From contig CAZKNG010000004.1 in the NCBI GenBank assembly GCA_964554125.1, positions 672-64,671 on the forward strand: a stretch of DNA of 64,000 nt, in the 5' to 3' direction. Numbering within the stretch: the stretch's first letter is position 1; each line of letters opens with the position of its first letter. The notes below the pieces were generated by a model. That model searched no databases and was not told the DNA's origin. It saw only the letters and a list, made by a program, of their open reading frames with translations. The translations under genes were made by a program, and so were the position numbers. Shown here piece by piece: positions 1 through 64,000 of the stretch. The DNA is from an uncultured bacterium. Lineage in GTDB: Bacteria > Krumholzibacteriota > Krumholzibacteriia > Krumholzibacteriales > WJIX01.

Positions 1-129
1 AGAATGATGTCGCAGATAGGAGGATGATATCTGCCGCCTTTGAAAAATTTCTGAATTTGTCATTATTCGGTAAACGGGAGGCGCGTTCGGTGCCTTTAAA
101 GGCCTGACTTATCAAGAGAGGAAACGGGA

Positions 130-585
130 ATGGATTTTACTCACATTGATTCAGAGGGGAAAGCGAGAATGGTTGATATCTCCGGTAAACCGGTTCAGAA
201 GAGAACCGCTGCTGCTTCAGGAGTTATAATTGCCGGAAGCAAAGTTATCGGCTTCTTAAATTCGGGGTCTTTGAAGAAGGGAGATCCTCTCTCAGCCGCG
301 CGAATCGCGGGAATTACGGCTGCCAAGAAAACCGGTGATTTTATCCCGCTTTGTCATCCTCTGCCTCTTGAAAACGTGGATCTTGATTTTGAGGTCGAAA
401 ATGACAGGGTCGTAATCAGAGCAGCCGCTGTCACAACGGCGAAAACGGGGGTGGAGATGGAGGCGCTGACGGCTGTTACCGCCGCCGCTCTGACGATTTA
501 TGATATGTGTAAGGCTGTAAGTAAGGATATGGTTATAGGCGAAATTAAACTCACAAGTAAAAGGAAGGAAGAGCCGGATGAGTAA
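130..585 (+). CDS. moaC: Cyclic pyranopterin monophosphate synthase MoaC
   Basis: 151 aa. Conserved MoaC blocks (ISGK..., GVEMEALTAV..., TIYDMCKA) in the translation. Confidence 0.85.
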   Translation: MDFTHIDSEGKARMVDISGKPVQKRTAAASGVIIAGSKVIGFLNSGSLKKGDPLSAARIAGITAAKKTGDFIPLCHPLPLENVDLDFEVENDRVVIRAAAVTTAKTGVEMEALTAVTAAALTIYDMCKAVSKDMVIGEIKLTSKRKEEPDE

Positions 586-1018
586 AGGAAGATTCAAGGT
601 TGTATCGGTTAATATTTCCGCCGGCAGGGGGACGGGGAAAAGGCCGGTTGGAAAAATCGTTCTTGAAAGTGAATACGGAATTGCCGGTGATGCTCACGCG
701 GGGAGTCCGCGAAAACAGGTGTCATTTTTAGCGATGGAGGACATTGACAGAAAGAAGGAGAAATTTTCAGGATTGAACCCCGGTGATTTTGCCGAGAATA
801 TTACTACAGAGGGGGTTGACCTTTTATCCTTTCCCGTTGGAACGAGATTTAATGTTGACGAAGTTGAATTTGAGGTAACACAGATAGGAAAACCAGGGAA
901 AGGGCACACCATCAAGGGATTGAGCATTGAGCCTCTTCTTGTAAAGAGAGGATTATTCGCCAGGGTGATTAGAGGGGGTGTTATTACGAATGAAAGTGTT
1001 GGTTCTTACGATATCTGA
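578..1018 (+). CDS. MOSC-domain protein (molybdenum-cofactor associated, small form)
   Basis: 146 aa. Resembles the small MOSC proteins encoded next to moa genes (AENITTEG..., EVTQIGK...). Overlaps moaC by 8 nt, so probably translationally coupled. Confidence 0.6.
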   Translation: MSKGRFKVVSVNISAGRGTGKRPVGKIVLESEYGIAGDAHAGSPRKQVSFLAMEDIDRKKEKFSGLNPGDFAENITTEGVDLLSFPVGTRFNVDEVEFEVTQIGKPGKGHTIKGLSIEPLLVKRGLFARVIRGGVITNESVGSYDI

Positions 1019-1457
1019 CAGGGCTTCAGAGGGTCTCTACAGTGACATCTCCGGTCCCGCCGTGGAAAGGATCCTTGTAAATAAGATATCAGGGGCTGAA
1101 GTAGACAGACAGATAGTACCGGATGAAAAAGCAGAGATCAAAAAAGCCTTGGAAGCTAATCTTGACAAAGATGTAATTATAACTACAGGCGGAACGGGTA
1201 TCGGCCCCCGTGATGTCACGCCCGATGTTACAAACGACTTCTGTGACAGGCTGATCCCCGGTATAGCGGAATATTTAAGAATAAAATCCCTTGAAGAAAC
1301 CTTAAATGCCGTTCTTTCAAGAGGGGTTGCCGGGATCAAAGATAACACGATTATTATCAATCTTCCGGGATCTGTCAAAGGAGCGGGTTTCTGCGCTGAA
1401 CTGATCCCTGATATTTTAAAGCATTCGCTGGCAATGCTGCGTGGTGAGGGGCATTAA
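990..1457 (+). CDS. MogA/MoaB-family molybdopterin adenylyltransferase
   Basis: GGTGIGPRDVTPDV motif. ATG at 990 is preceded by a GGGGG ribosome-binding site. The track's GTG start at 978 is less likely. Confidence 0.8.
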   Translation: MKVLVLTISDRASEGLYSDISGPAVERILVNKISGAEVDRQIVPDEKAEIKKALEANLDKDVIITTGGTGIGPRDVTPDVTNDFCDRLIPGIAEYLRIKSLEETLNAVLSRGVAGIKDNTIIINLPGSVKGAGFCAELIPDILKHSLAMLRGEGH

Positions 1458-1665
1458 ATAAAGAGCAGCTCCTCTTGTAACAATTTAAGCTGATTAAATC
1501 ATCTTAAAAAAATCAAGTTCGAGGGGGCAGATTAATTGACGCTTAGTTTGGTATCGGTTATTCTCTCTGATAGTGCCCGAGGCGGTGACATAAAGTGAAA
1601 GCCGGAGCAGACCTGTTAATTAGTCCTGTTACTTGAATATCTTCAATAGCTTCAGGGGGACGGCG

Positions 1666-3891
1666 ATGAAAAAAATAAACCGCAAATTACTTGTAACTAT
1701 AGCTGCAATCGCGATAGTTGTAATAGCAGCAAGCGTTGTTCTCAGGGTAGTTTTTACTGATGATAAACTGATTTCCATGGTTGTGCCCAGGATCGAAAGA
1801 AAACTCGACGCCCGGGTTGAAGTCGGGGACGTGAAAATTGAATTTCCATTCGGGTTTGGTGTTGAGGTAGAACGGCTGAGGGTTTCAAAGAAACTTGAGA
1901 GCGGTGAAGAAATAGGCTTCTACTCTGAAAGCACGGAGGTAAAGGCTTCTCTTATATCATTAATCAGAAGGAAGCCGAAACTTACCAGAGTCCGGATAAA
2001 CAGAGGGGATATAACGATCAGGAAGGATCGAGGCAGGACGTTTACTGTAAAGGGGATCTCTTCGGCGATCTCTCTTGTCCCGGAAGGTAAATCGTACAAA
2101 ATCGGCATATCTCTGGGTATCGATTCTCTTCTGGTAAGATCGGATGAGACCACGGAGATAAGCGCAGCGGCCAACCTGAATTATAAAGGTGTGATAGAGA
2201 CAGATTTTCCCATTAGGAAAACCGGCAAAGAACTTTTCCCCCGCGCGACCATAAGAGGCGTATTTGAAACCGGTAAGCTCGTGCTTTCCGGGCAAAAATT
2301 ACCTGTTGGATTTGAAGGGGAGGGTTCTGTAAATCTGTCCGGTAACGCTGTTGCCACGGATGACCTGGCGGTTAAATCAGGAAAATCTTCATCTGATGTC
2401 AGTTTCGAAATCGTTTTTGATAAAGACAGAAAACCTGAGGACCTGAACTTTACGCAGAGTATCAGAATAGATTTGTCTGATCTGAAACCATTTTTCAGGG
2501 AATCTTCTATAGCTCCGGAAGGTACAGTAGCATTGGATTTAAAGGGAGATGGTAAGGTAAAGCCTTTAATAAGAGGGTTGAAGGATATTTCTAAGGCAGC
2601 CGGTGAAGGTGAAACAGATCAGATATTCGAAGATTTCAAGCTGGAGGGGAGCTTGAATATCAATCTTTCTTCGATTGGGCCCGCGGCTCTTCCCGTGAAT
2701 ATTTCAGATATAAATATAGATGCCGGTATTAACAGAGGAAGCATAAGAGGACTTAACGGCAATTTCAAGCTGAACGGGAGACCTTTTTCTCTTAAAGGTT
2801 CATTTATAAATCTTCTTCCCGCCGCGCTTGAAGTTGTTTCTTTATTCAGCGGTGAAAGCGCTCCGGATCTTTCCCCTGCCGAATTTGGCGCGATATTCAG
2901 CGGGATGCGTTCAGATTCTGATAATTCAATAGAAATCACAGGTTCCTATATTGACCTGGAGGAATTCTCAGGCGATGATTCAGGGCCGGATTCTGAGGAA
3001 ACAGAAGATTCAGATAGTGAGAATATGCCCCAAGCCATGATTATTAAAAACCCTGTAACATTAGTTTTTCTTAAAAGTTTAGATTTTACAGCACGCGTTG
3101 ATTCGGTAGTTTCATCCCGCGCCGTTATAACTTCACTGGATATGGCCTGTAAAATAAGAAATGGCAAGATAACTCTCGATCCGCTTAAGGGAAAGTTCGC
3201 GGAAGGCAGCTTTGAATCGTCGGGAATGATAACGTTAAGGAATCCTGATCAGATAAGAACCTCCTTGAATCTGAAAGCAAGAGGCATCAAAGCGGGGCAG
3301 ATTCTTTCCCGCTTTTCAAGCTCGGGCAGTCTGGTAAAAGGGCAATTTGATATAAATAGTACGGGAAGGATAGATTATTCGCGCCATGCTGATCCGTTAA
3401 AATCGCTCCACGTTCGCGGTTCAATTTATTCAAGTGACGGATATGTGGATTTCTCAGATATTTTTTCTCCTGTCACCGCCGCTGTGCCTTTGGATTTCTC
3501 AAAATATGAGAAATACCACTATGAAACCTGGGAGGGAAATCTGATTATTACAGGTGGAAGGGTGATCATCAAGGACTGGAAGCTCAGATCGGGAGACGGC
3601 GATATCTTCCCCGGGGGTTCGATAGGCCTCGACGGCACTCTAAGTTGTACAGCAAAGCTGGTTATTCCGCCCGGCGCGCAGAAGAGAATGAAAGATTTGA
3701 GGAAATACGGTGATCTTGTGGATCTTTTCAAAGATGACAAGGGGAATCTTGTTTTTGTTTTTAATATAGGCGGCACTGTTAAATCTCCGGCTGTTAAGCT
3801 GGATCAGACTGAAGCCGGAGATAAAGCGAAAAGGAAAGTCGTCGATGAATTAAAGAAAAAAGCTGTTGATAAACTTAAAGGTCTGTTCTAG
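1666..3891 (+). CDS. AsmA-family outer-membrane biogenesis protein (N-terminal membrane anchor)
   Basis: About 740 aa with one N-terminal TM helix and a long beta-rich periplasmic body with an acidic linker. Start taken at MKKINRK, which has a GGGGGA ribosome-binding site. Confidence 0.55.
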   Translation: MKKINRKLLVTIAAIAIVVIAASVVLRVVFTDDKLISMVVPRIERKLDARVEVGDVKIEFPFGFGVEVERLRVSKKLESGEEIGFYSESTEVKASLISLIRRKPKLTRVRINRGDITIRKDRGRTFTVKGISSAISLVPEGKSYKIGISLGIDSLLVRSDETTEISAAANLNYKGVIETDFPIRKTGKELFPRATIRGVFETGKLVLSGQKLPVGFEGEGSVNLSGNAVATDDLAVKSGKSSSDVSFEIVFDKDRKPEDLNFTQSIRIDLSDLKPFFRESSIAPEGTVALDLKGDGKVKPLIRGLKDISKAAGEGETDQIFEDFKLEGSLNINLSSIGPAALPVNISDINIDAGINRGSIRGLNGNFKLNGRPFSLKGSFINLLPAALEVVSLFSGESAPDLSPAEFGAIFSGMRSDSDNSIEITGSYIDLEEFSGDDSGPDSEETEDSDSENMPQAMIIKNPVTLVFLKSLDFTARVDSVVSSRAVITSLDMACKIRNGKITLDPLKGKFAEGSFESSGMITLRNPDQIRTSLNLKARGIKAGQILSRFSSSGSLVKGQFDINSTGRIDYSRHADPLKSLHVRGSIYSSDGYVDFSDIFSPVTAAVPLDFSKYEKYHYETWEGNLIITGGRVIIKDWKLRSGDGDIFPGGSIGLDGTLSCTAKLVIPPGAQKRMKDLRKYGDLVDLFKDDKGNLVFVFNIGGTVKSPAVKLDQTEAGDKAKRKVVDELKKKAVDKLKGLF

Positions 3892-3895
3892 AAAA

Positions 3896-3937
3896 AACCC
3901 CGGGAAAGTGAAGTCTCTTCACATTTCCCGGGGGTAG
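3896..3937. terminator. Bidirectional rho-independent terminator hairpin
   Basis: aaaaCCCCGGGAAAgtgaag-tctc-cttcacaTTTCCCGGGGg perfect inverted repeat. It sits between convergent genes: the AsmA-like gene on + and the lipoprotein gene on -. Confidence 0.75.
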
Positions 3938-3966
3938 TTTGCTTAACGTTTGTTTGAACTCATCTT

Positions 3967-4788
3967 CTAGTAATTAACAGCCGATTTACGTCCTGGTACC
4001 GTGGCTTCTACATGATCCTTATCCACTATCTTCGGATTTCCATTATCTCCCGGGTCTGTCGGGTTGGCTACGATGTCAAAGGCAAGTTCGTCAAGATCTT
4101 CAGTAAGCATCAGGCCGAAAGAACAAAGCAATATTCCGCCATCGGGATACACAGCTCTATTAAATGCGATCGCGATACCGTTTGAGATGTCTCCAATTTT
4201 AAGCGCATATTCTGGAATGCTTGTATATGTGTACACAAAACCCGATTCAAGGGGTGAACCTTCGGAATCCACGAGATTGACCTTAAATGTTGCGCCCCTC
4301 ATGGACTCGTTTTCATCCAGCATAATGTACGCGTAACAGTCAAGTACGGATGGATATGTAACGTCGCCACTGCATACTGAAGCTTCTTCATCAAAGAAGA
4401 TAGCTATTGAAGGGTTATTAGGTACGTCTACCTCAAATGAAAAACAAACTACATCTGTAGCGCCTTCATCGTCTGTACAAACTACATTGAAATTATAACT
4501 TCCCGCCGATTCGGTCACGCCTGTAATTGTACCGTCTGAAGAAAGTTCCATTCCGGCGGGCAGGTGTGAAACAGAATCAAGTGACCAGGTATATGGTTCA
4601 GTTCCATTCTCTGCTTCCATCTGCACACTGTAAGGGGAACAGGTATATCCTGTTTCAAGTGTGGCATCAGTTGTGATTGCCAACTCTTCCGGCTCCGGTG
4701 TCGGAGTGACGGTGTCCTCATCCTCTGAGCACGAGATAAACATGCCGCTCAAAGAGAGAACTAAAAGAACTAAAAAAACCTTTCTCAT
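3967..4788 (-). CDS. Secreted lipoprotein with putative Ig-like (He_PIG-type) domain
   Basis: Signal peptide plus lipobox (LSGMFISC). Thr/Pro-rich linker followed by a beta-rich body. Confidence 0.5.
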   Translation of the reverse strand: MRKVFLVLLVLSLSGMFISCSEDEDTVTPTPEPEELAITTDATLETGYTCSPYSVQMEAENGTEPYTWSLDSVSHLPAGMELSSDGTITGVTESAGSYNFNVVCTDDEGATDVVCFSFEVDVPNNPSIAIFFDEEASVCSGDVTYPSVLDCYAYIMLDENESMRGATFKVNLVDSEGSPLESGFVYTYTSIPEYALKIGDISNGIAIAFNRAVYPDGGILLCSFGLMLTEDLDELAFDIVANPTDPGDNGNPKIVDKDHVEATVPGRKSAVNY

Positions 4789-5314
4789 TTTGAGACCTCC
4801 TTTTGTCTCTTAAAGTCCGGTTGTACCCTTTGGCCTTGTCCATTGCAATCTGTGTGCCACATATGTTATCTATGAAATCAGATTCTGTAACTCCTTGTCA
4901 CGCATATAGATAAATTCTATCGTCCGGAGGTTTTGCCTGTATTTTGAAGTAATATCAGACTCTCATTATGCCAAATTATGTTTTACAGTGGCTATTAGTT
5001 CTTCAGCGTTTACAATAGTTGCTGCCTGTGGCGGCTGCTTTCCGATAGATCTGAAAGGGTCTTTGAAAAGCGCTTAGCGTACTTTAAGAAACCTTTTTAA
5101 GGGGAAGTATAAAGGTGTCTTTAAATTATCCCGGCAGATAATTTGTTTTTCAGAGTGTAAAGCGTTTTATATTATCGCGTTAATATTCCCTATACCCTGA
5201 TTGAAGTTCCAGGATAGAGTAATTCCCGGCGCGGCAGTAATTCAGTATAAATTGTACGGCAGACTATAACGCCGTTATTAATCTGTATTGAGTCAGCGCG
5301 GGTATAAAGGTATT

Positions 5315-6280
5315 TCAGTCTATCAGCAGCTTACCCTTTTCCATTATCATTTTGCCGTCAAACTCTACGGTGGGCTTCATTACAATCCCGTCGAGGTGGA
5401 TCGGAACATTCACGGTTCCTCCCATCGACATATTGTTTCCGAGAGCTATATGGATTGTTCCCATAACTTTCTCGTCTTCGAGTATCTTGCCTGTTATTTT
5501 CGCCGCATCGTTTGTTCCGATGCCCAGTTCGGCTGTGTTGAATGCCATTGGCCCGACAGCTTCCAGTTTTTCTTTCAGCAGATCCGCCTCGGGGCCGCCT
5601 GTAATTTCCACGGCAAAGCCGTCTTTAACGGTAATTGTTATAGGAGTCTTCCCGGTAAGGTCACCGATTCCGGCCATAGATCCATCGACTATAAATACTC
5701 CGTTGGAACTGTTTTCAACCGGCATTAGATAGGCTTCGCCCGAGGGAAGATTTCCGAATCCACCCTTTTCATGTATAAGTCCGGTTGAGGCTATACCCTC
5801 TATACCATCTACAGGTATTATTATATCTGTACCCGACTCTGTTGTTACATGAGCGGATTTTGCATCTGTCAGCATCTTAGTTATTTTTTTTGTTCTGTCA
5901 GCTATAGCGTAGTAATCGGCTTTAAGGCAGCGAACCATTGTATCCTTTGTAATTCCGGGCATTGTAGCTACTCTGGCTCCGGCCGAGCAAGCCTCTCTTC
6001 TTGCCGTCGTGTGAGTAAGTGATTTTGATGTCGGGATTATAACAGCTTCGCTGGCTGCCATCGCGCGCGAGACAGATTCGGGAGGTTCCTCGCCGTTTCT
6101 ACTCAAAGGCATTATCTCCATTATGACAGATTCTGCTCCGAGTGAGCGGCCGGCTTCGAATAGAGCTTGGCCTATTGTTTTAAGTTCAGAGTCTGTTACT
6201 ACGAGAAATGATTCATCTTTTTTTACTTTCAGGCAGTCTTTTACGGCTGTTACCGCTGATTCATAAAGTTCTTTATCCAT
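5315..6280 (-). CDS. Aminopeptidase, M29/PepS-like family
   Basis: 321 aa. Resembles the short thermophilic-type aminopeptidases (GGTVNVPIHLDG..., HIALGNN...). Confidence 0.45.
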   Translation of the reverse strand: MDKELYESAVTAVKDCLKVKKDESFLVVTDSELKTIGQALFEAGRSLGAESVIMEIMPLSRNGEEPPESVSRAMAASEAVIIPTSKSLTHTTARREACSAGARVATMPGITKDTMVRCLKADYYAIADRTKKITKMLTDAKSAHVTTESGTDIIIPVDGIEGIASTGLIHEKGGFGNLPSGEAYLMPVENSSNGVFIVDGSMAGIGDLTGKTPITITVKDGFAVEITGGPEADLLKEKLEAVGPMAFNTAELGIGTNDAAKITGKILEDEKVMGTIHIALGNNMSMGGTVNVPIHLDGIVMKPTVEFDGKMIMEKGKLLID

Positions 6281-6544
6281 GAGATTCCTCCCTTTTGCCT
6301 CAACTGTTATTGGCTTAATCAGTTATATACTCCGTCTATTCTGCTTTATTCAATAATAAAGGGTATAGAGGATTATCTTCCAGCTGATAAGATATTAACA
6401 TGAACCGGGCGGGGTATTTCAATTCATTTTATCAAAAAATGAAATTTATCTGATCAGAGAGCTAAGGAAGGCGGGAAAGGCTCTTCAACCTCGGCGGGTT
6501 TACTTTCAGGAAATAGATTTGCGTGCCTGAAGCCCTGAAAATTC

Positions 6545-6573
6545 TTGCGGAATTAAAACTAAAAGGGTACAAT
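6545..6573 (+). promoter_or_regulatory. Putative sigma70 promoter for the PurF-like gene
   Basis: TTGCGG-17nt-TACAAT. A second TATAAT lies at 6597-6602. GGAGGT ribosome-binding site at 6614-6619. Confidence 0.35.
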
Positions 6574-6626
6574 GCTTTTTTTCGCGAGTGGTGATATATA
6601 ATTTGATTCGCCTCGGAGGTTAAGAA

Positions 6627-8018
6627 ATGAGTGGTCTTTTCGGTGTAGTTTCCAGCGATAGTTGTTCTGAATATCTGCTTTATGGAACGGATTATCATTC
6701 TCATCTCGGCAATGAATTCGGAGGAGCGGCGGTTTTAGGGGAAACTTTTCACCGGCAAATCCACGATATAAGTGACAGCCAGTTCAAATCGAAATTCGAT
6801 AAGGATATTATGGAAATGAGGGGGAAGATGGGAATAGGGGTCGTGAGCGCTGTTGATGAGCAACCTGTATATATGAATTCCAGGTTTGGTCCTTTCTGTC
6901 TCATAATGGATGGAATTATCAATAATTCCCGGGAGCTTGCCTCGGCGCTTCTTGACCGTGGAATCAGTTTCAGTGAAGTAGGGAAGGGTTATGTGAATCT
7001 CGCGGAGCTTACTGCTAAATTGATAACGCAGGGTGACAGCATTGTCAGCGGTATCGAAAAGATGTTCGATCAGATAAACGGTTCCTGTTCACTTCTCCTG
7101 CTGCATAGAGACGGAATCTATGCCGCCAGAGACAGGCACGGGCATTCCTCCCTGGCCGTTGGGAGAAACGGCGATTCTTGGGCGCTGGCTTCTGAAACAT
7201 CCTCCTTTCCCAACCTCAATTTTGAAGGTGAGAAGTTCTTAAGGCCCGGTGAGATCGTTTTGATAAATGAAAAAGGGCTTACGCGGAAAAAGAAGGGTTC
7301 CGACAAAAACCAGATTTGCGCCTTCTTGTGGGTATATACGGGGTTTCCGACTAGCAGGTATGAAGGTATAAATGTTGAGACAGTCAGAGAAAAATGCGGC
7401 AGATTTCTGGCAAAGAGGGATCGTGATATCGATGTGGATGTTGTCGCGGGTGTTCCTGATTCGGGGATTGGCCACGCGGTAGGATACGCTATTGAATCGA
7501 ATAAGCCCTACAGAAGGCCTCTGGTAAAATATACTCCCGGATACGGGCGGAGTTATATTCCCAGTTCACAGAATATGCGGGATCATATCGCCAGAATGAA
7601 ATTGATTCCCAATGAATCTATAATTAGAGGAAACAGAATTGTTATTTGTGAAGATTCGATAGTGAGAGGAACTCAGCTGAAAAATTATACTATCAGGAAG
7701 CTGTGGTCCGCCGGAGCTGAGGAGATCCACGTCAGAGTTGCCTGTCCTCCTCTTATCTTTCCGTGTAAATTCAATTTTTCAACCCGGAGTATCGGCGAAC
7801 TCGCGGCCCGAAGGGCTATAAGAGCAATTGAAGGAGCTGATGTCGGGGATGTCTCAGAATATGTGGATCACACAACAGAGAAGTACGCGGAGATGATAGA
7901 ATGGATAAGAAAGGATCTGAAAGTGACGACTCTGAGATATCAGACGATCGATGATATGATAGAATCGACAGGTATGCCGAGGGGAAAATTGTGTCTGAAC
8001 TGCTGGAACGGTGAATGA
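6627..8018 (+). CDS. PurF-like class-II amidotransferase / PRTase paralog lacking the N-terminal catalytic Cys (Ser2)
   Basis: N-terminus MSGLFGV compared with canonical MCGI. PRTase motif (VICEDSIVRGTQL) and a PurF-like C-terminal region (CPPLIFPCKF). The canonical purF is at 49147. Confidence 0.6.
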   Translation: MSGLFGVVSSDSCSEYLLYGTDYHSHLGNEFGGAAVLGETFHRQIHDISDSQFKSKFDKDIMEMRGKMGIGVVSAVDEQPVYMNSRFGPFCLIMDGIINNSRELASALLDRGISFSEVGKGYVNLAELTAKLITQGDSIVSGIEKMFDQINGSCSLLLLHRDGIYAARDRHGHSSLAVGRNGDSWALASETSSFPNLNFEGEKFLRPGEIVLINEKGLTRKKKGSDKNQICAFLWVYTGFPTSRYEGINVETVREKCGRFLAKRDRDIDVDVVAGVPDSGIGHAVGYAIESNKPYRRPLVKYTPGYGRSYIPSSQNMRDHIARMKLIPNESIIRGNRIVICEDSIVRGTQLKNYTIRKLWSAGAEEIHVRVACPPLIFPCKFNFSTRSIGELAARRAIRAIEGADVGDVSEYVDHTTEKYAEMIEWIRKDLKVTTLRYQTIDDMIESTGMPRGKLCLNCWNGE

Positions 8019-8078
8019 TCGGGCCGCGGCGGATAGCATATAAAAATCACAGGATTTAAGTTAGATCGCACCCGGAGA

Positions 8079-8864
8079 TTAAACTTCTTCATCATACTCG
8101 GTGAGTATCCCGGCAACGGCATTTGCCTGATCATCCGCCCCGGCGACAAGTATTATCCTTTTTATCGATTCAGTTTCCTGAGATTTTATCGTTTCAAGCA
8201 ATGCTATCACCGCTCGGTGATTATTTGTTTCTTCTAAATTCTTCCATATGACCGGAATCGTTACGGTAGCAGAATCGAGTTTGTCAGCAAGTTCGAGAAC
8301 CTTCGAAAAAGCCGATTTAATCGATTCATCAGAATGATAACCGGCAGAGTCTTCAGGTAGGACTGCATGGATTATGTAGCGGCATGTCAAATTTCCGGAG
8401 GTTGTAGAGATCGGCTTTTCAATCGTTATCGGAGATTTTGAAGCTGCTTCTTTTTCTATATCATTTCCGCCTTTATTTTTAATGGCGGCCCCCGGGCCTT
8501 CAGACATAGTTCCGTCCGGTGAGGCTGGATTTATAATGGCGTCTGAGAAGAAATCTGTAATTTCTCCCACCCGCACGGAAACGTCGATCTTTCCTATACT
8601 GGACATATAGACATTTTTCTCCATGGCTATTCCGGCCAGTATTACATCCGGCTTTTTTCTGAAATCGCCGATGAGCCTCTTGCCTTCTCCGGCTACAAAA
8701 CCCGCCGTATTGAAAACTTCTTCAGGATCGGCCCTGCCATCCTGAAAGAGATCGAGTTTTTTCCGCAGAGGATTTATCAACTCACCGCATTTGGATATTT
8801 TCAGGTTTCTGATAAACTCTTTTTTGCGAATTTCCCGTTCATCATCGGTGTCATCAAATAACAT
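8079..8864 (-). CDS. Macro-domain (ADP-ribose / Appr-1''-p processing) protein with ~90 aa N-terminal extension
   Basis: Macro-domain Gly-rich block (DAIINPASPDG...GPGAAIKNKGG). Confidence 0.5.
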   Translation of the reverse strand: MLFDDTDDEREIRKKEFIRNLKISKCGELINPLRKKLDLFQDGRADPEEVFNTAGFVAGEGKRLIGDFRKKPDVILAGIAMEKNVYMSSIGKIDVSVRVGEITDFFSDAIINPASPDGTMSEGPGAAIKNKGGNDIEKEAASKSPITIEKPISTTSGNLTCRYIIHAVLPEDSAGYHSDESIKSAFSKVLELADKLDSATVTIPVIWKNLEETNNHRAVIALLETIKSQETESIKRIILVAGADDQANAVAGILTEYDEEV

Positions 8865-8981
8865 TGTTTCTCCCTTCTCCAGTTAAGGTATAAGGCAGAA
8901 GCCGATTATTTTCCAGCAGAAAACAGCTGAAAATTATATATATTTTAAATTCTGCCTTTGATAACAGCGGCTTCGCGGATT

Positions 8982-9758
8982 TTATTGCCCGGGATTTATC
9001 TCTCCGGAGTCTTCTTTCTTTTTCGTAAGTCTGCTGAAAATAATGTACGAAGGCACTGAAAGAATAATCCCCAGAGTAATTCCAGCCGCCACGTCAAGAG
9101 GCCAGTGTACTCCAACATAGATTCTCGAGAAGGAAACTGTTGCCGCGATCAGAAGGAGAGGGGCGAGAAGTTTTCTGTAGACGAGACCGAGAAACAGCAT
9201 GGAAGTTGTTATATTAGCCGCGTGTCCGGACGGAAATGAGAAGGATGATTTATATCCTCTGACCGCTTCAAAAGATGTGGTAATCCATCCTGAGCTCCCG
9301 CTCCAGAAACGCGCGCCGCCCAGCACTTCGCAGGGACGCGATCTTTGAAAGAGGGGTTTCATAATTCCACTGGATATCTGATCAGATGCTACCAGAAGGG
9401 GTATGAGCGCGAGAGCAGCCCATTTCCCTTTCGGCCCTCCGAATATTACAAGAGCTGACCATGAAAGTAGAATAATAATCTTAGACCTGTCAAAATCGGT
9501 AATAACAGGCATAACGGTATCAAATGCACGGTTGGCGAGGCGCGTATTAATAAACCGGAAGATCCTAGTGTCGTAAGATGATTCGTTCTGGAATTTATGC
9601 CAGGCTGCCCCCGAAAGAGAATCTGTATCTGCCGCGCGGGGAGTCGGCGCGCTGGAGGAAGCTGCCGGCAGCATAGCCAGGACGATGAATATCAGGAATG
9701 TCTGCCGGATTCTTTCTTTTGCCATAGCGGTACGGTTTTTCCTAAGATAATAATTCAA
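8982..9758 (-). CDS. PAP2-family phosphatase (undecaprenyl-diphosphatase-like), signal peptide
   Basis: PAP2 motifs KPLFQRSRP, SFPSGH and RIYVGVHWPLDV. Start may instead be the ATG at 9725 (MAKERIRQ). Confidence 0.7.
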   Translation of the reverse strand: MNYYLRKNRTAMAKERIRQTFLIFIVLAMLPAASSSAPTPRAADTDSLSGAAWHKFQNESSYDTRIFRFINTRLANRAFDTVMPVITDFDRSKIIILLSWSALVIFGGPKGKWAALALIPLLVASDQISSGIMKPLFQRSRPCEVLGGARFWSGSSGWITTSFEAVRGYKSSFSFPSGHAANITTSMLFLGLVYRKLLAPLLLIAATVSFSRIYVGVHWPLDVAAGITLGIILSVPSYIIFSRLTKKKEDSGEINPGQ

Positions 9759-9898
9759 AAGGAAGTGTTCTGATCCTGCCGCCCGGAAAGTGCAATAGAC
9801 AGAATCAGAACTCCTCTGAAATCAGTTTACAATTCCTATCAGCAGGTGGTTTCGTCTATGCTTCTATGCCGCTGATACTTTTTCGCTTATGCCTGTTA

Positions 9899-10432
9899 CT
9901 AAAATGAGAAACCGCCGGAAATAGTGAAATATTTAGTTGTGCCGTCATCAAATATTATATTAAGGGCTGGTTTGATCTCCCATATTCTTGATTCAGACTG
10001 ATCGATTATTATTCCGCCGCCTAATCTCATCCCAAGATTCATTTCCGAATCATCATCAAAAGCGAAGCGGTAAAAGCCGATCCCCGCCTGTCCGAAATAT
10101 TTATTTGTGCTGCCTGTCGAATCACTTTGTGAAAAGAGATATCTCGCCTGGGGAATAAATTCCATTATCGAAGCTGAACCGTTGCCTTCATCGACTCCCC
10201 ACCTGTTGTAGGCGATCCTTCCTCCCAGGAGTATATTGTCCGTATGTGGGATAAAACCGTCCAGGCCGAAGCATATTCCGGTATTTAAATAATCGCCCGC
10301 ATCGCCGAAAGGTATTGATAGTCCTGCATTGGCGTTAAATTCGATTTGTTCCATAATGCTGTCCGCAGCCAGAGTTGACGCAGGCAGAATAATAATAACG
10401 GCGATCATCAGCAACGCACTTTTATGAATCAT
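9899..10432 (-). CDS. Outer-membrane beta-barrel protein (OmpW/OmpA-like small barrel)
   Basis: Signal peptide. Alternating hydrophobic beta-strand pattern. C-terminal aromatic residue (..GGFSF). Confidence 0.5.
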   Translation of the reverse strand: MIHKSALLMIAVIIILPASTLAADSIMEQIEFNANAGLSIPFGDAGDYLNTGICFGLDGFIPHTDNILLGGRIAYNRWGVDEGNGSASIMEFIPQARYLFSQSDSTGSTNKYFGQAGIGFYRFAFDDDSEMNLGMRLGGGIIIDQSESRIWEIKPALNIIFDDGTTKYFTISGGFSF

Positions 10433-10797
10433 CTTTTTCCCTCCCTTTTGCTCGCACTCTTGTCCGGATAAGAAGTTTCCCCAAGCTTCCTCAAATTAAG
10501 TTGTAGTACAGGGTGCCACGGATTAAAGGAAAAAACAAGTATTCTTTTTTCCTTTCAATCTTACCCCGGACAGGCCCTCAGGGCGGTGAGAAGTTGACCC
10601 TATAAAAGCTTCTGTTTAGCTTGTCTAATGAGAAAAAATCAAATTCAAGCTTCCGGCGCGAACATAAAAAGTGAGAACTCAGAGATATAGTTACAGTGAA
10701 TGTGAAGAATCCGGTTGGAGAACGGTGTAATATTAATTAGAATATATCCTGTAGGTTCTTTAGAACGTAATTAAACAGCCGGGCAGGGAAGTTAAAT

Positions 10798-12519
10798 ATG
10801 TTACCTCCTCTTTTACCTTCGGTAGTGAGACATTTTGTTTACCCTTTTTATAGAGGGTATAGAAAAGACAGGGTCCTTTCTATTCTGAGCGATTTGGAGG
10901 ATAATCAGTGGCTCGGAAAAGAACAGATAGAAGAGATACAATGGAGGAAGCTCAAGAAGCTGTTGAGTTACGTTTCCATCCATGTTCCCTATTACAGGGA
11001 TCTCTTCAGTAACAGGGGAATAGAACCCGATGAGATAGAAAGCCCCGCTGATTTTAAGAATATACCGTATCTGACAAGAAATGTTATTACAAAGAGCAGC
11101 CGTGATCTTATTACAGGAGATCCGCTGATGAAGGGATATGCTTCGAGTACCGGCGGGTCTAACGGTGACCCTCTCTATTTCTACTGTGATCTTGCGGCCG
11201 GTCCCGTCCGCCGTGCCAACACAATCAGGCAGTTCCGCTATGCCGGTATTGATATTGGCGACAGGCAGCTGCGGCTTATGGGAGATCAGCTGGATAGAAC
11301 ATGGAAGGAAAACGCCGCGGCGAAGGTAAAAGATTACTTCAATAATATTAAATTCCTGTCATCGTTTGATATGTCAGACGAAGCGATGAAAGAGTATATC
11401 TATGTTGAACACTTTTTTAAACCCTCTGTTATTGTAGCCTACCCTTCAGCTCTTGCTCTTCTGGCTCATTTTTGTAAGAGGAGGGCTTTGAAGGTTTTTA
11501 AACCGAAAGCCGTTGTTACAAGCGGGGAAATGCTGTACCCGGAGCAGAGGAAGATAATCGAAGAGGTCTTTTCCGCCCCTGTTTTCAACAGATACGGAAC
11601 CAGTCAGTTTTCCAATGTAGCCAGCGAATGTAAACAGCATAAGGGGTTGCATGTAGCGAGTGATCTCTTCTTCGTCGAAGTAATTAACAATAGCGGGAAA
11701 CCGGCTGAAGCGGGCGAAAAGGGGGAGCTGGTCATTACAGACCTGTCTAACTTTTACATGCCCTTTATAAGATATAGAACCGGAGATTATGCGGTTCCGG
11801 CAGGAAGAATTTGTGACTGCGGAATAGGTCTGCCTCTCCTTGAAAGGATTGAAGGACGCAGCTTAAATACTATCAGAACTGCTGAAGGCAAATCTGTCGG
11901 GGGTGCTTTCTGGACTAGACTTTCGAGAACAGTGCCGGGGATAAAGAGATTTCAAATTGAGCAGAAGGGTCTAAACAGCATCAATTACAGAATTGTTACC
12001 GGTCCCGGGTGGAAAGTTGAATTTAAAGATATCCTTGATAGAAAGATCAAGTCATACTGCGGAGATAATTTAAACATTACCTTTCTTGAAGTTGATGACA
12101 TTCCTCTTACACCCTCGGGGAAATCCAGGTTTATTATTCCTGATACCGAAGAAAAACTTGTCATTAAATCCAAGATACACAAGGCAAATATCACCTCGGC
12201 AGAACCTGATATGAATGACTGTCTGTGTATAGACGAAAAACTCATGGAGCTTGCCGATATTTCCGAATATGAAAAGATCCTCATCGTTGATGCCACAAAT
12301 GGAGTCCGTCTCGAAACATTCGCCGTGAAGGCCCCCAGAGATAAAGGTGATATTAAAGCCTGCGGAGCGGTCGCGGGAAAAGTTAACCCGGGGGATGAAA
12401 TAGGTGTAATGGCGTTTACATGGGCGAAGGAAAACGAGGTTGATTTCAGTAATATTCTCGTTGATAAGAGGAACAGGTTCTTACGTTATCTTACAGAATT
12501 TCCAGGGCATAAAATATGA
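10798..12519 (+). CDS. PaaK/CapK-type adenylate-forming ligase fused to a C-terminal degenerate PanD-like (aspartate decarboxylase fold) domain
   Basis: ANL/PaaK motifs SSTGGSNGDP, GELVITDL and YRTGD. The C-terminal ~115 aa align along their whole length with the PanD ORF downstream: KSKIHKA, ILIVDATNGVRLETF, GAVAG, GVMAFTW. Confidence 0.65.
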   Translation: MLPPLLPSVVRHFVYPFYRGYRKDRVLSILSDLEDNQWLGKEQIEEIQWRKLKKLLSYVSIHVPYYRDLFSNRGIEPDEIESPADFKNIPYLTRNVITKSSRDLITGDPLMKGYASSTGGSNGDPLYFYCDLAAGPVRRANTIRQFRYAGIDIGDRQLRLMGDQLDRTWKENAAAKVKDYFNNIKFLSSFDMSDEAMKEYIYVEHFFKPSVIVAYPSALALLAHFCKRRALKVFKPKAVVTSGEMLYPEQRKIIEEVFSAPVFNRYGTSQFSNVASECKQHKGLHVASDLFFVEVINNSGKPAEAGEKGELVITDLSNFYMPFIRYRTGDYAVPAGRICDCGIGLPLLERIEGRSLNTIRTAEGKSVGGAFWTRLSRTVPGIKRFQIEQKGLNSINYRIVTGPGWKVEFKDILDRKIKSYCGDNLNITFLEVDDIPLTPSGKSRFIIPDTEEKLVIKSKIHKANITSAEPDMNDCLCIDEKLMELADISEYEKILIVDATNGVRLETFAVKAPRDKGDIKACGAVAGKVNPGDEIGVMAFTWAKENEVDFSNILVDKRNRFLRYLTEFPGHKI

Positions 12520-12686
12520 TATATCTGTCCGGCGCTTTTAAAGATGCCGGAGATAAACTTTTTCCTCCGGCTTAATAATCAATAGTCTGTCCGGCATTAT
12601 TAATCCTTACTTTCCCTTTGATTTTATGGATAATTTGATATATTTATATCTGTACGCGATCGAAACCGCAAAGATGTGAGTATGTC

Positions 12687-13046
12687 ATGAAACGTATGTT
12701 TTTAAAATCTATGATTCTGAAAGCGAAGGTCACTCAAGCCGATCTTCGTTATGTGGGAAGCATTACGATCGATGAAGATCTTGTTGAGAAAGCGAATCTG
12801 AGTGAAAATGAGAATGTATTGATCGTTGACAAAACAAATGGAAACAGACTCCAGACCTATATAATAATCGGTGAGAGAGGCTCTGGAGTAATTTGCATCA
12901 ACGGTGCCGCGGCTCACCTTGTAGATGAAGGTGACATTGTTGATATCATGGCATTTTCCTGGACCACGGGTGAAGCTCAATCACTCTTTATAAAATTGGA
13001 TGAGAATAATCATTTTTCCAGGTATGTCAAAACGGGTGAGCGCTGA
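12687..13046 (+). CDS. panD: Aspartate 1-decarboxylase proenzyme PanD
   Basis: Canonical PanD: Lys9, His11, the Gly-Ser self-cleavage site (YVGSITID), Arg54, Thr57, Tyr58 (RLQTY), and GAAAHL. Confidence 0.85.
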
Positions 13047-13077
13047 CCCTTCCTACGGTTTCTCAGAAAGGGAATGA

Positions 13078-14214
13078 ATGTTCAAAAGAAGCCTGCGCCT
13101 CTTTGAGCTATGGGGCATCCCGGTGGAAATTCATATCAGCTGGATTCTTATCTTCATACTTGTAACATGGAGCTTTGCCACCGGTGTTTATCCCGAGTCC
13201 TACGGCGGGACTTTCTCTTCCACTCAGTTATGGATCATCTCTTTTCTGACAGCTGTTCTTTTATTCCTGTCGATACTTCTTCATGAGTTCAGTCATTCTG
13301 TTGTTGCTATCCGAAATGGTCTTCCCATCGGGAAAATTACATTATTTATGTTCGGAGGCGTAGCTCAGATGCGCCGTGAGGTTGAAAGTCCTTCCGTGGA
13401 ACTCAAGATGGCCTCGGCGGGACCCGCGATGACCCTTGTGCTTATAGGTGTTTATTACCTTCTGGGCGTAATTTTCAGATCATTCGACACCCTTTTCGTG
13501 TTGTTCAATTCACTCGCGTTTATAAACGGAGCGATTCTTGTTTTCAATATGATTCCGGGATTTCCACTTGACGGCGGAAGAATACTGAGGGCGGTTATCT
13601 GGCGTAAGACAGGCAATCTTCTCAGAGCAACAAAAACAGCCAGCCGGATTGGAAAGGGTTTCGCCTTTTTCCTGATAGGTATGGGCATTATCAGTTTTCT
13701 GGTTAAGGGTAATCTTATAGACGGCATCTGGCTGATGATAATCGGCACTTTTCTGAGACAAGCCGCCGAAAGAAGCTACAAAGCCGTTATTTACCGGGAG
13801 GTCATGGAGAGATTCAAGGTTTCGGATATAGTAAGATATGATGTCGTGACAGTCGGATTGTCAGTTGATCTGCGGACACTTGTCGAGGATTATTTCAAAA
13901 AGCACCCCTTTCAATCTTTTCCCGTAGTGGAGGATGGGGTTCTGGTGGGAATAATCAGACTCGATGATGTTAAGAAGGTCGAGAGAGGAAAGTGGCCTGA
14001 AATAAAGACGGCGGATTTAGTAAACAGGAATATTTCAGATTACGCGATCCGGGCTTTTGATAATGCCGGAAAACTTCTCCGTCTTATACAAGAAAAAAAG
14101 TACGATTCTTTTCCGGTAATCGATGATTATGGAAGATTTACCGGCATTGTAACGAGGAGCGATTTCGAAGAAGCGGTAAGAGTTATGACTTCCATTAGAA
14201 ATTTGCCGGATTAG
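13078..14214 (+). CDS. Site-2 protease family (M50) zinc metalloprotease with C-terminal CBS pair
   Basis: HEFSH zinc motif in TM helix 2. Multiple TM helices. LDG motif (FPLDGGRIL). C-terminal tandem CBS domains. Confidence 0.75.
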   Translation: MFKRSLRLFELWGIPVEIHISWILIFILVTWSFATGVYPESYGGTFSSTQLWIISFLTAVLLFLSILLHEFSHSVVAIRNGLPIGKITLFMFGGVAQMRREVESPSVELKMASAGPAMTLVLIGVYYLLGVIFRSFDTLFVLFNSLAFINGAILVFNMIPGFPLDGGRILRAVIWRKTGNLLRATKTASRIGKGFAFFLIGMGIISFLVKGNLIDGIWLMIIGTFLRQAAERSYKAVIYREVMERFKVSDIVRYDVVTVGLSVDLRTLVEDYFKKHPFQSFPVVEDGVLVGIIRLDDVKKVERGKWPEIKTADLVNRNISDYAIRAFDNAGKLLRLIQEKKYDSFPVIDDYGRFTGIVTRSDFEEAVRVMTSIRNLPD

Positions 14215-14225
14215 TTTAGATAAAG

Positions 14226-16064
14226 CTATATCATCCCTGAATCGGTGTAGTTTTCTATTGAGCTTGAAGAGCTGCTCAGGTCTTCGATGATCGATGTGAG
14301 TGTAAACAGGTGATCAAAGCCGAACTTGCCCAGTTTCCCGGTGTTTTCTGAAATTCCGCCGAGCGACAGATATTCGCCGATTGAATGGCAGTTTTGAATC
14401 TGGCGGTTGAAGCATTCTACTATCTTTGAATTCTTCCCATACGGTCCTATTACATCGTTGGTCTGTTTTACCTTATTTCTTAACAACTTTTTCAGAGACG
14501 CGGGGAGGATGTAATACAATTCTCTCGCGTAAAGATATAACAGATATTTTTTAGAAGATATATCGAACCCCCAGTTGGCGTTACGGACAGCGGATGCTTC
14601 AGGTGAAAGTTTGAGCAGGAACTCCCGGTAGAGTTTGTATTTTGCTTTATGCTTATCCGGGCAATTCATGACAAAGTTAAAGAAGTGTATGGAATTAAAA
14701 GGCGAGACAGTCCAGAAGTAGAATCTGTTGCGGTCTTCTCCCTCAGATGTCCACTTCAGATTACGCTGATTGATTATAAAATGAACGTATTTTCCGTCCA
14801 TCCCTCTCTCGGGATACGCCGCGAGTTCTTCTCTTATTTCAGCTATAATATCATTTTCCCTGATCCCCGTGACAGCGGCTGTAATATCAAGTGGAACGAC
14901 ATGGTTCGTCTTGATAATAAACCGGGTCAATTCGTGTGTGTCTTTGAGTTTCTTAAAAGGTCTGGAATCGGGGATTATTAATCCCCCGCCCTCTCCGGTG
15001 AAATATGTAATTCTGTCTCCCCATTCGGTCCGTATCGCGTTGAAATAGGGTATGGAAAAACTCATTCCCAGGAAATTCATTCCATTCTTCATTCTGAGAA
15101 GTTTTAGAACCTCCTCTCCCGTAGCCTGTCCGATTTCAAAGAGTTTCCAGTCGAAATTCAGGACTTCGGATAATTCCCTCGCGATATCAATATCCTTCGC
15201 CGCTGTTTTATAGTAGTCGAGGAAGGTGGCGCCCGAGAAATCGATATCGATCCCTGTAAGGGCGGAGGCGACTGCTCTGGAATCCAGCCCGCCGCTCTGG
15301 GTGATTATATTCTTATCTACGGGGTCAGCCATTTTACCGCACATATCTGAGAAGATGGCAACCATCCGGTCAGCGGATTCACCTACACTGAGCCCGCGAT
15401 TGTTTTTCGAATCGTAATTGAAATTATAAAGTGTTTCTATTGAAACTCTATCCGATTTTCCATCTGATCTGATCACAGAAGCGGGCGGGAGGCGGAAGGT
15501 GTTTTTTAGCAGCGTTCTTCTTCCAAGGGGGAATCCCAGAAGCAGAAATTGAGAGGATCCGGTTCTATCGAAACCTGTTCCACCGGAGAAATGATGGATG
15601 AATCTGAGTTCTCTTGAGACTGTTAGTGTTCCCGCGTCTTCATTCCAGTATAGCGGAAGGCGTCCCAGAGCGTCATTTAGTATCCACAAAGAAGATGATT
15701 TCCGATGAAGTATGAATATTATAAAATCTCCATTTGTATCCATAAGCCACCGAGTGATCTTTTCTCTTGAGCTGCCGGAATTTTCTATAAACAGTTTGAC
15801 GAGTTTTCTGATCTCAGAAGAGATCTCCGAATGAGTTTTCCCGTATATCTTTCCCTCAAGGCAGATAAAGTATTCGCCATTCTCTATGACCGTCACCGGA
15901 TATTTCGCGTGACTCGTGCAGCATAGGAAATATCTGTCATCTTCGAGCAGTATATTCCGTTCGATCCATTTTTCGTGTATAACCGAATCCAGAGCTTTCA
16001 AGCTCTGCGCCTTTCTTTTTTTCAGCCCTCCGACGGGCTTATAGATAAAACTTATTCCAGGCAT
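14226..16064 (-). CDS. Asparagine-synthetase-like amidotransferase lacking catalytic Cys (Pro2); PP-loop intact
   Basis: N-terminus MPGISFIY compared with canonical MCGI. PP-loop SGGLDS present. 612 aa with an AsnB-type two-domain layout. Confidence 0.65.
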   Translation of the reverse strand: MPGISFIYKPVGGLKKRKAQSLKALDSVIHEKWIERNILLEDDRYFLCCTSHAKYPVTVIENGEYFICLEGKIYGKTHSEISSEIRKLVKLFIENSGSSREKITRWLMDTNGDFIIFILHRKSSSLWILNDALGRLPLYWNEDAGTLTVSRELRFIHHFSGGTGFDRTGSSQFLLLGFPLGRRTLLKNTFRLPPASVIRSDGKSDRVSIETLYNFNYDSKNNRGLSVGESADRMVAIFSDMCGKMADPVDKNIITQSGGLDSRAVASALTGIDIDFSGATFLDYYKTAAKDIDIARELSEVLNFDWKLFEIGQATGEEVLKLLRMKNGMNFLGMSFSIPYFNAIRTEWGDRITYFTGEGGGLIIPDSRPFKKLKDTHELTRFIIKTNHVVPLDITAAVTGIRENDIIAEIREELAAYPERGMDGKYVHFIINQRNLKWTSEGEDRNRFYFWTVSPFNSIHFFNFVMNCPDKHKAKYKLYREFLLKLSPEASAVRNANWGFDISSKKYLLYLYARELYYILPASLKKLLRNKVKQTNDVIGPYGKNSKIVECFNRQIQNCHSIGEYLSLGGISENTGKLGKFGFDHLFTLTSIIEDLSSSSSSIENYTDSGMI

Positions 16065-16282
16065 GGTAATTTCTCCGTGATAATCCTGCTGAGATTACAT
16101 GTCGATTAAGGAGACGCTCTAAGCGAATTTTACAGGTCCCGGGAGATATTGCAATAGTATTCTGCCGGTGAATGATGTGGAAACTATCGCTTGGCACGAG
16201 TTTGAAGAACCCGGGGGCGCGGCCGATCTGCCAGCAAGGCATCTCTAAGCTGTAAAGCATCTGACTCTACTGAAGGGTATGA

Positions 16283-16912
16283 TCATTTCTGTTCTCTGAG
16301 TCTATCTATTTCACTTATCTGTTGGCCTGTGAGTCTGTCAGCGCCTCCAAGAAGCTCTGTGAAAAGGGTCGTTCGCGCCGCCGCCTCGAGCACTTCGATT
16401 TTGCTGAAGGCCTCTTCAAGAGTCAGCCCAAGACAGACAGGTCCGTGATTCCTCATCATTATTACATCACTGCCTGCCGCGGCTTCGGAGACAGCGGAGG
16501 CAAGTTTTTCTGACCCCATAAGAGCATAAGGAACATTGGCTATCTGTCCCAGTATAAATCGTGATTCACCTGTGAAATCTGTCTTTATCTCTATGTTGGA
16601 TGCCGACAGGATGGTTGCCCACGGGGGATGAGCGTGAACAACGGCTCTGATATCATCGCGGCGATTATAGATTTTAAGGTGAAGGGAGGTTTCCATGCTG
16701 GGTGTAAGGTCACCTGAAAGATTTTTACCGTCTGTTGAAACTTCACAAATATTTTCGGCCGTGAGTCTTCCCTTGTCGAGCCCCGATGGAGTAACGAGGA
16801 TCGAGTTCGCGCCGTTTCTCAGGCTGATATTGCCTCCGCGCGCCGTTGTAAGTTCTCGCGCGTAGAGACGGTTTACAAAGTAGGCTATCTCTTCTTTTTT
16901 TCCTGATTCCAT
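16283..16912 (-). CDS. Class II aldolase/adducin-family protein (fuculose-P aldolase / MtnB-like)
   Basis: NISLR, VTPSG and HAHPPWATILS metal-binding His motifs. Confidence 0.7.
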   Translation of the reverse strand: MESGKKEEIAYFVNRLYARELTTARGGNISLRNGANSILVTPSGLDKGRLTAENICEVSTDGKNLSGDLTPSMETSLHLKIYNRRDDIRAVVHAHPPWATILSASNIEIKTDFTGESRFILGQIANVPYALMGSEKLASAVSEAAAGSDVIMMRNHGPVCLGLTLEEAFSKIEVLEAAARTTLFTELLGGADRLTGQQISEIDRLREQK

Positions 16913-17040
16913 GGTGTTTGCAGGTTTAAAATAGTCATTCTATCTGTTATGCTTCATTACTATCATATAAATTAACAGAATAAAAGGAAATATAAAACAA
17001 TTCCGAGTGATTTAATCTTACCTCTGGGAGGGGGATTGAT

Positions 17041-18186
17041 ATGAAATATCTGGTGATTACAACATCGCTCTTAATGTTGATGATATCAACATCTGTTTCT
17101 TCACCCGGCAGGGAGCAGTCAACAGGAAAGACAAGGGAGCCCGTAGATACTGTCGGATACGCTGTTACCCCTTCGCAGACCGCAGCGGTTATGAATTTAT
17201 GTGATTCAATTGAAAAGGCCCGGTGTTTGAAGAATGAGAGGGCACATCCTGTAATGTCCGGAGGGGAGTTGATCGCGGCGATCTGCCCGCATGACGATTA
17301 TCTGTATGCCGCTCCCGTTTATTTTCACGTGATGAGAGAAATTACGGCCCCTGTGATTTTAATGATCGGCGTTTCCCATCATGCCAGACATAAGGGGATA
17401 GAGGGAAGATTGATTTTTGATGATTTTAAAAGCTGGAAAGGTCCCTATGGGAAGGTGAGGGTTTCCAGTCTCAGGGATGATATTATTGAGGCCCTTCCTG
17501 AGGAGATTGTTATGGTTGACGGCGATATTCACGCGAAGGAACATTCTCTCGAGGCTTTTCTGCCCTTTCTGCAGCATTCGGAGTTCTCTGATAGAAATAA
17601 AGCCCTGGAGAGGAGAGATTATTCTTTTCCGAGGATTATTCCCATTCTTGTTACCAGATTTAAGGGGGAGTCGCAGGGGGAAGCAGCCGGCCGGCTTGCC
17701 TCCGTTCTGAGAAAAGAGATGAAAGAGAGGGATTGGATTCTGGGAAAAGACCTTCAGGTTCTTATTTCAGCCGATTGCGTGCACTATGGAGATAAAAAAT
17801 GGGGCGGGCGCAATTACGCGCCTTTCGGGACGGATGCCAAAGGGTATGAGAAGGCCTTGAAACAGGAAATGAAGATAATAGATTCATCCTTAACAGGTGT
17901 AATAGATGACGGGAAAATAGATCGATTCAGATCTCTGGTTGAGAGAGATGACCCGGAGTGGCCCTATAAAATACCGTGGTGCGGGGTTTATTCGATCCCT
18001 TTCGGTTTGAGTGCCGCCAGAAGATTATGTGAACTTGCCGGCCGCGAAGCCCCGGAGGGATTTTTGTTAAAATATCAGACCAGCCTGGAGCCTGGGAAGA
18101 TCAGCCCTGAAGCGGAGGGACTTGGAGTAACAAACATTAATACCCTTCATCATTGGGTTGGATACGCGGCTGTCGGTTACTGGTAA
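17041..18186 (+). CDS. MEMO1-family protein with N-terminal signal peptide / extension
   Basis: Memo-like motifs (ICPHDDYLYAAPVYFHV, GVSHH). The hydrophobic N-terminus suggests export. Confidence 0.55.
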   Translation: MKYLVITTSLLMLMISTSVSSPGREQSTGKTREPVDTVGYAVTPSQTAAVMNLCDSIEKARCLKNERAHPVMSGGELIAAICPHDDYLYAAPVYFHVMREITAPVILMIGVSHHARHKGIEGRLIFDDFKSWKGPYGKVRVSSLRDDIIEALPEEIVMVDGDIHAKEHSLEAFLPFLQHSEFSDRNKALERRDYSFPRIIPILVTRFKGESQGEAAGRLASVLRKEMKERDWILGKDLQVLISADCVHYGDKKWGGRNYAPFGTDAKGYEKALKQEMKIIDSSLTGVIDDGKIDRFRSLVERDDPEWPYKIPWCGVYSIPFGLSAARRLCELAGREAPEGFLLKYQTSLEPGKISPEAEGLGVTNINTLHHWVGYAAVGYW

Positions 18187-18192
18187 GGTATG

Positions 18193-18540
18193 TCAGCCTG
18201 GGAATAATTCTATCAGATCACCCTGATTAGAATGGGTTTCGGACAGTGTGTCCGGAGGAAGCTCAATCGCGCCGATAGCACCGTCGGCTGATTCAGTGAA
18301 ACAGCCGGGGGGGAAGTTTCTCAATATCCTTATTATTCTTCTGTTTTTATCGATAAAAATTATATCTACCGGGTTTTTCATTCCTACGGTATAGATACCG
18401 CTGCATCGATGCAGCCACAACGCGCACCCTTTTGGTATTCCGTAATTATTTATTCGCTTGAGTGTTTTATTGAAATTTGAAGCCAGTGTAAGGAGAGTGT
18501 CTCCAAGTATGGTGTTCTGTGTTAGATTCAGGACGGACAT
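18193..18540 (-). CDS. DUF192-family protein (COG1430)
   Basis: 115 aa. Length and conserved pattern (ALWLHRCSGIYTVGM...IDIIFIDKN...IGAIELP) are typical of DUF192. Confidence 0.55.
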   Translation of the reverse strand: MSVLNLTQNTILGDTLLTLASNFNKTLKRINNYGIPKGCALWLHRCSGIYTVGMKNPVDIIFIDKNRRIIRILRNFPPGCFTESADGAIGAIELPPDTLSETHSNQGDLIELFPG

Positions 18541-18550
18541 TTATTCTCCT

Positions 18551-19207
18551 CTATATAAAAACTCCTATTATCACTACGGCGAGAGTTGACATCGCGAGTA
18601 TTGTTTTCCAGGGGGCTATGCGAATATTGTTTGGCGTTTTTTCTTCGTCCTCATACTTATATTCTATTTCGCCGGTCTGTCCGCTTTCATTATCCATTCT
18701 GGACGCTTCTATTCGGGCAAGCTGAGATGTAAGAGTTTCTTGTGATGGAATAGCGGATTGAGGGTAGAATGCAAGGTTATGAAGATTAGAGAGGACCATA
18801 AACTGCCGCGATTTAAAAAGCTTTGCAATGGCGAGGAAGGTAAAGATAATAATAAAAACAAGTATTGAACCGAGGGGGCCTGTAATGGCTCCGGCAGCGG
18901 CTGAATAAACAAATACCGATTTTGACGTTTTTTCATAGAACTGAATCGGTGTTGTAAGTAAAAGTGATATAAAAATACCGGAAGCCGAGAAATAAACACC
19001 ACCTATTCCGTCTCTGAACGCGTGAAAAGCCAGCGACATTGCCGCCGTGAATATTATAGCCGTAAGAACGCTCTTTTTCGGACTGCTCGTTATAATTATC
19101 ATAATGAAGGCAACAGCCAGAATTTTAAGAATCAAAGTCTGAAAATGATATGTTCCCATCGTCACCATTCCTTTTTGCTTAATACCATTTCTCCTTTTAT
19201 TGCACAA
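18551..19207 (-). CDS. Integral membrane protein, unknown function (start uncertain)
   Basis: Four to five predicted TM helices and an acidic C-terminal region. A likely true start is the ATG with an AAGGAA ribosome-binding site at about 19159. Confidence 0.35.
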   Translation of the reverse strand: MCNKRRNGIKQKGMVTMGTYHFQTLILKILAVAFIMIIITSSPKKSVLTAIIFTAAMSLAFHAFRDGIGGVYFSASGIFISLLLTTPIQFYEKTSKSVFVYSAAAGAITGPLGSILVFIIIFTFLAIAKLFKSRQFMVLSNLHNLAFYPQSAIPSQETLTSQLARIEASRMDNESGQTGEIEYKYEDEEKTPNNIRIAPWKTILAMSTLAVVIIGVFI

Positions 19208-19477
19208 ACAAGAAATATTCCTTAAACAATTGTGTAATCATCCGGGGAATGAGAGGGGTTCTGTAATCTGGTTTAAATTATGTAATTATCTTTTTCGCAG
19301 CAAGTTACAGGGTTCAATAAAAACGGACTATTATTATAAATGCGAATTTTAATAACTATACTGAAGTTTGGAATCAAATATTGTGGGGAAATTCCACCAT
19401 CTAATTCAGGTAGTATGGAGAGTATTGGTGATTGTTACTACTTTTTTGACACTTGTGTTGAAAGGGTTTCCCTCGAT

Positions 19478-20821
19478 TCAGTGCTGTTCCTTAATGTCTG
19501 TCGTAGTGTCTTGTAATTTCTCCTTCAGAATCTCTTCTCCGGTTTCTTTTAAGTACTTAAATACCGTTTTCTCCTTAAAAAGGATGAACGGGAGTATAGC
19601 GCCGATTATGGCGGGCACGGTATAGGAATGTCCGAATATCGCCGCTGAAATAAGAATTGAAGCTATGGGAATATTTAATCCCGAAGCGAGTATCCCTGAT
19701 ATACAGGAGACGATAACCGCGTAATACGCGCTTGATCCCGGCTCGATACCTGATATGCTGCAGAGAAAAGCTCCGCATCCCGCTCCTGTAATAAGTATGG
19801 GAGCTGTAAGGCCTCCGCTCATTCCGCTTCCCACCGTCAGTGAAGTTACCGTAATCTTTAATATCACGAAACTGATGATGATAAGCGGTATGCCTCCGAA
19901 ATTAATAGTTAGTAAAGAGAGGTCCTCCAGACTGCCGCCGGCAAAAATTCGAAAAAGGAGCATTGATGTTCCAAGCACCTCTTTTGCTCCGGATAGCCAT
20001 AGGGCTGATACGGCTAAACACGAAATAAGTACCGGGAAAGGCTGTCTCGCGGATATATTTTGAAATAGATTTGAGCTCTTATCAAATATTGTTATAAACA
20101 ATAATCCTGTCGCGCTGCTTAATATTCCCGCGAGCGGCAGCAGCATTAAGATATAGAGATCGTTTGTGAATGAAATGGTGTGTACCCTGAAGACCGGTTC
20201 CATTCCGAGCGAATAAGAAGTGATTACGGCTATAGCACCCGCCAGGATCGAAGGGAAAAGGTTTGAATACTTAAGGGATCTTTTACTTAGTATCTCTACA
20301 GCAAAAAAAGCGCCGCCTATGGGAGAGAAAAATATCGCGCTGATAATACCGCTCATGCCGCATATTGCAGCCACGCGAAGCGTATCTTCGTACCTTATCT
20401 TTAGCACTGCCAGGACTTTTGAGTAGACCAGAGAGCTGATGCCGGCGCCAATTCTTGATAGCGGACCAACTATTCCTCCGCTTCCGCATAACCCCAGGGT
20501 CAGAAGAGTCGCGGGTATCTTAAGAAATGTGGCAGGTGCGTTGAATTTGCCCCCCTTTTGATTTATGGCTTTTATATAAGACGGGATTCCGTCATATCCG
20601 GCATCAGAGTTGTATTTCAGTATAAAAGCCCCTAAAATAAACGCTCCCGCTATGGGAAGCAAGAAACCCCGGAGGTTGTCCGCCCGGCCTGTATATCTTA
20701 CCGCAAATTCCAGGGTAAATGTAAAGATTCCAACGATTAAAGCTGAGCTGATTCCAGACAGGACTGACAGAATTATCATCCCGGAGAATTTGCCAATTTT
20801 GTTAAAGGAGGTTTTATTCAT
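19478..20821 (-). CDS. ClC-family voltage-gated chloride channel / H+-Cl- antiporter
   Basis: About 10-12 TM helices. ClC-like selectivity-filter blocks (GSGGIVGP, GGLTAP). Confidence 0.55.
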   Translation of the reverse strand: MNKTSFNKIGKFSGMIILSVLSGISSALIVGIFTFTLEFAVRYTGRADNLRGFLLPIAGAFILGAFILKYNSDAGYDGIPSYIKAINQKGGKFNAPATFLKIPATLLTLGLCGSGGIVGPLSRIGAGISSLVYSKVLAVLKIRYEDTLRVAAICGMSGIISAIFFSPIGGAFFAVEILSKRSLKYSNLFPSILAGAIAVITSYSLGMEPVFRVHTISFTNDLYILMLLPLAGILSSATGLLFITIFDKSSNLFQNISARQPFPVLISCLAVSALWLSGAKEVLGTSMLLFRIFAGGSLEDLSLLTINFGGIPLIIISFVILKITVTSLTVGSGMSGGLTAPILITGAGCGAFLCSISGIEPGSSAYYAVIVSCISGILASGLNIPIASILISAAIFGHSYTVPAIIGAILPFILFKEKTVFKYLKETGEEILKEKLQDTTTDIKEQH

Positions 20822-20843
20822 AGCTTGATAGTTCTTGGACTAT

Positions 20844-21941
20844 TTAAAACTTAAACGGTCGCCGGCGTTTTGTTTCCTCGATCAATCTTAACATCTCCTC
20901 CTCCACGCGTTTCATATTTACCTCCCACAGGCCGCGTTCTTTGATTCTGCTTATATTTATTTTACGCGCTTTCCGAGTAAAATTTCTATCTTTAACCGTT
21001 TTGACTACAGATTCCGCGAGTATGCGGGGGGAGCCGGCAGGTACTATCATTCCGTTTTCCCCATCCTCGATCCATTCCCTGTTTCCTTCAAGGTCGGTTA
21101 CGATAGGGGTCAAACCGCTAGCCATCGCTTCGAGCAGGGAAACGGAAGTGGAATCGGAAAGGGATGTTGATATATATATATCGCTTTTTCTAAGCTCCTC
21201 TGAGAGTTTTTCAGGGCTGAGTCTTCCCTTAAAGGTGAATTTTCCGCCTACCCCGAGGCTATCAACTTTTTTCTCGAGATTTTCACGTTCAGGTCCGTCC
21301 CCGCATATAATAAAGTAAGCGTTTATCTCTTTTAAAATTTTGGGGGAGGCTTCTATTAAGAGGTCTATATTGTATATACTATAAAGATTACGAGTGCTTA
21401 TTATCAATGTTTTACCGTTACCGGCTGATGGTTCGGTGTTTTCATCGGATGGATAGAAGAGATTCTTATCTATACCGAAGTATATTTTGAGGATATTTTT
21501 CTTCATAGCGCCTGCCTCAGCGGCAATTCTTGAAAGATCCTCAGAGTCAGCCGTGATTAAATCGGCTTTTCCAATCGAGTAATTGATCTGCAGTTTATGG
21601 ATGAAATGTTTTCTGTAATCCACGAGAAGGTCGGAACCGAGAGCTGATAAAACGAGGGGTCTGTAGCCGCATAAGGCCCCGATCAATCCGTATCCGGTTA
21701 TATAGAGTGAGTTGACAATATCGGGCCGGAACGCTCTGAGTCTTTTCTTTACTGCCCCAAGTGATGAGAGGTATCCGAGAAGATCTGTGGGCAGGTGTTT
21801 CCTCAGATCTATTACAGGCACGGGGGAATTTACTGTTTCTTCGAAGGATAGCAGAAGAACTTCGTGGCCCTGTCTCTGGAAGAACCCTCCCCAGCGTTTT
21901 ATATGATTAAGTGAGCCGTCTCCTAGAATAGCTAGCCGCAT
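20844..21941 (-). CDS. Glycosyltransferase family 4 (GT-B, group 1)
   Basis: C-terminal EAMASGLTPIVTD...GENG block typical of GT4. Confidence 0.7.
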   Translation of the reverse strand: MRLAILGDGSLNHIKRWGGFFQRQGHEVLLLSFEETVNSPVPVIDLRKHLPTDLLGYLSSLGAVKKRLRAFRPDIVNSLYITGYGLIGALCGYRPLVLSALGSDLLVDYRKHFIHKLQINYSIGKADLITADSEDLSRIAAEAGAMKKNILKIYFGIDKNLFYPSDENTEPSAGNGKTLIISTRNLYSIYNIDLLIEASPKILKEINAYFIICGDGPERENLEKKVDSLGVGGKFTFKGRLSPEKLSEELRKSDIYISTSLSDSTSVSLLEAMASGLTPIVTDLEGNREWIEDGENGMIVPAGSPRILAESVVKTVKDRNFTRKARKINISRIKERGLWEVNMKRVEEEMLRLIEETKRRRPFKF

Positions 21942-22123
21942 TTACTTTCCTTTCATCAGATATTATTAATATTTTACTGAAGGTTATAATTTATCAGGAT
22001 AAATGTATATATTTTTCCATTTTTTCTTTATATCCTGTTTCAGAGAAGATCAAAGATGTCAATTGTCATGAACGTCGGATATAGGTTAATTTTTAAGTAA
22101 AGGGACGCATCGCTTTAAATTGA

Positions 22124-22816
22124 ATGAACAGGGAAAACAATATGGAGAAACCCTTAAGGCTTATCGATATTTTCAACCTTCTTGATGACCGGTACGGCCC
22201 GAGAAACTGGTGGCCGGTTACCCCTCCGGGGAAGAGATGCCCCGAATACACGGGCGGCCCCGAGAACCCCGAACAGATATTCGAAGTTGCCGTCGGGGCT
22301 GTTCTTACGCAGAACACATCGTGGAAGAACGCCGCCCGCGCTGTTTGTAACCTTAACGAATCGGGCATTCTAAACCCTGAAGCTATTGTAAAGATGGATG
22401 AGAAGCGGCTCGGAAGAATCATTCGTCCCTCAGGCTATTACAATATGAAGGCGAAGAAACTCAAGGTGCTTGCCGGATACTTCATTCAGAATAATAATAT
22501 CAACCGTCAATCTCTTCTCGAGCTTTACGGAATAGGACCGGAAACAGCTGATTCCATTATGCTTTACGCTCTAAAAAAACCTTATTTTGTCGTCGACGCT
22601 TATACAAGAAGGTTGTTTGGAAGGATTGGTATTATAGAAGGAAACGGTTCCTATGAAGCTGTAAGGGGATATTTTGAAACGAATCTCCCCGATGACAGCC
22701 GGCTGTTCAATCAATTTCACGCTCTTATAGTAGAACATGCTAAATCCTTTTGCAGAAAAATCCCTCTTTGTTCGGATTGCCCCTTGAGGTCTTACTGCCG
22801 GCATCCTGAACAATAG
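22124..22816 (+). CDS. Endonuclease III-related HhH-GPD base-excision DNA glycosylase with [4Fe-4S] cluster
   Basis: HhH motif LYGIGPETAD. C-terminal Cys ligands (CSDCPLRSYC). Alternative start at 22142. Confidence 0.7.
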   Translation: MNRENNMEKPLRLIDIFNLLDDRYGPRNWWPVTPPGKRCPEYTGGPENPEQIFEVAVGAVLTQNTSWKNAARAVCNLNESGILNPEAIVKMDEKRLGRIIRPSGYYNMKAKKLKVLAGYFIQNNNINRQSLLELYGIGPETADSIMLYALKKPYFVVDAYTRRLFGRIGIIEGNGSYEAVRGYFETNLPDDSRLFNQFHALIVEHAKSFCRKIPLCSDCPLRSYCRHPEQ

Positions 22817-23260
22817 AGTTTGATTCAGATTAATAACCAGCTTGAAAATATTACCGGGGCACTGGAAATGAAATTGTCCTGGTTCCGCGTGTAAAATGCC
22901 TGTGAAGGTAGAGTTAAGCGTGGATGTAATTCTATCACCCACCCTGCGCGGACCCCTTCAATTCCGCAATATAACCCGATCAGCGGCCTGAATATATCCT
23001 GCTCATCCGCAGTGTGAACAATTCTTGCCCTGTAATTTATGTGTATAAATTATGACCGCGTATCAGAGAAACGCTGTTATATTATTATATAAAAGGGAGT
23101 TACCTGAATATTGTAAATACAGGCAAGGAGAAAGAAAGATCTCTAACTGCCCTTCGGCCTTAGCGTTACAGCTATATATAGCTTTCAGTTATCTTCTGTA
23201 AAGGATGACCGAAATTCTGGCAAATGGACAGAAATTTATCACCCGGAAGAGGTTTTCACG

Positions 23261-23578
23261 ATGAGCGATTTTCAAATCAAAGTAAGAGAGAAAGATAAGG
23301 GCAAGAGCTGCCTGGTAGTGCCGTCGGGCCGGCTCGATAGCCTAAGCGCGTTGGATATGGAAGATGAATTGACGAAGCTGATGAGAAGGAAATCAATAGA
23401 TCTGAAAATAGATATGAAGGATCTTTCGTTTATTTCCGAAGAGGGTATGGGATTGTTGCTGGGCATTCAGTCTTCACTGCGCAGCGAAGGCCGGTCTGTT
23501 GTTTTTATGAACGTTCCGGGTAAGATTGACGCGAAGATCAAGATGATCGGAGCCGGCAGCTATTTTGTGTGCGCGTGA
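23261..23578 (+). CDS. STAS-domain anti-sigma-factor antagonist-like protein
   Basis: 105 aa. SpoIIAA-like DLSFISEEGMG block with the phosphorylatable Ser position conserved. Confidence 0.65.
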   Translation: MSDFQIKVREKDKGKSCLVVPSGRLDSLSALDMEDELTKLMRRKSIDLKIDMKDLSFISEEGMGLLLGIQSSLRSEGRSVVFMNVPGKIDAKIKMIGAGSYFVCA

Positions 23579-23659
23579 GATGGCGCTCGGGAAGAGCAAT
23601 ACCTGTCAGAGAAAATTTTAAAGCAGGATGTATGACAGCGGTTTGAAAAAGGATTTCTG

Positions 23660-25093
23660 ATGAGTAAAGAAACGGAAGATAGAGGTTATAAAAACGCGGA
23701 TGCTCTTAACGAGCTCCGCGAGGAGCTCCGCGAATCTGATTATATGTTGAAAAGTGTTCTGGAATTGTCCGAAAAGCTTATTTCAACCCTTGATATAAAA
23801 AGGTTGGCGAGGCTTTTTGCGATGTCTATAGCGGGGAACCTGGGGGTTAACAGAGTTTCAGTTTTTGTTGCTTCTGCCGTCGGCGGGAGCCTCAGATCGA
23901 TCTATTCATTGGGAACGGGGTCAGATTTCGACCTCAAGTCAATAAATGTAAACAATCTTTTCATAAAATGGCTGAGAGAGGAGACCCCGCCCGTTCATAT
24001 TGACACTATCTATACGGGCAAATCTTCCGGGTTACTTGTAAAAGGAAAGTGGTTTGAGAAGATCGTAAAAAGCGGATTTGCCTATCTTTTTCCCCTGCAG
24101 TTCGATGGTAACCTGAAAGGATTGATATTTTTCAGTGGAAAGGTCAACGGAAAAGGCTTCGATAAAAATGACGGTGAACTTTTAAAGATTCTTATGAGGA
24201 TCGGTGCGGCCGCGGTTAAGAACGCGCTTGATTTTGAGTTACTTTCAAAATCCAGTGTTAAGAGGAATAGTTTCTCGGAAGTAAAGTCGGAATTGACAAG
24301 CCGCCGTTCATTCGAGCTGAACACACCTCTGACAGTACTGAAAAGCACATTGTGCTCGGTTGAGTCGGATGCGGTCAGTGAATCCCTTATGCTGGATATG
24401 GCCAGAGACGCGGTAAAACATCTTGAAAGCGGCATAAATGAACTGGCCAACATCGCGGAAATTGAATTTGATGGAACGGGTCTACAGTTTAGAATGACAG
24501 ACATTTCTACTATTGTGGAAGAATGTCTGAGGAATATCCTGCCGGAGATAGAAGAAAAGAGGATTTCGGTTACATTCGATGAAAAGGTGTTTCGTGAGGT
24601 AAGGGCAGATCGGTCCAAAATCAAAATCGCGGTGGAAGAGATAATCGGCAGCGCGGTTAAGTTTATGGCGGGCGGGGGAGATCTGAAAATCGCCTTATCT
24701 ATCTATCAGACAGGTCCGAATGAAATGGAGGGGATAGAATTAAGATATTACGACAGCGGTGATGCAGACGCTCTGCCGTTTGAAAAGGATATCGGCAGTA
24801 AAAATAAAACGGACGGTATAAGCGGTTTTCTTGAGAAGCAGTTGAGAGATATTACGGCCGGGGAGTGGATAGTTCTAAGGGTGAAGAACAGCGGAGGCGG
24901 AACTGAAGAGGAGAAAGTTGATGAGACGGTTAAACTTTCACCGAAGAGATCAAATTCCAGCGAGAGGAGAGTGGAGAGAATGGGCGCGGGGCTTTTTATT
25001 TCTCAAAAGATTATAGCGGAGCATGACGGAAAACTCTATTGCCGAGGCACCGAAGATGGAGGAACAGAATTTTCCGTCTGGCTGCCCGCTTAA
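23660..25093 (+). CDS. GAF - DHp-like - HATPase_c sensor kinase-like protein with phospho-acceptor His replaced (SFELNTPL)
   Basis: H-box reads RSFELNTPL, against the consensus SHELRTPL. C-terminal GHKL ATPase G-boxes (NSGGG, GAGLFIS) are present. Confidence 0.55.
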   Translation: MSKETEDRGYKNADALNELREELRESDYMLKSVLELSEKLISTLDIKRLARLFAMSIAGNLGVNRVSVFVASAVGGSLRSIYSLGTGSDFDLKSINVNNLFIKWLREETPPVHIDTIYTGKSSGLLVKGKWFEKIVKSGFAYLFPLQFDGNLKGLIFFSGKVNGKGFDKNDGELLKILMRIGAAAVKNALDFELLSKSSVKRNSFSEVKSELTSRRSFELNTPLTVLKSTLCSVESDAVSESLMLDMARDAVKHLESGINELANIAEIEFDGTGLQFRMTDISTIVEECLRNILPEIEEKRISVTFDEKVFREVRADRSKIKIAVEEIIGSAVKFMAGGGDLKIALSIYQTGPNEMEGIELRYYDSGDADALPFEKDIGSKNKTDGISGFLEKQLRDITAGEWIVLRVKNSGGGTEEEKVDETVKLSPKRSNSSERRVERMGAGLFISQKIIAEHDGKLYCRGTEDGGTEFSVWLPA

Positions 25094-25120
25094 ATCCTGT
25101 GTTTCTTTAAAGTTTTCAAG

Positions 25121-25771
25121 TTATTTCTTTTCTTCTTTTTTACCTTCTTCTTCTTTTTTACCTTCTTTTTCTTTTGAATCTATTCTACGCATCGATTTGA
25201 TAATAACCGGCTTAACGGGTACGTGCATTACACCCTTTTTCTTGGTTTCTACATATCTTATTTTTTTGATAACATCTTTCCCGTCTATAACTTTTCCAAA
25301 CACGGCGTATCCGAATTCATTTGGATTGTCGCTTCTGTGGTCGAGACTGGCAGTGTTATCCTTGAGATTAATAAAAAACTGACTCGTCGCGCTGTTCACA
25401 GCCCTCGTTCTTGCCATAGAGAGAGTATATTTGAGATTTTTAAGCCCGTTGTCAGCTTCGTTCTTTATCGGATCTCTTGTATATTTCTTTTTGTTATCTA
25501 TGCTATAGCCGCCTCCCTGGATAACAAAATCCTTTTCGACTCTGTGTATAAGGGTTTGGTCGTAGAATCCACTATCCACATAGGTTAAAAAGTTCTCGAC
25601 AGTTATAGGCGCCTTGTCGGGGTAAAGCATGATAGTAAATGATCCCTTATTGGTTTTCACGAGTACTCTCGGGTTGTCTTTCTTCCCCGCGGCCGCGTTG
25701 CCGGCAAAGAAAACACATGAAAAGAGGATAAGGCTAATTGACAGTAAGGCTGTAATCCCTCTTGAATTCAT
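25121..25771 (-). CDS. Cyclophilin-type peptidyl-prolyl isomerase, secreted, with Lys/Glu-rich C-terminal tail
   Basis: Signal peptide. Cyclophilin core (FHRV..., GGGYS). KEKEGKKEEEGKKEEKK tail. Confidence 0.75.
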   Translation of the reverse strand: MNSRGITALLSISLILFSCVFFAGNAAAGKKDNPRVLVKTNKGSFTIMLYPDKAPITVENFLTYVDSGFYDQTLIHRVEKDFVIQGGGYSIDNKKKYTRDPIKNEADNGLKNLKYTLSMARTRAVNSATSQFFINLKDNTASLDHRSDNPNEFGYAVFGKVIDGKDVIKKIRYVETKKKGVMHVPVKPVIIKSMRRIDSKEKEGKKEEEGKKEEKK

Positions 25772-26045
25772 ATTCAGATACCTCCCTTTAGTCTGTTAGA
25801 GCGGTTTACATTTCTCCATATAGTAATTTATCATTTTAAAAGAATAAAATCAAACAGGGGTACGATTTTATTGATTCCGCCCAAAGGAATATTTTTCCTT
25901 TTAACATTAAGGGCGGGTCTGATAATATGTGAATATTAAGAGGATCGCGCCGAATTGTATTTATCATATGATTACGGGGATTAAAGGCTGTTGATTATAG
26001 ACCTGCATTACTGGTGATAATATATTTTTTCAAAGGATCTTTTAG

Positions 26046-26930
26046 ATGAGTAGAAAGCTGTCTTTTGAACATGTTGACGTTTTTTCAAAAAAACCCTTCC
26101 GGGGCAACCAACTGGCTGTTTTCCGAAATCCCGGCAGACTTTCCCCGCAGAGGATGCTGTCGATCGCGAGGGAGATAAATTTCTCTGAAACTGTCTTTAT
26201 CTTTCCCTCGAAACTGGAAGATGCTGACGCGAAAGTGCGCATATTTACCCCCTCTGAGGAACTGCCGTTTGCCGGGCATCCGGTTCTCGGCGCCGCTGAT
26301 GTAATTCTAAGGCACAGGAAGGGAAGAAAGCCGTCAGAGCTTGTGCTTGAACTCCGCTCAGGGATGATAAAGGTCGATATTATTAAGAAGGGAAATTCGA
26401 AGCTCTTTTCCATGAATCAGCCGGTTCCGGAATTCGGAACAGCTGTTCAGAACAGAGGACAGGTTGCCAGAGGTCTCGGATTGAAGAGGTATGAGATCCT
26501 GGGGGGCGGGGTTGTTTCAAACGGCCTTTCTTTCCTGATGATAGAAGTGGAAGGGGAGGAAATTGTAAGCAGAGCGAAACTGAATCTCGAACAGGCTTCC
26601 AATGTGATTTCCAGGCACGGGGTATGCGGAATTTATCTGTTCGCGAGGATTAATGAAGGGGGAGAAAATATTCGCGCCCGTTTTTTCGCTCCGGGCTTAT
26701 CGGTGTGGGAAGACCCCGCGACCGGTTCTGCTGCCGGCGCCATGGGCGGATATCTGGCCAGACTCCTTAAGTTTCCCAATAAATTGTCCTTAAAGGTGCG
26801 GCAGGGGATTGAAATGGGCCGTCCCAGCGAGATCAAGGTTTTTGTCCGCTGCGAGAGGGGGATGGTTAAAAGTGTAAGTGTTACCGGGTCTGTTGTACTT
26901 GTTGGAAAAGGAACTCTTCAGGTTCCGTAG
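26046..26930 (+). CDS. PhzF-family isomerase
   Basis: DVFS..GNQLAV N-terminus. DAP-epimerase-like two-domain size. ETVF and ATGSAAGA motifs. Confidence 0.7.
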   Translation: MSRKLSFEHVDVFSKKPFRGNQLAVFRNPGRLSPQRMLSIAREINFSETVFIFPSKLEDADAKVRIFTPSEELPFAGHPVLGAADVILRHRKGRKPSELVLELRSGMIKVDIIKKGNSKLFSMNQPVPEFGTAVQNRGQVARGLGLKRYEILGGGVVSNGLSFLMIEVEGEEIVSRAKLNLEQASNVISRHGVCGIYLFARINEGGENIRARFFAPGLSVWEDPATGSAAGAMGGYLARLLKFPNKLSLKVRQGIEMGRPSEIKVFVRCERGMVKSVSVTGSVVLVGKGTLQVP

Positions 26931-27213
26931 ATTATCGCGGATTAATCGACAATTCACCCTTTTAAAATATTATATAAATTAAACTTGAAAATTTCTTCCG
27001 TTTAGTATACTATAGAAAGAAGTCGGGTTCAAATTAGAAATTACCGGGGAAGGTACTGAGAAGGCGGCCCGTGTGACCCTTTCATTGGTTCTCTTTTCCG
27101 GTATTTTATATCTTCCCTTAAAAGGCAAGCCCCCTGTAAAAACCCCTGGTAAAGATGCCGTCAGCCCCCAGCTGCCTTTTTGCGGGCGGAGTTTCCAACC
27201 ATCTGCCGGACTT

Positions 27214-29262
27214 TTACATTTTTAAGTATTCAGCGAACCATTTGTGTATCGTATTCCACCACAGCTCTGCGTTCAGAGGTTTCTGAACGAAGTGATCTTC
27301 GTCGGGGTAGAAGAGAAGTTTCGATTCCACACCCTGGCGCTGGAGAGCGGTGAAGAATTCAAGCCCCTGGGTGTATGGTACCCTGAAATCGTTTTCACCG
27401 TGAATAACAAGGCAGGGAGTCTTGAAATTCTCCGCGTATGTACTCGGTGAAAATTTTCTGTACATTTCGGGGTTTGTCCATGGAGTTCCTTTAAACTCCC
27501 ATTCGGGGAACCACAGCTCTTCGGTAGCTCCGTACATACTTGTCTGGTTGTAAACTCCGTCATGCGAGACCAGGCATTCAAATCTGTCGGTATGCCCCTC
27601 TATCCAGTTTATCATAAATCCGCCGTAGGAAGCGCCCGCGGCACCCACTCTGTTTGTGTCTATACAGGTGTAATTATTCAGCACGTAATCCGTGCCTTTC
27701 ATTATATCGACATATGGACGGCCGCCCCAGTCTCCGCTTATAGCACTGGTAAATTCCTGCCCGTAGCCGGTGCTTCCGGTGAAATTGAACATGGTTACAA
27801 TGTATCCCGGGGAGGCGAACATCTGAACATTCCATCTGTAATGGAATTCATCACCGAAAGCTCCCTGAGGCCCTCCGTGGATGAGAACTACCAGCGGATA
27901 TTTCTTTTCCTTGTCAAAGAAGGGCGGTTTTACAAGAAGGCCGTGTATCTCTTTTGATTCGGCCCCTTCAAACCAGAATTCTTCGGCCGGATTCATCTTC
28001 AGGTTACTTAGTAATTCTCCGTTTATATCGGTAAGCTGGGTTATTTCATCACCTTCTGTTGTCGCTCTATATAATTCGGTAGGGTGTGAAATATCCTGTC
28101 TTGAAATTATAATCTCTTTGCCGCCGGGAGTTATCCGCAGATTCGTATTGAATTTATCCGTGAGAATAAATTCCGCGTCGCCGCCGCCGGCGGAAACCCT
28201 GCCGATACAGATCCGGCCGTGTTTTTCGCTGTTGAAATATATATTTCTGCTATCCGGGGCCCATGTGAAATTTCCTATGCTGTAGTCGAAGTCTTCCGTC
28301 AGATTGCGGGCTTTACCGGTTTTCCTGTCATAGAGCATAAGCCTGTATCTGTCGGCTTCGAATCCCGGAGTAAACTGGGCGCGGTAAGCTATAAATTTTC
28401 CGTTCGGAGAGTAGCGCGGGTTATTGTCATTAGAGAGGTTTTCCTCTGTAATCGATTCGGGGGCGCCGCCCGGCAGGCTCATTATGTAAAGATCATTATT
28501 AGTCGAGGTGGCGATAACGGAATCCGGGTTCATAGTAAAACATATTTCTTTTCCATCGGGAGAAAAGGAATAATCTCTTTCGCCGCCCAGGGAGATAGGA
28601 GGCACATCAGTTTCCCCTTTATTTATTTCGGTAATCGCTGAACCTTCAGTGTCGGTTAGAAAGAGGTGGCTCCACCGCCCGTCTCTCCAGCTATTCCAGT
28701 GGCGGTACATAAGGCGGTCTATAACTCTCGCCTTTACCTTACCCTCTTTGGATTCCTCAAGTTTTTCCCTGTTGCATTCCATATCCGGGCATTCCGGGTA
28801 TACATTTGACGTAAAAGCAAGTGTGGCCCCGTCAGGCGACCACAGGGGCGCGGATACCCCTGTCGGGATATCGGTTACGCGGCGGACTTCACCTTCCTCT
28901 ATGGATAGAATCCATATTTGAGGTGTTTCTTCCCTGTCGGAGATGAAAGCTATTTTCTTTCCGTCGGGGGACCAGCAGGGCGCGTAGTCGTTGCTTTCGC
29001 TCCCGACAATTTTTTTCGGGAGGCCCCCGGCTACGGGAACACTGTAGATATCTTTACGGGACGAATTATCTTCCTTGTCGAACCAGGTCACGGTGAAGAT
29101 AACCGTTTCTCCATCGGGCGAGATCTCAAAATCTCCGATCCTTCCGAATGAAATGAGGTCATCGAAAGTTATAGCTCTTTTTTCCTTCCCGCTCAGCTGA
29201 GGGGATTGAACAAGTAGAAGACAGATAACCAGGCAAGCGGTGAATATAATACCCTGTTTCAT
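27214..29262 (-). CDS. S9-family serine peptidase with N-terminal TolB-like beta-propeller, secreted
   Basis: Repeated WSPDG propeller blades. Catalytic GASYGG. C-terminal HG..D triad. Start at MKQGII, which has an AGGGAGG ribosome-binding site. Confidence 0.75.
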   Translation of the reverse strand: MKQGIIFTACLVICLLLVQSPQLSGKEKRAITFDDLISFGRIGDFEISPDGETVIFTVTWFDKEDNSSRKDIYSVPVAGGLPKKIVGSESNDYAPCWSPDGKKIAFISDREETPQIWILSIEEGEVRRVTDIPTGVSAPLWSPDGATLAFTSNVYPECPDMECNREKLEESKEGKVKARVIDRLMYRHWNSWRDGRWSHLFLTDTEGSAITEINKGETDVPPISLGGERDYSFSPDGKEICFTMNPDSVIATSTNNDLYIMSLPGGAPESITEENLSNDNNPRYSPNGKFIAYRAQFTPGFEADRYRLMLYDRKTGKARNLTEDFDYSIGNFTWAPDSRNIYFNSEKHGRICIGRVSAGGGDAEFILTDKFNTNLRITPGGKEIIISRQDISHPTELYRATTEGDEITQLTDINGELLSNLKMNPAEEFWFEGAESKEIHGLLVKPPFFDKEKKYPLVVLIHGGPQGAFGDEFHYRWNVQMFASPGYIVTMFNFTGSTGYGQEFTSAISGDWGGRPYVDIMKGTDYVLNNYTCIDTNRVGAAGASYGGFMINWIEGHTDRFECLVSHDGVYNQTSMYGATEELWFPEWEFKGTPWTNPEMYRKFSPSTYAENFKTPCLVIHGENDFRVPYTQGLEFFTALQRQGVESKLLFYPDEDHFVQKPLNAELWWNTIHKWFAEYLKM

Positions 29263-29365
29263 TTTTAATCCTCCCTTTAGGTCAGTATTTTTAAATATCA
29301 GGTATAGAATATTGGCAGGTGAGATACCTGTCAAGATCTTTGCGGATTTTACTCCGGCCGCTTGA

Positions 29366-30046
29366 TTACTTCTTTTTCAGTATGATCCTCGCGTCAGCTA
29401 TCACACAATCCGGCCCCCGGCATATAACGGGGTTTAGATCTATAGATTCAATCTTTTCTTTAAGTTCCATAACCAATTCGGAGAATTTAACCAGCGTTGA
29501 GGATAATTTATCCGTATTTACAGGCCGGCTTCCCCTGAAACCTTCTATTAATTTTTTTGCTTTGAGATCACCTGTCATCGATTTAACATCCGTTTTACTG
29601 ACCGGGGCCATTCTTATGGAGGTATCGCCGTACAATTCCACTCCAACTCCTCCTATCCCCATTAGCACTACAGGTCCGAACTGCTCGTCTATCTTCGCCC
29701 CTATAATCAATTCGGTGCCCGATACCATCTTTTCCACAAAGAGACCCGCAAACCCATCCATCTTGCTGAAGCGGTTAAAGACAGTTTTTAATCTTTTATC
29801 ATTATCGATATTAACCTCAACACCTCCCACGTCTGATTTATGGATTATTTCAGGGGATACTACCTTTGCTACCACGGGATATCCCGTTTTATTCGCGAAA
29901 CGGGCCGCTTCCTCAGCGCTCGAGGCAAGTGTGTGCTCGGGTAAGTCAAAGCCTGATATTCTTAATATTCTCTTAGCATCCGGCTCGAGTACCCAGCCGT
30001 TCTTTTTGGAATTTTTCAGAATATCGAGGATTTCTCCGTTTACCAT
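29366..30046 (-). CDS. Acetate--CoA ligase [ADP-forming] / NDP-forming acyl-CoA synthetase, ATP-grasp beta part
   Basis: ATP-grasp_5-like sequence (DVGGVEVNI..., ESIDLNPV). Overlaps the alpha-subunit gene. Confidence 0.65.
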   Translation of the reverse strand: MVNGEILDILKNSKKNGWVLEPDAKRILRISGFDLPEHTLASSAEEAARFANKTGYPVVAKVVSPEIIHKSDVGGVEVNIDNDKRLKTVFNRFSKMDGFAGLFVEKMVSGTELIIGAKIDEQFGPVVLMGIGGVGVELYGDTSIRMAPVSKTDVKSMTGDLKAKKLIEGFRGSRPVNTDKLSSTLVKFSELVMELKEKIESIDLNPVICRGPDCVIADARIILKKK

Positions 30047-31407
30047 GGGTTATACCTCTTCATAGCTTCTACCATTAGAATTGCTCCGTCAATTGAGCGG
30101 GCCACGGGGACATTGTTAAGCTGGAATCCTTCGATGATCATTCGGTATCTCTCGACATGAGGGACATAGGCGACGATCGGTTTGCTGATTTCCTGATAAA
30201 GCTGGCTGAGCCGGGCTCCCACATCGGTTGTAACTTCCGGAAGATACGGCAGGAGGAGCACAAGAATGCAGTCAATCTCCTTAAGCTTGCCTAATTCTGA
30301 AGCCGCGGTCACAAAATCATCGTCACGGGCGCTCCCTGTCAGGTCGAGGGGATTCCCCAGTGAAGCAATGGGCTGAATGCTGGAAGAAAGTTTCTTCCTG
30401 ATATGATTCTGGGTTTTTTCAGGTAAGGGCGGTACCTCCAGTCCTGATATATCACATCTGTCCACGGCTACAGCGCCGTGACCGCCGCTGGCGGTGACAA
30501 TACCCACTTTTCCCGATATCGATTCCGGGTAGCAGCTCAATGACTCACAGAAGGAGATCATTTCATATTCATCTCTTGCTTCCACCATCCCGAACTGCTT
30601 CGTAACAGAGGAGAATACATTGTAATCCCCCGCGATTGAAGCTGTGTGGCTCGAGACTGCTCTGCTTCCCGCCGCGCTCTGTCCGCCCTTCATTATTATT
30701 ACAGGTTTTGGAAACCTGCTGGCTGTCTGCACAAACTCGCGGCCTTCACCCGGGCCGAACCCTTCTATATAGAATGCAATAACATCGGTCATGTCATCTC
30801 TGGCAAAGAAGGTAAGCAGGTCCAGCTCATTCACAACAGCTTTGTTTCCAATACTTACGGCTCGTGAAAGCCCTACCCCCTGTCCTGCGAATTTAACCAT
30901 CTGATCGACGAGAATACCGCCGCTCTGACTGACCAGCGCTACATTACCCGATTCCGGTTTTACCATTCTTTCGCTGGGTAGGAAGAAGGAGTCAACAGAA
31001 CCCGGCGAATATATTCCGAGACAGTTGGGGCCTATTATTGGAAAGTCAGCTTCTTCGACAGCTTCAAGGAGTTTCTTTTTCAAATCTCCGCGGCCGGCTT
31101 CGGCAAAACCGCCTGAGATAACAGCCGCGCTGCCGACCCAGCGCTCGATGCAGTCGCTCAAAACAGCCGGTACGTACTCAGCCCGGATTGCTATGATCAC
31201 CAGGTCGATTTTCTCGGGGATATCCTTTATGCTCTTATAAATTTTTTCCTTGTAATATACTCCGCCTTTGGGGTTTACGGCATAGACCTTCACGGGATAG
31301 CGGAAGTAGTTTTTATTGTAGATCACATTCGCCGGGTGGCGGTCGTTTGTCAGGGAAACCCCGACCACCGCTATTGTTTTGGGTTCAAACAGTCTCAGGA
31401 AATCCAA
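30040..31407 (-). CDS. Acetate--CoA ligase [ADP-forming] alpha part (CoA-binding + succinyl-CoA synthetase-like flavodoxin domain)
   Basis: N-terminal CoA-binding block (PKTIAVVGVS...). Conserved GGHGAV His-phosphorylation loop. Confidence 0.7.
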   Translation of the reverse strand: MDFLRLFEPKTIAVVGVSLTNDRHPANVIYNKNYFRYPVKVYAVNPKGGVYYKEKIYKSIKDIPEKIDLVIIAIRAEYVPAVLSDCIERWVGSAAVISGGFAEAGRGDLKKKLLEAVEEADFPIIGPNCLGIYSPGSVDSFFLPSERMVKPESGNVALVSQSGGILVDQMVKFAGQGVGLSRAVSIGNKAVVNELDLLTFFARDDMTDVIAFYIEGFGPGEGREFVQTASRFPKPVIIMKGGQSAAGSRAVSSHTASIAGDYNVFSSVTKQFGMVEARDEYEMISFCESLSCYPESISGKVGIVTASGGHGAVAVDRCDISGLEVPPLPEKTQNHIRKKLSSSIQPIASLGNPLDLTGSARDDDFVTAASELGKLKEIDCILVLLLPYLPEVTTDVGARLSQLYQEISKPIVAYVPHVERYRMIIEGFQLNNVPVARSIDGAILMVEAMKRYNPW

Positions 31408-31999
31408 TTGCTCTCCTATGGATAAAAGATATTTATTATTTTACATCCTGATATATACAACATCTTCTGTCAAGCGGATACCGTTTTTAAGATTATTATC
31501 AAAATTTATTCATTGAATTCAACACAAATTTTTTGAAGTAAATTTATAATTACTTCAGGCGGGAATAAATACGAAATAGTATCTACACTTTTTCTTTTCC
31601 TTTTTTAAGGCTCGGAGTTCCAGGCGGAGAAAGCTGTATATATTATTGAAGCAGGGGCCAATATAAGTTTATTCCGGAAGATAGCCGCTTGTGGCATCTT
31701 CCGGATGCTTATAAGCGAAATGGGAAGCAAATAACACGGCGGTGATAGATATTATTGTATTTATTGTCTTGTTAGAGTTGGCATTTAACATTAGCATGGA
31801 GAAACCGGGGATAGATGCCGGCAATAAGCGCTATATCCGGACGGATATAGCCCGGCAACACACTATATCCAGCTGTTTCTGTTTTCCGCTTTCGGAATAC
31901 CGTTTTCCGGTGTATCGGCGGGGAGCAGGAAGCCCGGTTCTTTCAATGCCGGTTCTGAGAGATGAACCCTGTGGGTTGTTAATGAAAAGGAGTTGAATC

Positions 32000-33664
32000 A
32001 TGTTTACCAGACGGATTGCTTGTTACGCGGTAATAGCGGTTGTTGCTGCTGTTCTTCTCTGCGCTTTATCCTGCGGGAGGGAAGATCAGGGGGAAATCGA
32101 AAGGGCCGATGTGGAAAGGGCGGGGAAGTTAACAGGACTTGAATTTACGGTTTCTGAGATAGATTCCATGCTGGAGGATTTAACCGCCAATCTCCATTCC
32201 TATCGTAAGTTCAGAGAGGCGCGGATATCAAACGCGGTCCCGCCCGCGCTGCTCTTTAACCCTGTTCCGGCAGGAGCGGAGTTTGAAGGGAAGGAAAGCG
32301 GCTTGAAATTCAGCCCCGCCGAAGATGTAGAGGTCCCGGAGGATCTCGAAAAACTCTCCTTCTGCTCAGTGCGCCAGCTGGCCGGATTGATACGAGAGCG
32401 CAGGATAACTTCAACAGAGCTTACCAGGATGTATATATCGAGATTGAAGCGGTACGGCCCGGAGCTTAAATGTGTTATCACACTGACAGAAGAGCTGGCT
32501 TTAAAGCAGGCCGGGCGGGCTGACCGCGAGATAGCGGAAGGCAATTACCGGGGGGTTCTTCACGGTATTCCTTACGGAGTCAAAGATCTTTTTTCTGTGA
32601 AGGGGTATAAAACTACCTGGGGAGCTATGCCCTACAGGGATCAGGTGATAGATGAGAATGCCGCAGTTATAGATAAGCTTAATAAAGCGGGAGCTGTCCT
32701 GGTCGCGAAACTTACCCTGGGCGCCCTCGCCTGGGGAGATGTGTGGTACGGCGGGAAGACGCTTAATCCCTGGAATCTGGAGGAAGGATCGAGCGGATCT
32801 TCCGCGGGCCCGGCTTCGGCCGCGGCCGCAGGACTTGTCGCGTTTTCAATAGGAACGGAGACGTGGGGGTCTATAGTATCACCCTCGACGCGATGCGGTG
32901 TAACAGGGCTGCGCCCCACATTCGGAAGGGTCAGCCGCTCCGGGGCGATGGCGCTGAGCTGGTCGATGGATAAGATAGGCCCGATATGCAGATATGTCGA
33001 AGACTGCGCTGTCGTTTTCGACGCCATTCGCGGCCCGGCCGGAAATGACGCTGCGGCGGTCGATCTTCCCTTCAATTACAATTATGATATCGATCTTGAG
33101 GATATGAGGATAGGATATCTTAAAGGGCTCTTCGAAAGTGATTACCGGCAGAAGGAAACAGATGCCGCCGCATTGAGAAAGATGCGTGAGCTCGGCGCCG
33201 AATTGATACCGGTGGAACTGCCGGATTTTCCGGTAGAGAGCATGTCTTTTATTCTGAATGCCGAAGCCGCCGCCGCTTTCGACCGGCTTACCCGCTCCGG
33301 AGAGGACGACATGATGGTAAGACAGGGCAGAAACGCGTGGCCCAATGTGTTCAGAGCCTCGCGGCTGATCCCCGCGGTTGAATATATCCGGGCGAACCGC
33401 GTGCGGTATAAGCTCATTCAGGAGATGGAAGATATGGATGTGGATCTGTATCTCGCGCCTTCTTTCGGCGGGAATAACCTTCTTCTCACTAATCTGACCG
33501 GGCATCCGTGCGTGGTGGTCCCTAACGGCTTTGACAGCGGTGGAGATCCGGTCAGCATAAGTTTTATAGGCAAACTCTTCGAAGAGGGTAAACTTATGGC
33601 AGTGGCAAAGAAGTATCAGGACGCGGCGGGGTTCAAAGATAAGCATCCTCCTCTCTTTCGCTGA
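32000..33664 (+). CDS. Amidase-signature family amidase, lipoprotein signal
   Basis: Lipobox LSC. Amidase-signature Gly/Ser-rich block (GGSSGSSAGPASAAAAG...GTETWGSI). Confidence 0.75.
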   Translation: MFTRRIACYAVIAVVAAVLLCALSCGREDQGEIERADVERAGKLTGLEFTVSEIDSMLEDLTANLHSYRKFREARISNAVPPALLFNPVPAGAEFEGKESGLKFSPAEDVEVPEDLEKLSFCSVRQLAGLIRERRITSTELTRMYISRLKRYGPELKCVITLTEELALKQAGRADREIAEGNYRGVLHGIPYGVKDLFSVKGYKTTWGAMPYRDQVIDENAAVIDKLNKAGAVLVAKLTLGALAWGDVWYGGKTLNPWNLEEGSSGSSAGPASAAAAGLVAFSIGTETWGSIVSPSTRCGVTGLRPTFGRVSRSGAMALSWSMDKIGPICRYVEDCAVVFDAIRGPAGNDAAAVDLPFNYNYDIDLEDMRIGYLKGLFESDYRQKETDAAALRKMRELGAELIPVELPDFPVESMSFILNAEAAAAFDRLTRSGEDDMMVRQGRNAWPNVFRASRLIPAVEYIRANRVRYKLIQEMEDMDVDLYLAPSFGGNNLLLTNLTGHPCVVVPNGFDSGGDPVSISFIGKLFEEGKLMAVAKKYQDAAGFKDKHPPLFR

Positions 33665-33788
33665 GGCTTTTTTGCAAAACACGGCGGAAAAGCGATTAAT
33701 ACTTTTAAAAGCAGGCGTAAAATCTTATTATTTCATAGTTGACTTATAAGACCTTTTGCCGCGGCGGGTTTTCCCGGCCGGAGAAGCT

Positions 33789-34130
33789 ATGAGAATACTT
33801 AGAAAGCCTGTAAAGATAGATGAATTGAAAAAAATCGCCGCGGATACATTCGGTGATATGGTCAAGGCTGTCGTCGATGTACGTCTGGGGCTTATCGTGA
33901 TTGACGCCGAACTGCATTCTGATCAGGAAGCGTTGCTGATAGCAAACGGTTCCGGTCAGAAAGATCTGTGGGGTATAAATTTCTACCCTTACCTGGAAGG
34001 CGATGATTTTGTCGAATTCGATTCTATGATCAACATGCGTCCTTCCGGGGGGAACATGAGCCGAGGAGTGGATGATCCTTCGGTACGAAAAGCGATTCTC
34101 AAAATAGTAGACAGATGGGTAAAGAGATGA
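33789..34130 (+). CDS. Small conserved hypothetical protein (DUF-type, ~113 aa)
   Basis: No motif recognised. Its 3' end overlaps the next ORF by 4-16 nt. Confidence 0.4.
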   Translation: MRILRKPVKIDELKKIAADTFGDMVKAVVDVRLGLIVIDAELHSDQEALLIANGSGQKDLWGINFYPYLEGDDFVEFDSMINMRPSGGNMSRGVDDPSVRKAILKIVDRWVKR

Positions 34131-34453
34131 ATTACCGGCATAAAGACCTTGCTTCGGGAAGATGGCGGGAATTATCTCTTTCTACGCAGTTGGCCAATAT
34201 CGGCAGTGAAGTCAGCCGCGCGCTCAACTGGCGGAAGAAGGAGAATGGGGAATACTCCAGGCGGGCCGCCGCGAGAGCCCTTGAACTGCTTGATTTGAGT
34301 CTCGGTTCCACCAGGTCGTTTCCGAGGCTCAAGGAGCTGGCCCGTCTGCGCGAAGCCGTAGTTGATTACTTCTACGGGACCAACCAGTTCTCATCCTCTG
34401 AAGAGTTGTGGAGGAAATACTTTGACCATTTTAATTTCGCCGCGCGGAAATAA
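34127..34453 (+). CDS. Small hypothetical protein (~108 aa), Arg-rich, helical
   Basis: Translationally coupled to the upstream small ORF. Sits directly upstream of umuD. Confidence 0.35.
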   Translation: MNYRHKDLASGRWRELSLSTQLANIGSEVSRALNWRKKENGEYSRRAAARALELLDLSLGSTRSFPRLKELARLREAVVDYFYGTNQFSSSEELWRKYFDHFNFAARK

Positions 34454-34495
34454 AACGGACACGCAATCGGTCAATACCGGGATCGGAGACACACT

Positions 34496-34948
34496 GTGAT
34501 AAAGATGAAGAGAATAAAGACGACGCCGAAGATAGATTTTTACACGGCTGATATATCTTCCGAGATGCAGCTTCCTTATGTCGACAGCGGTATAGCCGCG
34601 GGATTTCCGTCTCCCGCTGAAGATTATATCGATCTGGCCCTCGATCTCAACAAAGAACTCGTAAGTAATCCAAGTTCCACATTTTACGGCCGGGTAAAAG
34701 GTTCCTCGATGAAAGACGCCGGCATTCATAACGGCGATATTCTCGTTATCGACAAATCCCTCGAGCCGGTAAACGGAAGAGTGGCCGTCTGTTTTATAGA
34801 CGGCGAATTTACCCTTAAGAGAATAAAATTCATCGGGGAAAGGCTTTTTCTCGTTCCCGATAATGAAGATTATGACCCGGTTGAGGTGACGCCGGAAAAC
34901 GATTTTATTGTCTGGGGTATAGTTACCTATATTATCAAGAAGATGTAG
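34496..34948 (+). CDS. umuD: Translesion polymerase V accessory subunit UmuD (LexA-like S24 peptidase)
   Basis: GFPSPAEDY cleavage region. S24 Ser/Lys dyad context (GSSM...LKRI). Confidence 0.8.
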   Translation: MIKMKRIKTTPKIDFYTADISSEMQLPYVDSGIAAGFPSPAEDYIDLALDLNKELVSNPSSTFYGRVKGSSMKDAGIHNGDILVIDKSLEPVNGRVAVCFIDGEFTLKRIKFIGERLFLVPDNEDYDPVEVTPENDFIVWGIVTYIIKKM

Positions 34949-34950
34949 CC

Positions 34951-36213
34951 ATGTTCGCCTTGGTTGACTGCAATAATTTCTACGCCTCCTGTGAGCGCGT
35001 CTTCAGGCCCGACTTGCGCGGCAGGCCGGTTGTGGTACTTTCCAATAATGACGGGTGTATTATCGCGCGTTCAAATGAGGCAAAGGCCCTCGGGATTGAG
35101 ATGGGACAGCCCTTTTTCGAGTCCGAGCATTTTCTCAGGGAAAAAGAGGTCGAGGTTTTTTCCTCCAACTACGCCCTCTACGGCGATATGTCCCGGCGGG
35201 TGATGAATATACTCGGCAGGTTTACCCCGCGGCTGGAAATCTACTCCATCGATGAAGCGTTTCTGGATCTCAGCGGATTTTCCCGCCGCGCTCTGTCCGC
35301 TTACGCGGATAGAATCCGCCGCGAGGTGGTAAAGAGTACGGGTATCCCGGTCAGTGTCGGCATCGGCGCGACCAAGACGCTGGCCAAAGCCGCGAGCCAT
35401 TTCGCCAAGAGAAACGCGGACTGCCGCGGAACACTGGTAATAGAGGGGCCGGAGGAAAGAGAGTTTTATCTCGGAAAACTTCCCGTGGGTGATATCTGGG
35501 GGATAGGCAGGCAGTACGGCAGAAAACTGCGCCGGTATAATGTCAGAAACGCCGGCGACTTCGCCCGGCTTCCCGGCGGTTGGGTAAAACGGGAAATGAC
35601 AGTTACGGGGCTGCGCGTACAAAGGGAACTGCGGGGAGAGCCGTGCATTCAGCTGGAAGAAGTTCCGGGTGCTAAGAAAGCTATATGCACCTCCCGTTCT
35701 TTCGGCACCATGCAGACCCGGCTGCAGAATATCGAGGAAGCGGTGGCGACATTCGCCCACAATTGCGCCGCCAAGCTCAGAAGTCAGCACTCGCGCGCGG
35801 ACACAGTCATTGTTTTTATTCATACTAACGCCTTCAGAGAGAGGGATCCGCAGTACGCCCGCAACCGGGTGCTTAAGCTTCCGGTGCCGTCAAACAGCAG
35901 TATGGAAATAGTAAGTTACGCTCTTGCCGGGCTCAGGAGCATATACAGAGAGGGTTACCGATACAAGAAAGCGGGTGTTATCACGGCCGGCATTGTTCCT
36001 GAAGGACAGACGCAGAGATCCCTGTTCGACAATGTTGACAGGGAGAAGCACAGTAAGGTCATGGATGCTTTTGACAGTGTCAATGACCGCTACGGGAGAG
36101 AGACGATAAAAATAGGCGCACAGGGAAGCGGCGGTGAATGGAAGCTTCGGCAGGAGAGACTTTCTCCCCGCTATACAACAAGCTGGCGTGATATTATAAC
36201 GGTAAAGGTCTGA
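34951..36213 (+). CDS. umuC: Y-family DNA polymerase UmuC
   Basis: MFALVDCNNFYASCE N-terminus. SIDEAFLD catalytic motif. Confidence 0.85.
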   Translation: MFALVDCNNFYASCERVFRPDLRGRPVVVLSNNDGCIIARSNEAKALGIEMGQPFFESEHFLREKEVEVFSSNYALYGDMSRRVMNILGRFTPRLEIYSIDEAFLDLSGFSRRALSAYADRIRREVVKSTGIPVSVGIGATKTLAKAASHFAKRNADCRGTLVIEGPEEREFYLGKLPVGDIWGIGRQYGRKLRRYNVRNAGDFARLPGGWVKREMTVTGLRVQRELRGEPCIQLEEVPGAKKAICTSRSFGTMQTRLQNIEEAVATFAHNCAAKLRSQHSRADTVIVFIHTNAFRERDPQYARNRVLKLPVPSNSSMEIVSYALAGLRSIYREGYRYKKAGVITAGIVPEGQTQRSLFDNVDREKHSKVMDAFDSVNDRYGRETIKIGAQGSGGEWKLRQERLSPRYTTSWRDIITVKV

Positions 36214-36217
36214 TTAT

Positions 36218-36952
36218 ATGTGTTTTAATTACGCTCTGAGTGTTGACGCACAGAAATTGAGGAACAGGTTTCAGGCCGATTTTGCCCCGGCTCGGGAGGC
36301 TGAATCGTTCGCGGGGGTTTATCACGCTAATGGATTTACCTTTCCCCGGATGCCGGTCGTTACAGGCGGAGATATCCACAGGATCCGGCTTATGAATTGG
36401 GGGCTGGTCCCTTACTGGGTAAAATCGGATGAAGACGCGCTGAAGCTGAGAAGGATGACTCTCAACGCGCGGAGTGAAACCGTCTTCGAGAAACCCTCTT
36501 TCCGCGGCAGCATAAGAGAAAAGCGGTGTCTCGTTCCCGCGGACGGATTCTTCGAATGGATGAGCGTCCGGGGGAAAAAGTATCCCCATTTTATCTATCT
36601 TGAAAGTGGTGATATTTTCTCGATGGCGGGTATCTGGTCTGAGTGGCGGGGCGGTGAAACAGGAGGGTTGTTACGCACCTACTCTATCCTTACAACCGCG
36701 GCAAACCCGTTTGTTGAAAAGATTCATAATATAAGGAAACGTATGCCTGTTATTCTGAGCAGGGATAAAGAGGGTGCCTGGCTTGACGGGGATCTGGGAG
36801 AGAAAGAGTTAAGAGAACTTATGGTGCCGTTTGAGGCCTCTCCTCTCGGGGCTCATCCGGTAAGCAAGCTGATAAATTCACGCCGCGGGGGGTCCGATAC
36901 TGAGCGCGTACAGAAGCCGTTCTACTATCCGGAACTGGACACCCTCTTTTAA
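36218..36952 (+). CDS. SOS-response-associated peptidase (SRAP / YedK, abasic-site crosslinking)
   Basis: Catalytic Cys2 (MCFNY). ARSET motif. Confidence 0.8.
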   Translation: MCFNYALSVDAQKLRNRFQADFAPAREAESFAGVYHANGFTFPRMPVVTGGDIHRIRLMNWGLVPYWVKSDEDALKLRRMTLNARSETVFEKPSFRGSIREKRCLVPADGFFEWMSVRGKKYPHFIYLESGDIFSMAGIWSEWRGGETGGLLRTYSILTTAANPFVEKIHNIRKRMPVILSRDKEGAWLDGDLGEKELRELMVPFEASPLGAHPVSKLINSRRGGSDTERVQKPFYYPELDTLF

Positions 36953-37093
36953 ACCCGAATCTGTTTTTCTGTTATTATCCTCGATGGAAAGATTTTTTTG
37001 TTTTATACCGCGGGAGTATTCCTTTACATTTCATAAGGAAGAAATTGTACTGATAGTATTCCGGCAACAAGGGATTAAGAAGCAGGGTATATT

Positions 37094-37849
37094 ATGGCTG
37101 TTTTAAAACTGAGATACGTAGGCGGTGATTCGTTTATACACCTTATGAACCCGGCCGCGAAGCTTTTGATCCTTTTCCTTGTCGTGCTGTCCGTTTTTAT
37201 GTACGGCCCGGCCGTAAATGCCGCGCTGGCCGCGCTTATTTTTCTTCTATACGCGGCAGGCGGAATCGGGATCAAGAGATACTTCTCCGGTTTAAAGCTC
37301 CTTCCGTTTTTTGTTGTTTTAATCGTAGCGGCTAATGTCATTTTCTTAAGGGACGGGCAATCCTTTTTAAGCCATGCCGCCGGGGGGCTTCTGCAGGGGC
37401 TTAAGGTTCTGGTTCTTATCACTTCAGCCGGGTTCTTCCTAGCGGTAACAGATCCGGTGGACCTTTCAGATTCGATTGTGTCCGTTCTGAAACCTCTCGA
37501 GAGTATCGGGCTGAGAAGAGAGGATATTTCACTCTTTCTTATGATTGTTTTCAGCTTCCTCCCTCACATCACAGAGGAGGCGGAAAGAATCAAAACCGCG
37601 CGCTTGGTGAGGTGCGGGCGCGGAAGCTGGCTGTCCGGAAAGAGAGGCGGAGTCGTTCCCTTTCTCGCGCCCCTTATAGCATCTCTTCTGAGGAGGGCCG
37701 GCGAGCTTGAACTGGCTCTCAGAGCCAGGCAGTACGGAACGGGAAGCGGGAGGATCCTCAATCAGAAACAGAGAATGTCGGCGGGGGATATATCGGTTAT
37801 TATTATAGCGGTTCTGTTGTTTTCGGCGGGGTTGTATGCGAAATATTAA
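37094..37849 (+). CDS. ecfT: ECF transporter transmembrane (T) component EcfT/CbiQ
   Basis: Five to six TM helices. CbiQ-like size and Arg-rich coupling helices. Confidence 0.55.
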   Translation: MAVLKLRYVGGDSFIHLMNPAAKLLILFLVVLSVFMYGPAVNAALAALIFLLYAAGGIGIKRYFSGLKLLPFFVVLIVAANVIFLRDGQSFLSHAAGGLLQGLKVLVLITSAGFFLAVTDPVDLSDSIVSVLKPLESIGLRREDISLFLMIVFSFLPHITEEAERIKTARLVRCGRGSWLSGKRGGVVPFLAPLIASLLRRAGELELALRARQYGTGSGRILNQKQRMSAGDISVIIIAVLLFSAGLYAKY

Positions 37850-38567
37850 ATTGACAATAGAGTATGACGGAAGCGCTTTCTCCGGCTGGCAGATTCAACC
37901 TTCTGCGAGGACGGTGCAGGGTGAGATTGAGCGCGCGGTCACAAAACTTACCGGAAGCGCGGTAAGGGTTACAGGCGCGGGCAGAACAGACGCGGGGGTG
38001 CACGCTGCCGGGCAGGCGGCGAATTTTCATACTGAATCTGATCATTCCGCGGCAACGATAAAGAGGGCTCTGAACAACATCCTCCCCTCCGATATTTTAA
38101 TAAGAGATACACGGGAGGTGCCTCTGTCGTTTCATTCCCGCTATGACGCTAAGTATAAAACCTATAATTATATATTTATTACGAAAAAAACCGCCCTGTG
38201 GAGAAGGTCTTATCTGCAGGTAAGAGAGGGTCTTGATATAGATGCTATGAGCCGCGCTCTGTCGCGTATAAAGGGAAAAAAAGATTTTGCTTCATTCGCC
38301 TCATCATCCGGCGTAAAAACAACAGAATGCCGGATAATCTCAGCGGAACTCAAACGGAGAGATCCGCTTCTTATAATTTCATTAACGGCGGACAGGTTTC
38401 TGTACAATATGGTGCGTACTATAGCGGGGACAGTTCTCGAGGCGGGAAGGGGGAAGGATTATGATATCGACGGGATTATTGCCGCCCGCGACAGGTCCCG
38501 CGCTGGGCCTAACCTGCCTCCTTACGCTCTGTACCTGATCGAGGTCGGGTATGACCTTCCGGGCTGA
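37836..38567 (+). CDS. truA: tRNA pseudouridine(38-40) synthase TruA
   Basis: IEYDGSAFSGWQ N-terminus. Catalytic Asp context (GAGRTDAGVHA). Confidence 0.85.
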   Translation: MRNIKLTIEYDGSAFSGWQIQPSARTVQGEIERAVTKLTGSAVRVTGAGRTDAGVHAAGQAANFHTESDHSAATIKRALNNILPSDILIRDTREVPLSFHSRYDAKYKTYNYIFITKKTALWRRSYLQVREGLDIDAMSRALSRIKGKKDFASFASSSGVKTTECRIISAELKRRDPLLIISLTADRFLYNMVRTIAGTVLEAGRGKDYDIDGIIAARDRSRAGPNLPPYALYLIEVGYDLPG

Positions 38568-38714
38568 TGACCGCGGGCGGGAAGGGGTAATTCTTTTATC
38601 GTTATACGCTCTGTCGCCAACACCAGGATTTGAGTGGTTCATACCATTCCTGTTCATCAAACGTTTGGTTAGCCATCTGACCAGAGAAGAACCGTATGTG
38701 AAGGAGGTAACGTA

Positions 38715-38903
38715 TTGATGAAAGCTATAGTTACCAATCACTATGGGGGGGTTGAAGTTTTGCAGCCTCAAAAGGTAGAAAGACCTGTTATCAAAGATAA
38801 CGAGATATTGGTACAGATTCACGCCTGCTCGGTAAATCCCATTGATTGGAAAGTTAGAAAAGGGGATTTTTGGGTCTCTATACGTCCAGCAATTCCGTTG
38901 TGA
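38715..38903 (+). pseudogene. N-terminal remnant of a zinc-type alcohol dehydrogenase / quinone oxidoreductase
   Basis: 62 aa. Matches only the GroES-like N-terminus of MDR-family dehydrogenases (MKAIVTNHYGG..LQ.....P.I.DNEILV.I.A.SVNPIDWK). It is truncated and overlaps the convergent AKR gene. Confidence 0.5.
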
Positions 38904-40149
38904 TCTTATCGAACCGGCTCAATATATCAATGTGTTGTGTACAGACTTCTTCACATTTACCACATTGAATACATTTGGCGATCTCAGTTTTGAAATCGAT
39001 ACCCTCAGTGCCTTTGTACCAGCGAGCCCATGCCTGAAACCGTTTCTTACCCTGCATGATGTAGGAGTTGTAAGCCCTCATTATGGCATCGATAGCGATA
39101 TTTTCAGGACATTTATTGGTGCAATACTGACAGGTGGTACAGATGCCTTCCAGACCTTTCAGATATTGTTTTTTCAGACCACTCAGTTGTTCCGGTTTGA
39201 ATATTTTCAGGTAATTAATGGTTTTGATATTTTCCACAATATATTCTTCTTTTTCCATGCCGGACAGGGCCACTGTAATTTCCGGTTGTCCCATAACAAA
39301 GGCCAGCGCGGTTTGCACCAGGGACATATCCGTGTTTGATTTTTGCAGACGTTGTTTAAAATAGTCTTTATTCCTGGGGATCAGACCGCCGGCCAGAGGA
39401 TTCATCACGAGAACGCCCATATTTTTTTCTGCCGCCCGTTTGATCGCCTTTTCCTGGCGGGGAAAGTTAGTAATATTGTAGCCGATTAGCACACCTTCAA
39501 AAACATCGTCATTTATGATCTGAATATTTTCGTCACCGGAAGCATGGGTTGAGTAGATAATGTGGTCGATGAGTCCTTCTTTTTTGGCCTGCAAAGCGCC
39601 TTCGTAAGGACCGCCCTTTTTCATGACTTCCTTGTAATGATCCATATTCATAATGGCCCACATGTGATAGAGGGGAACACTTTCCTTATCCATGCGTTTC
39701 AAAGAGGTGTCTATTCTGCGCCGTACATCATCGGCAGTTTTATCATCAAGGTAAAGGCCACTTTTGGTGCCCCAGTAATAGGGGAGGGGGTTTTTCACAC
39801 CTTTATTTTTCCGGTCTATTTCTTTGAGGGCCAGTCCCAGGAACTCCTCACTTTTGTCCTTCACGTATTCCGGTCCTGTTTCAAAATAGTTAATGCCATA
39901 ATCGTAAGCTTTTGTAATCAACTTGACCGCTTCTTCGGGATCGCCTTCATTGTATGGATAGCGGGAGCCACCCATGGAAAGAATTGACAGGTTCATATTG
40001 GTTTTTCCAAACCGGCGGTAAATCATTTCCGGCACAGTCTGATTGATTTCTCCTGCCACCAGTTCCAAGGGCTCCAGAATGGTATCCAGCCACAAGGCTA
40101 CAGATGAAGCAACACCCAGTTTTAAAAAATCACGACGATTTAATGACAT
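38878..40149 (-). CDS. Aldo/keto reductase fused to C-terminal 2x[4Fe-4S] ferredoxin domain, with twin-arginine (Tat) signal
   Basis: N-terminus SLNRRDFLKLG. AKR core. C-terminal CxxCxxC..CP and CIQCGKCEEVC clusters. Confidence 0.65.
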   Translation of the reverse strand: MSLNRRDFLKLGVASSVALWLDTILEPLELVAGEINQTVPEMIYRRFGKTNMNLSILSMGGSRYPYNEGDPEEAVKLITKAYDYGINYFETGPEYVKDKSEEFLGLALKEIDRKNKGVKNPLPYYWGTKSGLYLDDKTADDVRRRIDTSLKRMDKESVPLYHMWAIMNMDHYKEVMKKGGPYEGALQAKKEGLIDHIIYSTHASGDENIQIINDDVFEGVLIGYNITNFPRQEKAIKRAAEKNMGVLVMNPLAGGLIPRNKDYFKQRLQKSNTDMSLVQTALAFVMGQPEITVALSGMEKEEYIVENIKTINYLKIFKPEQLSGLKKQYLKGLEGICTTCQYCTNKCPENIAIDAIMRAYNSYIMQGKKRFQAWARWYKGTEGIDFKTEIAKCIQCGKCEEVCTQHIDILSRFDKITTELLDV

Positions 40150-40355
40150 GAAAACTCCCTATATTTTTTAGGATTATAAGAAATTAGGTTTTTTCTGTCA
40201 ACGAGGGAATTGCTGACAAAGGGGTTTTGCGCCCCATTTATGCTGTGCTTTGTCGCCGTTATCCTGATTTCAGGCCCAAAGAGGGTTCCTTCAGCCATGT
40301 TCCGGGCTCTTAAAGCAGGATTTGCTGTAGTGCGGGGGGGGAGGGGCAAATCAGA

Positions 40356-40634
40356 TTACACCTCACCTGACTCCCCCCGCGAGGTAACACAATTTACGCT
40401 GAATCCGCCCCGCTTCAGGTAAGCGGTGAGCTGCAGAGCCGGGGTGGAGGATGATAGTGGGGAGGAGATGGTGGATCGCAGTAATTCCAGCCTATGCGTA
40501 AGCAGGATCTTATCAATTACCACCTGATCGGTGATAAAGGATATTATTCTCATTTTCCCCCCGCATTTGCTGCAGAGAAGGGTGTCCTCTTTCCAGACTT
40601 TAGCTATCCAGTTAGCAGGGCGTATTTCTTTCAA
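40356..40634 (-). mobile_element. Transposase C-terminal fragment (IS91-family-like), decayed
   Basis: 92 aa ending in a CSKCGGKMRIISFITDQVVIDKILLTHRLEL motif followed by a Pro/Ser-rich tail. There is no upstream catalytic region, so this is a remnant. Confidence 0.4.
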
Positions 40635-40694
40635 TATAACTGTATAACATTAAAATTATCAGCGAAGTTTTTGCCGGTGAATTCAATTTTGCAA

Positions 40695-41084
40695 CTAAAT
40701 TATGTCTAGGCCTATGTGTTTTGCCATCAAATCGAAATCTGAATCATTGTGCACGATTTGAAAACCATGCTCGGAACAGAATGTTCCGATTAGTACATCA
40801 ATGGTTTTTCGAACAGTGATACCCTTCGATCTTAGAAGTCGGTAGTTCGCCGCGGACTTATCTGCTATGCTAAAACCAACCATATCAAACTTAGGCAGAG
40901 CGAGGAGAAGAGAAGAGACCTGACTCCGTTCGCGTGTAGAGTGAATACCTTGCATTATTTCGCAATATATAAGGTCACCAATGGCGACAAGATCCTGCTC
41001 CAGACATTGGTCGACTTTGGCAACAACGCGGGAACGACTTCCATTCAGGTATTCAATCCAAGCCGATGTGTCGACTATAACCAT
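40695..41084 (-). CDS. vapC: PIN-domain toxin VapC
   Basis: MVIVDTSAWIEYL N-terminus. Conserved acidic residues of the PIN fold. Confidence 0.8.
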   Translation of the reverse strand: MVIVDTSAWIEYLNGSRSRVVAKVDQCLEQDLVAIGDLIYCEIMQGIHSTRERSQVSSLLLALPKFDMVGFSIADKSAANYRLLRSKGITVRKTIDVLIGTFCSEHGFQIVHNDSDFDLMAKHIGLDII

Positions 41085-41085
41085 T

Positions 41086-41277
41086 TCAATCTCTTCTCAT
41101 TTCGTCCAAGTCGCCGTGCCAACTAATTTTACCCTTAAGTTTGCGAAGTTTTTTCTGACTGTTGACTTGGACAAGTAGCCGCAACCCAGACTCAATTGCA
41201 GACCGCTTTGTCTTGCATCCGCTGAAACGCAGCGCTTGAGACATCAGTTCGTCATCTATTACAACATTCGTTCTCAT
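41086..41277 (-). CDS. vapB: VapB-family antitoxin
   Basis: 63 aa. MRTNVVIDDEL N-terminus. Stops 1 nt before vapC. Confidence 0.7.
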   Translation of the reverse strand: MRTNVVIDDELMSQALRFSGCKTKRSAIESGLRLLVQVNSQKKLRKLKGKISWHGDLDEMRRD

Positions 41278-41301
41278 AATACACCTCCATCATGTGTATT
41301 T

Positions 41302-41330
41302 ATTATACACATCGGGACAGTTTCTGTCAA
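41302..41330 (-). promoter_or_regulatory. Consensus sigma70 promoter of vapBC (TTGACA-17-TATAAT) with overlapping operator palindrome
   Basis: Minus strand reads cTTGACAgaaactgtcccgatgtgTATAATaaatacacat, then GGAGGTG, then ATG. The palindrome ATGTGTAT-N5-ATACACAT (41292-41312) overlaps the -10 element. Confidence 0.6.
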
Positions 41331-41780
41331 GACCCAAAGGCGCCTCAAATAACCTTCAAAAAAATATTTCAGTATTTTTTGCAAACATCAATTCCATTTT
41401 TATCCCTTAAATACTTAACTTTTTTATATATGGTCGCACGGTCAGTATAAGATTCAGTTACAACGCCAATGACTTCGCAGCAAGGTTACTTGTCCCCCGC
41501 AAAATTTTAGTTGAAAAAGTCAAAAAAACAATCAGACGTATTAAAAATGAGAATTTGACCAGCGCCTATAATATGAATCCAGATCAAATGTTAAGTGCAG
41601 TAAGCCCATCTATTTCCAAAACCTTTGGAGTATCTGACCACGTAAAAAAAAATACGCATTGAGCGGGAAAAACTGTGGCCAGATGAAATCTGTTAGCAAA
41701 GAAGATTTTAATATTAACAAAGACCATGTATCCGAACTTGCAATTTATGGCAAAGCCCCGCCTTAAGTTTGTAAAATTGG

Positions 41781-41809
41781 TTGTCAACTCAGGCGGAACT
41801 TTGTATACT
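41781..41809 (+). promoter_or_regulatory. Putative sigma70 promoter for tal (TTGTCA-17-TATACT)
   Basis: Spacing is exactly 17 nt. A GGGAGG ribosome-binding site and the ATG at 41859 follow. Confidence 0.45.
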
Positions 41810-41858
41810 GAACTCTCACTTTTTGAATTGTGGAAATCAGGTTCATAGGGAGGCAGAA

Positions 41859-42503
41859 ATGAAATTCTTTATCGACACGGCAAATGTTCAGCAGATACGC
41901 GAAGCGGCGGAACTTGGAGTTCTTGACGGTGTTACAACTAACCCGACTCTTCTTTCAAGAGAGGAGGGGGGTTTTAAGGATATACTCAAGGAGATCTGTT
42001 CGATAGTTCCCGGGCCTGTCAGTGCCGAGGTTGTCTCTCTCGAGGCGGACGGCATGGTAAAAGAGGGAAAAGAGTTATGCAAGATAGCGGATAATATTAT
42101 TATAAAGGTTCCCTGCATACGCGAAGGGATCAAGGCGATTGGAAAATTCAAAGCTGAGGGGATAAAGACCAACGCCACCCTCTGTTTCTCAGCCAACCAG
42201 GGTCTTCTGGTCGCGAAAGCGGGAGCGACATACGTCAGCCCTTTTGTGGGAAGAATAGATGATGTAGGGTCTCCCGGGCTTGATCTGGTTTCTGACCTTG
42301 TCATGATATTCAACAATTATTCATTTACGTCCCAGATTATTGTTTCAAGTATCCGCAGCGTTCAGCATGTGTACGAAGCAGCTCTAATGGGAGCCGATGT
42401 AGCAACGATTCCTTTGAAAGTAATAGAACAGCTGATAAAGCATCCCCTTACCGATGTAGGGATAGAGAAGTTTCTTGCTGACTGGGAAAAGGTCGAAAAG
42501 TAG
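41859..42503 (+). CDS. tal: Transaldolase, short form (TalC/FSA family)
   Basis: MKFFIDTANV N-terminus. Schiff-base Lys context (IIKVPCI). About 215 aa. Confidence 0.8.
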   Translation: MKFFIDTANVQQIREAAELGVLDGVTTNPTLLSREEGGFKDILKEICSIVPGPVSAEVVSLEADGMVKEGKELCKIADNIIIKVPCIREGIKAIGKFKAEGIKTNATLCFSANQGLLVAKAGATYVSPFVGRIDDVGSPGLDLVSDLVMIFNNYSFTSQIIVSSIRSVQHVYEAALMGADVATIPLKVIEQLIKHPLTDVGIEKFLADWEKVEK

Positions 42504-42519
42504 TTTCGGGTGATCTACT

Positions 42520-43716
42520 GTGAAAAATTTCAATACCTGGTGGTCTAAAGCATTCCCCTATGTTATGGGGACGATCTTCGGTCTCTCCGTTGCCCTTCTT
42601 GTTATATCGATTGTGATGTTTCAAAAGGTCAGCAGCAGCAGACCCTTTCTGCCCGCCCCGCTCGAAGAGCTGGACACGGAAGATATCCCCGACCTTAGCG
42701 GATCGGCGATGGTCTCCGCCAGAAAGCTGGTAAGCCCCGCGGTAGTTACAATTACCGCTTATAAGACGAAAATGGTTTATGACAGGCCGCGTTCGAGCTA
42801 TGAGTGGTTCATGCAGTTTTCCGGAAGAATGCCCAGGCGCCGGAAGGAAAAATACCCGAATTTCGGTTCCGGTATCATAGTTAATCCCGACGGATATATC
42901 CTCACCAATGAACATGTTATAAGAAACGCCGACGAGATATATATAACACTTCCCGACAGCACGGAGAAGAAAGCTGCCGTGGCGGGTAAAACGGTGAGTT
43001 TTGATATAGCCCTGCTTAAGATAGACGGGGAGGGATACTCCTACGCTCCGCTGGGTAATTCAGACAACCTCGAAATCGGAGAACCTGTTATAGCTATAGG
43101 GAGCCCTTTTACATATCTTTTCAATGATACGCAGCCTACCGTAACTTCGGGAGTCGTAAGCGCGCTTAGAAGAGATGTCCGCCAGGGTGAGGGCGCGGAC
43201 CACATATTTAATAACATGATACAGACAGACGCGGCGATAAATCCCGGAAACAGCGGCGGGCCCCTTGTATCAAGCAGTGGAAAAGTAATTGGAATCAACA
43301 CTTTTATCCTTTCCGGGAATAATAAGAATAACAGTATCGGGATGGGGTTTGCCATTCCGGTCAATACAGCCAGAATGGTAATGGAGGAAATAATCACTTA
43401 CGGCCGTTTCAGACAGGTTTGGACCGGCCTGGGAGTTGTAGAACTTGACGGAGAAATGGTCGAGAGGCTCTCGCTCCCCTTTAATAACGGACTCTTTATT
43501 CAGCAGATTGAAAAGGGCGGTCCGGCGGACGCGGCGGATTTGAAGGTTGGAGACGTGATCATAAGGGTTGACGGTAAAGAGGTTGACAGTTTTATACAGG
43601 CGAACAGGCTTATTTTCGGGAAACGTGTCGGAGATATTCTGAGGATTACCGTCTGGCGAGACGGGGAGATTCTGAAAGTTGAGTTAAAACTCGCTGAATC
43701 CCTTGACAGGGCGTGA
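42520..43716 (+). CDS. HtrA/DegP-family serine protease with one PDZ domain, N-terminal TM anchor
   Basis: Catalytic triad blocks (TNEHV, D..LLKI, GNSGGPL). C-terminal PDZ domain. Confidence 0.8.
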   Translation: MKNFNTWWSKAFPYVMGTIFGLSVALLVISIVMFQKVSSSRPFLPAPLEELDTEDIPDLSGSAMVSARKLVSPAVVTITAYKTKMVYDRPRSSYEWFMQFSGRMPRRRKEKYPNFGSGIIVNPDGYILTNEHVIRNADEIYITLPDSTEKKAAVAGKTVSFDIALLKIDGEGYSYAPLGNSDNLEIGEPVIAIGSPFTYLFNDTQPTVTSGVVSALRRDVRQGEGADHIFNNMIQTDAAINPGNSGGPLVSSSGKVIGINTFILSGNNKNNSIGMGFAIPVNTARMVMEEIITYGRFRQVWTGLGVVELDGEMVERLSLPFNNGLFIQQIEKGGPADAADLKVGDVIIRVDGKEVDSFIQANRLIFGKRVGDILRITVWRDGEILKVELKLAESLDRA

Positions 43717-43820
43717 CGGAATTGCGCCGATACCTGCTCGCAGTGGTTGCTTAAAGAAATGGAATATATAGAGAATATCCGTTTTTGCGGGCAATACCCG
43801 GATTAGAAAGGAAGGTCGTT

Positions 43821-45116
43821 TTGATATCCAGATATTCTATTCCCGCTATCGCGGAGATTTGGTCTGATAATAACAAGTATGATTTATGGCGGGAGGTCGA
43901 AGTCCTCTACTGTGAAGGGCTCGCAAAGTACGGGTACATTCCGAAAAAAGCCGCAAGAGAGATAAGATCGAAAGCGGATTTTAAGATCAGGAGGATCGAA
44001 AAGATAGAGAAGAAAACCCGGCATGATGTAATAGCGTTCCTTACCAATATGGCTGAGAATATCGGACCTGCGGGGAAATACCTTCATATGGGGATGACTA
44101 GTTCGGATCTTTTAGATACCGTGCTTGCCTGCCAGCTCCGCTCAGCCGGAAAGGAAAATCTCAGGAGACTCAGGAAACTCCGCACAGTTCTTAAAAATCA
44201 GGCGGTAAGGTACAAGAACCTTCCTATGGTGGGAAGAACCCACGGAGTACACGCCGAGCCGACCACTTTCGGTCTTAAACTGCTGGTCTGGTTCAGTGAA
44301 ACGGAAAGAAATATAGAGCGGTTGCGGGAAGCGATTGACGGTATCTCAGTCGGCCAGCTTACGGGAGCGGTAGGAACGATGTCTCATACCGACCCTAAGG
44401 TCGAAAGTTTTGTAATGAAGAAACTGGGGCTGACCCCCGCGCGGGTGACAACTCAGATAATTCAGCGCGACAGGCACGCGCGCTATATGTCCACGATAGC
44501 TCTAATCGGAGCTTCACTCGAAAAAATGGCAATAGAGATAAGAGCTCTTCAGAGAACCGAGGTTGCCGAAGCCGAAGAACCCTTTACCTCCGGGCAGAAG
44601 GGGTCGAGCGCGATGCCCCATAAGAGAAATCCGATTCTTACCGAGAGGATAAGCGGAATGGCCAGAATTCTGCGATCAAACTCACTTGTAGCTTTCGAAA
44701 ACATAGCTCTCTGGCACGAGAGAGATATAAGTCATTCATCGGTAGAGAGAATGATTTTCCCCGATTCAACCGGTATACTGGCCTATATGCTTGAGAAGTT
44801 TACCTGGGCTGTAAAAAATCTGAGGGTCAACAAGAAAGCGATGAGGAGAAATCTCGAGCTTACGGGCGGGCATATCTTCTCGCAGCATGTTCTGCTTCTT
44901 CTGGTGAAAAAGGGGCTTTCCAGAGAGGAAGCCTATTCTATAGTGCAGAGAGCAGCTATGAAGAGCATGGAATCGGATACCGGCTTTAAAGAGTGCCTGG
45001 CCCGCGACGAAAAGTTCACAAAGCTTTGTTCCGAAGAGGAGCTCGACAGGGCCTTCGACCTGGATAATCATTATAGAAACATAGATTATATTTTCAGGAG
45101 AGTACTGAAAAAATAG
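43821..45116 (+). CDS. purB: Adenylosuccinate lyase PurB
   Basis: SRYSIPAIAEIWSD N-terminus. SSAMPHKRNP signature. Start is probably the TTG at 43821; the track ORF begins upstream at 43785. Confidence 0.8.
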   Translation: MISRYSIPAIAEIWSDNNKYDLWREVEVLYCEGLAKYGYIPKKAAREIRSKADFKIRRIEKIEKKTRHDVIAFLTNMAENIGPAGKYLHMGMTSSDLLDTVLACQLRSAGKENLRRLRKLRTVLKNQAVRYKNLPMVGRTHGVHAEPTTFGLKLLVWFSETERNIERLREAIDGISVGQLTGAVGTMSHTDPKVESFVMKKLGLTPARVTTQIIQRDRHARYMSTIALIGASLEKMAIEIRALQRTEVAEAEEPFTSGQKGSSAMPHKRNPILTERISGMARILRSNSLVAFENIALWHERDISHSSVERMIFPDSTGILAYMLEKFTWAVKNLRVNKKAMRRNLELTGGHIFSQHVLLLLVKKGLSREEAYSIVQRAAMKSMESDTGFKECLARDEKFTKLCSEEELDRAFDLDNHYRNIDYIFRRVLKK

Positions 45117-45254
45117 AGAGACGAAACAGCATATTTACGATTTTTCAATTTGTATTTTTGTCATCTCTCCTTTTGACAATTATTCCGGATTAATATAGAT
45201 TGGAAGTTTGTCTGTATATCAGTATTTAGAAAGTAGGAGAAAGGGTAAAACGGG

Positions 45255-47636
45255 GTGGTTAAAGGAACTGTATCTGTAAAAGGGAAAACAGATTCTGAAG
45301 TCAGAGAATCTTTGTCGGAAAACGGTTTTAATATCACAGTTGAAGAAGCGCGGAAAGTTGTGGAGCTCGTCGGCAGAGACCCCACTCATGTGGAGCTTAC
45401 TATATTCAATACTATGTGGAGCGAGCACTGCAGCTATAAAAGCAGCAGCAAAGTGCTTTCGGAATTTCTTCCCACAGAGGCCTCCAATGTCGTAATGGGG
45501 CCCGGTGAAGACGCCGGCGTAATCAGATTTGCTCCCGCGGGCGAAGACGATTCATACTGTCTTGTGATAGCTCACGAAAGTCACAATCATCCTTCTCAGG
45601 TTCTGCCCGTTGAAGGAGCCGCGACCGGCATAGGCGGAATTGTAAGAGATGTATACTGCATGGGAGCGGATGTCGTGGGTGTACTCGACCCCCTTCGTTT
45701 CGGTGATCCGGAAGGGGAGAGGGGGAGGGAATCAGCGGCTATAGCCGGCGGAGTAGTTGACGGTATAGCTCAATACGGAAACGCTCTCGGCGTGCCGAAT
45801 CTAGGCGGCGATCTTCTTTTTGACAGCGGCTATGACGATAATTGCCTCGTAAATGTTGTGGCCGTCGGCCTTGTAAAGGAATCGAGGCTTATAAGGAGCA
45901 GGGTGCCGGAGGAGGCGGCAAAGACCCCCTACAAGTTTATTCTCGTCGGAAAGCCGACTGATGACTCGGGGTTCGGCGGCGCGGCGTTTGCCTCTGAAGA
46001 CCTTGCCGATGAGGAGGAAGCGGACAGGGGGGCGGTTCAGGTCCCCGACCCCTTTCTTAAACGCGTACTTACGGTAGCCAATAGAAAAGTTCTCGATCTT
46101 GCGCATAAGAAAGGGATCAATATAGGTTTTAAAGACCTTGGAGCCGGAGGGATAGCATGCGTGACATCTGAAATGGCAGACGCGGGCGGATTCGGAGCCC
46201 GTCTGAATCTTGACAGTGTTAATCTCGCCGTGGGGAATTACCCTCCGTCTGTAATCTCGTGTTCCGAGACCCAGGAACGCTACTGTCTTGCTGTTCCTGA
46301 GAATTTTGTCGATGAGGTTCTTGGGATTTACAATGAAGATTATGAGCTTCCCCATATTTATCACGGGGCGGGGGCTTTTGTAATAGGAGATGTTATAGAT
46401 GAAAAGATCTACAGGATAGAAACCTCAGGAGAGATTGTATGTGAGACCCCTGTGGATGTTATTACAACGGGAATATCTTATGACAGGGTTAAAGAGACGG
46501 GAAAGAGAATCTTCGAAGAACCCAAGCTCGATCCCGGAAGGTCGATAGAAAAAGATTTTATGAGAATAATCTCTTCCGTGAACATTGCTTCGAAGGAGTA
46601 TGCTTTCAGACATTATGATTCTGAAGTCGGAGGAAGAGCGGTTATAAGACCCGGGGAAGCGGACGCGGGGGTTATTGCTCCTATACCGGGCAACAGGACC
46701 GGCCTTGCTTTTTCAGTTGACGGGAATCCCTACTATGGAATGGTTGATCCCTATCAGGGGGGCGCGCTCGCGGTTTGTGAAGCGGCCAGAAACGTTGCCG
46801 CCGTTGGGGCGGTCCCGTCAACAATAACAGATTGCCTTAACTACGGAAATCCCGAATACCCGGAAGTCTTCTGGGAATTCTACGAGGGTGTGAGAGGGAT
46901 TGGCGATGCCTGCAGGGGGATCGGTTTGATAGGCAGCGAGGGGGATCCCCTGCCGGTTGTATCCGGGAATGTCAGTTTCTATAACCAGGGCAAAAAAGAG
47001 AAAGCCATACCGCCTTCCCCCATTATCGCGTGCGCCGGAGTTGTGGAAGATTATTCCAGGTCACGTTCTATCTTTTTCAAGGAAGAGGGAGACGCGGTGT
47101 TTCTGATAGGTGAACCGCTTGATGAGCTTGGAGGCAGCGAGTATTACAGGCTGATTTATAATACGAGCGGAGCGAATATTCCAGAGGCCGATTTTATCCG
47201 TGAAAGAAATCAAATTAAAACGATAATAGAGATGCACAGACTGGGGTGGATAAGGGCTTGTCACGATGTAAGCCAGGGAGGGCTTATTACAGCCCTCGCC
47301 GAGATGGCCATGGGCTCTGATTACGATCTGGGACTTACGGTTAATCTCGATGAATTCGGTAAAAACGCTCTCGAACCGGAAAAACTCCTCTTCTCCGAAA
47401 CTGGGGCCTTCCTGGTAGAACTTCCCGAAGGTCTGGATAGAGATGTGCTCGCTCTGTGCGCCAGGAACCGCGTTAAACTGTTCAAGCTTGGGAATATCAA
47501 CTCCAGGCCGAAGCTTAATATATCAGCCGGAAACGAGAGGTTGGCGGGCTGGGATATAGCCGCATTGCGCGGGGTTTATTTCAGCGCCTGCAGAGCTGTA
47601 TTCGGAAAGCGGAAAAGGAGAACAAGTGCCGGATAG
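45255..47636 (+). CDS. purL: Phosphoribosylformylglycinamidine synthase subunit PurL
   Basis: MWSEHCSYKSS block. Duplicated AIRS-like domains. GTG start with an AGGAGA ribosome-binding site. Confidence 0.85.
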   Translation: MVKGTVSVKGKTDSEVRESLSENGFNITVEEARKVVELVGRDPTHVELTIFNTMWSEHCSYKSSSKVLSEFLPTEASNVVMGPGEDAGVIRFAPAGEDDSYCLVIAHESHNHPSQVLPVEGAATGIGGIVRDVYCMGADVVGVLDPLRFGDPEGERGRESAAIAGGVVDGIAQYGNALGVPNLGGDLLFDSGYDDNCLVNVVAVGLVKESRLIRSRVPEEAAKTPYKFILVGKPTDDSGFGGAAFASEDLADEEEADRGAVQVPDPFLKRVLTVANRKVLDLAHKKGINIGFKDLGAGGIACVTSEMADAGGFGARLNLDSVNLAVGNYPPSVISCSETQERYCLAVPENFVDEVLGIYNEDYELPHIYHGAGAFVIGDVIDEKIYRIETSGEIVCETPVDVITTGISYDRVKETGKRIFEEPKLDPGRSIEKDFMRIISSVNIASKEYAFRHYDSEVGGRAVIRPGEADAGVIAPIPGNRTGLAFSVDGNPYYGMVDPYQGGALAVCEAARNVAAVGAVPSTITDCLNYGNPEYPEVFWEFYEGVRGIGDACRGIGLIGSEGDPLPVVSGNVSFYNQGKKEKAIPPSPIIACAGVVEDYSRSRSIFFKEEGDAVFLIGEPLDELGGSEYYRLIYNTSGANIPEADFIRERNQIKTIIEMHRLGWIRACHDVSQGGLITALAEMAMGSDYDLGLTVNLDEFGKNALEPEKLLFSETGAFLVELPEGLDRDVLALCARNRVKLFKLGNINSRPKLNISAGNERLAGWDIAALRGVYFSACRAVFGKRKRRTSAG

Positions 47637-48453
47637 TTTTAGTGGAAAAGTGGCTGTTATCCAGTTCCCGGGTGTAAACTGTGAACCTGAAACCGTAAGG
47701 GCAGCTCGGGCCGCCGGGTTGGAAGCGGAAATATTCCGCTGGAATATGTCCCCCCGGCTTCTAAACGAAGCTGCTGCTGTTATCCTGCCGGGCGGGTTTT
47801 CATACCAGGACAGGGTTAGAGCGGGAGCGGTTGCCGCTAAGGACAGGATTATGGACAAATTAAGTGACCTCGCAGGAAAGGGCAAACCGGTACTCGGTAT
47901 CTGCAACGGGGCCCAGGTCCTGGTCGAAGCCGGTTTTATTCCGGGTCTTCACTGGGAAAAGATAGATCTCGCGCTTGCCCCCAATGTTATGAGTGACAGG
48001 GAAGGGTATTACTGCAACTGGATCTATCTGAGGGTCGAGGAGAATAATTGTGTGTGGACGGGTGAATATCAAGAAGGAGAGATCGCTCCCATGCCGATTG
48101 CCCACGCTGAGGGACGCTTTATAACAAGGGATGAAAATATTATAGATGATATGCACAGGAACAATCAGATTGTACTTCGCTACTGCAGTGAAGCGGGCCG
48201 GCTGGACTCTTCTTTCCCGGTAAACCCGAACGGTTCTATAGAAAACGCGGCCGGGATATGCAACCCGGAAGGAAATGTGCTGGCCATGATGCCTCATCCC
48301 GAAAGAGCCTCGTGGCTGAGACAGGTGCCTGAAGATATTTCCGGAAAATGGAGAGCGAAACGCAGGGGTTCATGCTTCAGGCCGGAGAAGATGGAAGATG
48401 AAGGGCCCGGGCTCGGCTTTTTCGCCTCGATCATTAAAGAAATATCGGGCTGA
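47626..48453 (+). CDS. purQ: Phosphoribosylformylglycinamidine synthase glutaminase subunit PurQ
   Basis: VAVIQFPGVNCE N-terminus. Catalytic Cys (GICNGAQ). HPE motif. Confidence 0.85.
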   Translation: MPDSFSGKVAVIQFPGVNCEPETVRAARAAGLEAEIFRWNMSPRLLNEAAAVILPGGFSYQDRVRAGAVAAKDRIMDKLSDLAGKGKPVLGICNGAQVLVEAGFIPGLHWEKIDLALAPNVMSDREGYYCNWIYLRVEENNCVWTGEYQEGEIAPMPIAHAEGRFITRDENIIDDMHRNNQIVLRYCSEAGRLDSSFPVNPNGSIENAAGICNPEGNVLAMMPHPERASWLRQVPEDISGKWRAKRRGSCFRPEKMEDEGPGLGFFASIIKEISG

Positions 48454-48514
48454 GCCGGTGTTTATATCTTTCTGATGAGTCTGAAATCAAGAATATCTGA
48501 TAAGGAGGAAGGAT

Positions 48515-49150
48515 TTGAAAGCCCGCGCTGAGTTATGGGTGAAATTGAAAGTTACAGATCTGGTGGTTGAGACGGCATGGTTAACCCTGACCGAAAAACT
48601 GGATTTTGATTATCTCAGGGGTTTGACGAAATACTCCTGCTGGTTTATGAAGTGTGAGGGTAATAGCCTCGAGGAGACAGCTGATCAATTGAACAGGGTG
48701 ATAACTCTTGACAGTACATTCACGAACCAGAATAAACATAAATATTCATTGATAATTGAAGGGGAAGAAAATAAAACGGGTGAGGGCAAGAGTTCTTCTA
48801 TAGCGAAGAGGGGTGACCTTAATATCGACGAGGATTTTACCCTGCGCTCAGAAGCGTCTTCCGGGAAGCTCTACGCCTGTGACTGTTTCGTAACTGAATT
48901 GGAATCTGATAAAAATATGAATTATACCGACCGAATCAGCGGCAGGCCCGGTGACATATCTATTTCAGAAATGAGAGCGGGGCTTGTCTGGAGATTGATC
49001 ATTGAAGCCGACAGCAGAAATGACGCTGAGAAAAAAGCTGAAGAGATCTCGGTTACGCGTTCGCGCCGCGGAGGGCTTCTTCTGAATCCTCATTATCAGG
49101 ATTTTGAAATCATTTCCACAGTAAGCCTTTCAGAAAGAGGTGCTAATTGA
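48515..49150 (+). CDS. purS: PurS-like protein, tandem (two PurS-like halves)
   Basis: Both halves end in a PurS-like block (LLNPHYQDFEI at the C-terminus). Position between purQ and purF supports the call. Confidence 0.45.
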   Translation: MKARAELWVKLKVTDLVVETAWLTLTEKLDFDYLRGLTKYSCWFMKCEGNSLEETADQLNRVITLDSTFTNQNKHKYSLIIEGEENKTGEGKSSSIAKRGDLNIDEDFTLRSEASSGKLYACDCFVTELESDKNMNYTDRISGRPGDISISEMRAGLVWRLIIEADSRNDAEKKAEEISVTRSRRGGLLLNPHYQDFEIISTVSLSERGAN

Positions 49151-50514
49151 AAGAAGAATGCGCGGTGTTTGGAATATTCAGAAACGATGAGGCCGCGAAA
49201 CTGACCTACCTGGGACTTTATTCACTCCAGCACAGGGGACAGGAAAGTACCGGAATTATTACTTCAGACGGCAGAGAAATGTTCGAACACAAATCGATGG
49301 GGCTTGTCTCTAAAGCTTTCACCGGTGAAATATTAGACGGCTTAAAAGGAAATCTCGCCATAGGTCATAACAGGTATTCGACCGCTGGCGGGACAACCCT
49401 GGCTAACGCTCAGCCCTTTATGGTTAATTACAAGGGGGGACGGATAGCGATAGCTCACAACGGGAATATAGTTAACGCGGCAAAGCTGAGAAAGGAAATG
49501 GAAAATAACGGCTCTATATTCAGAAGCACTATGGACAGCGAGATAATTTTGCACCTGATCGCGAAAAGCAAAAAAAGGACTATGGATAAAATACTGCCCG
49601 ATGCCTTCAGGCACGTCGAGGGTGCTTATTCAATAGTTTTTCTCCTCAAGGATAGGATAATCGCGGTTAGAGATCCGCACGGGTTCAGACCTCTTTGCCT
49701 GGGAAAGCTCGGCAACTCCTATATTTTTGCTTCCGAAAGCTGTGCTTTCGATCTGATCGGGGCGGAATATATTCGTGAAATAGCCCCGGGTGAAATGTGC
49801 GTCGCGAGTGAAGACGGGATCAAGTCTGTTAATTTCGCAGAACCACCTCCCACGCTCTCTAAATGCATCTTTGAATTTATTTATTTCTCAAGACCCGACA
49901 GCAAAGTCTTCGGTGAAAATGTCGACAAGGTCAGGAGGAAACTTGGACGCAAGTTGAGTGAGGAGGCGCCGGTCGACGCCGATATAGTAATTTCCGTTCC
50001 CGATTCGAGTAATACGATAGCTCTCGGCTACGCTAATGGATCAGGTATTCCTTACGAGATAGGGTTGATCCGCAATCACTATGTGGGACGTACGTTTATT
50101 CAGCCGGAACAGAGTTCGAGGGATTGGGACGTGCGAATCAAGTTCAACCCGGTCAGCGGTGTTCTGAAGGATAAAAGGGTTATTGTAGTGGATGATTCTA
50201 TCGTTCGAGGATCTACAATGAAGAAGCTCGTAAATATGCTGCGCCAGGCCGGAGCGGGCGAAATTCACTTGAGGGTTGGCTCTCCCATGATAAACAATTC
50301 GTGCTATTTTGGTATCGATACACCAACGAGAAAAGAGCTGATTGCTTCTTCCTATTCGTCAGAGCAGATCAGGTCATTTCTCGACGCTGACAGCCTTGAA
50401 TATATTTCCCTTGAAGGATTGAAGAGTTGTGTAAAAAATCCGGAGGATTACTGCGTGGCCTGTTTCAATGGTGATTATCCAATTGACTGTGGTGATTGTC
50501 TCGAGGGTGCTTAA
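49147..50514 (+). CDS. purF: Amidophosphoribosyltransferase PurF (canonical, with propeptide and catalytic Cys)
   Basis: MKEECAVFGIF with Cys following the propeptide. HRGQES motif. PRTase motif VVDDSIVRG. Confidence 0.85.
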   Translation: MKEECAVFGIFRNDEAAKLTYLGLYSLQHRGQESTGIITSDGREMFEHKSMGLVSKAFTGEILDGLKGNLAIGHNRYSTAGGTTLANAQPFMVNYKGGRIAIAHNGNIVNAAKLRKEMENNGSIFRSTMDSEIILHLIAKSKKRTMDKILPDAFRHVEGAYSIVFLLKDRIIAVRDPHGFRPLCLGKLGNSYIFASESCAFDLIGAEYIREIAPGEMCVASEDGIKSVNFAEPPPTLSKCIFEFIYFSRPDSKVFGENVDKVRRKLGRKLSEEAPVDADIVISVPDSSNTIALGYANGSGIPYEIGLIRNHYVGRTFIQPEQSSRDWDVRIKFNPVSGVLKDKRVIVVDDSIVRGSTMKKLVNMLRQAGAGEIHLRVGSPMINNSCYFGIDTPTRKELIASSYSSEQIRSFLDADSLEYISLEGLKSCVKNPEDYCVACFNGDYPIDCGDCLEGA

Positions 50515-50570
50515 GAAACTGCTGATGGCGGAATTGTCCGGCTCGTTGGTAAGAAGGGACTGGAAATAAT

Positions 50571-51965
50571 ATGAATGTGTCTCCCCCCGAGAGTGAAATA
50601 AATGACGTATTGGAATTTGCGACTTCAAACGGCGCTGAATTTGCCGAACTCTTTTTTGAAAACAGACAGACGGGGTCTATACTCCTCGAAGACCGAAGAG
50701 CGGAAAAAATATTAAGCGGCAGGGATGCCGGCTTCGGTCTCAGGATTGTAAACTCAGGCAGTACCGCGTATGGTTATTCCAATGTTATATCCGCTGAAGA
50801 GATGATGCGGTTATGCCGGGATGTCTTGGAAGAGGTGAATGGCGGCAAAGGTGATTTTGTTCTTCACGGAAAGATGAAAAAGGGGCGGGCCGGCAAAATA
50901 GCAGTACCAGCTGAAAAAGTCCCTCTTGAAGATAAGGTTGATATTGCTTTTGAGGCTGACAGAATTGCAAGGGGAAGATCTGAAGAGATTGCGCAGGTAA
51001 GTGTAAGATACGGCGAAAGTCTTCAGCAGGTTGAGATATTCAACAGTGAAGGTGTATCTGTCGGGGATGAACGCCGCCAGTTACTGTTTAACATAACCGT
51101 CGTTGCTTCAGACGGTTCAGATCTGCAGTCCGCGTACAGGAGTGTCGGCGGGAGGAAAGGGTATGAGTTTCTTTCAGCCGAACTGATCGAGAAACTTGCC
51201 CGTGAGGCCTCAGCAGGAGCCGTGAGGATACTTAAAGCTCCCCGCGTAAGCGGCGGGATTATGAAAGTTGTTCTGGGCAGTGAAGCGGGCGGCACAATGG
51301 TTCACGAGGCAATAGGGCACGGGCTCGAAGGTGATTCAGTCGCAAAGGAACAATCGGTTTACACGGGCAGAATGGGGGAGATGGTGGCTTCAGAGCTGGT
51401 AAGCGTTGTCGATGATGCTACTCTCGAAGGGAAAAGGGGGTCGTATATATTTGACGACGAAGGACAGCCGGCGCTCAGGACACTTCTTGTCGATAAAGGC
51501 GTATTGAAGGGGTATATGCACAGCAGTCAGTCAGCTGAAAAACTCGGAACATCTTCGACGGGAAACGCCAGAAGACAATCTTTCAGATACAGGCCGATTG
51601 TAAGGATGAGTAACACGATGATCGTTCCCGGAGAGGATGATGCCGATTCTATAATATCAAGTGTTGAAGACGGTTTATACGTTGCCCGTATGGGCGGCGG
51701 GCAGGTTGATACTTCAACCGGCGATTTTGTTTTCAAGGTTAATGAAGGATATATGATCAAAAAGGGGAAACTCGGCAACCCCGTGAGAGGAGCGACTCTT
51801 ATAGGAAATGGACCTAAGATACTGACTCAGATCGATATGGTAGGAGATGACCCAGGATTCGATATAGGTTCGTGCGGTAAAGACGGACAGGTTGTGCCCG
51901 TTTCAGACGCCCAGCCGACTCTGAGAATTCCATCTATTACGGTTGGGGGAGAGGCACAGGTGTGA
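50571..51965 (+). CDS. tldD: TldD-family metalloprotease
   Basis: HEAIGHGLEGD zinc motif. C-terminal GxC motif. Confidence 0.75.
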   Translation: MNVSPPESEINDVLEFATSNGAEFAELFFENRQTGSILLEDRRAEKILSGRDAGFGLRIVNSGSTAYGYSNVISAEEMMRLCRDVLEEVNGGKGDFVLHGKMKKGRAGKIAVPAEKVPLEDKVDIAFEADRIARGRSEEIAQVSVRYGESLQQVEIFNSEGVSVGDERRQLLFNITVVASDGSDLQSAYRSVGGRKGYEFLSAELIEKLAREASAGAVRILKAPRVSGGIMKVVLGSEAGGTMVHEAIGHGLEGDSVAKEQSVYTGRMGEMVASELVSVVDDATLEGKRGSYIFDDEGQPALRTLLVDKGVLKGYMHSSQSAEKLGTSSTGNARRQSFRYRPIVRMSNTMIVPGEDDADSIISSVEDGLYVARMGGGQVDTSTGDFVFKVNEGYMIKKGKLGNPVRGATLIGNGPKILTQIDMVGDDPGFDIGSCGKDGQVVPVSDAQPTLRIPSITVGGEAQV

Positions 51966-51971
51966 TGATTT

Positions 51972-54707
51972 ATGAACGGCAAATCTCCTGATCCCTATTT
52001 CGATGGAATTCTTCCTACAGTTGAAAAACCGTCAAGGTATATCGGCAATGAGCTGAACTTTCTCTCTGAGGGATTTACAGAAGGAAGATTCAACATCCTG
52101 CTTGCCTTTCCCGACGTTTATGAGATAGGAATGTCATATCAGGGTATCCACACCCTTTACAGGAGAATTCTTCAGAGGCGGCTGGCGGAAGTTGAGTTTG
52201 TTTTCGCGCCGTGGCCCGATATGGAGAAGAGGCTCTCAGACTGTAATGAACAATTAAGGTCGCTGCAGACGGGAACGCCGGCGGACAGATTCGATCTTGT
52301 CGGATTCTCACTGACGTATGAACTTCACTACACCAATCTTATAATGATGCTGCGCCTTTCCGGCATACCCCTGGAAGCGTCTGAGAGGACCGGCAGAGAT
52401 CCGCTTGTTGTTGCCGGCGGAGCATGCTGCATGAATCCTCTTCCGTTTATAAAGTCAATGGACGCCGTGTTTCTCGGCGACGGTGAAGAGTCTCTATCGG
52501 AAGCGGTTGAACTGCTGAAGGAGCTGAAAAGTTCTAACGCGGTGAGAGAAGAGATGAAAGAGGCGCTGTCAGGGATTGACGGGGTTTATGTTGAAGGCTA
52601 TTCGTCAGATGCCGGATCGAGGATCTATTCTTTACACTCCGGTGATGACAGGAAGTTTGATCCTCCTTATAAACTTCCCGATATTGTCCCTTCCTGGAAA
52701 CCCCTTGTGCCTTCGTCCAAGATAGTGCACGGGAGACTCGTGATCGAGGTTCAGAGAGGATGTACCAGAGGTTGCCGTTTCTGCCAGGCGGGAATGCTCT
52801 ACAGGCCTTGCCGTGAAAGGGGTGTTGATGGGATCGTCCGTGCTGTAATTGACGGGCTGGACTCAAGCGGTTGGGAGGAAGTTTCGCTTCTCTCTCTTTC
52901 TACTTCCGATTATTCCAAACTCGGCGAGCTCGTTGAAAAGCTGACTCCGGAGCTGCGTCGCAGAAATGTCTCACTTGCTCTCCCCAGCCTGCGGCCGGAA
53001 ACAATAACGGACAGGATCGTAGAAGCCCTTTCGCTGGGTAAGAAATCGGGGTTTACAATTGCTCCCGAAGCGGGAACCCGGCGGCTTAGAAGAGTTATAA
53101 ACCGAGATATGAGTAATGAGGATATTATCGGCAGTTGCAGGAGGATAATCGAAGGAGGCTGGCGGACTATCAAGTTGTATTTTATGATAGGCCTTCCGAC
53201 TGAGACTAAAGCGGATCTTGACGGAATTATTGATTTGATAAATGAGATACTTAGTTTGAAGAGAAAGGGAAAATTCAGATTAAACGTAACAGTTTCACCT
53301 TTTGTTCCTAAAGCACACACTCCGTTTCAAAGAGAAAAGCAATGCGGCGTACTTGAAATCGCCGAGAAGGAGGAATACCTTTCCAGGCGTTTGAAAGACC
53401 GCCGTTTAAACCTGCGCCTTAGAAATCCCGAGGTCAGTGTGCTGGAAGGAGTACTCGCGAGAGGAGATTCTTCCCTGTGGCCGGTCCTTCTCCGCGTAGT
53501 TGAAAGAGGAGGACGTTTTGAAGGGTGGAGCGATTACTTCAACTTCGATATATGGAAAGAGGAGCTCGAAGAGAAGGGGATGGACCTGCGCAAACTTCTT
53601 TCCGGAATACCTGCCGGAGATCCTCTCCCGTGGGAAAAATTCAGACCCGCTGTAAGCAGAGAGTTTCTTCTCGCGGAGAAAGAAAGAGGGTATAATGGGA
53701 TATTGACGCCTGATTGCAGGGATGGATTTTGTACTGATTGTGGCGTGTGTGATCATATTGCCCCGGAAGATGCTGTCTATGGAAAGAAGAGGGAGGACTC
53801 GAATGATAAAGAGAAAGGCGTTGAAGATTCAAAAGCGGCAGAAGATTATTCGAGTCTCAAGCATGGAAGAGAAGTTGAGAAAACAGATATTAATTCTGAT
53901 CCGGGGAAAAACCAGAAGGCTGTTTTCCGCTATAGATTTATTTTCTCAAAAACCGGGAAGGCAAGATTTATATCACACCGGGAGATTGTCGATATCATCC
54001 GGAGAGCCGTCAGGCGGACGGGACTTCCGGTCAATTTAAGCAAAGGGTTTCATCCTCAGGTAAAACTTTCTATTGCTCCGCCTCTCTCTGTGGGAATGGA
54101 AGGCGAAAACGAGTTTTTCGATATCGAGCTGAAAGATAGAATCGATATATCTCCCGCGGTTTTTCATCAGCTTCTACCTCCCGGAATTGAAGTTAAACGG
54201 TGCACCGGAGCTTTTACGAAAAAGAGGGGGAAGTTGCCGGTTAAATCGTTGTTCCATTATCATCTCGATTTCGAGGCTCTTCGTTTTCTTATAAAGGATT
54301 ACAGAAAAGACAGTAAATATTTGCGTCAGGGGTTCAAAATATGGTATTTGTTAAAAGAGAGTTTGAACTTTCAGAGTGAGGAAATCGTTGTTGACGGTTA
54401 TCTTGCTGATAATCCGGCAGAATGCCTGTTGGAGCGGTTCGAAGAGCTTTTTGGAAGGGATGAAGATATTATAAATAGAAGGGGAAAAACGCGATCTGTA
54501 GAGGGTTGCCGGGCGGAATTCGTCAGAGATGATGTTATCGGGTTGAAATTACCGGCTGAAGGAGGAGCCGGGATCACTCCGCGGGATCTATTGAGCGTTT
54601 ATCTGCCTGATAAGTTTGCTGATTTAGTAAGAATTACCAGAAAGGGACTATACTATATAGAAGGGGGTAAATATTATGACCCCGCCGAGCTTATAGAAAA
54701 AAGGTAA
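51972..54707 (+). CDS. B12-binding-domain radical SAM protein (TIGR03960-like) fused to DUF2344 (TIGR03936-like)
   Basis: CTRGCRFCQAG radical-SAM cluster motif. Low-complexity linker (KREDSNDKEKGVEDSK...). C-terminal DUF2344-like domain. Sits immediately upstream of the RNase G gene. Confidence 0.65.
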   Translation: MNGKSPDPYFDGILPTVEKPSRYIGNELNFLSEGFTEGRFNILLAFPDVYEIGMSYQGIHTLYRRILQRRLAEVEFVFAPWPDMEKRLSDCNEQLRSLQTGTPADRFDLVGFSLTYELHYTNLIMMLRLSGIPLEASERTGRDPLVVAGGACCMNPLPFIKSMDAVFLGDGEESLSEAVELLKELKSSNAVREEMKEALSGIDGVYVEGYSSDAGSRIYSLHSGDDRKFDPPYKLPDIVPSWKPLVPSSKIVHGRLVIEVQRGCTRGCRFCQAGMLYRPCRERGVDGIVRAVIDGLDSSGWEEVSLLSLSTSDYSKLGELVEKLTPELRRRNVSLALPSLRPETITDRIVEALSLGKKSGFTIAPEAGTRRLRRVINRDMSNEDIIGSCRRIIEGGWRTIKLYFMIGLPTETKADLDGIIDLINEILSLKRKGKFRLNVTVSPFVPKAHTPFQREKQCGVLEIAEKEEYLSRRLKDRRLNLRLRNPEVSVLEGVLARGDSSLWPVLLRVVERGGRFEGWSDYFNFDIWKEELEEKGMDLRKLLSGIPAGDPLPWEKFRPAVSREFLLAEKERGYNGILTPDCRDGFCTDCGVCDHIAPEDAVYGKKREDSNDKEKGVEDSKAAEDYSSLKHGREVEKTDINSDPGKNQKAVFRYRFIFSKTGKARFISHREIVDIIRRAVRRTGLPVNLSKGFHPQVKLSIAPPLSVGMEGENEFFDIELKDRIDISPAVFHQLLPPGIEVKRCTGAFTKKRGKLPVKSLFHYHLDFEALRFLIKDYRKDSKYLRQGFKIWYLLKESLNFQSEEIVVDGYLADNPAECLLERFEELFGRDEDIINRRGKTRSVEGCRAEFVRDDVIGLKLPAEGGAGITPRDLLSVYLPDKFADLVRITRKGLYYIEGGKYYDPAELIEKR

Positions 54708-54709
54708 AT

Positions 54710-56248
54710 ATGGGAAAAAAGATAAAAAAAGAAATAGTAATAAACTATACAAAGAGAGAAGTTCGTATAGCTATACTCGAAGATGAAGAGCTTGTTGAAT
54801 TTCTTATCGAACGGGAGGATAACCGCAGAACTGTAGGCGCGATCTTTCTCGGAAAGGTCAGCGCTGTTATTCCCGGAATTCAGGCGGCATTCGTTAATAT
54901 CGGAAGGGAGAAAGCCGCCTTTCTTCACGCGAGTGATGTCGGTACGGGATCTGTGGATCCTGATCTGATCGAGGATGAGGAAGCTGATTTCAACGAAAGC
55001 AGGAGCCAGAAAGAGACACCCCCTATTCAGAGTCTATTGAAGAAGGGTGATGAAATAATTGTGCAGATACGCAAAGAAGCGATAGGGACTAAAGGTCCCC
55101 GGATATCTTCCCAGCTTTCACTGCCCGGACGTTACGCGGTACTCATGCCCAATCTCAATCATGTGGGAATAAGTAAAAAGACCAGGGATCGCCGGGAAAG
55201 ACACAGGCTCAGACAGATAGCCAGGAAATACCGTCCCAAGGGGTGCGCTGTTATAGTAAGAACCGTCGGAAAAGGTGTGAGCGAAAATCAACTCAGAGAT
55301 GACATTAAACAACTGGAAAAGAAATGGAAGAAGATTCAGAAGAATATCCAGAAAGCCAAGGCGCCTTCTTTGATACATGAGGATGTTGATATTACCGTGT
55401 TTGCCATCAGAGATCAGGTGTCGAATGATGTTGACAGAATCACTATAGATAACAGGGATGAATACAGCAGGTTGATCGCCTATCTTAAGAGTTCAGCGCC
55501 TAAACTGGCTTCAAAGGTGAAGCTGTATAAAAAGGATATACCTGTTTTCGATTACTTCGAAATCGAAAGGGAAATCAAGAAGACTCTCGAGAGAAAGATA
55601 TGGTTTCGCAAGGGTGGATATCTGGTTATAGAACATACAGAAGCGCTTGTCTCGATAGATGTTAATACCGGCCGCTTTACTGGAAAGAAGAATCAGGAAG
55701 AGACGATTTTTGAAACAAATATGATTGCGGCAAAAGAGATAGCAAGACAGCTGAGGCTTCGTGATATAGGCGGAATCATAGTTGTAGATTTTATCGATAT
55801 GGAAAGGGAGCAGAACCGCAGGAAAGTTTATCAGGAGTTCAAGCGTATGCTCAAGAGAGGCAAGTCTTACGCGAGGGTTTCTAAGATAAGCGATCTGGGG
55901 TTGATTGAAGTGAGCAGAAAAAGAGTTCGCCCGAGCCTTCTTCACTACTATAGTGATGAATGTCCATACTGCAACGGGAGCGGAAAAATCCTGAGCATAG
56001 AATCGATGGCTATGAAGATCGAACACTGGATAAGACGCTGTGGAGCAAAGAAGATAAAAGGGGTGCAGTTTCGCGTAAATTCTATGCTTGGATTATTCCT
56101 CCGTGAAAAGAAAGGCGAATATATCAATCAACTCGCGGATAAATACAATATAGAGATTGAAATTATTGATGATCCCAGAATGCAGAGGGAGGACTTCAGG
56201 GTCCTTTCAAGAGACGGCAAAAGAGATCTTAAGGCAGAACTTGTATAG
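54710..56248 (+). CDS. rng: Ribonuclease G/E family (Rng/CafA)
   Basis: S1 domain N-terminus. DNase-I-like catalytic core (VIDFIDM). Zn-link CPxCxGxG. Confidence 0.8.
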   Translation: MGKKIKKEIVINYTKREVRIAILEDEELVEFLIEREDNRRTVGAIFLGKVSAVIPGIQAAFVNIGREKAAFLHASDVGTGSVDPDLIEDEEADFNESRSQKETPPIQSLLKKGDEIIVQIRKEAIGTKGPRISSQLSLPGRYAVLMPNLNHVGISKKTRDRRERHRLRQIARKYRPKGCAVIVRTVGKGVSENQLRDDIKQLEKKWKKIQKNIQKAKAPSLIHEDVDITVFAIRDQVSNDVDRITIDNRDEYSRLIAYLKSSAPKLASKVKLYKKDIPVFDYFEIEREIKKTLERKIWFRKGGYLVIEHTEALVSIDVNTGRFTGKKNQEETIFETNMIAAKEIARQLRLRDIGGIIVVDFIDMEREQNRRKVYQEFKRMLKRGKSYARVSKISDLGLIEVSRKRVRPSLLHYYSDECPYCNGSGKILSIESMAMKIEHWIRRCGAKKIKGVQFRVNSMLGLFLREKKGEYINQLADKYNIEIEIIDDPRMQREDFRVLSRDGKRDLKAELV

Positions 56249-56471
56249 ATTTGCCGTATACCGTGGTGTCTGTATCGGGATCCTTCTATTCTCTGACACG
56301 GCAATGAATTGTCCGTGCTGAAAACGGAGGGCAACTAGGTTTCTCTTTGAAGGGCTTATCTGTTGAGCCGGGATTCAGAAAATCCCTCCAAGCTGCAAGT
56401 TCACGCTTGACTTGCGGCGGTTTGTTTGTTATTTATAAATTCGCTTAATTATTTCAAGGAGGTTGCGTAGA

Positions 56472-56783
56472 GTGTACGCGGTTGTAAATATAGCAGGAAA
56501 GCAGATAAAGGTTGAGAAGGAAAGTAATGTCCACGTTCCTCTTATAGATATGGAAGTGGGCAGTACTGTCACTTGCGATGACGTATTGTTCTATTCAGAT
56601 GATGACGATATAAGAGTCGGCAAACCTTATCTGGACGGTATTAAAGTGACCGCGGAGATTCTGGAACATGGCAGGGATGAGAAAATCGTCGTGTTCAAGA
56701 TGAAACGCAGAAAGAAGTACCGCAGGAAAAGAGGGCATCATCAGAAATATACTCTCCTTAGAATAAAGGATATATCAGCATAA
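56472..56783 (+). CDS. rplU: 50S ribosomal protein L21
   Basis: GTG start giving [11 protein letters not shown], 10 nt after an AAGGAGG ribosome-binding site. Confidence 0.85.
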
Positions 56784-56805
56784 GTATAATCAGGGAGAAA
56801 CTGTA

Positions 56806-57060
56806 ATGGCGCATAAAAAAGGTGTTGGAAGTTCAAAAAACGGTAGAGACAGTAACGCGAAATCTTTTGGGGTAAAGAGATTCGCGGGCCAGGAAGTTAA
56901 CGCGGGTACGATACTTGTACGTCAGAGGGGGACAAGAATTCACCCCGGCAAGAATGTGGGCAAGGGAAGGGACAATACCCTTTACGCTTTAATCGACGGC
57001 AGAGTAGAATACGAAAGATTGAGTAAGAAAAGAAAAAAAGTGAGTATATACGTAAATTAA
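56806..57060 (+). CDS. rpmA: 50S ribosomal protein L27
   Basis: [17 protein letters not shown]-terminus. Confidence 0.9.
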
Positions 57061-57093
57061 ACTCTTCATATGAAATAAGAACGGCAATTTAAC

Positions 57094-57137
57094 GGGAACC
57101 CGAAGCAATTTAAGAAGCTGAGGGTTCTTTTTTTTTG
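57094..57137 (+). terminator. Rho-independent terminator after rpmA
   Basis: GGGAACCC...GGGTTC stem followed by T9. Confidence 0.6.
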
Positions 57138-57245
57138 AGCAGTTCGGAAATTTATGTTAGTCTTAAAAAAATATAGTTGGTTTTTTAGTTAGGATAGTTG
57201 ACAGGTAATGCAGGACCGCTTTATTTGAAATCCCGGAGGTGTATT

Positions 57246-57902
57246 GTGAGACTCAAATTTCTTGGTCACGCCTGCTTTGAACTCATTTCTGATGACGGAA
57301 TTAAGATGGTATTTGATCCCTATGAATCCGGTTCATATGACGGAGCGCTTTCGTACGGGCCGGTTGAGGGCGATTATGATATTGCCGTGATAAGTCATGA
57401 TCATGCCGACCACAGAGACGAGGAGATAATATCGGGGATAAAAAATGTTGTCGAGAGCAAAGGTGATTTTTCATTCTCCGGTATTAAGATAAAGACTTTT
57501 CCAACCTTTCATGATAAATCAGAAGGCAGCGAGCGGGGCAATAATTTGATTTCGATAGTAGATACAGGCCGGATTCGTCTAGCGCACCTCGGTGATCTCG
57601 GCCACATTATCACGGTGGCAGAAATACCGGAGCTTGAGAATGTAGATATAATGATGATCCCGGTTGGAGGATATTTTACGATCGATGCCGCCGAGGCTCA
57701 TAGGATAGTAGAGGAATTCAGCCCGAAGATTGTTATACCAATGCATTTTAAGACTGAAAAGGTGGACTTTCCAATCGAACCGGTTGACAAATTTCTCGAA
57801 CTTGAGAATAATGTTGAAAAAACGGGCGGCAGTGAGCTTGATATCCAGGAGAAGATCTTTGGAGATGAACGAAGAACTGTAATGCTTAAGCCCGCGCTAT
57901 AA
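57246..57902 (+). CDS. MBL-fold metallo-hydrolase
   Basis: HDHADH metal motif. GTG start after a GGAGG ribosome-binding site. Confidence 0.7.
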   Translation: MRLKFLGHACFELISDDGIKMVFDPYESGSYDGALSYGPVEGDYDIAVISHDHADHRDEEIISGIKNVVESKGDFSFSGIKIKTFPTFHDKSEGSERGNNLISIVDTGRIRLAHLGDLGHIITVAEIPELENVDIMMIPVGGYFTIDAAEAHRIVEEFSPKIVIPMHFKTEKVDFPIEPVDKFLELENNVEKTGGSELDIQEKIFGDERRTVMLKPAL

Positions 57903-58023
57903 CTTTATGAATTTGTGATTCAGCGCGGCTTTTGCCCCGGCTTTTGATTTAAACTATGAACGCGGCGGGCGGAGTTTTTGATCCTAATAAGTGATTAATT
58001 ATTATATTCAGCGGGAGGGAAGG

Positions 58024-58866
58024 ATGAGAAAAATTGAAGCCAGCAGAATAACCGAAGTGGTGGCAAAGCTCTGTATGGAAGCTAATTTCAAACTTGAAGA
58101 AGATGTTCAGATGAGTCTGGAAAAGGCGTATGAAACAGAGAAGTCTCCTGTCGGGAAAGAGGTCCTGAAGCAGATTCTCGATAACTCCGATATTGCTTCA
58201 ACAGAGAGGGTCCCGATATGTCAGGATACCGGTATGACAGTAATCTTTGCTGAGCTGGGACAGGACGCGCGTATTGTGGGAGGTGGATTTGAAGACGCCA
58301 TCAATGAAGGTGTCAGAAAGGGTTACACCGAAGGGTACTTGAGAAAGTCGATTGTCTCCGATCCCGTAAGGGGAGGAAATACAGGTGATAACACCCCGGC
58401 TGTCATTCACCTTTCTCTTGTTCCAGGTGACAGATTGAGGATCTATGTCGTGCCGAAGGGGGGGGGAAGTGAAAATATGAGCAGGATTGCTATGATGAAA
58501 CCCGCCGACGGCGTAGAGGGGATAAAAAAATTCGTTGTAGACGGAGTAAGGGAGGCTTCCGGGAACCCCTGCCCGCCTATTACGGTAGGGGTTGGAATAG
58601 GGGGCAGTTTTGAAAGATGCGCTCAGATTTCAAAGAAGGCGCTCTTAAGGAAGGTAGGAAGCAGTAACGAGGATCCTTTCTATGACAAGCTGGAGAAGGA
58701 GATCCTTCAACTTGTTAATAAAACGGGTGTCGGCCCGGCAGGACTCGGAGGTACGACAACTGCCCTCGCTGTTCCTATTGAAACCGCGCAGCGCCATATT
58801 GCTTCATTCCCGGTGGCGATGAATATCAATTGCCACGCCGCGCGGCACAAATTTATCGAGTTGTAA
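58024..58866 (+). CDS. Fe-S hydro-lyase alpha subunit (class I fumarate hydratase / tartrate dehydratase alpha)
   Basis: Fe-S ligand Cys block (ICQDTGM). Confidence 0.75.
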   Translation: MRKIEASRITEVVAKLCMEANFKLEEDVQMSLEKAYETEKSPVGKEVLKQILDNSDIASTERVPICQDTGMTVIFAELGQDARIVGGGFEDAINEGVRKGYTEGYLRKSIVSDPVRGGNTGDNTPAVIHLSLVPGDRLRIYVVPKGGGSENMSRIAMMKPADGVEGIKKFVVDGVREASGNPCPPITVGVGIGGSFERCAQISKKALLRKVGSSNEDPFYDKLEKEILQLVNKTGVGPAGLGGTTTALAVPIETAQRHIASFPVAMNINCHAARHKFIEL

Positions 58867-58939
58867 AACTCATCTCTTGGTTTGAAGGAATGAAATATTA
58901 GAAGTAATTTAATAAAAGTTTGCAGACAGGCGGTGTATA

Positions 58940-59491
58940 ATGGCTGAATATTCATTAGAGATTCCACTTGAAAATGAGGATGTAAAAAAATTGAAGGCGG
59001 GCGACAAAGTCTCCCTTTCAGGGATAATCTATACGGCGAGAGACAGCGCTCACGAGCGTCTTGTGAAATTGATAGAAGCGGGAGATGAGCTTCCGATACC
59101 CCTTGAGGGTCAGATTATATATTATGTCGGTCCGGCGCCCACTCCGCCCGGCAAGGCTATAGGGTCCGCGGGACCGACGACAAGCTACAGAATGGATCCC
59201 TATGCCCCTGTTCTTATAGAGAATGGGCTTAAAGGTATGATTGGAAAAGGGGGCCGCACGGAGCCTGTAGTAGAAGCCATGAAAAAAGGGACGGCGGTAT
59301 ATTTCGCGGCGACGGGAGGAGCCGCGGCGCTGATTGCCAGAAGCATCATTTCTTCGGAGGTTGTGGCCTACGAGGATCTCGGGGCTGAAGCGATAAGAAA
59401 ACTTGAAGTTAAGGATTTTCCCGTAATTGTTGCTCAGGATTGTCACGGAGGCAATGTTTACGTTGAGGGCCAGGCAGAGTATGCTGAATAA
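58940..59491 (+). CDS. Fe-S hydro-lyase beta subunit (class I fumarate hydratase beta)
   Basis: LSGIIYTARD block. Swivel-domain GGAAAL motif. Confidence 0.75.
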   Translation: MAEYSLEIPLENEDVKKLKAGDKVSLSGIIYTARDSAHERLVKLIEAGDELPIPLEGQIIYYVGPAPTPPGKAIGSAGPTTSYRMDPYAPVLIENGLKGMIGKGGRTEPVVEAMKKGTAVYFAATGGAAALIARSIISSEVVAYEDLGAEAIRKLEVKDFPVIVAQDCHGGNVYVEGQAEYAE

Positions 59492-59562
59492 GCGGCGGCA
59501 CGTACCCTAATTTAGTCGGTCCCGGGGCATAGATAAGACCCGGCGTTATTTTTTACCGGAGG

Positions 59563-60291
59563 ATGAATTTGTCTTTACAGAAAGATACCGCTGTTATACC
59601 GGCGCGCTACGGTTCAAAGAGGTTTCCCGGGAAACCTCTTGCTTTGATAAACGGAACTCCCATGATAGTTCATGTTCTTAGAAGAGCGGGAAGTATCAAG
59701 GGTGTCGACAGCGTTCTGGTAGCTACTGATGACAGAAGGATTGCCGATGCCGTAACCGCTGCCGCCGGCCGCGCGGTTATCACCTCCGAATACCACGACA
59801 CCGGCACTTCAAGGGTACGTGAAGTTGTCTTTGATAACGACTCCGATATTGTCTTGAATATCCAGGGCGATGAGCCTCTGCTCCCGGTAAAAGGGGTAGA
59901 AAAACTGATAGAGGTCATGAAAACCGACCGGTCTGTAAAGATGGGGACCCTGGCCTCTTTTTCAGATTCAGAGACTGAGATGAACAGCCGTGATGTTGTA
60001 AAGGTTGTTTTTGATCTCTCCGGCAACGCTCTCTATTTTTCCCGTCTGCCGGTTGGAGTTTCAGGCGGGGGATTCCACCGGCATATAGGAATCTACATTT
60101 ACAGGAGATCTTTTTTGCTCGAATATGAAAACCTTCCCAGAGGCCCCCTGGAAAAAATAGAATCTCTCGAACAGCTCAGGGCGCTTGAGAATGGTATTGA
60201 TATCAGAGTTATAACCTGCCGCGCGGTTTCCGGAGGGGTTGACAGACCCGAAGATATAAAAAGGGTTGAATCTTTTTTTGATAATTTGTAG
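59563..60291 (+). CDS. kdsB: 3-deoxy-manno-octulosonate cytidylyltransferase
   Basis: AVIPARYGSKRFPGKPL N-terminus. Confidence 0.85.
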   Translation: MNLSLQKDTAVIPARYGSKRFPGKPLALINGTPMIVHVLRRAGSIKGVDSVLVATDDRRIADAVTAAAGRAVITSEYHDTGTSRVREVVFDNDSDIVLNIQGDEPLLPVKGVEKLIEVMKTDRSVKMGTLASFSDSETEMNSRDVVKVVFDLSGNALYFSRLPVGVSGGGFHRHIGIYIYRRSFLLEYENLPRGPLEKIESLEQLRALENGIDIRVITCRAVSGGVDRPEDIKRVESFFDNL

Positions 60292-60342
60292 AGTGTTTTT
60301 AAGTAACCGCAGCTTTTTTAAGAGATAAAGATCGGTAGAAGA

Positions 60343-61995
60343 GTGAACGGAAAGGTAAAATATATTTTTATTACGGGTGGTGTGGTATCTTCTCTCGGAA
60401 AGGGAATAGCGGCGTCCTCACTCGGACTGCTGCTTAAGCAGCGGGGTTTGAATGTTGTCCTCCAGAAATTTGATCCCTATCTGAACGTTGATCCCGGGAC
60501 GATGAGTCCCTTCCAGCATGGTGAGGTTTTTGTGACAGACGACGGGGCTGAAACCGATCTAGACCTGGGTCATTATGAACGTTTCACAGATAAGAATCTG
60601 AGTCAGAAATCGAATGTTACAACAGGCCAGGTATACGAAGCTGTTATAAACCGAGAACGTGAGGGAGCATACCTGGGGGGGACGGTTCAGGTTATTCCGC
60701 ATATTACAGATGAAATAAAGAAGAGAATAATGAGAGCGGCGGGTGAAGATGACGATGTTGATATTGTAATCACGGAGATTGGCGGAACAACGGGAGATAT
60801 CGAAGGTTTGCCTTTTCTTGAAGCGATAAGGCAGCTTCGTTTTGAACTTGGAAAAGAGAATGTTTTATATGTTCATCTTACCCTCGTGCCATATATTAAA
60901 GCCGCTCATGAGATTAAGACGAAACCTACTCAGCACAGCGTCAAGGGGTTGAGGGAGATCGGGATACAACCTGATATTCTGCTCTGCAGATCTGAAAGGC
61001 CGCTTGAAGACGGGATAAGAGATAAGATATCCCTCTTCTGCAATGTTGATAAAGAGGCTGTTATTGAAGCCCTTGATGCTGATTCAATATATGAAGTTCC
61101 TCTGGGGCTGAGCAGCAAAGGACTTGATGATATTGTAATAAGAAAACTTGCCATAAAAAGCTCAGAGCCCGATCTTACCCTATGGAAAGAAATGATAACC
61201 AAAATCAAATCTCCCGGAGAGAATGTACAGATCGCCGTATGCGGTAAGTACATCCATCTTGTCGACGCCTACAAGAGTATTATAGAATCTTTCACTCACG
61301 CGGGAGCAGCTAACGATGTCAGGGTTAATATTAAATGGGTAAACGCGGAGAGAGTTGAGGAAGACGGGCCTGAGGGGTGTTTTGAAGATGTAGACGGGGT
61401 TTTGATCCCGGGCGGTTTTGGCGAAAGAGGGATAGAAGGTAAGATAAACGCGGTTAAATACGCCAGAGAAAATGGTATTCCCCTGCTCGGTATCTGTCTC
61501 GGTCTTCAATGCGCCGTTATCGAGTTTGCCCGCAATGTCTGCGGACTTGAAGCGGGAAGTTCCGAATTTGACCCCGATGTGAAAGATCCGGTCATTGATC
61601 TTATGCTTGAACAGCGCAGTAAATCGAAGATGGGCGGTACTATGCGGCTTGGTTCCTATCCATGTAATATAAAAGAGGGTTCTCTTGCCGAGCAGCTTTA
61701 CGGTTCCCTTCAGATCAATGAAAGGCACCGTCACCGCTGGGAGGTTAACAATGAATACCGCCGGGTGCTTGGCGAGAACGGTCTCGTGTTTTCAGGGCTT
61801 TCTCCGGATGGCAACCTTGTCGAAATAGTTGAACTCCCCTCACATCCTTTCTTTATTGCCGCTCAGTTTCATCCGGAGTTTAAATCCCGTCCACAGAAAG
61901 CCCATCCGCTTTTCAAGGGATTGGTCAAGGCGGCCGCGGAATATTCTGTTTCGGCATCTGAGGGATCGAATAATAAAGTAAAGCAGGATGGATGA
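60343..61995 (+). CDS. pyrG: CTP synthase
   Basis: [17 protein letters not shown]-terminus. Glutamine amidotransferase Cys (GICLGLQ). Confidence 0.9.
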
Positions 61996-62825
61996 TTGAT
62001 ATGGATCCTCTTGTAATTGGAGAGCATAGGCTCTCCCTCCGGGAAAAACCGATACTTATAGCCGGCCCCTGTGCGTTGGAAGATGAAGAAGACGCGGTAA
62101 GAATTGCCGGCAAATGTGCCGAGATGGCTGAAGAAAACGGATTTTTCTATATTTTCAAATCAAGTTACCTTAAGGACAACAGATCTTCCCTGGATTCATA
62201 TGTGGGCCCCGGGCTTGAAGATGGGCTTAGAATCTTAGATAGAGTGCGCAGTGAAGTCGGCGTCCCTGTATTGACAGATATTCATTGCCGGGAGGAAATT
62301 CCCAGTGTTGCCGATGTGTGCGATGTTGTGCAGATCCCCGCCTTTCTTGCGAGGCAGACGAGGCTCATTGTATCCGCGGCGAAAACGGGAAAGGTTCTGA
62401 ATCTTAAGAAAGCTCAGTTTCTTTCACCGGAAGAAATGGAACTGGCGGTTGACAAAGCGCGAAGAAGCGGGGCTGCTTCAGTGATGGTCACTGAGAGAGG
62501 GACCCTTTTCGGCTATAATAATCTTGTTGTCGATATGACATCATTTCCGAGGATGAGACACTTCGGGGTGCCTTTGATAATGGATGTAACCCATTCCCTG
62601 CAGCTTCCGGGAGGTTCGGGAACACAAAGCGGGGGGCGTCCTGAATTCGCCGGCATTATAGCCCGGTCCGCCGCAGCAGCAGGATGCGACGGGTTCTTTA
62701 TAGAAACTCATTTTGACCCCTCTTCCTGTAAATCTGACGCGGAGTCAATGCTTCAGATAGATAAGATGCCGGATATCTTAAGGGAAGTATCAGAGATTTT
62801 TGACCTTGTAAATTCCTTTGATTAA
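61992..62825 (+). CDS. kdsA: 3-deoxy-8-phosphooctulonate synthase
   Basis: [20 protein letters not shown] and [11 protein letters not shown] blocks. Overlaps the pyrG stop. Confidence 0.85.
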
Positions 62826-62954
62826 AGTGATATTGATTGACAGATTATTTAGAGCGGAAATATTATTTTATCCGTTGATCTATTAATATATTGGCCTGAT
62901 ATTAATCTCAAGGGCTTTAGGATATAGATACTCAGCTGGGAGGAAATTACTGAT

Positions 62955-63998
62955 ATGGGGAAAAAGGGTTCTTCTGAAATTAAAGGATCCGGAGAGCAGC
63001 GTTTTTCCGGAGAGAGTAACGGTCAGAGGAAGATATCGGATGTAGGACGTGAAGTTGTCTTAAAAGAGATTGAAGGGCTCAAGGGGTTATATGACGGGAT
63101 CGGGGAGGAATTCGAAGAGGCGGTAAAGATCCTTCTCGACTGCCGCGGGAAAGTTATCGTCTGCGGGATCGGCAAATCGGGTATTATTGCGAGGAAGATA
63201 GCCGCCACGCTGAGCAGTACCGGCACCCCCGCTGTTTATCTGCACTCCGTGGAAGCCGGGCACGGTGATATGGGAATGGTAACCGGGGATGATGTTTTTC
63301 TGGCTGTAAGCAAGAGCGGGGGCAACGAGGAAGTAACGAGGCTTATCCCATATCTTAAGGCTATCAGAGTAAAAATGATTTCCATTACGGCAAACGCGGA
63401 TTCCAGACTTGCCCAAGAGAGCGATGTGGTGCTGCTGATAGATTCTAAAGAAGAAGCGGGTTCAATGGGAGTAGTTCCGACTACGACTACAACGGTTTCT
63501 CTGGTTTTAGGCGACGCTCTGGCAGTAGCCGTATTGACGAAGAAGAATTTCAGCCGTGAGGACTTCGCGATACTTCATCCGGGGGGCGTTCTGGGGAGAA
63601 AGCTCTACCTTAAGGTTTCAGGATTGATGCATGTTGAAGATGAGCTGCCCCTTGTCAGTATGGATACCTCTCTTAAGGAAGCCCTGATTGAGATAATCGA
63701 CAAGAAGCTGGGTTGTACCGGTGTTACCGACCCGGGCGGCAGGCTGGCAGGAATTATCACAGACGGCGACTTAAAGAGGATTCTCACGGAAAATCCTTCC
63801 GCTCTGGGCACTTCCGTATCTAAGCTCATGACTGAATCACCGATGACAGTAAGCCCGGATCTGCTTGTCGTCCAAGCCCTCAAGCAGATGGAAATGAATC
63901 CGAAGGGTCAGATTACTCAGCTCTTTGTTCTCGATGATGACGGCTATCCGGTAGGGGTAATTCATATCCACGATATTATCCGGGCGGGGTTGAAATAA
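62955..63998 (+). CDS. kdsD: Arabinose-5-phosphate isomerase KdsD/GutQ (SIS + tandem CBS) with ~35 aa N-terminal extension
   Basis: SIS block (GIGKSGII). C-terminal CBS pair. Confidence 0.8.
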   Translation: MGKKGSSEIKGSGEQRFSGESNGQRKISDVGREVVLKEIEGLKGLYDGIGEEFEEAVKILLDCRGKVIVCGIGKSGIIARKIAATLSSTGTPAVYLHSVEAGHGDMGMVTGDDVFLAVSKSGGNEEVTRLIPYLKAIRVKMISITANADSRLAQESDVVLLIDSKEEAGSMGVVPTTTTTVSLVLGDALAVAVLTKKNFSREDFAILHPGGVLGRKLYLKVSGLMHVEDELPLVSMDTSLKEALIEIIDKKLGCTGVTDPGGRLAGIITDGDLKRILTENPSALGTSVSKLMTESPMTVSPDLLVVQALKQMEMNPKGQITQLFVLDDDGYPVGVIHIHDIIRAGLK

Positions 63999-64000
63999 CT

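What the first reader, a model, noticed from the sequence alone, without database searches (positions are those of the whole stretch)
6627..8018. Second, Cys-less PurF-type PRTase paralog while canonical purF is present 41 kb away
- **What the sequence shows.**
  - The protein has the full PurF two-domain layout: an Ntn-glutaminase-like N-domain plus a PRPP-binding PRTase domain with the VICEDSIVRGTQL loop and a CPPLIFPCKF region.
  - It starts MSGLFGV, so it lacks both the propeptide and the nucleophilic Cys. The HRGQ(E/D)S block is altered to HLGNEF.
  - The genuine purF (MKEECAVFGIF..HRGQES) lies inside the purBLQSF cluster at 49147.
- **Inference.** A Ser at the Ntn position is not known to support glutaminase activity in class-II GATases. 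This paralog probably couples PRPP to ammonia or another amine, or has a regulatory PRPP-binding role.
- **Context.** Its placement beside a macro-domain (ADP-ribose-phosphate) protein and near a class II sugar-phosphate aldolase hints at an unusual phosphoribosyl / ADP-ribosyl chemistry theme.
Basis: partly seen in the sequence, partly recalled or inferred. Interest (0 to 1): 0.55.

Follow-up and report, generated by a model that had tools for sequence, protein, structure and literature searches.

The report
Cysteine-less PurF paralog, probably ammonia-dependent
This gene is a real, intact second copy of the first purine-synthesis enzyme that has lost its glutamine-splitting site, and it belongs to a large uncharacterised family that most likely makes phosphoribosylamine directly from ammonia.

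Summary
ORF 6627-8018 (+) encodes a 463-aa two-domain PurF homolog that starts MSGLFGV, and an in-frame TAA two codons upstream rules out a longer N-terminus. A canonical purF lies at 49147-50514.

The missing cysteine is a family trait, not a sequencing error.
- More than 8000 homologs exist in Krumholzibacteriota, Omnitrophota, Planctomycetes MAGs and Thermoplasmatota and other archaeal MAGs, at 56-95% identity.
- About 94% carry Ser at the Cys1 position. All 56 Ser codons examined in the fetched loci and the window are AGY.
- The glutamine site is dismantled: Arg26 is Leu, the Arg73/Tyr74/Thr76 loop is deleted, and Asn101 and the Asp127 region are altered.
- The PRPP loop, the catalytic flexible loop and all four [4Fe-4S] cysteines are invariant.

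Context from orthologs points to purine synthesis and to ammonia.
- Orthologs lie among purine-synthesis genes in 29 of 60 loci, and in 15 they are the only PurF there.
- A Gly-type relative is the only PurF in a near-complete pur operon (purB not in the cluster) of gut Oscillospiraceae.
- In five Omnitrophota loci a gene for PyrJ (DUF1846), a demonstrated ammonia-only CTP synthase, lies just upstream.

Best reading: an ammonia-dependent phosphoribosylamine synthase (confidence 0.6). This is inferred, not demonstrated. The macro-domain/aldolase "ADP-ribosyl theme" is not supported.

The parts
6627..8018 (+). Complete gene for the Cys-less (Ser-type) PurF paralog, 463 aa
   Evidence: ORF list. 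Pfam GATase_7 plus Pribosyltran. TIGR01134 scores 193 bits, below the cutoff of 350. More than 8000 homologs.
6615..6623 (+). GGAGG ribosome-binding site (6615-6619) and in-frame TAA stop (6621-6623) just upstream of the ATG. Together they fix the N-terminus as M-S-G.
   Evidence: Read directly from the sequence.
6630..6632 (+). AGT codon for Ser2, at the position of the catalytic Cys1 of canonical PurF
   Evidence: Alignments. All 56 Ser codons at this position in the loci and the window are AGY.
6627..7301 (+). Remodelled Ntn-type N-domain (aa 1-225).
- Glutamine-site residues are lost: HRGQE becomes HLGNE, the R-Y-S-T loop is deleted, and HNG becomes MDG.
- A new invariant polar set is present: D22 Y23 H24 S25 H26 R43 H46 K56 S74 N124 E127.
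   Evidence: Pairwise identity in the N-domain is 0.60, against 0.59 in canonical PurFs.
7302..7781 (+). Type-I PRTase domain (aa 226-385).
- PPi loop VPDSG (7452-7466)
- Flexible catalytic loop KYTPGYGRSYIPSSQNMRDHIARMKL (7527-7604)
- PRPP loop IVICEDSIVRGTQL (7638-7679)
   Evidence: Alignment to 1AO0. Invariant columns in A1. Coordinates.
7317..8003 (+). Four invariant cysteines at the positions of the B. subtilis PurF [4Fe-4S] ligands.
- C231 (7317-7319) and C380 (7764-7766), matched to Cys236 and Cys382 by the residue-level alignment
- C456 (7992-7994) and C459 (8001-8003), assigned to Cys437 and Cys440 from the conserved C-terminal CxxC motif
   Evidence: The identities of the ligands in the B. 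subtilis enzyme are taken from established knowledge of 1GPH/1AO0.
7782..8015 (+). C-terminal region (aa 386-463). It contains a family-specific insertion of about 24 residues (AARRAIRAIEGADVGDVSEYVDHTTEKY) that canonical PurF lacks.
   Evidence: group alignment; pairwise gap.
49147..50514 (+). Canonical glutamine-dependent purF (propeptide MKEE, then Cys) at the end of the purB-purL-purQ cluster. It is the paralogous partner, not part of the same transcription unit.
   Evidence: TIGR01134 scores 525 bits against a cutoff of 350.

Best explanation
The gene encodes a glutamine-independent isozyme of PurF. It probably takes free ammonia and PRPP and makes 5-phosphoribosylamine plus PPi, the first step of purine (and thiamine) synthesis.

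**Shown**
- The Ntn glutaminase site is dismantled: Cys1 is Ser, Arg26 is Leu, the Arg73/Tyr74/Thr76 loop is deleted, and the oxyanion Asn and the Asp127 region are changed.
- The PRTase active site (PPi loop, flexible loop, PRPP loop) and the four [4Fe-4S] cysteines are invariant.

**Inferred**
- The nucleophile is NH3. It may enter directly, or through the retained and still strongly conserved N-domain.
- The enzyme is an oxygen-sensitive Fe-S protein suited to anoxic, ammonium-rich habitats.
- In this Krumholzibacteriota genome it works beside the canonical glutamine-dependent PurF, as AsnA does beside AsnB or PyrJ beside PyrG.
For: 1. **Family trait, not an error.** Of the 120 best homologs, 113 have Ser at the Cys position. 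In the loci and the window the count is 56 Ser, 3 Gly and 1 Thr, and every Ser codon is AGY.
2. **Residue-level loss of the glutamine site with full retention of PRTase motifs and Fe-S cysteines**.
3. **Orthologs (56-71% identity) lie among pur genes.** This holds in 29 of 60 loci, as purB-purL-LOG-purQ-[Ser-PurF]-purM-...-purD-purE. Eleven loci have a canonical Cys-PurF in tandem. In 15 loci purM follows directly and there is no Cys-PurF in the roughly 20-kb locus.
4. **A Gly-type relative is the only PurF in a near-complete pur operon (purB is not in it).** P0306 (42% identity; Dysosmobacter, Lawsonibacter, Ruminococcaceae; its 90%-identity cluster has 3295 members) sits in purE-purC-X-purM-purN-IMP cyclohydrolase-purH-purD-purL. 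No nucleophile at position 1 is therefore needed for the purine role.
5. **Adjacency to an ammonia-only enzyme.** In five Omnitrophota loci a DUF1846 gene lies on the same strand just upstream of the Ser-PurF gene: adjacent in four, with carB2 in between in L007. DUF1846 is PyrJ, shown biochemically to be an ammonia-only CTP synthase (bioRxiv 10.1101/2024.09.24.614635). L010 reads carA-carB1-carB2-purF(Cys)-pyrJ-SerPurF-pyrG; L056 reads the same from carB1 (its start is cut by the contig end). Glutamine-dependent genes and demonstrated or putative ammonia-dependent partners are interleaved.
6. **Precedent in E. coli PurF.** With Cys1 replaced by Ser or Ala it loses glutamine-dependent activity but keeps NH3-dependent activity (Mei & Zalkin 1989, as summarised in PMC3261824).
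7. **Fold.** The AF2 model is confident (pLDDT 85.7) and its best structural match is B. subtilis PurF.
Against: - No biochemical data exist for any member of this clade in the library searched.
- In this window the gene is monocistronic, with no purine, nitrogen or pyrJ neighbours. The functional inference therefore rests on orthologs.
- I could not check whole genomes, so 'only PurF in the operon' is not 'only PurF in the genome'.
- The N-domain is as conserved as a catalytic one (0.60 against 0.59 pairwise identity) and has an invariant polar set. A simple 'ammonia diffuses into the PRTase site' model does not explain this.
- Ser at position 2 is about 94% conserved, which hints at a role.
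- The pyrJ/carB2 association comes from five Omnitrophota MAGs, three of them closely related.
- The AF2 model superposes on 1AO0 with a global TM-score of only 0.47.
Confidence: 0.6

Rival explanations
1. It is a PRPP-dependent transferase whose remodelled N-domain handles a different nitrogen donor or a different amine. The N-terminal Ser (exposed after Met removal) might act as an Ntn nucleophile on a non-glutamine amide. The product would be PRA or another N-ribosyl phosphate.
For: - The N-domain is under purifying selection as strong as in catalytic PurFs.
- It has a new invariant polar constellation: D22 Y23 H24 S25 H26 R43 H46 K56 S74 N124 E127.
- Ser is kept in about 94% of orthologs, and only with AGY codons.
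- Ser and Thr are legitimate Ntn nucleophiles in other families (established knowledge).
Against: - Sister subfamilies in the same clade have Gly, Ala or Asn at this position. The Gly-type is the only PurF in a near-complete pur operon (purB is not in it).
- The oxyanion Asn is variable (D/N/A/S/T/V).
- The flexible loop that closes canonical PurF around a small nucleophile is invariant.
- Operon position argues for PRA as the product.
Confidence: 0.17
2. It is a non-catalytic or regulatory paralog (pseudoenzyme). It would bind PRPP or nucleotides and form hetero-oligomers with canonical PurF to modulate it.
For: - This genome keeps both forms.
- A Cys-PurF lies next to or near the Ser-PurF in 15 loci (11 in pur operons, 4 elsewhere).
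- Crenarchaeal PurF/PurF' pairs are also adjacent (PMC3261824).
- The SRPD segment is replaced by GFP(A/T), and Arg307 by Thr. From memory of the 1AO0 work, these residues contribute to the allosteric nucleotide site of B. subtilis PurF.
Against: - All PRTase catalytic motifs are invariant across Ser and Gly types.
- In 15 Omnitrophota loci and in the Oscillospiraceae operon there is no canonical partner in the pur cluster.
- A pseudoenzyme would not be expected to occupy the purF slot alone.
Confidence: 0.12
3. It is an artefact: a sequencing error (TGT read as AGT) or a decaying pseudogene of purF.
For: AGT differs from TGT by one base.
Against: - The ORF is intact, with a ribosome-binding site.
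- Thousands of homologs at 56-95% identity have the same N-terminus.
- Many coordinated changes elsewhere in the N-domain are shared by the whole clade.
- Purifying selection is comparable with canonical PurF.
Confidence: 0.01

Closest known systems
Bacillus subtilis-type glutamine PRPP amidotransferase PurF (PDB 1AO0/1GPH; EC 2.4.2.14)
   Same: - Two-domain Ntn plus type-I PRTase architecture.
- Best sequence match (E 2e-48) and best fold match (E 3e-35).
- The PRPP loop, PPi loop, flexible loop and all four [4Fe-4S] cysteine positions are conserved.
   Different: - Only about 27% identical.
- No propeptide and no Cys1 (Ser instead).
- Arg26 is Leu, the Arg-Tyr-x-Thr glutamine loop is deleted, the oxyanion Asn is Asp, and the Asp127 region carries a 5-residue insertion.
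- SRPD becomes GFPT.
- There is an extra insertion of about 24 residues near the C-terminus.
- It fails the TIGR01134 cutoff (193 against 350 bits).
Archaeal PurF' / Mlab_0150 (Cys-less PurF paralogs noted by Brown et al. 2011, PMC3261824)
   Same: - PurF paralogs lacking Cys1 (Ala/Val in Crenarchaeota, Ser in Mlab_0150).
- They are encoded next to purF and other pur genes.
- Their function is untested and was hypothesised to be ammonia-dependent.
   Different: - Whether those proteins belong to the same clade was not testable here, because no sequences were available.
- The present clade is mostly bacterial plus Thermoplasmatota and other archaeal MAGs.
- It is defined by the (Y)GTDYHSHLG motif and the loop deletion.
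E. coli PurF Cys1 substitution mutants (Mei & Zalkin 1989)
   Same: They are a laboratory equivalent: a Ser or Ala substitution abolishes glutamine use but leaves NH3-dependent PRA synthesis (as summarised in PMC3261824).
   Different: Those are single-residue mutants of an otherwise intact glutaminase domain. Here the whole glutamine pocket has been rebuilt and is conserved in its new form.
PyrJ (DUF1846, Spd_0310), the ammonia-only CTP synthase paired with glutamine-dependent PyrG
   Same: - Same logic: an ammonia-using isozyme exists beside a glutamine amidotransferase in nucleotide synthesis.
- pyrJ lies just upstream of the Ser-PurF gene in five Omnitrophota loci, adjacent in four.
   Different: - Unrelated fold and reaction.
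- PyrJ has been characterised biochemically, whereas the Ser-PurF has not.
- No DUF1846 gene is present in this 64-kb window.

Membership tests
Canonical glutamine PRPP amidotransferase PurF (TIGR01134 equivalog, EC 2.4.2.14) | N-terminal nucleophile Cys, exposed after removal of Met or a propeptide | tested here: not met
   Ser2 (AGT) aligns with Cys1. A TAA two codons upstream excludes an alternative start.
Canonical glutamine PRPP amidotransferase PurF (TIGR01134 equivalog, EC 2.4.2.14) | Glutamine-binding and oxyanion residues (Arg26, Arg73/Tyr74/Thr76 loop, Asn101-Gly102, Asp127) | tested here: not met
   HRG becomes HLG, the RYST loop is deleted (8-residue gap), NG becomes DG, and the D127 region carries an insertion. 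The same changes are seen in 58 Ser-type sequences compared with 16 Cys-type sequences.
Canonical glutamine PRPP amidotransferase PurF (TIGR01134 equivalog, EC 2.4.2.14) | Profile score above the curated cutoff | tested here: not met
   193 bits against a cutoff of 350. The window's canonical purF scores 525.
Canonical glutamine PRPP amidotransferase PurF (TIGR01134 equivalog, EC 2.4.2.14) | Type-I PRTase catalytic motifs (PPi loop, flexible loop with Lys/Arg, acidic pair plus SIVRGT PRPP loop) | tested here: met
   VPDSG, KYTPGYGRSY..Q..R..A.MKL and EDSIVRGTQ are invariant in alignment A1.
Canonical glutamine PRPP amidotransferase PurF (TIGR01134 equivalog, EC 2.4.2.14) | Catalyses PRA formation from PRPP | not testable with these tools
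   There is only contextual support, from pur-operon placement of orthologs and relatives.
Fe-S subclass of PurF (B. subtilis type) | Four Cys ligands of the [4Fe-4S] cluster (Cys236, 382, 437, 440 in 1AO0) | tested here: met
   C231, C380, C456 and C459 are invariant in the family. C231 and C380 align residue for residue with Cys236 and Cys382. C456 and C459 are assigned from the conserved C-terminal CxxC.
Cys-less 'HSHLG' PurF-like clade (Ser/Thr/Gly types; unnamed, annotated as amidophosphoribosyltransferase) | No Cys1, the (Y)GTDYHSHLG motif, the RYST-loop deletion, and clustering apart from canonical PurF | tested here: met
   Motifs are present. The neighbour-joining tree places the window protein with Thermoplasmata and Omnitrophota Ser-types inside one coherent Cys-less branch, and canonical PurFs are monophyletic elsewhere.
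Cys-less 'HSHLG' PurF-like clade (Ser/Thr/Gly types; unnamed, annotated as amidophosphoribosyltransferase) | Association with purine or nucleotide biosynthesis genes | tested here: inconclusive
   Met in 29 of 60 ortholog loci, in the Oscillospiraceae operon and in five pyrJ loci. Not met in this window, where the neighbours are an M29 peptidase-like gene and a macro-domain gene on the opposite strand.
Crenarchaeal PurF' (Brown et al. 2011) | Same orthologous group as the published Ala/Val-type PurF' proteins | not tested
   No PurF' sequences were available. Ala/Val-type clusters exist among distant hits, but they carried no taxon names.
Ser/Thr Ntn hydrolases | Strictly conserved N-terminal Ser/Thr nucleophile with an oxyanion hole | tested here: inconclusive
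   Ser is about 94% conserved among close orthologs. Gly, Asn and Ala occur in the clade, and the oxyanion Asn position is variable.

The most novel reading that the evidence does not exclude
The rebuilt N-domain is not a relic. It would be a dedicated ammonium-capture or gating module that feeds NH3 through the old PurF channel, using the invariant Asp22-Tyr23-His24-Ser25-His26, Arg43, His46 and Lys56 in place of the glutamine pocket. On this reading the Cys-less PurF, a second CarB (carB2) and PyrJ form a glutamine-independent nucleotide-synthesis set. That set would be widespread in anaerobes, and the Cys-less form would be the sole PurF in lineages such as gut Oscillospiraceae and many Omnitrophota.
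Probability: 0.3. Interest if true: 0.75.

Novelty: new variant of a known kind. Interest (0 to 1): 0.6.

Why it matters
PurF is the textbook example of a glutamine amidotransferase with an ammonia channel. Databases annotate every homolog as glutamine-dependent amidophosphoribosyltransferase.

This gene belongs to a very large, strongly conserved clade, with thousands of sequences in sediment and groundwater phyla, archaea and human-gut Oscillospiraceae. The clade cannot hydrolyse glutamine in the known way, yet it occupies the purF slot of pur operons.

If it is ammonia-dependent, several things follow.
- The nitrogen entry point of purine synthesis in many anaerobes is free ammonia, not glutamine.
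- That changes metabolic reconstructions, ATP and nitrogen budgets, and annotation rules.
- With PyrJ and a second CarB, it would point to a coordinated ammonia-using set of nucleotide-synthesis isozymes.
- The conserved, rebuilt N-domain gives a tractable system for asking what an ex-glutaminase domain does.

Tried and rejected
- **RNA elements.** An Rfam scan of the whole window, and a permissive scan of the 346-nt upstream region, found no riboswitch or leader.
- **Promoter and terminator scan.** It gave nothing above the shuffled expectation near the gene. A TTGCGG-17-TACAAT element at 6545-6573 is only a visual candidate.
- **Upstream alignment.** Aligning the upstream region with the closest relative (L071) was uninformative, because the sequences are too similar.
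- **Macro-domain / aldolase / 'ADP-ribose' link.** Rejected:
  - the macro gene is convergent and missing in L071;
  - the aldolase is 8 kb away;
  - neither recurs across loci.
- **NAD-salvage idea.** Isochorismatase plus QRPTase_N lie upstream in L002/L003. This did not recur in other loci.
- **Literature.** Searches for PurF-like, PurF paralog, ammonia-dependent amidophosphoribosyltransferase and purF2 found only Brown et al. 2011.
- **Link to crenarchaeal PurF'.** Cluster look-ups of Ala/Val-type distant relatives returned no taxon names.
- **Thermoplasmatota neighbours.** The conserved ones (a winged-helix regulator, unknown proteins, PEPCK) gave no functional clue.
Full report

Yes. The ORF 6627..8018 (+) encodes 463 aa starting MSGLFGVVSSDS. 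A GGAGG ribosome-binding site lies at 6615-6619, and an in-frame TAA at 6621-6623 means no longer N-terminus can supply a cysteine. Pfam finds a class-II amidotransferase domain (GATase_7, E 1.4e-12) and a PRTase domain.

The NCBIfam purF equivalog model TIGR01134 aligns over almost the full length but scores 193 bits against a cutoff of 350.

The canonical purF lies at 49147..50514 (MKEE-C-AVFGIF...HRGQES), behind purB, purL and purQ. It scores 525 bits on the same model. The two paralogs are only 27% identical.

The best database match is a Candidatus Krumholzibacteriota MAG protein (95% identity) in a syntenic contig, so the window is from that phylum.

**2. Not an error, but a family**

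The listed 120 are 66-95% identical and come from Krumholzibacteriota, Latescibacteria, Omnitrophota, Bacteroidales, Firmicutes and other MAGs.
- Of these, 113 of 120 have Ser at the position of Cys1. Asn and Gly are rare alternatives.
- Sixty loci from GTDB species representatives are 56-71% identical for the great majority, with two distant outliers at 42-46%. They come from Omnitrophota, Planctomycetes MAGs and archaeal MAGs labelled Thermoplasmatota, Methanobacteriota or Methanosarcinales.
- At this position the loci and the window have 56 Ser, 3 Gly and 1 Thr.
- All 56 Ser codons are AGC or AGT, one step from the TGY cysteine codon.

A full phmmer pass over 1.84 billion cluster representatives shows the wider picture. 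The nearest 50%-identity clusters, down to about 36% identity, are almost all Cys-less (MSG, MTG, MGG or MAG) and share a (Y)GTDYHSHLG motif.

In a rough neighbour-joining tree these form one coherent branch, and canonical PurFs are monophyletic elsewhere.

**3. What is lost and what is kept**

I used an alignment to B. subtilis PurF (1AO0) and a column-by-column comparison of 58 Ser-type with 16 Cys-type PurFs, most of them from the same loci.

*Lost:*
- Cys1 is Ser.
- HRGQE is HLG(T/N)E, with Leu invariant.
- The GH(V/N)RYSTxG loop (Arg73/Tyr74/Thr76, which holds glutamine in class-II amidotransferases) is replaced by GVIS with an 8-residue deletion.
- The oxyanion Asn of HNG is variable (Asp here).
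- The Asp127 segment carries a 5-residue insertion.

*Kept and invariant across Ser and Gly types:*
- the PPi loop P277-D-S-G;
- the flexible catalytic loop K301...R308...Q315..R318...K325;
- the PRPP loop D343-S-I-V-R-G-T;
- C231, C380, C456 and C459, at the positions of the four [4Fe-4S] ligands of the B. subtilis enzyme (C231 and C380 by direct alignment to Cys236 and Cys382; C456 and C459 from the conserved C-terminal CxxC motif).

The N-domain is not decaying. Mean pairwise identity is 0.60 among Ser-types and 0.59 among canonical PurFs. It also has its own invariant polar set (D22, Y23, H24, S25, H26, R43, H46, K56, S74, N124, E127), while position 2 itself is not invariant.

An AF2 model is confident (pLDDT 85.7, pTM 0.79). 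Its best structural match is B. subtilis PurF (E 3e-35), but the global TM-score is only 0.47. I could not resolve this discrepancy.

**4. Context elsewhere**

I called ORFs in 65 loci, clustered them and annotated the recurrent clusters.

*Omnitrophota and Planctomycete MAGs.* In 29 of the 60 loci where the N-terminus is readable (59 fetched loci plus the window), the Ser-PurF lies among pur genes. The usual order is purB-purL-LOG-purQ-[Ser-PurF]-purM-SPFH-purD-purE.
- In 11 of these a canonical Cys-PurF follows in tandem.
- In 15, purM follows directly and no Cys-PurF is present in the locus.

*Gut Oscillospiraceae.* The Gly-type relative P0306 is 42% identical. Its 90%-identity cluster has 3295 members, and its relatives are named Dysosmobacter, Lawsonibacter and Ruminococcaceae. 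It is the only PurF-like gene in a near-complete operon, purE-purC-X-purM-purN-IMP cyclohydrolase-purH-purD-purL, which lacks only purB.

*PyrJ and a second CarB.* In five Omnitrophota loci a DUF1846 gene (Pfam E about 1e-170) lies just upstream on the same strand. It is adjacent in four, and carB2 lies between the two genes in L007.
- DUF1846 (Spd_0310, PyrJ) has been shown with purified protein to make CTP from UTP with ammonia but not glutamine (bioRxiv 10.1101/2024.09.24.614635).
- L010 reads carA-carB1-carB2-purF(Cys)-pyrJ-SerPurF-pyrG-GAF/ANTAR. L056 reads the same from carB1, whose start is cut by the contig end.
- carB2 forms its own orthogroup: 75-93% identity among four loci, and about 53% to the carA-linked carB1 of L010.

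Glutamine-dependent enzymes and demonstrated or putative ammonia-dependent partners are thus interleaved. This is the strongest hint about the nitrogen donor. It comes from only five MAGs, three of them closely related.

**5. Context in this window**

The gene is monocistronic.
- An M29/NicX-like gene (5315-6280) is divergent, and a macro-domain gene (8079-8864) is convergent.
- The macro gene is absent from the closest relative, where a PAP2 gene follows directly (L071). Another Krumholzibacteriota genome has neither neighbour (L073).
- The class II aldolase is at 16283-16912 on the other strand.
- No Rfam family matches anywhere in the window.
- The window has pyrG (60358-61935) but no DUF1846.

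The 'ADP-ribosyl theme' is therefore not supported.

**6. Most likely mechanism**

*Shown:* the protein cannot bind or attack glutamine as class-II amidotransferases do, and it keeps a complete PurF PRTase site and the Fe-S ligands.

*Established knowledge:* E. coli PurF with Cys1 replaced by Ser or Ala loses glutamine-dependent activity but retains NH3-dependent PRA synthesis (Mei & Zalkin 1989, as summarised in PMC3261824).

*Inferred:* the enzyme condenses NH3 with PRPP to give phosphoribosylamine. In this genome it serves as an ammonia-using isozyme beside the glutamine-dependent PurF, saving the ATP that glutamine synthetase would spend when ammonium is plentiful. The Fe-S cluster would make it oxygen-sensitive, which fits these anaerobic lineages.

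*Not explained:*
- why the N-domain and Ser2 are so well conserved;
- whether NH3 enters through the old channel.

I put this reading at 0.6.

**7. Rivals**

| Rival | Confidence | Main points |
|---|---|---|
| Different donor or amine, handled by the rebuilt N-domain, possibly with Ser1 as an Ntn nucleophile | 0.17 | Favoured by N-domain conservation. Disfavoured by Gly/Ala/Asn variants in the clade, including the operon-resident Gly-type, and by a variable oxyanion residue. |
| Regulatory or heteromeric pseudoenzyme partner of PurF | 0.12 | Favoured by frequent tandem pairs and by changes at segments that, from my memory of the 1AO0 work, contribute to the allosteric nucleotide site. Disfavoured by invariant catalytic motifs and by operons without a canonical partner. 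|
| Artefact or pseudogene | 0.01 | Excluded. |

**8. Comparison with what is known**

- The protein works like PurF but is not a member of the PurF equivalog. It fails three defining features: the nucleophile, the glutamine pocket and the model cutoff.
- The only literature precedent found is Brown et al. 2011 (PMC3261824). They described crenarchaeal PurF' (Ala/Val) and Mlab_0150 (Ser) and proposed, without testing, an ammonia-dependent role.
- I could not test whether those proteins belong to this clade.
- No paper in the searchable library characterises any member.

**9. Verdict**

This is a real feature, correctly spotted. It is a new variant of a known kind: an uncharacterised, very widespread, glutaminase-dead PurF lineage.

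Interest is moderate to high (0.6). The idea of Cys-less PurF paralogs is not new. What is new and directly testable is the combination of:
- the scale of the clade;
- its sole occupancy of pur operons in Omnitrophota and gut Oscillospiraceae;
- its conserved rebuilt N-domain;
- its linkage to the ammonia-only CTP synthase PyrJ and a second CarB.

**10. Limits**

- Function is inferred from orthologs, not from this locus.
- The absence of a second PurF at whole-genome level could not be checked.
- The tree is a distance tree without support values.

Noticed in passing
L010:3-13780 and L056:1-10908 (also L012, L007, L008): Omnitrophota clusters read carA-carB1-carB2-purF(Cys)-pyrJ(DUF1846)-SerPurF-pyrG-GAF/ANTAR regulator. 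carB2 is a separate orthogroup (75-93% identity among loci, about 53% to the carA-linked carB1 of L010). This suggests a third glutamine/ammonia isozyme pair, for carbamoyl phosphate.
   Followed up: partly
window 14226-16064 (-): A 612-aa asparagine-synthase-like protein (GATase_7) starts MPGISF, so it is another class-II amidotransferase homolog without the N-terminal Cys. The gene is absent from the closest relative genome (L071).
   Followed up: partly
window 10798-12519 (+) and 12687-13046 (+): A CapK-like adenylate-forming enzyme is fused to a C-terminal aspartate-decarboxylase (PanD) domain. A standalone PanD gene follows it directly.
   Followed up: no
window 48515-49150 (+): A 211-aa ORF sits between purQ and canonical purF, where purS would be expected. 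It has no Pfam hit.
   Followed up: partly
L014-L062 (about 25 Omnitrophota/Planctomycete loci), e.g. L028 gene 6: The pur operons carry a LOG/SLOG-family gene (PF03641, 'possible lysine decarboxylase', a nucleotide phosphoribohydrolase family) between purL and purQ. An SPFH/band-7 gene follows purM.
   Followed up: partly
proteins P0166, P0181, P0192, P0228, P0230, P0249 (Cys, no RYST loop); P0209, P0213, P0223, P0226, P0257 (Ala/Val types): A wider radiation of PurF-like proteins exists. Some keep Cys1 and HRG but lack the Arg73/Tyr74 loop. Others have Ala or Val at position 1 with HLG, and could be the published archaeal PurF' type. None carried taxon names.
   Followed up: partly
[not shown]
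   Followed up: partly
window 8079-8864 (-); L001:10087-10872; L071:11392-11821: The 261-aa macro-domain gene downstream of the paralog is present in this window and in a 70%-identity relative genome (L001). It is missing from the 95%-identity relative (L071), so it varies in presence between related genomes.
   Followed up: partly
L002/L003:6133-7894: In one lineage an isochorismatase-family gene and a QRPTase_N-domain gene (both NAD-salvage-like) lie directly upstream of the Ser-PurF on the same strand. This was not seen in other loci.
   Followed up: no
window 6630-6632 and position 2 of the Ser-PurF gene in the fetched loci (L001-L064): Every Ser codon at the former Cys position is AGY (38 AGC, 18 AGT) and never TCN. 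The rare Gly (GGN) and Thr (ACC) variants are one step away, consistent with a single TGY to AGY origin.
   Followed up: yes

Follow-up and report, generated by a model that had tools for sequence, protein, structure and literature searches.

Reciprocally degenerate PanD-type sequences, one of them fused to a PaaK-type ligase, in a Krumholzibacteriota gene neighbourhood

Genes of the stretch

The window, i.e., the whole 64-kb stretch of DNA that was analysed, is a MAG contig of Candidatus Krumholzibacteriaceae. Nine open reading frames lie between positions 6627 and 16912, and an ORF check confirmed all of them at the coordinates first assigned, as well as their strand layout (+/---/+++/--). 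A PurF-like gene on the forward strand (6627–8018; GATase_7 plus PRTase) is followed by three reverse-strand genes, which encode a Macro-domain protein (8079–8864), a PAP2 protein (8982–9758) and a 177-aa protein (9899–10432). Three forward-strand genes come next: a fusion that joins a C-terminal Asp_decarbox domain to a PaaK-type ligase (10798–12519), a small PanD of 119 aa (12687–13046; TIGR00223), and a membrane metalloprotease of the site-2 protease type that carries two CBS domains (13078–14214; Pfam Peptidase_M50 and CBS), hereafter M50/CBS. The last two genes, AsnB-like (14226–16064) and Aldolase_II (16283–16912), are again on the reverse strand. Pfam and NCBIfam reproduced the domain calls of the preliminary description for the PurF-like, Macro, PAP2, fusion (PaaK-type ligase plus Asp_decarbox), small PanD, M50/CBS, AsnB-like and Aldolase_II proteins. 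The Cys-less N-termini reported for two of them are also real, since the PurF-like protein begins MSGLFG and the AsnB-like protein begins MPGISF.

The Macro protein does carry an N-terminal extension, of ~90 aa, that is shared with a 41%-identical ortholog (L008). The PAP2 protein, described earlier as a secreted phosphatase, has the PAP2 domain but is a membrane protein. The 177-aa protein matches no Pfam family even at a threshold of E ≤ 5; its assignment as a small outer-membrane beta-barrel is plausible from just two features, a signal-peptide-like N-terminus and the C-terminal ...GGFSF.

Conservation of the neighbourhood

It had been proposed that 6627–16912 as a whole is a single modification/biosynthetic locus for the synthesis and export of a beta-alanyl- or amide-decorated product, with the Cys-less PurF-like and AsnB-like proteins, a dead PanD domain, PAP2 and an outer-membrane protein all taking part. 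Every domain that this idea calls for is present. To assess linkage, we considered 29 species-level loci with the ligase–PanD fusion and a range of ±10 kb around it. Genes for the PurF-like, Macro and AsnB-like proteins were found within this range at none of the 29 loci, while aldolase II was found at five, PAP2 at eight and the 177-aa protein at two. Where PAP2 recurs, in 8 of the 29 species, it lies 6–9 kb upstream of the fusion, which favours a single locus, as does the presence of distant AsnB-like genes (24–27% identity) near CapK-like ligases that lack the PanD-like domain, in 4 of 50 polysaccharide-type loci. However, AsnB-like homologs elsewhere occupy unrelated gene contexts, and in the complete genome CP070727.1 the PurF-like gene and the fusion are separated by ~20 kb. 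A sister genome with ~92% nucleotide identity shares the backbone of the stretch but has no Macro gene, and its AsnB-like gene has been cleanly deleted, leaving a ~40-nt relic of the 3′ end. The strand changes along the stretch, and the association of the PurF-like family with purM and carB (see below), also argue against a single locus. With most of the set scattered in relatives, this idea is largely refuted by synteny, and we give it almost no credence.

The stretch is instead a set of several independent genes juxtaposed around one functional unit. Of the genes around the unit, PAP2, the 177-aa protein, aldolase II and Memo belong to the backbone, and Macro and AsnB-like are accessory and dispensable.

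The PurF-like gene

The PurF-like protein was previously considered a degenerate paralog. The catalytic-position Cys is indeed absent, but Ser in place of Cys1 is the norm of a huge conserved family, not a sign of local decay. This family has >8000 homologs with a mean column identity of 77%. Of 121 N-termini, nearly all are MSG, the few exceptions being MNG, MGG or mis-called starts, and Ser2 is near-invariant (at least 90%) in a 26-sequence alignment. Against TIGR01134 the protein scores 193 bits, with a cut-off of 350. The commonest neighbours of the gene are purM (downstream, 11/52 loci) and carB (upstream, 6/29). Because the Ser1 family is so large and conserved, and because of these neighbours, the PurF-like protein is probably the lineage's housekeeping variant of the purine-pathway PRPP amidotransferase. 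Cys-less PurF paralogs are known from archaea (PurF′, e.g., Mlab_0150, with Ser for Cys; Brown et al. 2011, PMC3261824), and E. coli PurF with C1S or C1A substitutions is reported to lose glutamine-dependent activity while retaining ammonia-dependent activity (PMC3261824). Archaeal PurF′ and the protein described here both lack the N-terminal Cys nucleophile. Unlike PurF′, however, the family described here is bacterial, enormous, extremely conserved and often followed by purM, and in these respects it resembles a primary enzyme, not a spare paralog.

The fusion and the small PanD

The functional unit consists of the fusion gene and the small PanD gene, possibly with the M50/CBS gene as a third member. 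The small PanD is directly downstream of the fusion in 24 of 27 evaluable loci; the three fusions without an adjacent PanD are at L022, L026 and L032. By contrast, none of 50 CapK-like ligases lacking the PanD-like domain has a PanD beside it, and nor does a domain-less ligase that is 53% identical. The M50/CBS gene starts 32 bp past the PanD gene on the same strand, and in 16 of 24 evaluable species loci it is the next gene after the pair. Members of the large fusion family have a constant length of 573 aa and occur in Krumholzibacteriota and Latescibacterota. All fusion-bearing genomes are from one or two related phyla, in which even unrelated neighbours (a Band7 cluster, AKR, an S9 peptidase) are syntenic, so adjacency counts for less than usual.

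Reciprocal degeneracy of the two PanD-type sequences

PanD (PF02261/TIGR00223) is a pyruvoyl-dependent homotetramer, and the known PanDs are, to our knowledge, all homo-oligomers. [quoted passage not shown] Lys9, His11, Tyr22, Gly24, Ser25, Arg54, Thr57 and Tyr58 are strictly conserved among aspartate decarboxylases; Tyr58 is the proton donor, and Lys9* and Arg54* are donated by the other subunit (PMC3314653). Both PanD-type sequences described here have the fold signature of this family, but neither has the full conserved set.

The fused domain is a PanD-like double-psi barrel at residues 455–573 of the fusion (12160–12519, forward strand), with a Pfam Asp_decarbox score of 86.6 bits and an alignment to PDB 2c45. 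It was thought to be dead, but only half of it is. Lys9 and His11 (KSKIHKA, 12166–12186), Arg54 and Thr57 are retained, whereas Gly24-Ser25 is replaced by Asp-Cys (NDCLCID, 12214–12234), Tyr58 by Phe (RLETFA, 12307–12324) and Asn72 by Cys (ACGAVA, 12358–12375). Across the family of fused domains (n = 90), Lys9, His11 and Arg54 are present in all 90 sequences. Position 24 is Asp in 87 and Glu in 3; position 25 is Cys in 68, Gly in 15 and Ser in 7; and Tyr58 is replaced by Phe in 80. Judged by these residues, the fused domain cannot form a pyruvoyl group and has no Tyr58 to donate a proton.

The small PanD scores above the TIGR00223 equivalog cut-off (127 versus 106 bits) and had been taken for a canonical enzyme, which it is not. 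A gapless alignment to the M. tuberculosis and E. coli PanDs reveals Met in place of Lys9 and Leu in place of His11 (KSMILKA, 12705–12725, forward strand). Tyr22, the self-processing site Gly24-Ser25 (VGSITID, 12753–12773), Arg54, Thr57 and Tyr58 (RLQTYI, 12846–12863), and Asn72 (INGAAA, 12897–12914) are all retained. All 24 fusion-adjacent orthologs have Met9 together with Leu, Met or Ile at position 11. Some gene callers choose Met9 as the start codon, giving a 111-aa protein from which residues 1–8 are removed. Among 150 PanD representatives clustered at 50% identity and drawn from 1.84 billion proteins, 136 have Lys9/His11, and only two have Met9 with an intact N-terminus: the cluster that comprises the fusion-adjacent clade (P0381) and one further representative (P0382).

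Thus, the fused domain alone has Lys9/His11, and the small protein alone has the pyruvoyl site and Tyr58. The earlier description of "binding-only" or "ammonia-only" paralogs is too simple, since the two sequences resemble complementary halves of one enzyme. Each lacks the active-site half that the other retains, and they probably function only as a pair. Because Lys9 and Arg54 come from the neighbouring subunit, and because the losses are reciprocal, our prediction is that the two proteins form a heteromeric decarboxylase whose active sites are composite.

Alternatively, there may be no heteromer, with the small PanD forming an ordinary homotetramer despite Met9/Leu11 and the fused domain acting as an aspartate/beta-alanine-binding or scaffold part. 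The carboxylate-binding residues Arg54 and Thr57 of the fused domain are consistent with such a role, as is the equivalog-level score of the small PanD. We found no published data on PanD K9 mutants in the literature consulted, and the Met9 protein might therefore be active as a homotetramer. Nonetheless, we consider this alternative unlikely: the losses are exactly complementary across a known subunit interface; a domain that could not form its own pyruvoyl group has Lys9/His11 without exception (90/90); Met9 is as rare among PanD representatives as described above; and ligases without the domain never have a PanD beside them.

The ligase domain and its glycan context

The ligase domain, of the PaaK/CapK family of adenylate-forming enzymes, spans residues 1–447 of the fusion (10798–12138, forward strand) and appears active from its motifs: SSTGGSNGDP (11143–11172), YRTGD (11773–11787) and PSGK (12112–12123). 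Across 30 homologs, the residues of the ANL motifs are invariant or nearly so. Residues 448–454 (12139–12159) form a predicted flexible linker. In an AlphaFold2 model of the fusion (pLDDT 85), they are the only interdomain segment of the three with pLDDT <50, the others being 120–122 and the C-terminal 569–573. The top Foldseek matches are BT_0428, PaaK1/2, HCL, NatL2, AjiA1 and ClxA, of which NatL2, AjiA1 and ClxA are direct ester- or amide-forming ligases, not CoA ligases. The NCBIfam and PDB sequence matches are to PaaK-type ligases, and equivalog cut-offs are never reached (PaaK, 75 versus 646; the best, the DVU_1553 family, 136 versus 300). A precomputed assignment places the domain in PF27533 (CapK_C). 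The fusion ligase thus shares its fold, domain order and ANL motifs (P-loop, YRTGD, C-terminal SGK lysine) with the PaaK/CapK family (COG1541; PF27533), which includes phenylacetate-CoA ligase, NatL2, AjiA1 and ClxA, and it may be a CoA ligase. It differs in its sub-cut-off equivalog scores and in the extra PanD-like domain; we know of no characterised PaaK/CapK member with such a C-terminal domain.

In other species, the fusion is often preceded by glycan genes. In 12/26 loci the gene immediately upstream encodes a CE4 deacetylase, and in 13/24 a GT4 glycosyltransferase is encoded within 3 kb upstream; in about half of species, CE4/GT4 lie ahead of the fusion in the same orientation. The CE4 protein has TFDDG and HxxxH motifs and no signal peptide, and it matches the PgaB deacetylase domain best. 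The best match of GT4 is the PEP-CTERM EPS glycosyltransferase TIGR03088 (stp2), with a score below the cut-off. Some fusion copies lie beside Wzx or within full EPS clusters, and a second fusion copy, without PanD, is inside a complete EPS cluster. The closest domain-less ligases occur together with CE4, GT4 and Wzx at polysaccharide loci. The window and its closest relatives have no CE4 or upstream GT4 within 64 kb, so the link to glycans rests on other species. The suggestion that an adenylating ligase and a beta-alanine generator act on an envelope glycoconjugate fails for the whole stretch but holds up for the smaller fusion/PanD unit, given the 24/27 adjacency, the upstream CE4/GT4 and the EPS/Wzx contexts.

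Two alternatives bear on this context. First, the pair could serve pantothenate/CoA metabolism, with the ligase domain as either a pantothenate synthetase analogue, adenylating pantoate or another acid and joining it to beta-alanine, or a PanZ-like, CoA-sensing regulator of PanD. The fusion-adjacent PanD is the sole PanD in these loci, no glycan gene directly flanks the pair in the window, and PanC chemistry (acyl-adenylate plus beta-alanine giving an amide) is within reach of an ANL ligase. There is also a precedent for control, in that PMC4410942 and PMC3473359 describe enterobacterial PanZ (PanM) as a partner whose binding governs, in a CoA-dependent manner, both the activation of PanD and how active it is. 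PanZ thus resembles the fusion in its predicted role as a partner of PanD. It is, however, a protein of the GNAT fold that binds acetyl-CoA and not a paralog of PanD, and the active site of E. coli PanD, unlike that of the small PanD, is complete. We regard a role in pantothenate metabolism as quite doubtful: panB, panC and panE are beside the pair in none of the loci with Pfam calls, and the same-strand CE4/GT4, the PanD-less fusion copy in an EPS cluster, and the polysaccharide loci of the closest domain-less ligases all point elsewhere.

Second, GT4, a cytoplasmic deacetylase and the ligase could make a small soluble glycoside or glycolipid by the logic of bacillithiol (BshA/B/C) or mycothiol (MshA/B/C) synthesis, with beta-alanine added to a GlcN-aglycone and not to a polysaccharide. 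Most species have GT4 and CE4 alone before the fusion, in an operon without flippase, polymerase or exporter; the CE4 is cytoplasmic; and GT4 has secondary matches to BshA (101–115 bits) and MshA. These scores are far below the cut-offs, however, and the best GT4 match is EPS-type. Moreover, BshB and MshB are deacetylases of the LmbE family, not CE4, and several fusion copies are in or beside Wzx/EPS clusters. We consider such a product very unlikely.

Proposed mechanism and comparison with known systems

We favour, with about even confidence, a model in which a heteromeric decarboxylase with composite active sites supplies beta-alanine to a sugar-modifying ligase, the other genes of the stretch being mostly unrelated. 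From the residue patterns, the small PanD and the fusion would form a mixed oligomer with complete active sites solely at small-PanD/fusion interfaces. Beta-alanine formation would then depend on the ligase protein and take place beside it. The ligase would adenylate a carboxylate, most simply beta-alanine itself, and then form an amide. The acceptor is likely a de-N-acetylated amino sugar of a cytoplasmic glycan or glycolipid intermediate, because CE4 without a signal peptide and GT4 directly precede the fusion elsewhere, and because domain-less relatives share the CE4/GT4 pair. Gene association thus points to a reaction that is probably N-acylation of the de-acetylated amino sugar with beta-alanine.

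PEP-CTERM/XrtA EPS loci encode an AMP-dependent ligase, an amino-acid decarboxylase, a polysaccharide deacetylase, an AsnB-like amidotransferase and GT4 transferases (TIGRFAM descriptions), and they share the logic of ligase, decarboxylase, deacetylase and GT4 with the unit. The decarboxylase of the unit is a pyruvoyl PanD, whereas theirs depends on PLP. The fusion loci showed no exosortase or PEP-CTERM genes, and only the stp2 GT4 and eps_aminotran_1 models of this type were matched, all below cut-offs.

The pair also resembles prozymes, such as those of trypanosomatid S-adenosylmethionine decarboxylase (also a pyruvoyl enzyme), with its dead paralog, and of the deoxyhypusine synthase heterotetramers. 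As in those systems, an impaired enzyme has a dead paralog as its partner, and only the hetero-oligomer is expected to be active. The pair differs in that the predicted complementation is direct, by active-site residues across the interface rather than allosteric; in the fusion of its dead paralog to a downstream enzyme; and in being bacterial.

Gene content of the region

Nine genes lie between positions 6627 and 16912; every ORF coordinate of the preliminary description was reproduced, and so, in Pfam and NCBIfam searches, were its domain assignments. The genes encode a PurF-like protein (6627–8018, forward strand); a protein with a Macro domain after an extension of ~90 aa (8079–8864, reverse); a PAP2 protein (8982–9758, reverse); a 177-aa protein without a family match (9899–10432, reverse); a PaaK-type ligase with a C-terminal Asp_decarbox domain, referred to here as the fusion (10798–12519, forward); a separate, small PanD (12687–13046, forward); an M50 protease with two CBS domains (13078–14214, forward); an AsnB-like protein (14226–16064, reverse); and a class II aldolase (16283–16912, reverse). 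The window is a contig of a Candidatus Krumholzibacteriaceae metagenome-assembled genome, and its exact protein sequences are also present in NCBI (HMA76813, HMA75773 and others). Scanning the window for Rfam families and tRNAs returned nothing, and Pfam searches to E ≤ 5 gave no informative match for the N-terminal extension of the Macro protein or for the 177-aa protein, which is thus only a putative outer-membrane barrel. PADLOC models gave 0 matches to the nine proteins at E ≤ 0.01; a role in anti-phage defence for the AsnB-like and Macro proteins, some of whose homologs lie near HNH, helicase or AbiEii genes, was therefore dropped.

Conservation of gene linkage

These nine genes had been described as a single modification/biosynthetic locus. 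Using the fusion, the most distinctive protein of the stretch, as the anchor, we scanned one genome per GTDB species, which gave ~30 loci with the full fusion and 50 loci with CapK-like ligases that are ~35% identical to it and have no PanD-like domain (“domain-less” ligases). The window proteins were mapped onto all scanned loci, with the neighborhood taken as 10 kb on either side of the fusion. The PurF-like, Macro, and AsnB-like genes were each found near the fusion at 0 of 29 loci, the gene for the 177-aa protein at two of 29, and the class II aldolase gene at five of 29. PAP2 was found at eight of 29, always 6–9 kb away, on the opposite strand, and beyond a Band7 gene cluster. In CP070727.1, a complete genome, ~20 kb separates the PurF-like gene from the fusion. 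The sister genome GCA_034520215.1 has the same backbone, with ~92% nucleotide identity over the whole region, and lacks the Macro and AsnB-like genes (see below). Because of these absences and losses, most of the gene set counts as scattered in close relatives. A single pathway spanning the entire 10-kb stretch, which the synteny contradicts, is largely refuted, and the nine-gene locus interpretation is wrong.

Only two genes accompany the fusion. The small PanD is directly downstream of it at 24 of 27 evaluable loci, a count based on sequences read individually, and the M50/CBS protease follows the small PanD at 16 of 24. This grouping of three persists even between species in which the fusions share only ~50% identity. 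The adjacency of the protease may be functional, or it may reflect phylum-level synteny. Odd-looking paralogs listed within 10 kb are not evidence for a locus; synteny cut nine genes to two or three. The accompanying idea, that a beta-alanine generator and an adenylating ligase act on an envelope glycoconjugate, survives for this two-to-three-gene unit and fails for the nine genes. What the narrowed unit gains, judging from conserved residues, is an unexpected and testable feature: a putative split active site.

Reciprocal losses in two PanD-type sequences

The small PanD (119 aa) aligns without gaps to the Mycobacterium tuberculosis (PDB 2c45) and Escherichia coli enzymes and scores above the TIGR00223 equivalog cut-off (127.3 versus 106 bits). 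It keeps Tyr22, Gly24-Ser25, Arg54, Thr57, Tyr58, and Asn72, within the motifs VGSITID (which holds the Gly24-Ser25 self-processing site), RLQTYI, and INGAAA; Gly24-Ser25, Thr57, Tyr58, and Asn72 are identical in 24/24 orthologs. It is not, however, the canonical enzyme that it had been taken for: the window protein has Met9 and Leu11 instead of Lys9 and His11, and all 24 fusion-adjacent orthologs have Met9 with Leu, Met, or Ile at position 11 (KSM-I-(L/M/I)). In a wider sample, the best 150 cluster representatives (50% identity) in a 1.84-billion-protein library, 136 have Lys9/His11, and Met9 with an intact N-terminus occurs only in this clade's cluster and one other. An annotation caveat follows from the small PanD itself, which passes the equivalog model despite missing two strictly conserved residues.

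The PanD-like domain of the fusion (12160–12519) shows the opposite pattern. In the window protein, Gly24-Ser25 is replaced by Asp-Cys and Tyr58 by Phe, and the TIGR00223 score is 65 bits, below the cut-off of 106. Across 90 fused domains, Lys9, His11, and Arg54 are invariant (90/90 each) and Thr57 is kept in 83. Position 24 is Asp in 87 and Glu in three, never Gly; position 25 is Cys in 68, Gly in 15, and Ser in seven; position 58 is Phe in 80 and never Tyr; and position 72, Asn in PanD, is Cys, Ser, Gly, or Thr. The label “dead PanD” thus holds for the processing site and Tyr58, both of which are gone, but does not fit the retention of Lys9, His11, Arg54, and Thr57.

Aspartate decarboxylases strictly conserve Lys9, His11, Tyr22, Gly24, Ser25, Arg54, Thr57, and Tyr58; Lys9 and Arg54 are contributed by the neighboring subunit, with Lys9 pairing with the substrate alpha-carboxylate, and Tyr58 donates the proton (PMC3314653). 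Two subunits meet at the active site (PMC6969166). Set against this interface, the losses in the two sequences fall exactly on its opposite sides. The invariance of Lys9 and His11 in a domain without a pyruvoyl group of its own is hard to explain unless they serve an active site in trans.

We tentatively propose, as a possibility somewhat short of an even chance, that Krumholzibacteriota and Latescibacterota have an obligate two-gene aspartate decarboxylase, in which a small PanD lacking Lys9 and His11 is active only with a ligase-fused pseudo-subunit that supplies both in trans, and in which beta-alanine is channelled into amide formation with a de-N-acetylated amino sugar of a glycan or glycolipid. 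The fused domain would assemble with the small PanD into mixed oligomers. Complete sites would combine the pyruvoyl group, Thr57, Tyr58, and Asn72 of the small PanD with Lys9, His11, and Arg54 of the fusion, and the reciprocal sites would be dead. Since complete sites would form only in mixed oligomers, beta-alanine would be made only in complex with the ligase, and since the pseudo-subunit is covalently fused to that ligase, only at the ligase itself. Alternatively, there may be no heteromer: the small PanD could be an enzyme that tolerates Met9, and the fused domain could simply bind a ligand. We regard this alternative as the less likely one.

The small PanD start codon (window 12687–12713) is called differently among databases, with a 119-aa product in NCBI records and one of 111 aa, beginning at Met9, in JGI/ENA calls. 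We favor the 119-aa form because residues 1–8 (MKRxxLKS) are conserved among orthologs. In public records, the fusion carries the name “phenylacetate-CoA ligase” or “aspartate 1-decarboxylase”. A spacer of 167 bp (12520–12686) separates the small PanD gene from the fusion; it has several short CCGG-flanked inverted repeats (e.g., CCGGCGC...GCCGG and CCGGAG...CTCCGG) and no Rfam family match, and the repeats could be a terminator or attenuator, or nothing.

The ligase domain and its glycan-type neighbors

ANL enzymes have a P-loop of the pattern (S/T)(S/T)G(S/T)(S/T)G.P and a catalytic C-terminal Lys. Residues 1–447 of the fusion contain the P-loop SSTGGSNGDP, YRTGD, and a C-terminal PSGK in a two-subdomain fold, and across 30 homologs the motif residues vary little or not at all. 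Foldseek matches the fold to PaaK-family structures (E = 1e-28), and the structural neighbors include NatL2, AjiA1, and ClxA, which we take to be direct ester- or amide-forming ligases. Scores are far below the PaaK equivalog TIGR02155 (75 versus 646 bits) and the haloarchaeal PaaK model (98 versus 700). In the AF2 model, residues 448–454 form a low-confidence linker, followed by a confidently folded PanD-like domain. By its motifs and predicted fold, the fusion ligase is a competent-looking ANL enzyme. The searched literature holds only incidental mentions of CapK-type ligases in capsule loci.

The fusion family is large and of very constant length (573 aa), with members in Krumholzibacteriota, Latescibacterota, and related uncultured lineages. 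In most species outside the window's own sub-clade, a CE4 polysaccharide deacetylase (400 aa) is encoded upstream on the same strand, immediately upstream at 12 of 26 loci, and a GT4 glycosyltransferase lies within 3 kb upstream at 13 of 24. The CE4 protein has no signal peptide, begins straight at the catalytic fold, keeps the TFDDG and HxxxH motifs, and best matches the PgaB deacetylase domain; the best match of the GT4 protein is the EPS-type transferase stp2. The 64-kb window contains neither the CE4 deacetylase nor a GT4 of the upstream type, and both are also missing in the nearest relatives. Some fusion copies adjoin genes for a sulfotransferase and a Wzx flippase, and others are embedded in a complete EPS cluster (Bac_transf, Poly_export, pyruvyl transferase, CE4, and several glycosyltransferases). 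Among the domain-less CapK-like ligases, the same CE4 subfamily is found within a few kb at eight of 50 loci, and PanD is adjacent at 0 of 50; a further ligase without the domain, 53% identical, sits with CE4, GT4, and Wzx and has no PanD. From these neighbor patterns, we conclude that the ligase tracks cytoplasmic deacetylase/GT4 glycan chemistry, and PanD strictly tracks the PanD-like domain.

In the proposed pathway, the ligase would adenylate beta-alanine, or another acid that is coupled to beta-alanine, and an amide would form. The acceptor would be an amino sugar freed by CE4 on an intermediate that is cytoplasmic, linked to a nucleotide or lipid, and produced with GT4. In a variant of the same model, the product would be a small-molecule glycoside, following the logic of bacillithiol or mycothiol, rather than a decorated polymer. 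A role for the fusion–PanD pair in pantothenate/CoA metabolism, with the fusion as a PanC analogue or PanZ-like regulator, is attractive in that the chemistry fits and no other PanD was seen in these loci, but the glycan-type neighbors of the fusion and the absence of pan genes beside the pair make it disfavored.

The CE4 subfamily (390–400 aa, starting at ...VPV(V/I)MYH...) occurs, for example, at L002 8777–9979 (in CP070727.1), L042 908–2119, and L095 11991–13163, the L-numbers denoting compared loci in other genomes. It is found beside CapK-like ligases in Krumholzibacteriota, Desulfobacteraceae, Fibrobacteraceae, Flavobacteriaceae, and Bacteroidales, which suggests that the two form a widespread cytoplasmic pair that de-acetylates and then re-acylates. 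The metagenome-assembled genome JAGLYV01 has two fusion paralogs (L018 and L022), one in a CE4-fusion-PanD-M50 arrangement and the other without PanD, within a complete EPS cluster, so the small PanD may serve both paralogs in trans.

Relation to known systems

The kinds of component, PanD, PaaK/CapK ligases, CE4, and GT4, are already known; the searchable literature yielded no account of a fused PanD-like domain or of PanD as a heteromer. The nearest regulatory analogue of the fusion–PanD pair is PanD–PanZ. The nearest concept is that of “prozymes”, pairs of active and dead paralogs such as the AdoMetDC and deoxyhypusine synthase of trypanosomatids. If the proposed complementation is true, the pair would be both the first PanD to be heteromeric and the first prozyme-type pyruvoyl enzyme of bacteria to work by active-site complementation: a new build of pyruvoyl decarboxylase, in which each of two polypeptides carries a half-site and one is joined to the enzyme that consumes the product. 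It would also be a clear case of a bacterial pseudoenzyme retained for completing its paralog's active site, and a natural case of enforced substrate channelling of beta-alanine. The product would be an undescribed N-acyl (beta-alanyl) modification of an envelope glycan or glycolipid in a candidate phylum without cultured members. For enzymologists, the complementarity of PanD and the PanD-like domain would, if confirmed, be the surprise.

A widespread PurF-like family with Ser in place of Cys1

The PurF-like gene (6627–8018) is unlinked to the fusion. Its product starts MSG..., lacks the N-terminal Cys nucleophile of PurF, and scores 193 bits against TIGR01134, below the cut-off of 350. It had been considered a local degenerate paralog, a view that its homologs overturn: there are >8,000, 67–70% identical to the window protein across phyla (Omnitrophica, Latescibacteria, Bacteroidales, Firmicutes, and Patescibacteria), and nearly all share the N-terminus MSG[LI]FGV...YGTDYHSHLG, such that Ser for Cys is the norm of a huge, conserved family (mean column identity of the alignment, 77%). 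The closest solved structure is Bacillus subtilis PurF (1ao0; E = 2e-48), to which the PRPP-loop motifs EDSIVRGT, GVPDS, and GRSY align. The family shows no variation at Cys231, Cys380, Cys456, and Cys459, which are presumably the ligands of a B. subtilis-type [4Fe-4S] cluster. The glutaminase motifs are altered, with HRGQ replaced by HLGN and HNGN by MDGI.

Among 80 further metagenomic loci (L097–L176), purM (432 bits, above its cut-off) lies at most two genes downstream at 11 of 52 evaluable loci, and carB lies upstream at six of 29. These are the commonest neighbors of the PurF-like gene, yet they occur at a minority of loci, and this window has no purine-pathway neighbors of the gene. A role in NAD salvage, raised by nicotinamidase-like and QRPTase_N genes upstream in one distant contig, was rejected, as it found no support in the 80 loci. 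The most economical reading is that the protein is probably a purine-pathway variant of the PRPP amidotransferase, with a conserved Ser replacing Cys1. Many anaerobic lineages may use it as their primary PurF, in a form that depends on ammonia or has Ser as the nucleophile. Cys-less PurF paralogs were noted earlier without an assigned function, and E. coli PurF C1S was reported to retain only ammonia-dependent activity (PMC3261824). The spread, conservation, and purM adjacency of the Ser1 family raise the question of how purine synthesis starts without a Cys nucleophile in many anaerobic lineages.

AsnB-like, Macro, and other flanking genes

The AsnB-like protein (N-terminus MPG...) lacks the N-terminal Cys of asparagine synthetase B and scores 36.9 bits against TIGR01536 (cut-off, 267); the PP-loop ATP-pyrophosphatase motif SGGxDS is kept as SGGLDS at residue 257. 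Its homologs elsewhere are single genes in unrelated surroundings. Between the window and the sister genome (L009), the gene is a clean 1.95-kb presence/absence difference (window 14266–16212 versus L009 17152–17159). Because the sister genome retains ~40 nt from the 3′ end of the gene, we conclude that it was deleted there and not inserted here; an insertion or island is ruled out by the same remnant. The G+C content of the gene is an ordinary 0.44. In other relatives, the slot is held by a PAS histidine kinase.

In the sister genome, the segment with the Macro gene (window 8040–8889) is replaced by 316 unrelated bases (L009 11414–11729). CP070727.1 has an ortholog of 261 aa that is 41% identical (L008 10087–10872), although that genome is more distant than the sister. 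There, it lies two genes downstream of the PurF-like gene, after def, and PurF-like/Macro may be an old neighborhood.

Most Krumholzibacteriota have a four-gene block between PAP2 and the CE4/fusion operon (L003 4544–8086; most of L012–L036), which encodes a Band7/SPFH protein with zinc ribbons and three family-less proteins of about 230, 350, and 232 aa. The block is absent from the window and from the sister genome, which is why PAP2 and the gene for the 177-aa protein abut the fusion here.

At 17041–18186, the window encodes a Memo/AmmeMemoRadiSam-B-like protein with a signal-peptide-like N-terminus; no AMMECR1 or radical-SAM partner is nearby. This gene and the class II aldolase gene are divergently paired in several relatives (L006, L010, L011, L013, and L025). 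Further along, positions 32001–38000 have a G+C content of 0.50–0.52, versus ~0.44 in the flanks, and encode an amidase, several small ORFs, and a UmuC/DinB-type polymerase (IMS family); this may be an acquired segment.

Follow-up and report, generated by a model that had tools for sequence, protein, structure and literature searches.

A PanD-fold domain fused to a PaaK-like ligase and the neighbouring PanD show reciprocal losses of active-site residues

The window analysed here, a stretch of 64,000 nucleotides from an uncultured bacterium, contains a gene of 573 amino acids (aa) on the plus strand (10798–12519), recognised by its open reading frame (ORF) and by Pfam and NCBIfam profile matches. 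It encodes a CapK/PaaK-type adenylate-forming ligase with a C-terminal PanD-fold pseudo-subunit, designated F. On the same strand it is followed by a partner PanD of 119 aa, designated S (12687–13046; ORF and profiles), which has an intact pyruvoyl half-site and is devoid of Lys9 and His11. F keeps precisely the two residues lost by S, so that both probably must assemble for beta-alanine to be formed. On balance, it is probable that F and S form an obligate hetero-oligomer, that beta-alanine is produced by it at the ligase, and that the ligase amide-links it to a glycoconjugate; in this sense we infer the hetero-oligomerisation and activity of F and S as well as the substrates of the ligase. 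A literature search yielded no earlier account of PanD-like fused domains or of beta-alanine metabolism in Krumholzibacteriota; a preliminary description of this DNA had likewise known of no precedent for the architecture.

Canonical PanD (ADC; PF02261, TIGR00223), whose fold is common to F and S, forms a self-processing homotetramer and is, through pyrazinamide, a drug target. Its active site is located at the subunit interface, and Lys9* and Arg54* are supplied in trans by the other subunit of the dimer, whereas Pyr25, Thr57 and Tyr58 belong to the primary one (PMC3314653); Arg54* and the interfacial position of the site have been confirmed (PMC6969166). Malonate is ion-paired with Lys9 and Arg54, Thr57 is needed for processing, and in the zymogen Ser25 is hydrogen-bonded by Asn72 (PMC3975893). 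His11 presumably also lies on the adjacent-subunit side, as judged from its position two residues along the strand of Lys9. For the comparison, 25 positions with at least 85% conservation in 125 canonical PanDs were scored in S (n=35) and F (n=40 orthologs), and additional residue counts for F were taken from a larger homolog set (n=106, each at least 490 aa). Lys9 and His11 are invariant in 125/125 of the canonical PanDs compared.

The domain F comprises aa 451–573 (12148–12516, plus strand) and is defined by the Asp_decarbox profile, phmmer and an AF2 model. The last ~120 aa of the fusion reach 86.6 bits with Pfam Asp_decarbox (cutoff 25) over profile positions 5–113 of 115, and F as an isolated domain reaches 91 bits, which bears out the PanD fold proposed earlier for this C-terminus. 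A PDB phmmer search with F found the M. tuberculosis ADC (2c45, E=1e-14). With TIGR00223 panD, F scores 65–70 bits, below the equivalog cutoff of 106. The alignment of F with S, already noticed in the preliminary description for a PanD about 170 bp downstream, shows 40% identity with E=1e-25 and one gap.

According to alignment and codons (all on the plus strand), the K9-x-H11 motif of PanD is kept in F as Lys459-Ile460-His461 (12172–12180); Lys9 and His11 are each present in 40/40 orthologs and each in 105/106 members of the larger set. Arg504 (=Arg54; 40/40 orthologs) and Thr507 (=Thr57; 34/40) are kept as well, and Phe508 takes the place of Tyr58 (12307–12321), with Phe in 36/40 orthologs and 94/106 of the larger set. 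Asp474-Cys475 (12217–12222) replaces the Gly24-Ser25 self-processing site: position 24 is Asp in 40/40 orthologs and in 102/106, and position 25 is Cys in 33, Gly in 4 and Ser in 3 of the 40 orthologs. Furthermore, Asn72 is replaced by Cys522 (12361–12363). Altogether, the losses of F among the 25 conserved positions (n=40) are Tyr22, Gly24, Ser25, Tyr58, Ile60 and Asn72, and partly Ala75/Ala76. Because of Asp24 (40/40), the Cys, Gly or Ser at position 25 and the loss of Asn72, F is, by its sequence, not a pyruvoyl enzyme. The loss of the Gly-Ser site and of Tyr58 and the retention of Lys9, Arg54 and Thr57 had been recognised correctly before; the losses of Tyr22 and Asn72 and the retained His11 had been missed.

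S scores 129.8 bits with Pfam Asp_decarbox (cutoff 25) and 127.3 bits with TIGR00223 panD (cutoff 106) and is the sole PanD in the 64-kb window. As verified by codons on the plus strand, it retains the Gly24-Ser25 self-processing site (12756–12761), found in 35/35 S sequences and, among the 120 nearest homologs, with Gly24 in 120/120 and Ser25 in 119/120. Arg54, Thr57 and Tyr58 are kept as well (12846–12860, plus strand; residue table and codons); Tyr58, Thr57 and Asn72 occur each in 35/35, and Tyr22 and Gly73-Ala75 are also retained. In contrast to the Lys9-x-His11 of canonical PanDs, S has Met9-Ile10-Leu11 (12711–12719, plus strand, codons verified). Position 9 is Met in 34 and Ala in 1 of 35 sequences, position 11 is Leu in 27, Met in 6 and otherwise another residue, and both positions are hydrophobic in 120/120 of the nearest homologs. 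Lys9 and His11 are the sole losses of S among the 25 conserved positions (n=35). In addition, Asp86 (12942–12944, plus strand, codons verified) stands for the usual Ile86, which is found in 83% of the 125 canonical PanDs; Asp86 is clade-specific and present in 120/120 nearest homologs. The earlier statement that the stand-alone PanD has every catalytic feature has thus to be corrected in view of Met9, Leu11 and Asp86.

The spacer between F and S (12520–12686, not assigned to a strand) has a length of 167 bp. An Rfam scan of 10300–14400 found no riboswitch and, in the spacer, no Rfam element, and a promoter/terminator scan of the same region gave no convincing terminator between the two genes.

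Since Lys9 and Arg54 are provided by the adjacent subunit and the losses are reciprocal, F and S keep complementary half-sites. The split is imperfect, because S keeps Arg54 of the adjacent-subunit side and F keeps Thr57 of the pyruvoyl side (34/40). As neither polypeptide alone has all defining features, neither F nor S was filed as a canonical PanD. Among the best 150 representatives of 1.84 billion clusters, a lost Lys9 in an otherwise intact site was found only in two proteins (P0205, P0251), both members of the F/S cassette. A degenerate PanD among the same 150 representatives (P0315) likewise shows Leu9. All Lys9-lacking PanDs with inspected context are paired with F, in one case unlinked in the same assembly. 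A rough neighbour-joining (NJ) tree recovers F and S as two monophyletic sister groups, and the derived residues W92 and F114 are common to both. The top scores of an inter-protein covariation analysis of F and S over 35 paired loci represent phylogenetic noise. Met at position 11 of S goes along with Ser at position 72 of F in 6/6 cases from two clades, which is suggestive but not conclusive.

The ligase part (aa 1–450; 10798–12147, plus strand) belongs to the ANL superfamily and has a PaaK-like fold according to NCBIfam, phmmer and Foldseek. A database protein with 100% identity to the fusion (P0001) bears PF27533 (CapK_C) and PF02261. The best NCBIfam matches of the ligase are the DVU1553-family (135.8 bits, cutoff 300), FlxY (129.3, cutoff 520), PaaK (TIGR02155, 75 bits, cutoff 646; NF041878, 97.8, cutoff 700) and F390 synthetase, all under their cutoffs, so that the equivalog level is not reached. 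Judged from its sequence, the ligase is therefore a relative of PaaK and not a member, and its substrate is not transferable from the PaaK, DVU1553 or FlxY families. The best PDB phmmer match is PaaK 4r1l (E=7e-30). A Foldseek search with the AF2 model found 4r1m, 2y27 and 2y4o (E~1e-29, TM(target) 0.64–0.69), which corresponds to the PaaK-like two-domain fold. The earlier assignment as a PaaK/CapK-type ligase of 573 aa, fusion included, is in accordance with these matches.

Motifs which we take to be those of ANL enzymes, labelled from general knowledge of the superfamily, comprise the P-loop SSTGGSNGDP (aa 116–125; 11143–11172), with T118, G123 and P125 invariant or near-invariant in 25 orthologs, and the A10 motif P-S-G-K (aa 439–442; 12112–12123), with G441 invariant and K442 near-invariant; both lie on the plus strand and were verified by codons. 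Y266-G267 (A5), T328-G329-D330 (A7) and G353-R354 (A8 hinge) are invariant or near-invariant in the same 25 orthologs. The ligase has, by these labels, a full set of adenylation motifs. The putative catalytic Lys442 of A10 is situated only ~9 residues ahead of the PanD-fold domain.

S is found directly downstream of F in 34/41 genome loci. Look-ups anchored on S found F upstream in five cases (L081, L082, L093, L094, L096). In the assembly CAZPAH01 F (L014) and S (L083) are both present and unlinked, and some genomes contain a second F without adjoining S (L018, L023, L034). Downstream of S, a site-2-type M50 metalloprotease with CBS domains (13078–14214, plus strand; Pfam on the ortholog of L004) is a conserved neighbour in at least 20 loci plus L081–L083, L092 and L093. 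Directly upstream of the fusion, a GT4 glycosyltransferase and a Polysacc_deac_1 deacetylase of NodB type (NodB/PgaB-like) are encoded in ~22/41 orthologous loci. The cassette GT4 shows weak, sub-cutoff matches to BshA and MshA. Within the own clade of the window (the window and L001–L005), neither GT4 nor deacetylase adjoins the fusion, and the nearest GT4 in the window lies at 20844–21941 on the opposite strand; the glycoconjugate context is therefore borrowed from the orthologs.

Different readings of these observations have to be weighed. That a frameshift or a missed stop joins two genes, or that F is a pseudogene in decay, is of negligible probability; nothing was found in its favour, and it was rejected because of recurrence and conservation. 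The fusion architecture is found in >100 sequence clusters, mostly from Krumholzibacteriota, and clusters with the 573-aa architecture are supplied by independent NCBI, JGI, ENA and Logan assemblies. F is under constraint, with Lys9, His11, Arg54 and Asp24 at 100% in the 40 orthologs at a mean F–F identity of 58%, and AF2 modelled both the ligase–F junction and F with confidence (mean pLDDT 85.8 for the fusion monomer and ~92 in the F domain). A sequencing artefact, considered as a possibility in the preliminary description, is excluded by the homologs that share the substitutions at positions 24 and 58 and the retained Lys9 and His11. A more serious competitor, yet an unlikely one, holds that S decarboxylates on its own as a homotetramer, its pocket being remodelled (Met9, Leu11, Asp86) and its kinetics or substrate possibly altered. 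F would then be an independent non-catalytic binder of aspartate or beta-alanine via Lys9, His11, Arg54 and Thr57, acting as sensor or amine-substrate site, or a mere oligomeriser of the ligase. All processing and proton-donor machinery is indeed present in S, which passes the TIGR00223 cutoff, the ligand-contacting residues are conserved in F, and decarboxylation by an S homotetramer is conceivable in principle if the leaving carboxylate is surrounded by a hydrophobic pocket. No mutational data on the indispensability of Lys9 or His11 were found in the literature searched. Furthermore, lone dead PanD-like proteins (P0248, P0300) exist in unrelated contexts, so PanD-fold pseudo-proteins can serve other roles. 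However, a self-sufficient S leaves unexplained why its only two lost positions are those kept at 100% in F, why the losses fall on the two sides of a single interface and why no Lys9-lacking PanD of inspected context was seen apart from F; the invariance of both residues in all canonical PanDs also speaks against it. S has lost exactly Lys9 and His11, which are kept by F, and Lys9 and Arg54 act from the adjacent subunit; therefore F is better read as the missing half-site of the decarboxylase than as the non-catalytic substrate binder proposed before. The other earlier suggestion, a recruitment of the PanD oligomer to the ligase by the dead domain, gains support in a form stronger than the original one.

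Quite improbable is the reading that F/S represents the pantothenate-pathway PanD of the lineage and that the ligase is a non-orthologous PanC replacement joining pantoate to beta-alanine. It can refer to PanC–PanD fusions with the same domain order elsewhere, to S as the only PanD of the window and to PanC being seen near 0/48 F/S loci; this count covers flanks of up to 10 kb a side and says nothing of the remaining genome. Among canonical PanD control loci, 27/79 have PanC nearby. The control set derives from a metagenome pattern scan that gave 79 canonical and 1 S-type PanD loci. However, neither panB nor panE was found in the context, and the fusion sits within the GT4 and deacetylase cassette in most orthologs. 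The closest ligase-only relatives (53–58% identity) have GT4, a Wzx-type flippase and a deacetylase as neighbours and no PanD, and more distant relatives of the ligase lie within glycosyltransferase clusters. The upstream GT4 and NodB-type deacetylase together with the absence of PanC at the loci point to glycoconjugate modification and not to pantothenate synthesis.

In the favoured mechanism, the sister paralogs F and S would each have lost one half of the inter-subunit PanD site. S would process itself and carry the pyruvoyl cofactor, F would supply Lys9, His11 and Arg54 from the adjacent-subunit side, and both would form a mixed ring. In a tetramer of the order S-F-S-F, for example, two sites would be competent, each at an interface between the pyruvoyl group of S and the Lys9 and Arg54 of F. 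Conversion of L-aspartate to beta-alanine would require S to be docked on the ligase, and the ANL ligase would amide-link the product to a glycoconjugate built by the upstream GT4 and NodB-type deacetylase. As to the direction of ligation, it is nearly an even prospect that beta-alanine, as the amine, attacks the adenylated carboxylate of a sugar or of another compound; with somewhat lower probability, adenylated beta-alanine may acylate a sugar amine exposed by the deacetylase. The module for making and ligating beta-alanine that was suggested in the preliminary description remains the most reasonable reading, whereas its picture of a competent canonical PanD beside an inert binding domain does not hold. 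A farther-reaching proposal is put forward tentatively: F/S might be the first bacterial obligate hetero-oligomeric pyruvoyl enzyme that arose by reciprocal half-site degeneration after duplication, and beta-alanine, made only on the ligase, might be delivered into an amide with a sugar, either de-N-acetylated or uronic. The outcome could then be an undescribed beta-alanyl glycoconjugate or a bacillithiol/mycothiol-like small molecule of Krumholzibacteriota and related uncultured lineages.

Canonical PanD shares with S the Gly24-Ser25 processing site, Thr57, Tyr58 and Asn72, but in F/S the complete site is not contained in any one polypeptide, F is covalently joined to a ligase, and the context is a glycosyltransferase/deacetylase cassette instead of panBC. 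The nearest parallels to a pair of dead and impaired paralogs are known from trypanosomatids. Their pyruvoyl-dependent AdoMetDC is an impaired active paralog that needs the dead paralog prozyme (PMC5201418), and their deoxyhypusine synthase (DHS) combines an impaired with a dead subunit in a heterotetramer (PMC3663545). Like these, F and S are co-inherited sister genes, the latter according to the rough NJ tree. However, the trypanosomatid systems are eukaryotic, unfused and experimentally proven, while the F/S complex is predicted from sequence. Moreover, prozyme acts allosterically and relieves autoinhibition, whereas the F/S pattern suggests a direct sharing of active-site residues.

On the ligase side, VpsH of Vibrio cholerae, a PaaK/CapK-like protein, is genetically required to amide-link glycine to the carboxylate of a lipid-linked uronic acid (PMC13463779). 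VpsH and the fusion ligase resemble each other, by description and not by sequence, in the PaaK/CapK-like adenylate-forming fold and the glycan context with GT4; VpsH, whose chemistry is known genetically, lacks a decarboxylase domain, and its amino acid is a free, proteinogenic one. Natural PanC–PanD fusions (P0292, P0345) also combine a beta-alanine-consuming adenylate-forming ligase, N-terminal to PanD, with the production of beta-alanine where it is used. In contrast, the PanC fold is unrelated, and their PanD is canonical (Lys9, His11, Gly24, Ser25, Tyr58, Asn72), so that a partner is unneeded. Mycothiol- and bacillithiol-type pathways proceed from a GT4 (MshA/BshA) via a deacetylase (MshB/BshB) to an ATP-dependent amino-acid ligase (MshC/BshC), a three-step logic in common with the compact GT4–deacetylase–ligase cassette. 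The cassette differs in its deacetylase, which is NodB/PgaB-like and not LmbE-like, and in its ligase, which is PaaK-like and not CysRS-like, and beta-alanine, produced on the spot, would be its amino acid.

If the favoured reading is true, a natural PanD active site split over two paralogs offers a clean test of the trans-acting residues. Complementation by a pseudoenzyme, for which AdoMetDC and DHS of trypanosomatids have so far been the best-known examples, would also gain one of its few prokaryotic cases. The tethering of the complementing half to the ligase suggests that beta-alanine production is confined to the point of use, a design principle for metabolic channelling and for the engineering of beta-alanine pathways. 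Likewise, the CapK-like ligase family, widespread in polysaccharide loci and almost uncharacterised, would obtain a concrete function, and a new beta-alanine-bearing glycoconjugate would be predicted in an uncultured phylum. In public records the 573-aa fusion is named either 'aspartate 1-decarboxylase' or 'phenylacetate-CoA ligase' and S is named plain PanD; these names are flagged here as an annotation problem.

The fusion ORF (10798..12519, forward strand) encodes 573 aa and is followed after 167 bp by the ORF of a 119-aa PanD, here called S (12687..13046, forward strand). As the preliminary description had claimed, the ligase ends in a PanD-like domain (F, aa 451–573) matching the downstream PanD: its final ~120 residues reach 86.6 bits with Pfam Asp_decarbox (cutoff 25; profile positions 5–113 of 115), S reaches 129.8 bits (cutoff 25), and the two align with 40% identity (E=1e-25) and one gap. 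Residues 1–450 belong to the ANL superfamily of adenylate-forming enzymes and are of the PaaK/CapK type. In NCBIfam this part matches the DVU_1553 family, FlxY, PaaK and F390 synthetase best, all far under cutoff. Its nearest solved relatives in a sequence search are PaaK-like ligases (4r1l, E=7e-30), which Foldseek also recovers at E~1e-29 with a confident AF2 model of the fusion (mean pLDDT 85.8, about 92 in the PanD-fold domain). The ligase is a relative within the PaaK family, which habitually adenylates non-amino acids, and not a PaaK ortholog. What we take to be its adenylation motifs (P-loop 116–125, YG 266–267, TGD 328–330, GR 353–354, A10 lysine K442) are all present and conserved, and PF27533 ('CapK_C') is annotated on the database copy of the protein. 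A fusion sub-lineage of ~508 aa (database proteins P0093, P0100, P0102 and similar; loci L038 9968-11521 and L041 3073-4608) is without ~64 residues (window-protein aa ~368–431). This removes the greater part of the ANL C-terminal subdomain and leaves the A10 Gly-Lys motif and the PanD-fold domain in place.

In an alignment of F to E. coli and B. subtilis PanD, gap-free over its first 100 columns, Gly24-Ser25 is replaced by Asp474-Cys475, Tyr58 by Phe508, Tyr22 by Met472 and Asn72 by Cys522. Lys459 (K9), His461 (H11), Arg504 (R54) and Thr507 (T57) are retained (all codons verified), in agreement with the earlier report of a fused copy that lacks the Gly-Ser site and Tyr58 and keeps Lys9, Arg54 and Thr57. 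The standalone PanD had been said to retain every catalytic feature. However, its motif K-S-M-I-L-K-A, compared with the canonical K-S-K-I-H-R-A, gives Met9 and Leu11, and position 86 is Asp where PanD usually has Ile. No single polypeptide, F or S, has every defining PanD feature: S is not a full PanD because Lys9 and His11 are gone, F because the processing site and Tyr58 are gone and the PanD equivalog cutoff is missed.

Independent assemblies contribute over 100 clusters (90% identity) with the fusion architecture, the named carriers being Krumholzibacteriota/-ia, 'Latescibacterota' and 'Eisenbacteria' MAGs. Of 106 fusion homologs, 105 have K9, 105 H11 and 105 R54; Asp occupies position 24 in 102 of them and Phe position 58 in 94, which speaks against an artefact with homologs keeping Gly-Ser and Tyr. 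A genome scan gave loci L001–L043, two of them without the PanD-fold domain and hence 41 with the fusion. The 25 positions with 85% or higher conservation among 125 canonical PanDs were compared with 40 F and 35 S. Only two of them are lost in S, K9 (Met in 34, Ala in 1) and H11 (Leu in 27, Met in 6, others), while F has lost Y22, G24 (Asp in 40/40), S25, Y58, I60, N72 and, in part, A75/A76; K9, H11 and R54 are present in every F. Each of the 120 database proteins nearest to S carries Asp86 and hydrophobic residues at 9 and 11; Tyr22, Gly24, Ser25, Arg54, Thr57, Tyr58 and Asn72 are intact in this set, save for one exception each at Tyr22 and Ser25. The 150 best representatives drawn from 1.84 billion protein clusters otherwise almost all carry K9 and H11. 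Two of them, P0205 (among the closest S relatives) and P0251 (located in the cassette), are alone in having lost K9 while the processing site is intact; a degenerate representative, P0315, has lost K9 too (Leu9). The preliminary interpretation is partly right; what had been observed is genuine and conserved, but S is not the canonical PanD that it was said to be.

Structures of aspartate 1-decarboxylase (PanD, ADC) with ligands place the active site at a dimer interface, with Pyr25, Thr57 and Tyr58 supplied by the primary subunit and Lys9* and Arg54* by the other; Lys9* ion-pairs the alpha-carboxylate and Arg54* confers specificity (PMC3314653). Arg54* was assigned independently to the adjacent subunit, Ala74/Ala75 being own-subunit contacts (PMC6969166), and malonate is ion-paired with Lys9 and Arg54 (PMC3975893). 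Thr57 is needed for processing, and Asn72 touches Ser25 in the zymogen (PMC3975893). Because Lys9* and Arg54* act in trans in these structures, S would hold the cofactor half-site and F the trans half-site, and the residue patterns lend good support to a reciprocal loss of half-sites. His11 is grouped with Lys9, as it lies two residues farther on the same strand and probably on the same face.

A mixed F/S ring would have complete sites at interfaces between S (pyruvoyl) and F (Lys9, Arg54) and dead reverse interfaces; an alternating S-F-S-F tetramer would thus carry two live sites. Clade-specific fixed residues might speculatively specify the hetero-interface, the candidates being Asp24 in F, Asp86, Asn43 and Met71 in S, and a charge swap at position 2 (Glu in F vs Lys in S). 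The partition is imperfect, since Arg54 is kept in S and Thr57 mostly in F, and an F/S covariation analysis gave no informative signal. A homotetramer of S alone with a hydrophobic pocket is a possible alternative, because a literature search turned up no mutational data showing that Lys9 or His11 is required. No publication on this architecture or on heteromeric PanD was found in the literature search. Nearest in concept to the mixed ring are the dead-paralog enzymes of trypanosomatids, AdoMetDC/prozyme, also pyruvoyl-dependent (PMC5201418), and deoxyhypusine synthase (PMC3663545).

In a rough tree (BLOSUM62 neighbour-joining, 200 tips, ~100 columns, midpoint-rooted) F and S each form a clade, and the ancestor common to both holds F and S alone (75/200 tips). 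Both share derived Trp92 and Phe114, and tree and residues fit one duplication followed by reciprocal degeneration. In 34/41 loci S is the next gene after F and has the same orientation, and in two more it is 1.2 and 3.7 kb away; look-ups anchored on S found F directly upstream in L081, L082 and L093/L094. The pair is retained even unlinked, as assembly CAZPAH01 carries GT4, deacetylase, S and M50 genes without F at L083 and F by itself at L014. A metagenome scan aimed at S-type PanDs returned mostly canonical ones and served as control: among 79 canonical loci, pantothenate synthetase (PanC) is nearby in 27 and a CapK-like ligase in none. The sole K9-lacking PanD of that scan (L096) has the fusion directly upstream. 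PanC was absent from the flanks of all 48 F/S loci. Some genomes have two fusion paralogs, e.g. L012 and L018 (both assembly JAGLYV01, MAG RS_13_38), the second copy, L018, with no adjoining PanD. L014, L017 and L018 have another conserved gene pair (~390 and ~430 aa) downstream on the opposite strand. L033, from a MAG labelled Nitrospira japonica, holds a divergent pair (9992-11692 and 15412-15768). Its F has Asp24-Cys25, yet still Tyr58 and Asn72; its S, 3.7 kb downstream and directly after GT4 and deacetylase, shows Ala9, Phe11 and Thr86. Either an intermediate state or mis-binning of the contig might account for this pair.

In ~22/41 loci a GT4 glycosyltransferase and a ~400-aa NodB-type deacetylase (PF01522; weak PgaB likeness) stop a few bases 5' of the fusion, the cassette order being GT4, deacetylase, F, S, M50/CBS; at L091 the compact cassette lies amid housekeeping genes. 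In our reading the deacetylase has no obvious signal peptide, its N-terminus apparently leading directly into the catalytic domain. The window's own clade (window, L001–L005) has no upstream GT4 or deacetylase, the nearest GT4 in the window (20844-21941) being on the strand opposite to the fusion. The nearest ligase-only relatives (53–58% identity, ~450 aa, no PanD) occur with deacetylase, GT4 and a Wzx-type flippase, and remoter plasmid-borne ones in glycosyltransferase clusters, one annotated 'CapK'. In L084 (8367-10991, reverse strand) and L086 (6712-9312, reverse strand), among the closest PanD-less relatives, a conserved ~870-aa protein without Pfam or NCBIfam match stands between the CapK-like gene and the deacetylase/GT4 pair.

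In natural PanC-PanD fusions, an adenylating ligase that uses up beta-alanine precedes PanD, the same order as in the window fusion, so this joining has arisen elsewhere too; P0292 (433 aa) and P0345 (435 aa) consist of Pantoate_ligase and then a fully canonical Asp_decarbox. Deletion of the PaaK/CapK-like VpsH of V. cholerae abolishes a glycine amide on uronic acid in a lipid-linked VPS intermediate (PMC13463779), the only functional case found in the literature for such proteins. Taken together, gene context, VpsH and the PanC-PanD fusions support a reading in which beta-alanine is probably formed on site and attached to a glycoconjugate through an amide bond. Beta-alanine could be the amine that attacks an adenylated carboxylate, a direction favoured by VpsH, PanC-PanD and the adenylation habit of the PaaK family; or adenylated beta-alanine could acylate the amine released by the adjoining deacetylase, as the tight deacetylase-ligase linkage and mycothiol/bacillithiol-like gene logic favour.

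In the window, S is followed by an M50 metalloprotease with CBS domains (13078-14214, forward strand). This gene follows S in more than 20 loci (L081 6388-7533, L092 12217-13344), including L083 without fusion (6399-7505). A conserved 54–63-aa ORF on the opposite strand comes after it in L081, L082, L083, L092 and L093, and not in the window. On either side of the region lies a divergent protein with a class-II glutamine amidotransferase domain, neither of the two being conserved beside the cassette at other loci: an amidophosphoribosyltransferase-like one (6627-8018, forward strand; GATase_7 and a weak Pribosyltran match) and an asparagine-synthase-like one of 612 aa (14226-16064, reverse strand; TIGR01536 only 36.9 bits). 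Lone 'dead' PanD-fold proteins also occur, P0248 (148 aa, L088 1102-1548) and P0300 (136 aa, L095 3238-3648), with K9, H11 and R54 present and the Gly-Ser site gone. Their contexts are unrelated to the cassette, one having TauE and a solute-binding protein as neighbours and the other a pentapeptide-repeat protein, and these short contigs show neither a ligase nor a partner PanD. Canonical PanD is fused in other ways in P0363 (457 aa, KAS-III-like C-terminus) and P0339 (385 aa, FAD_binding_2).
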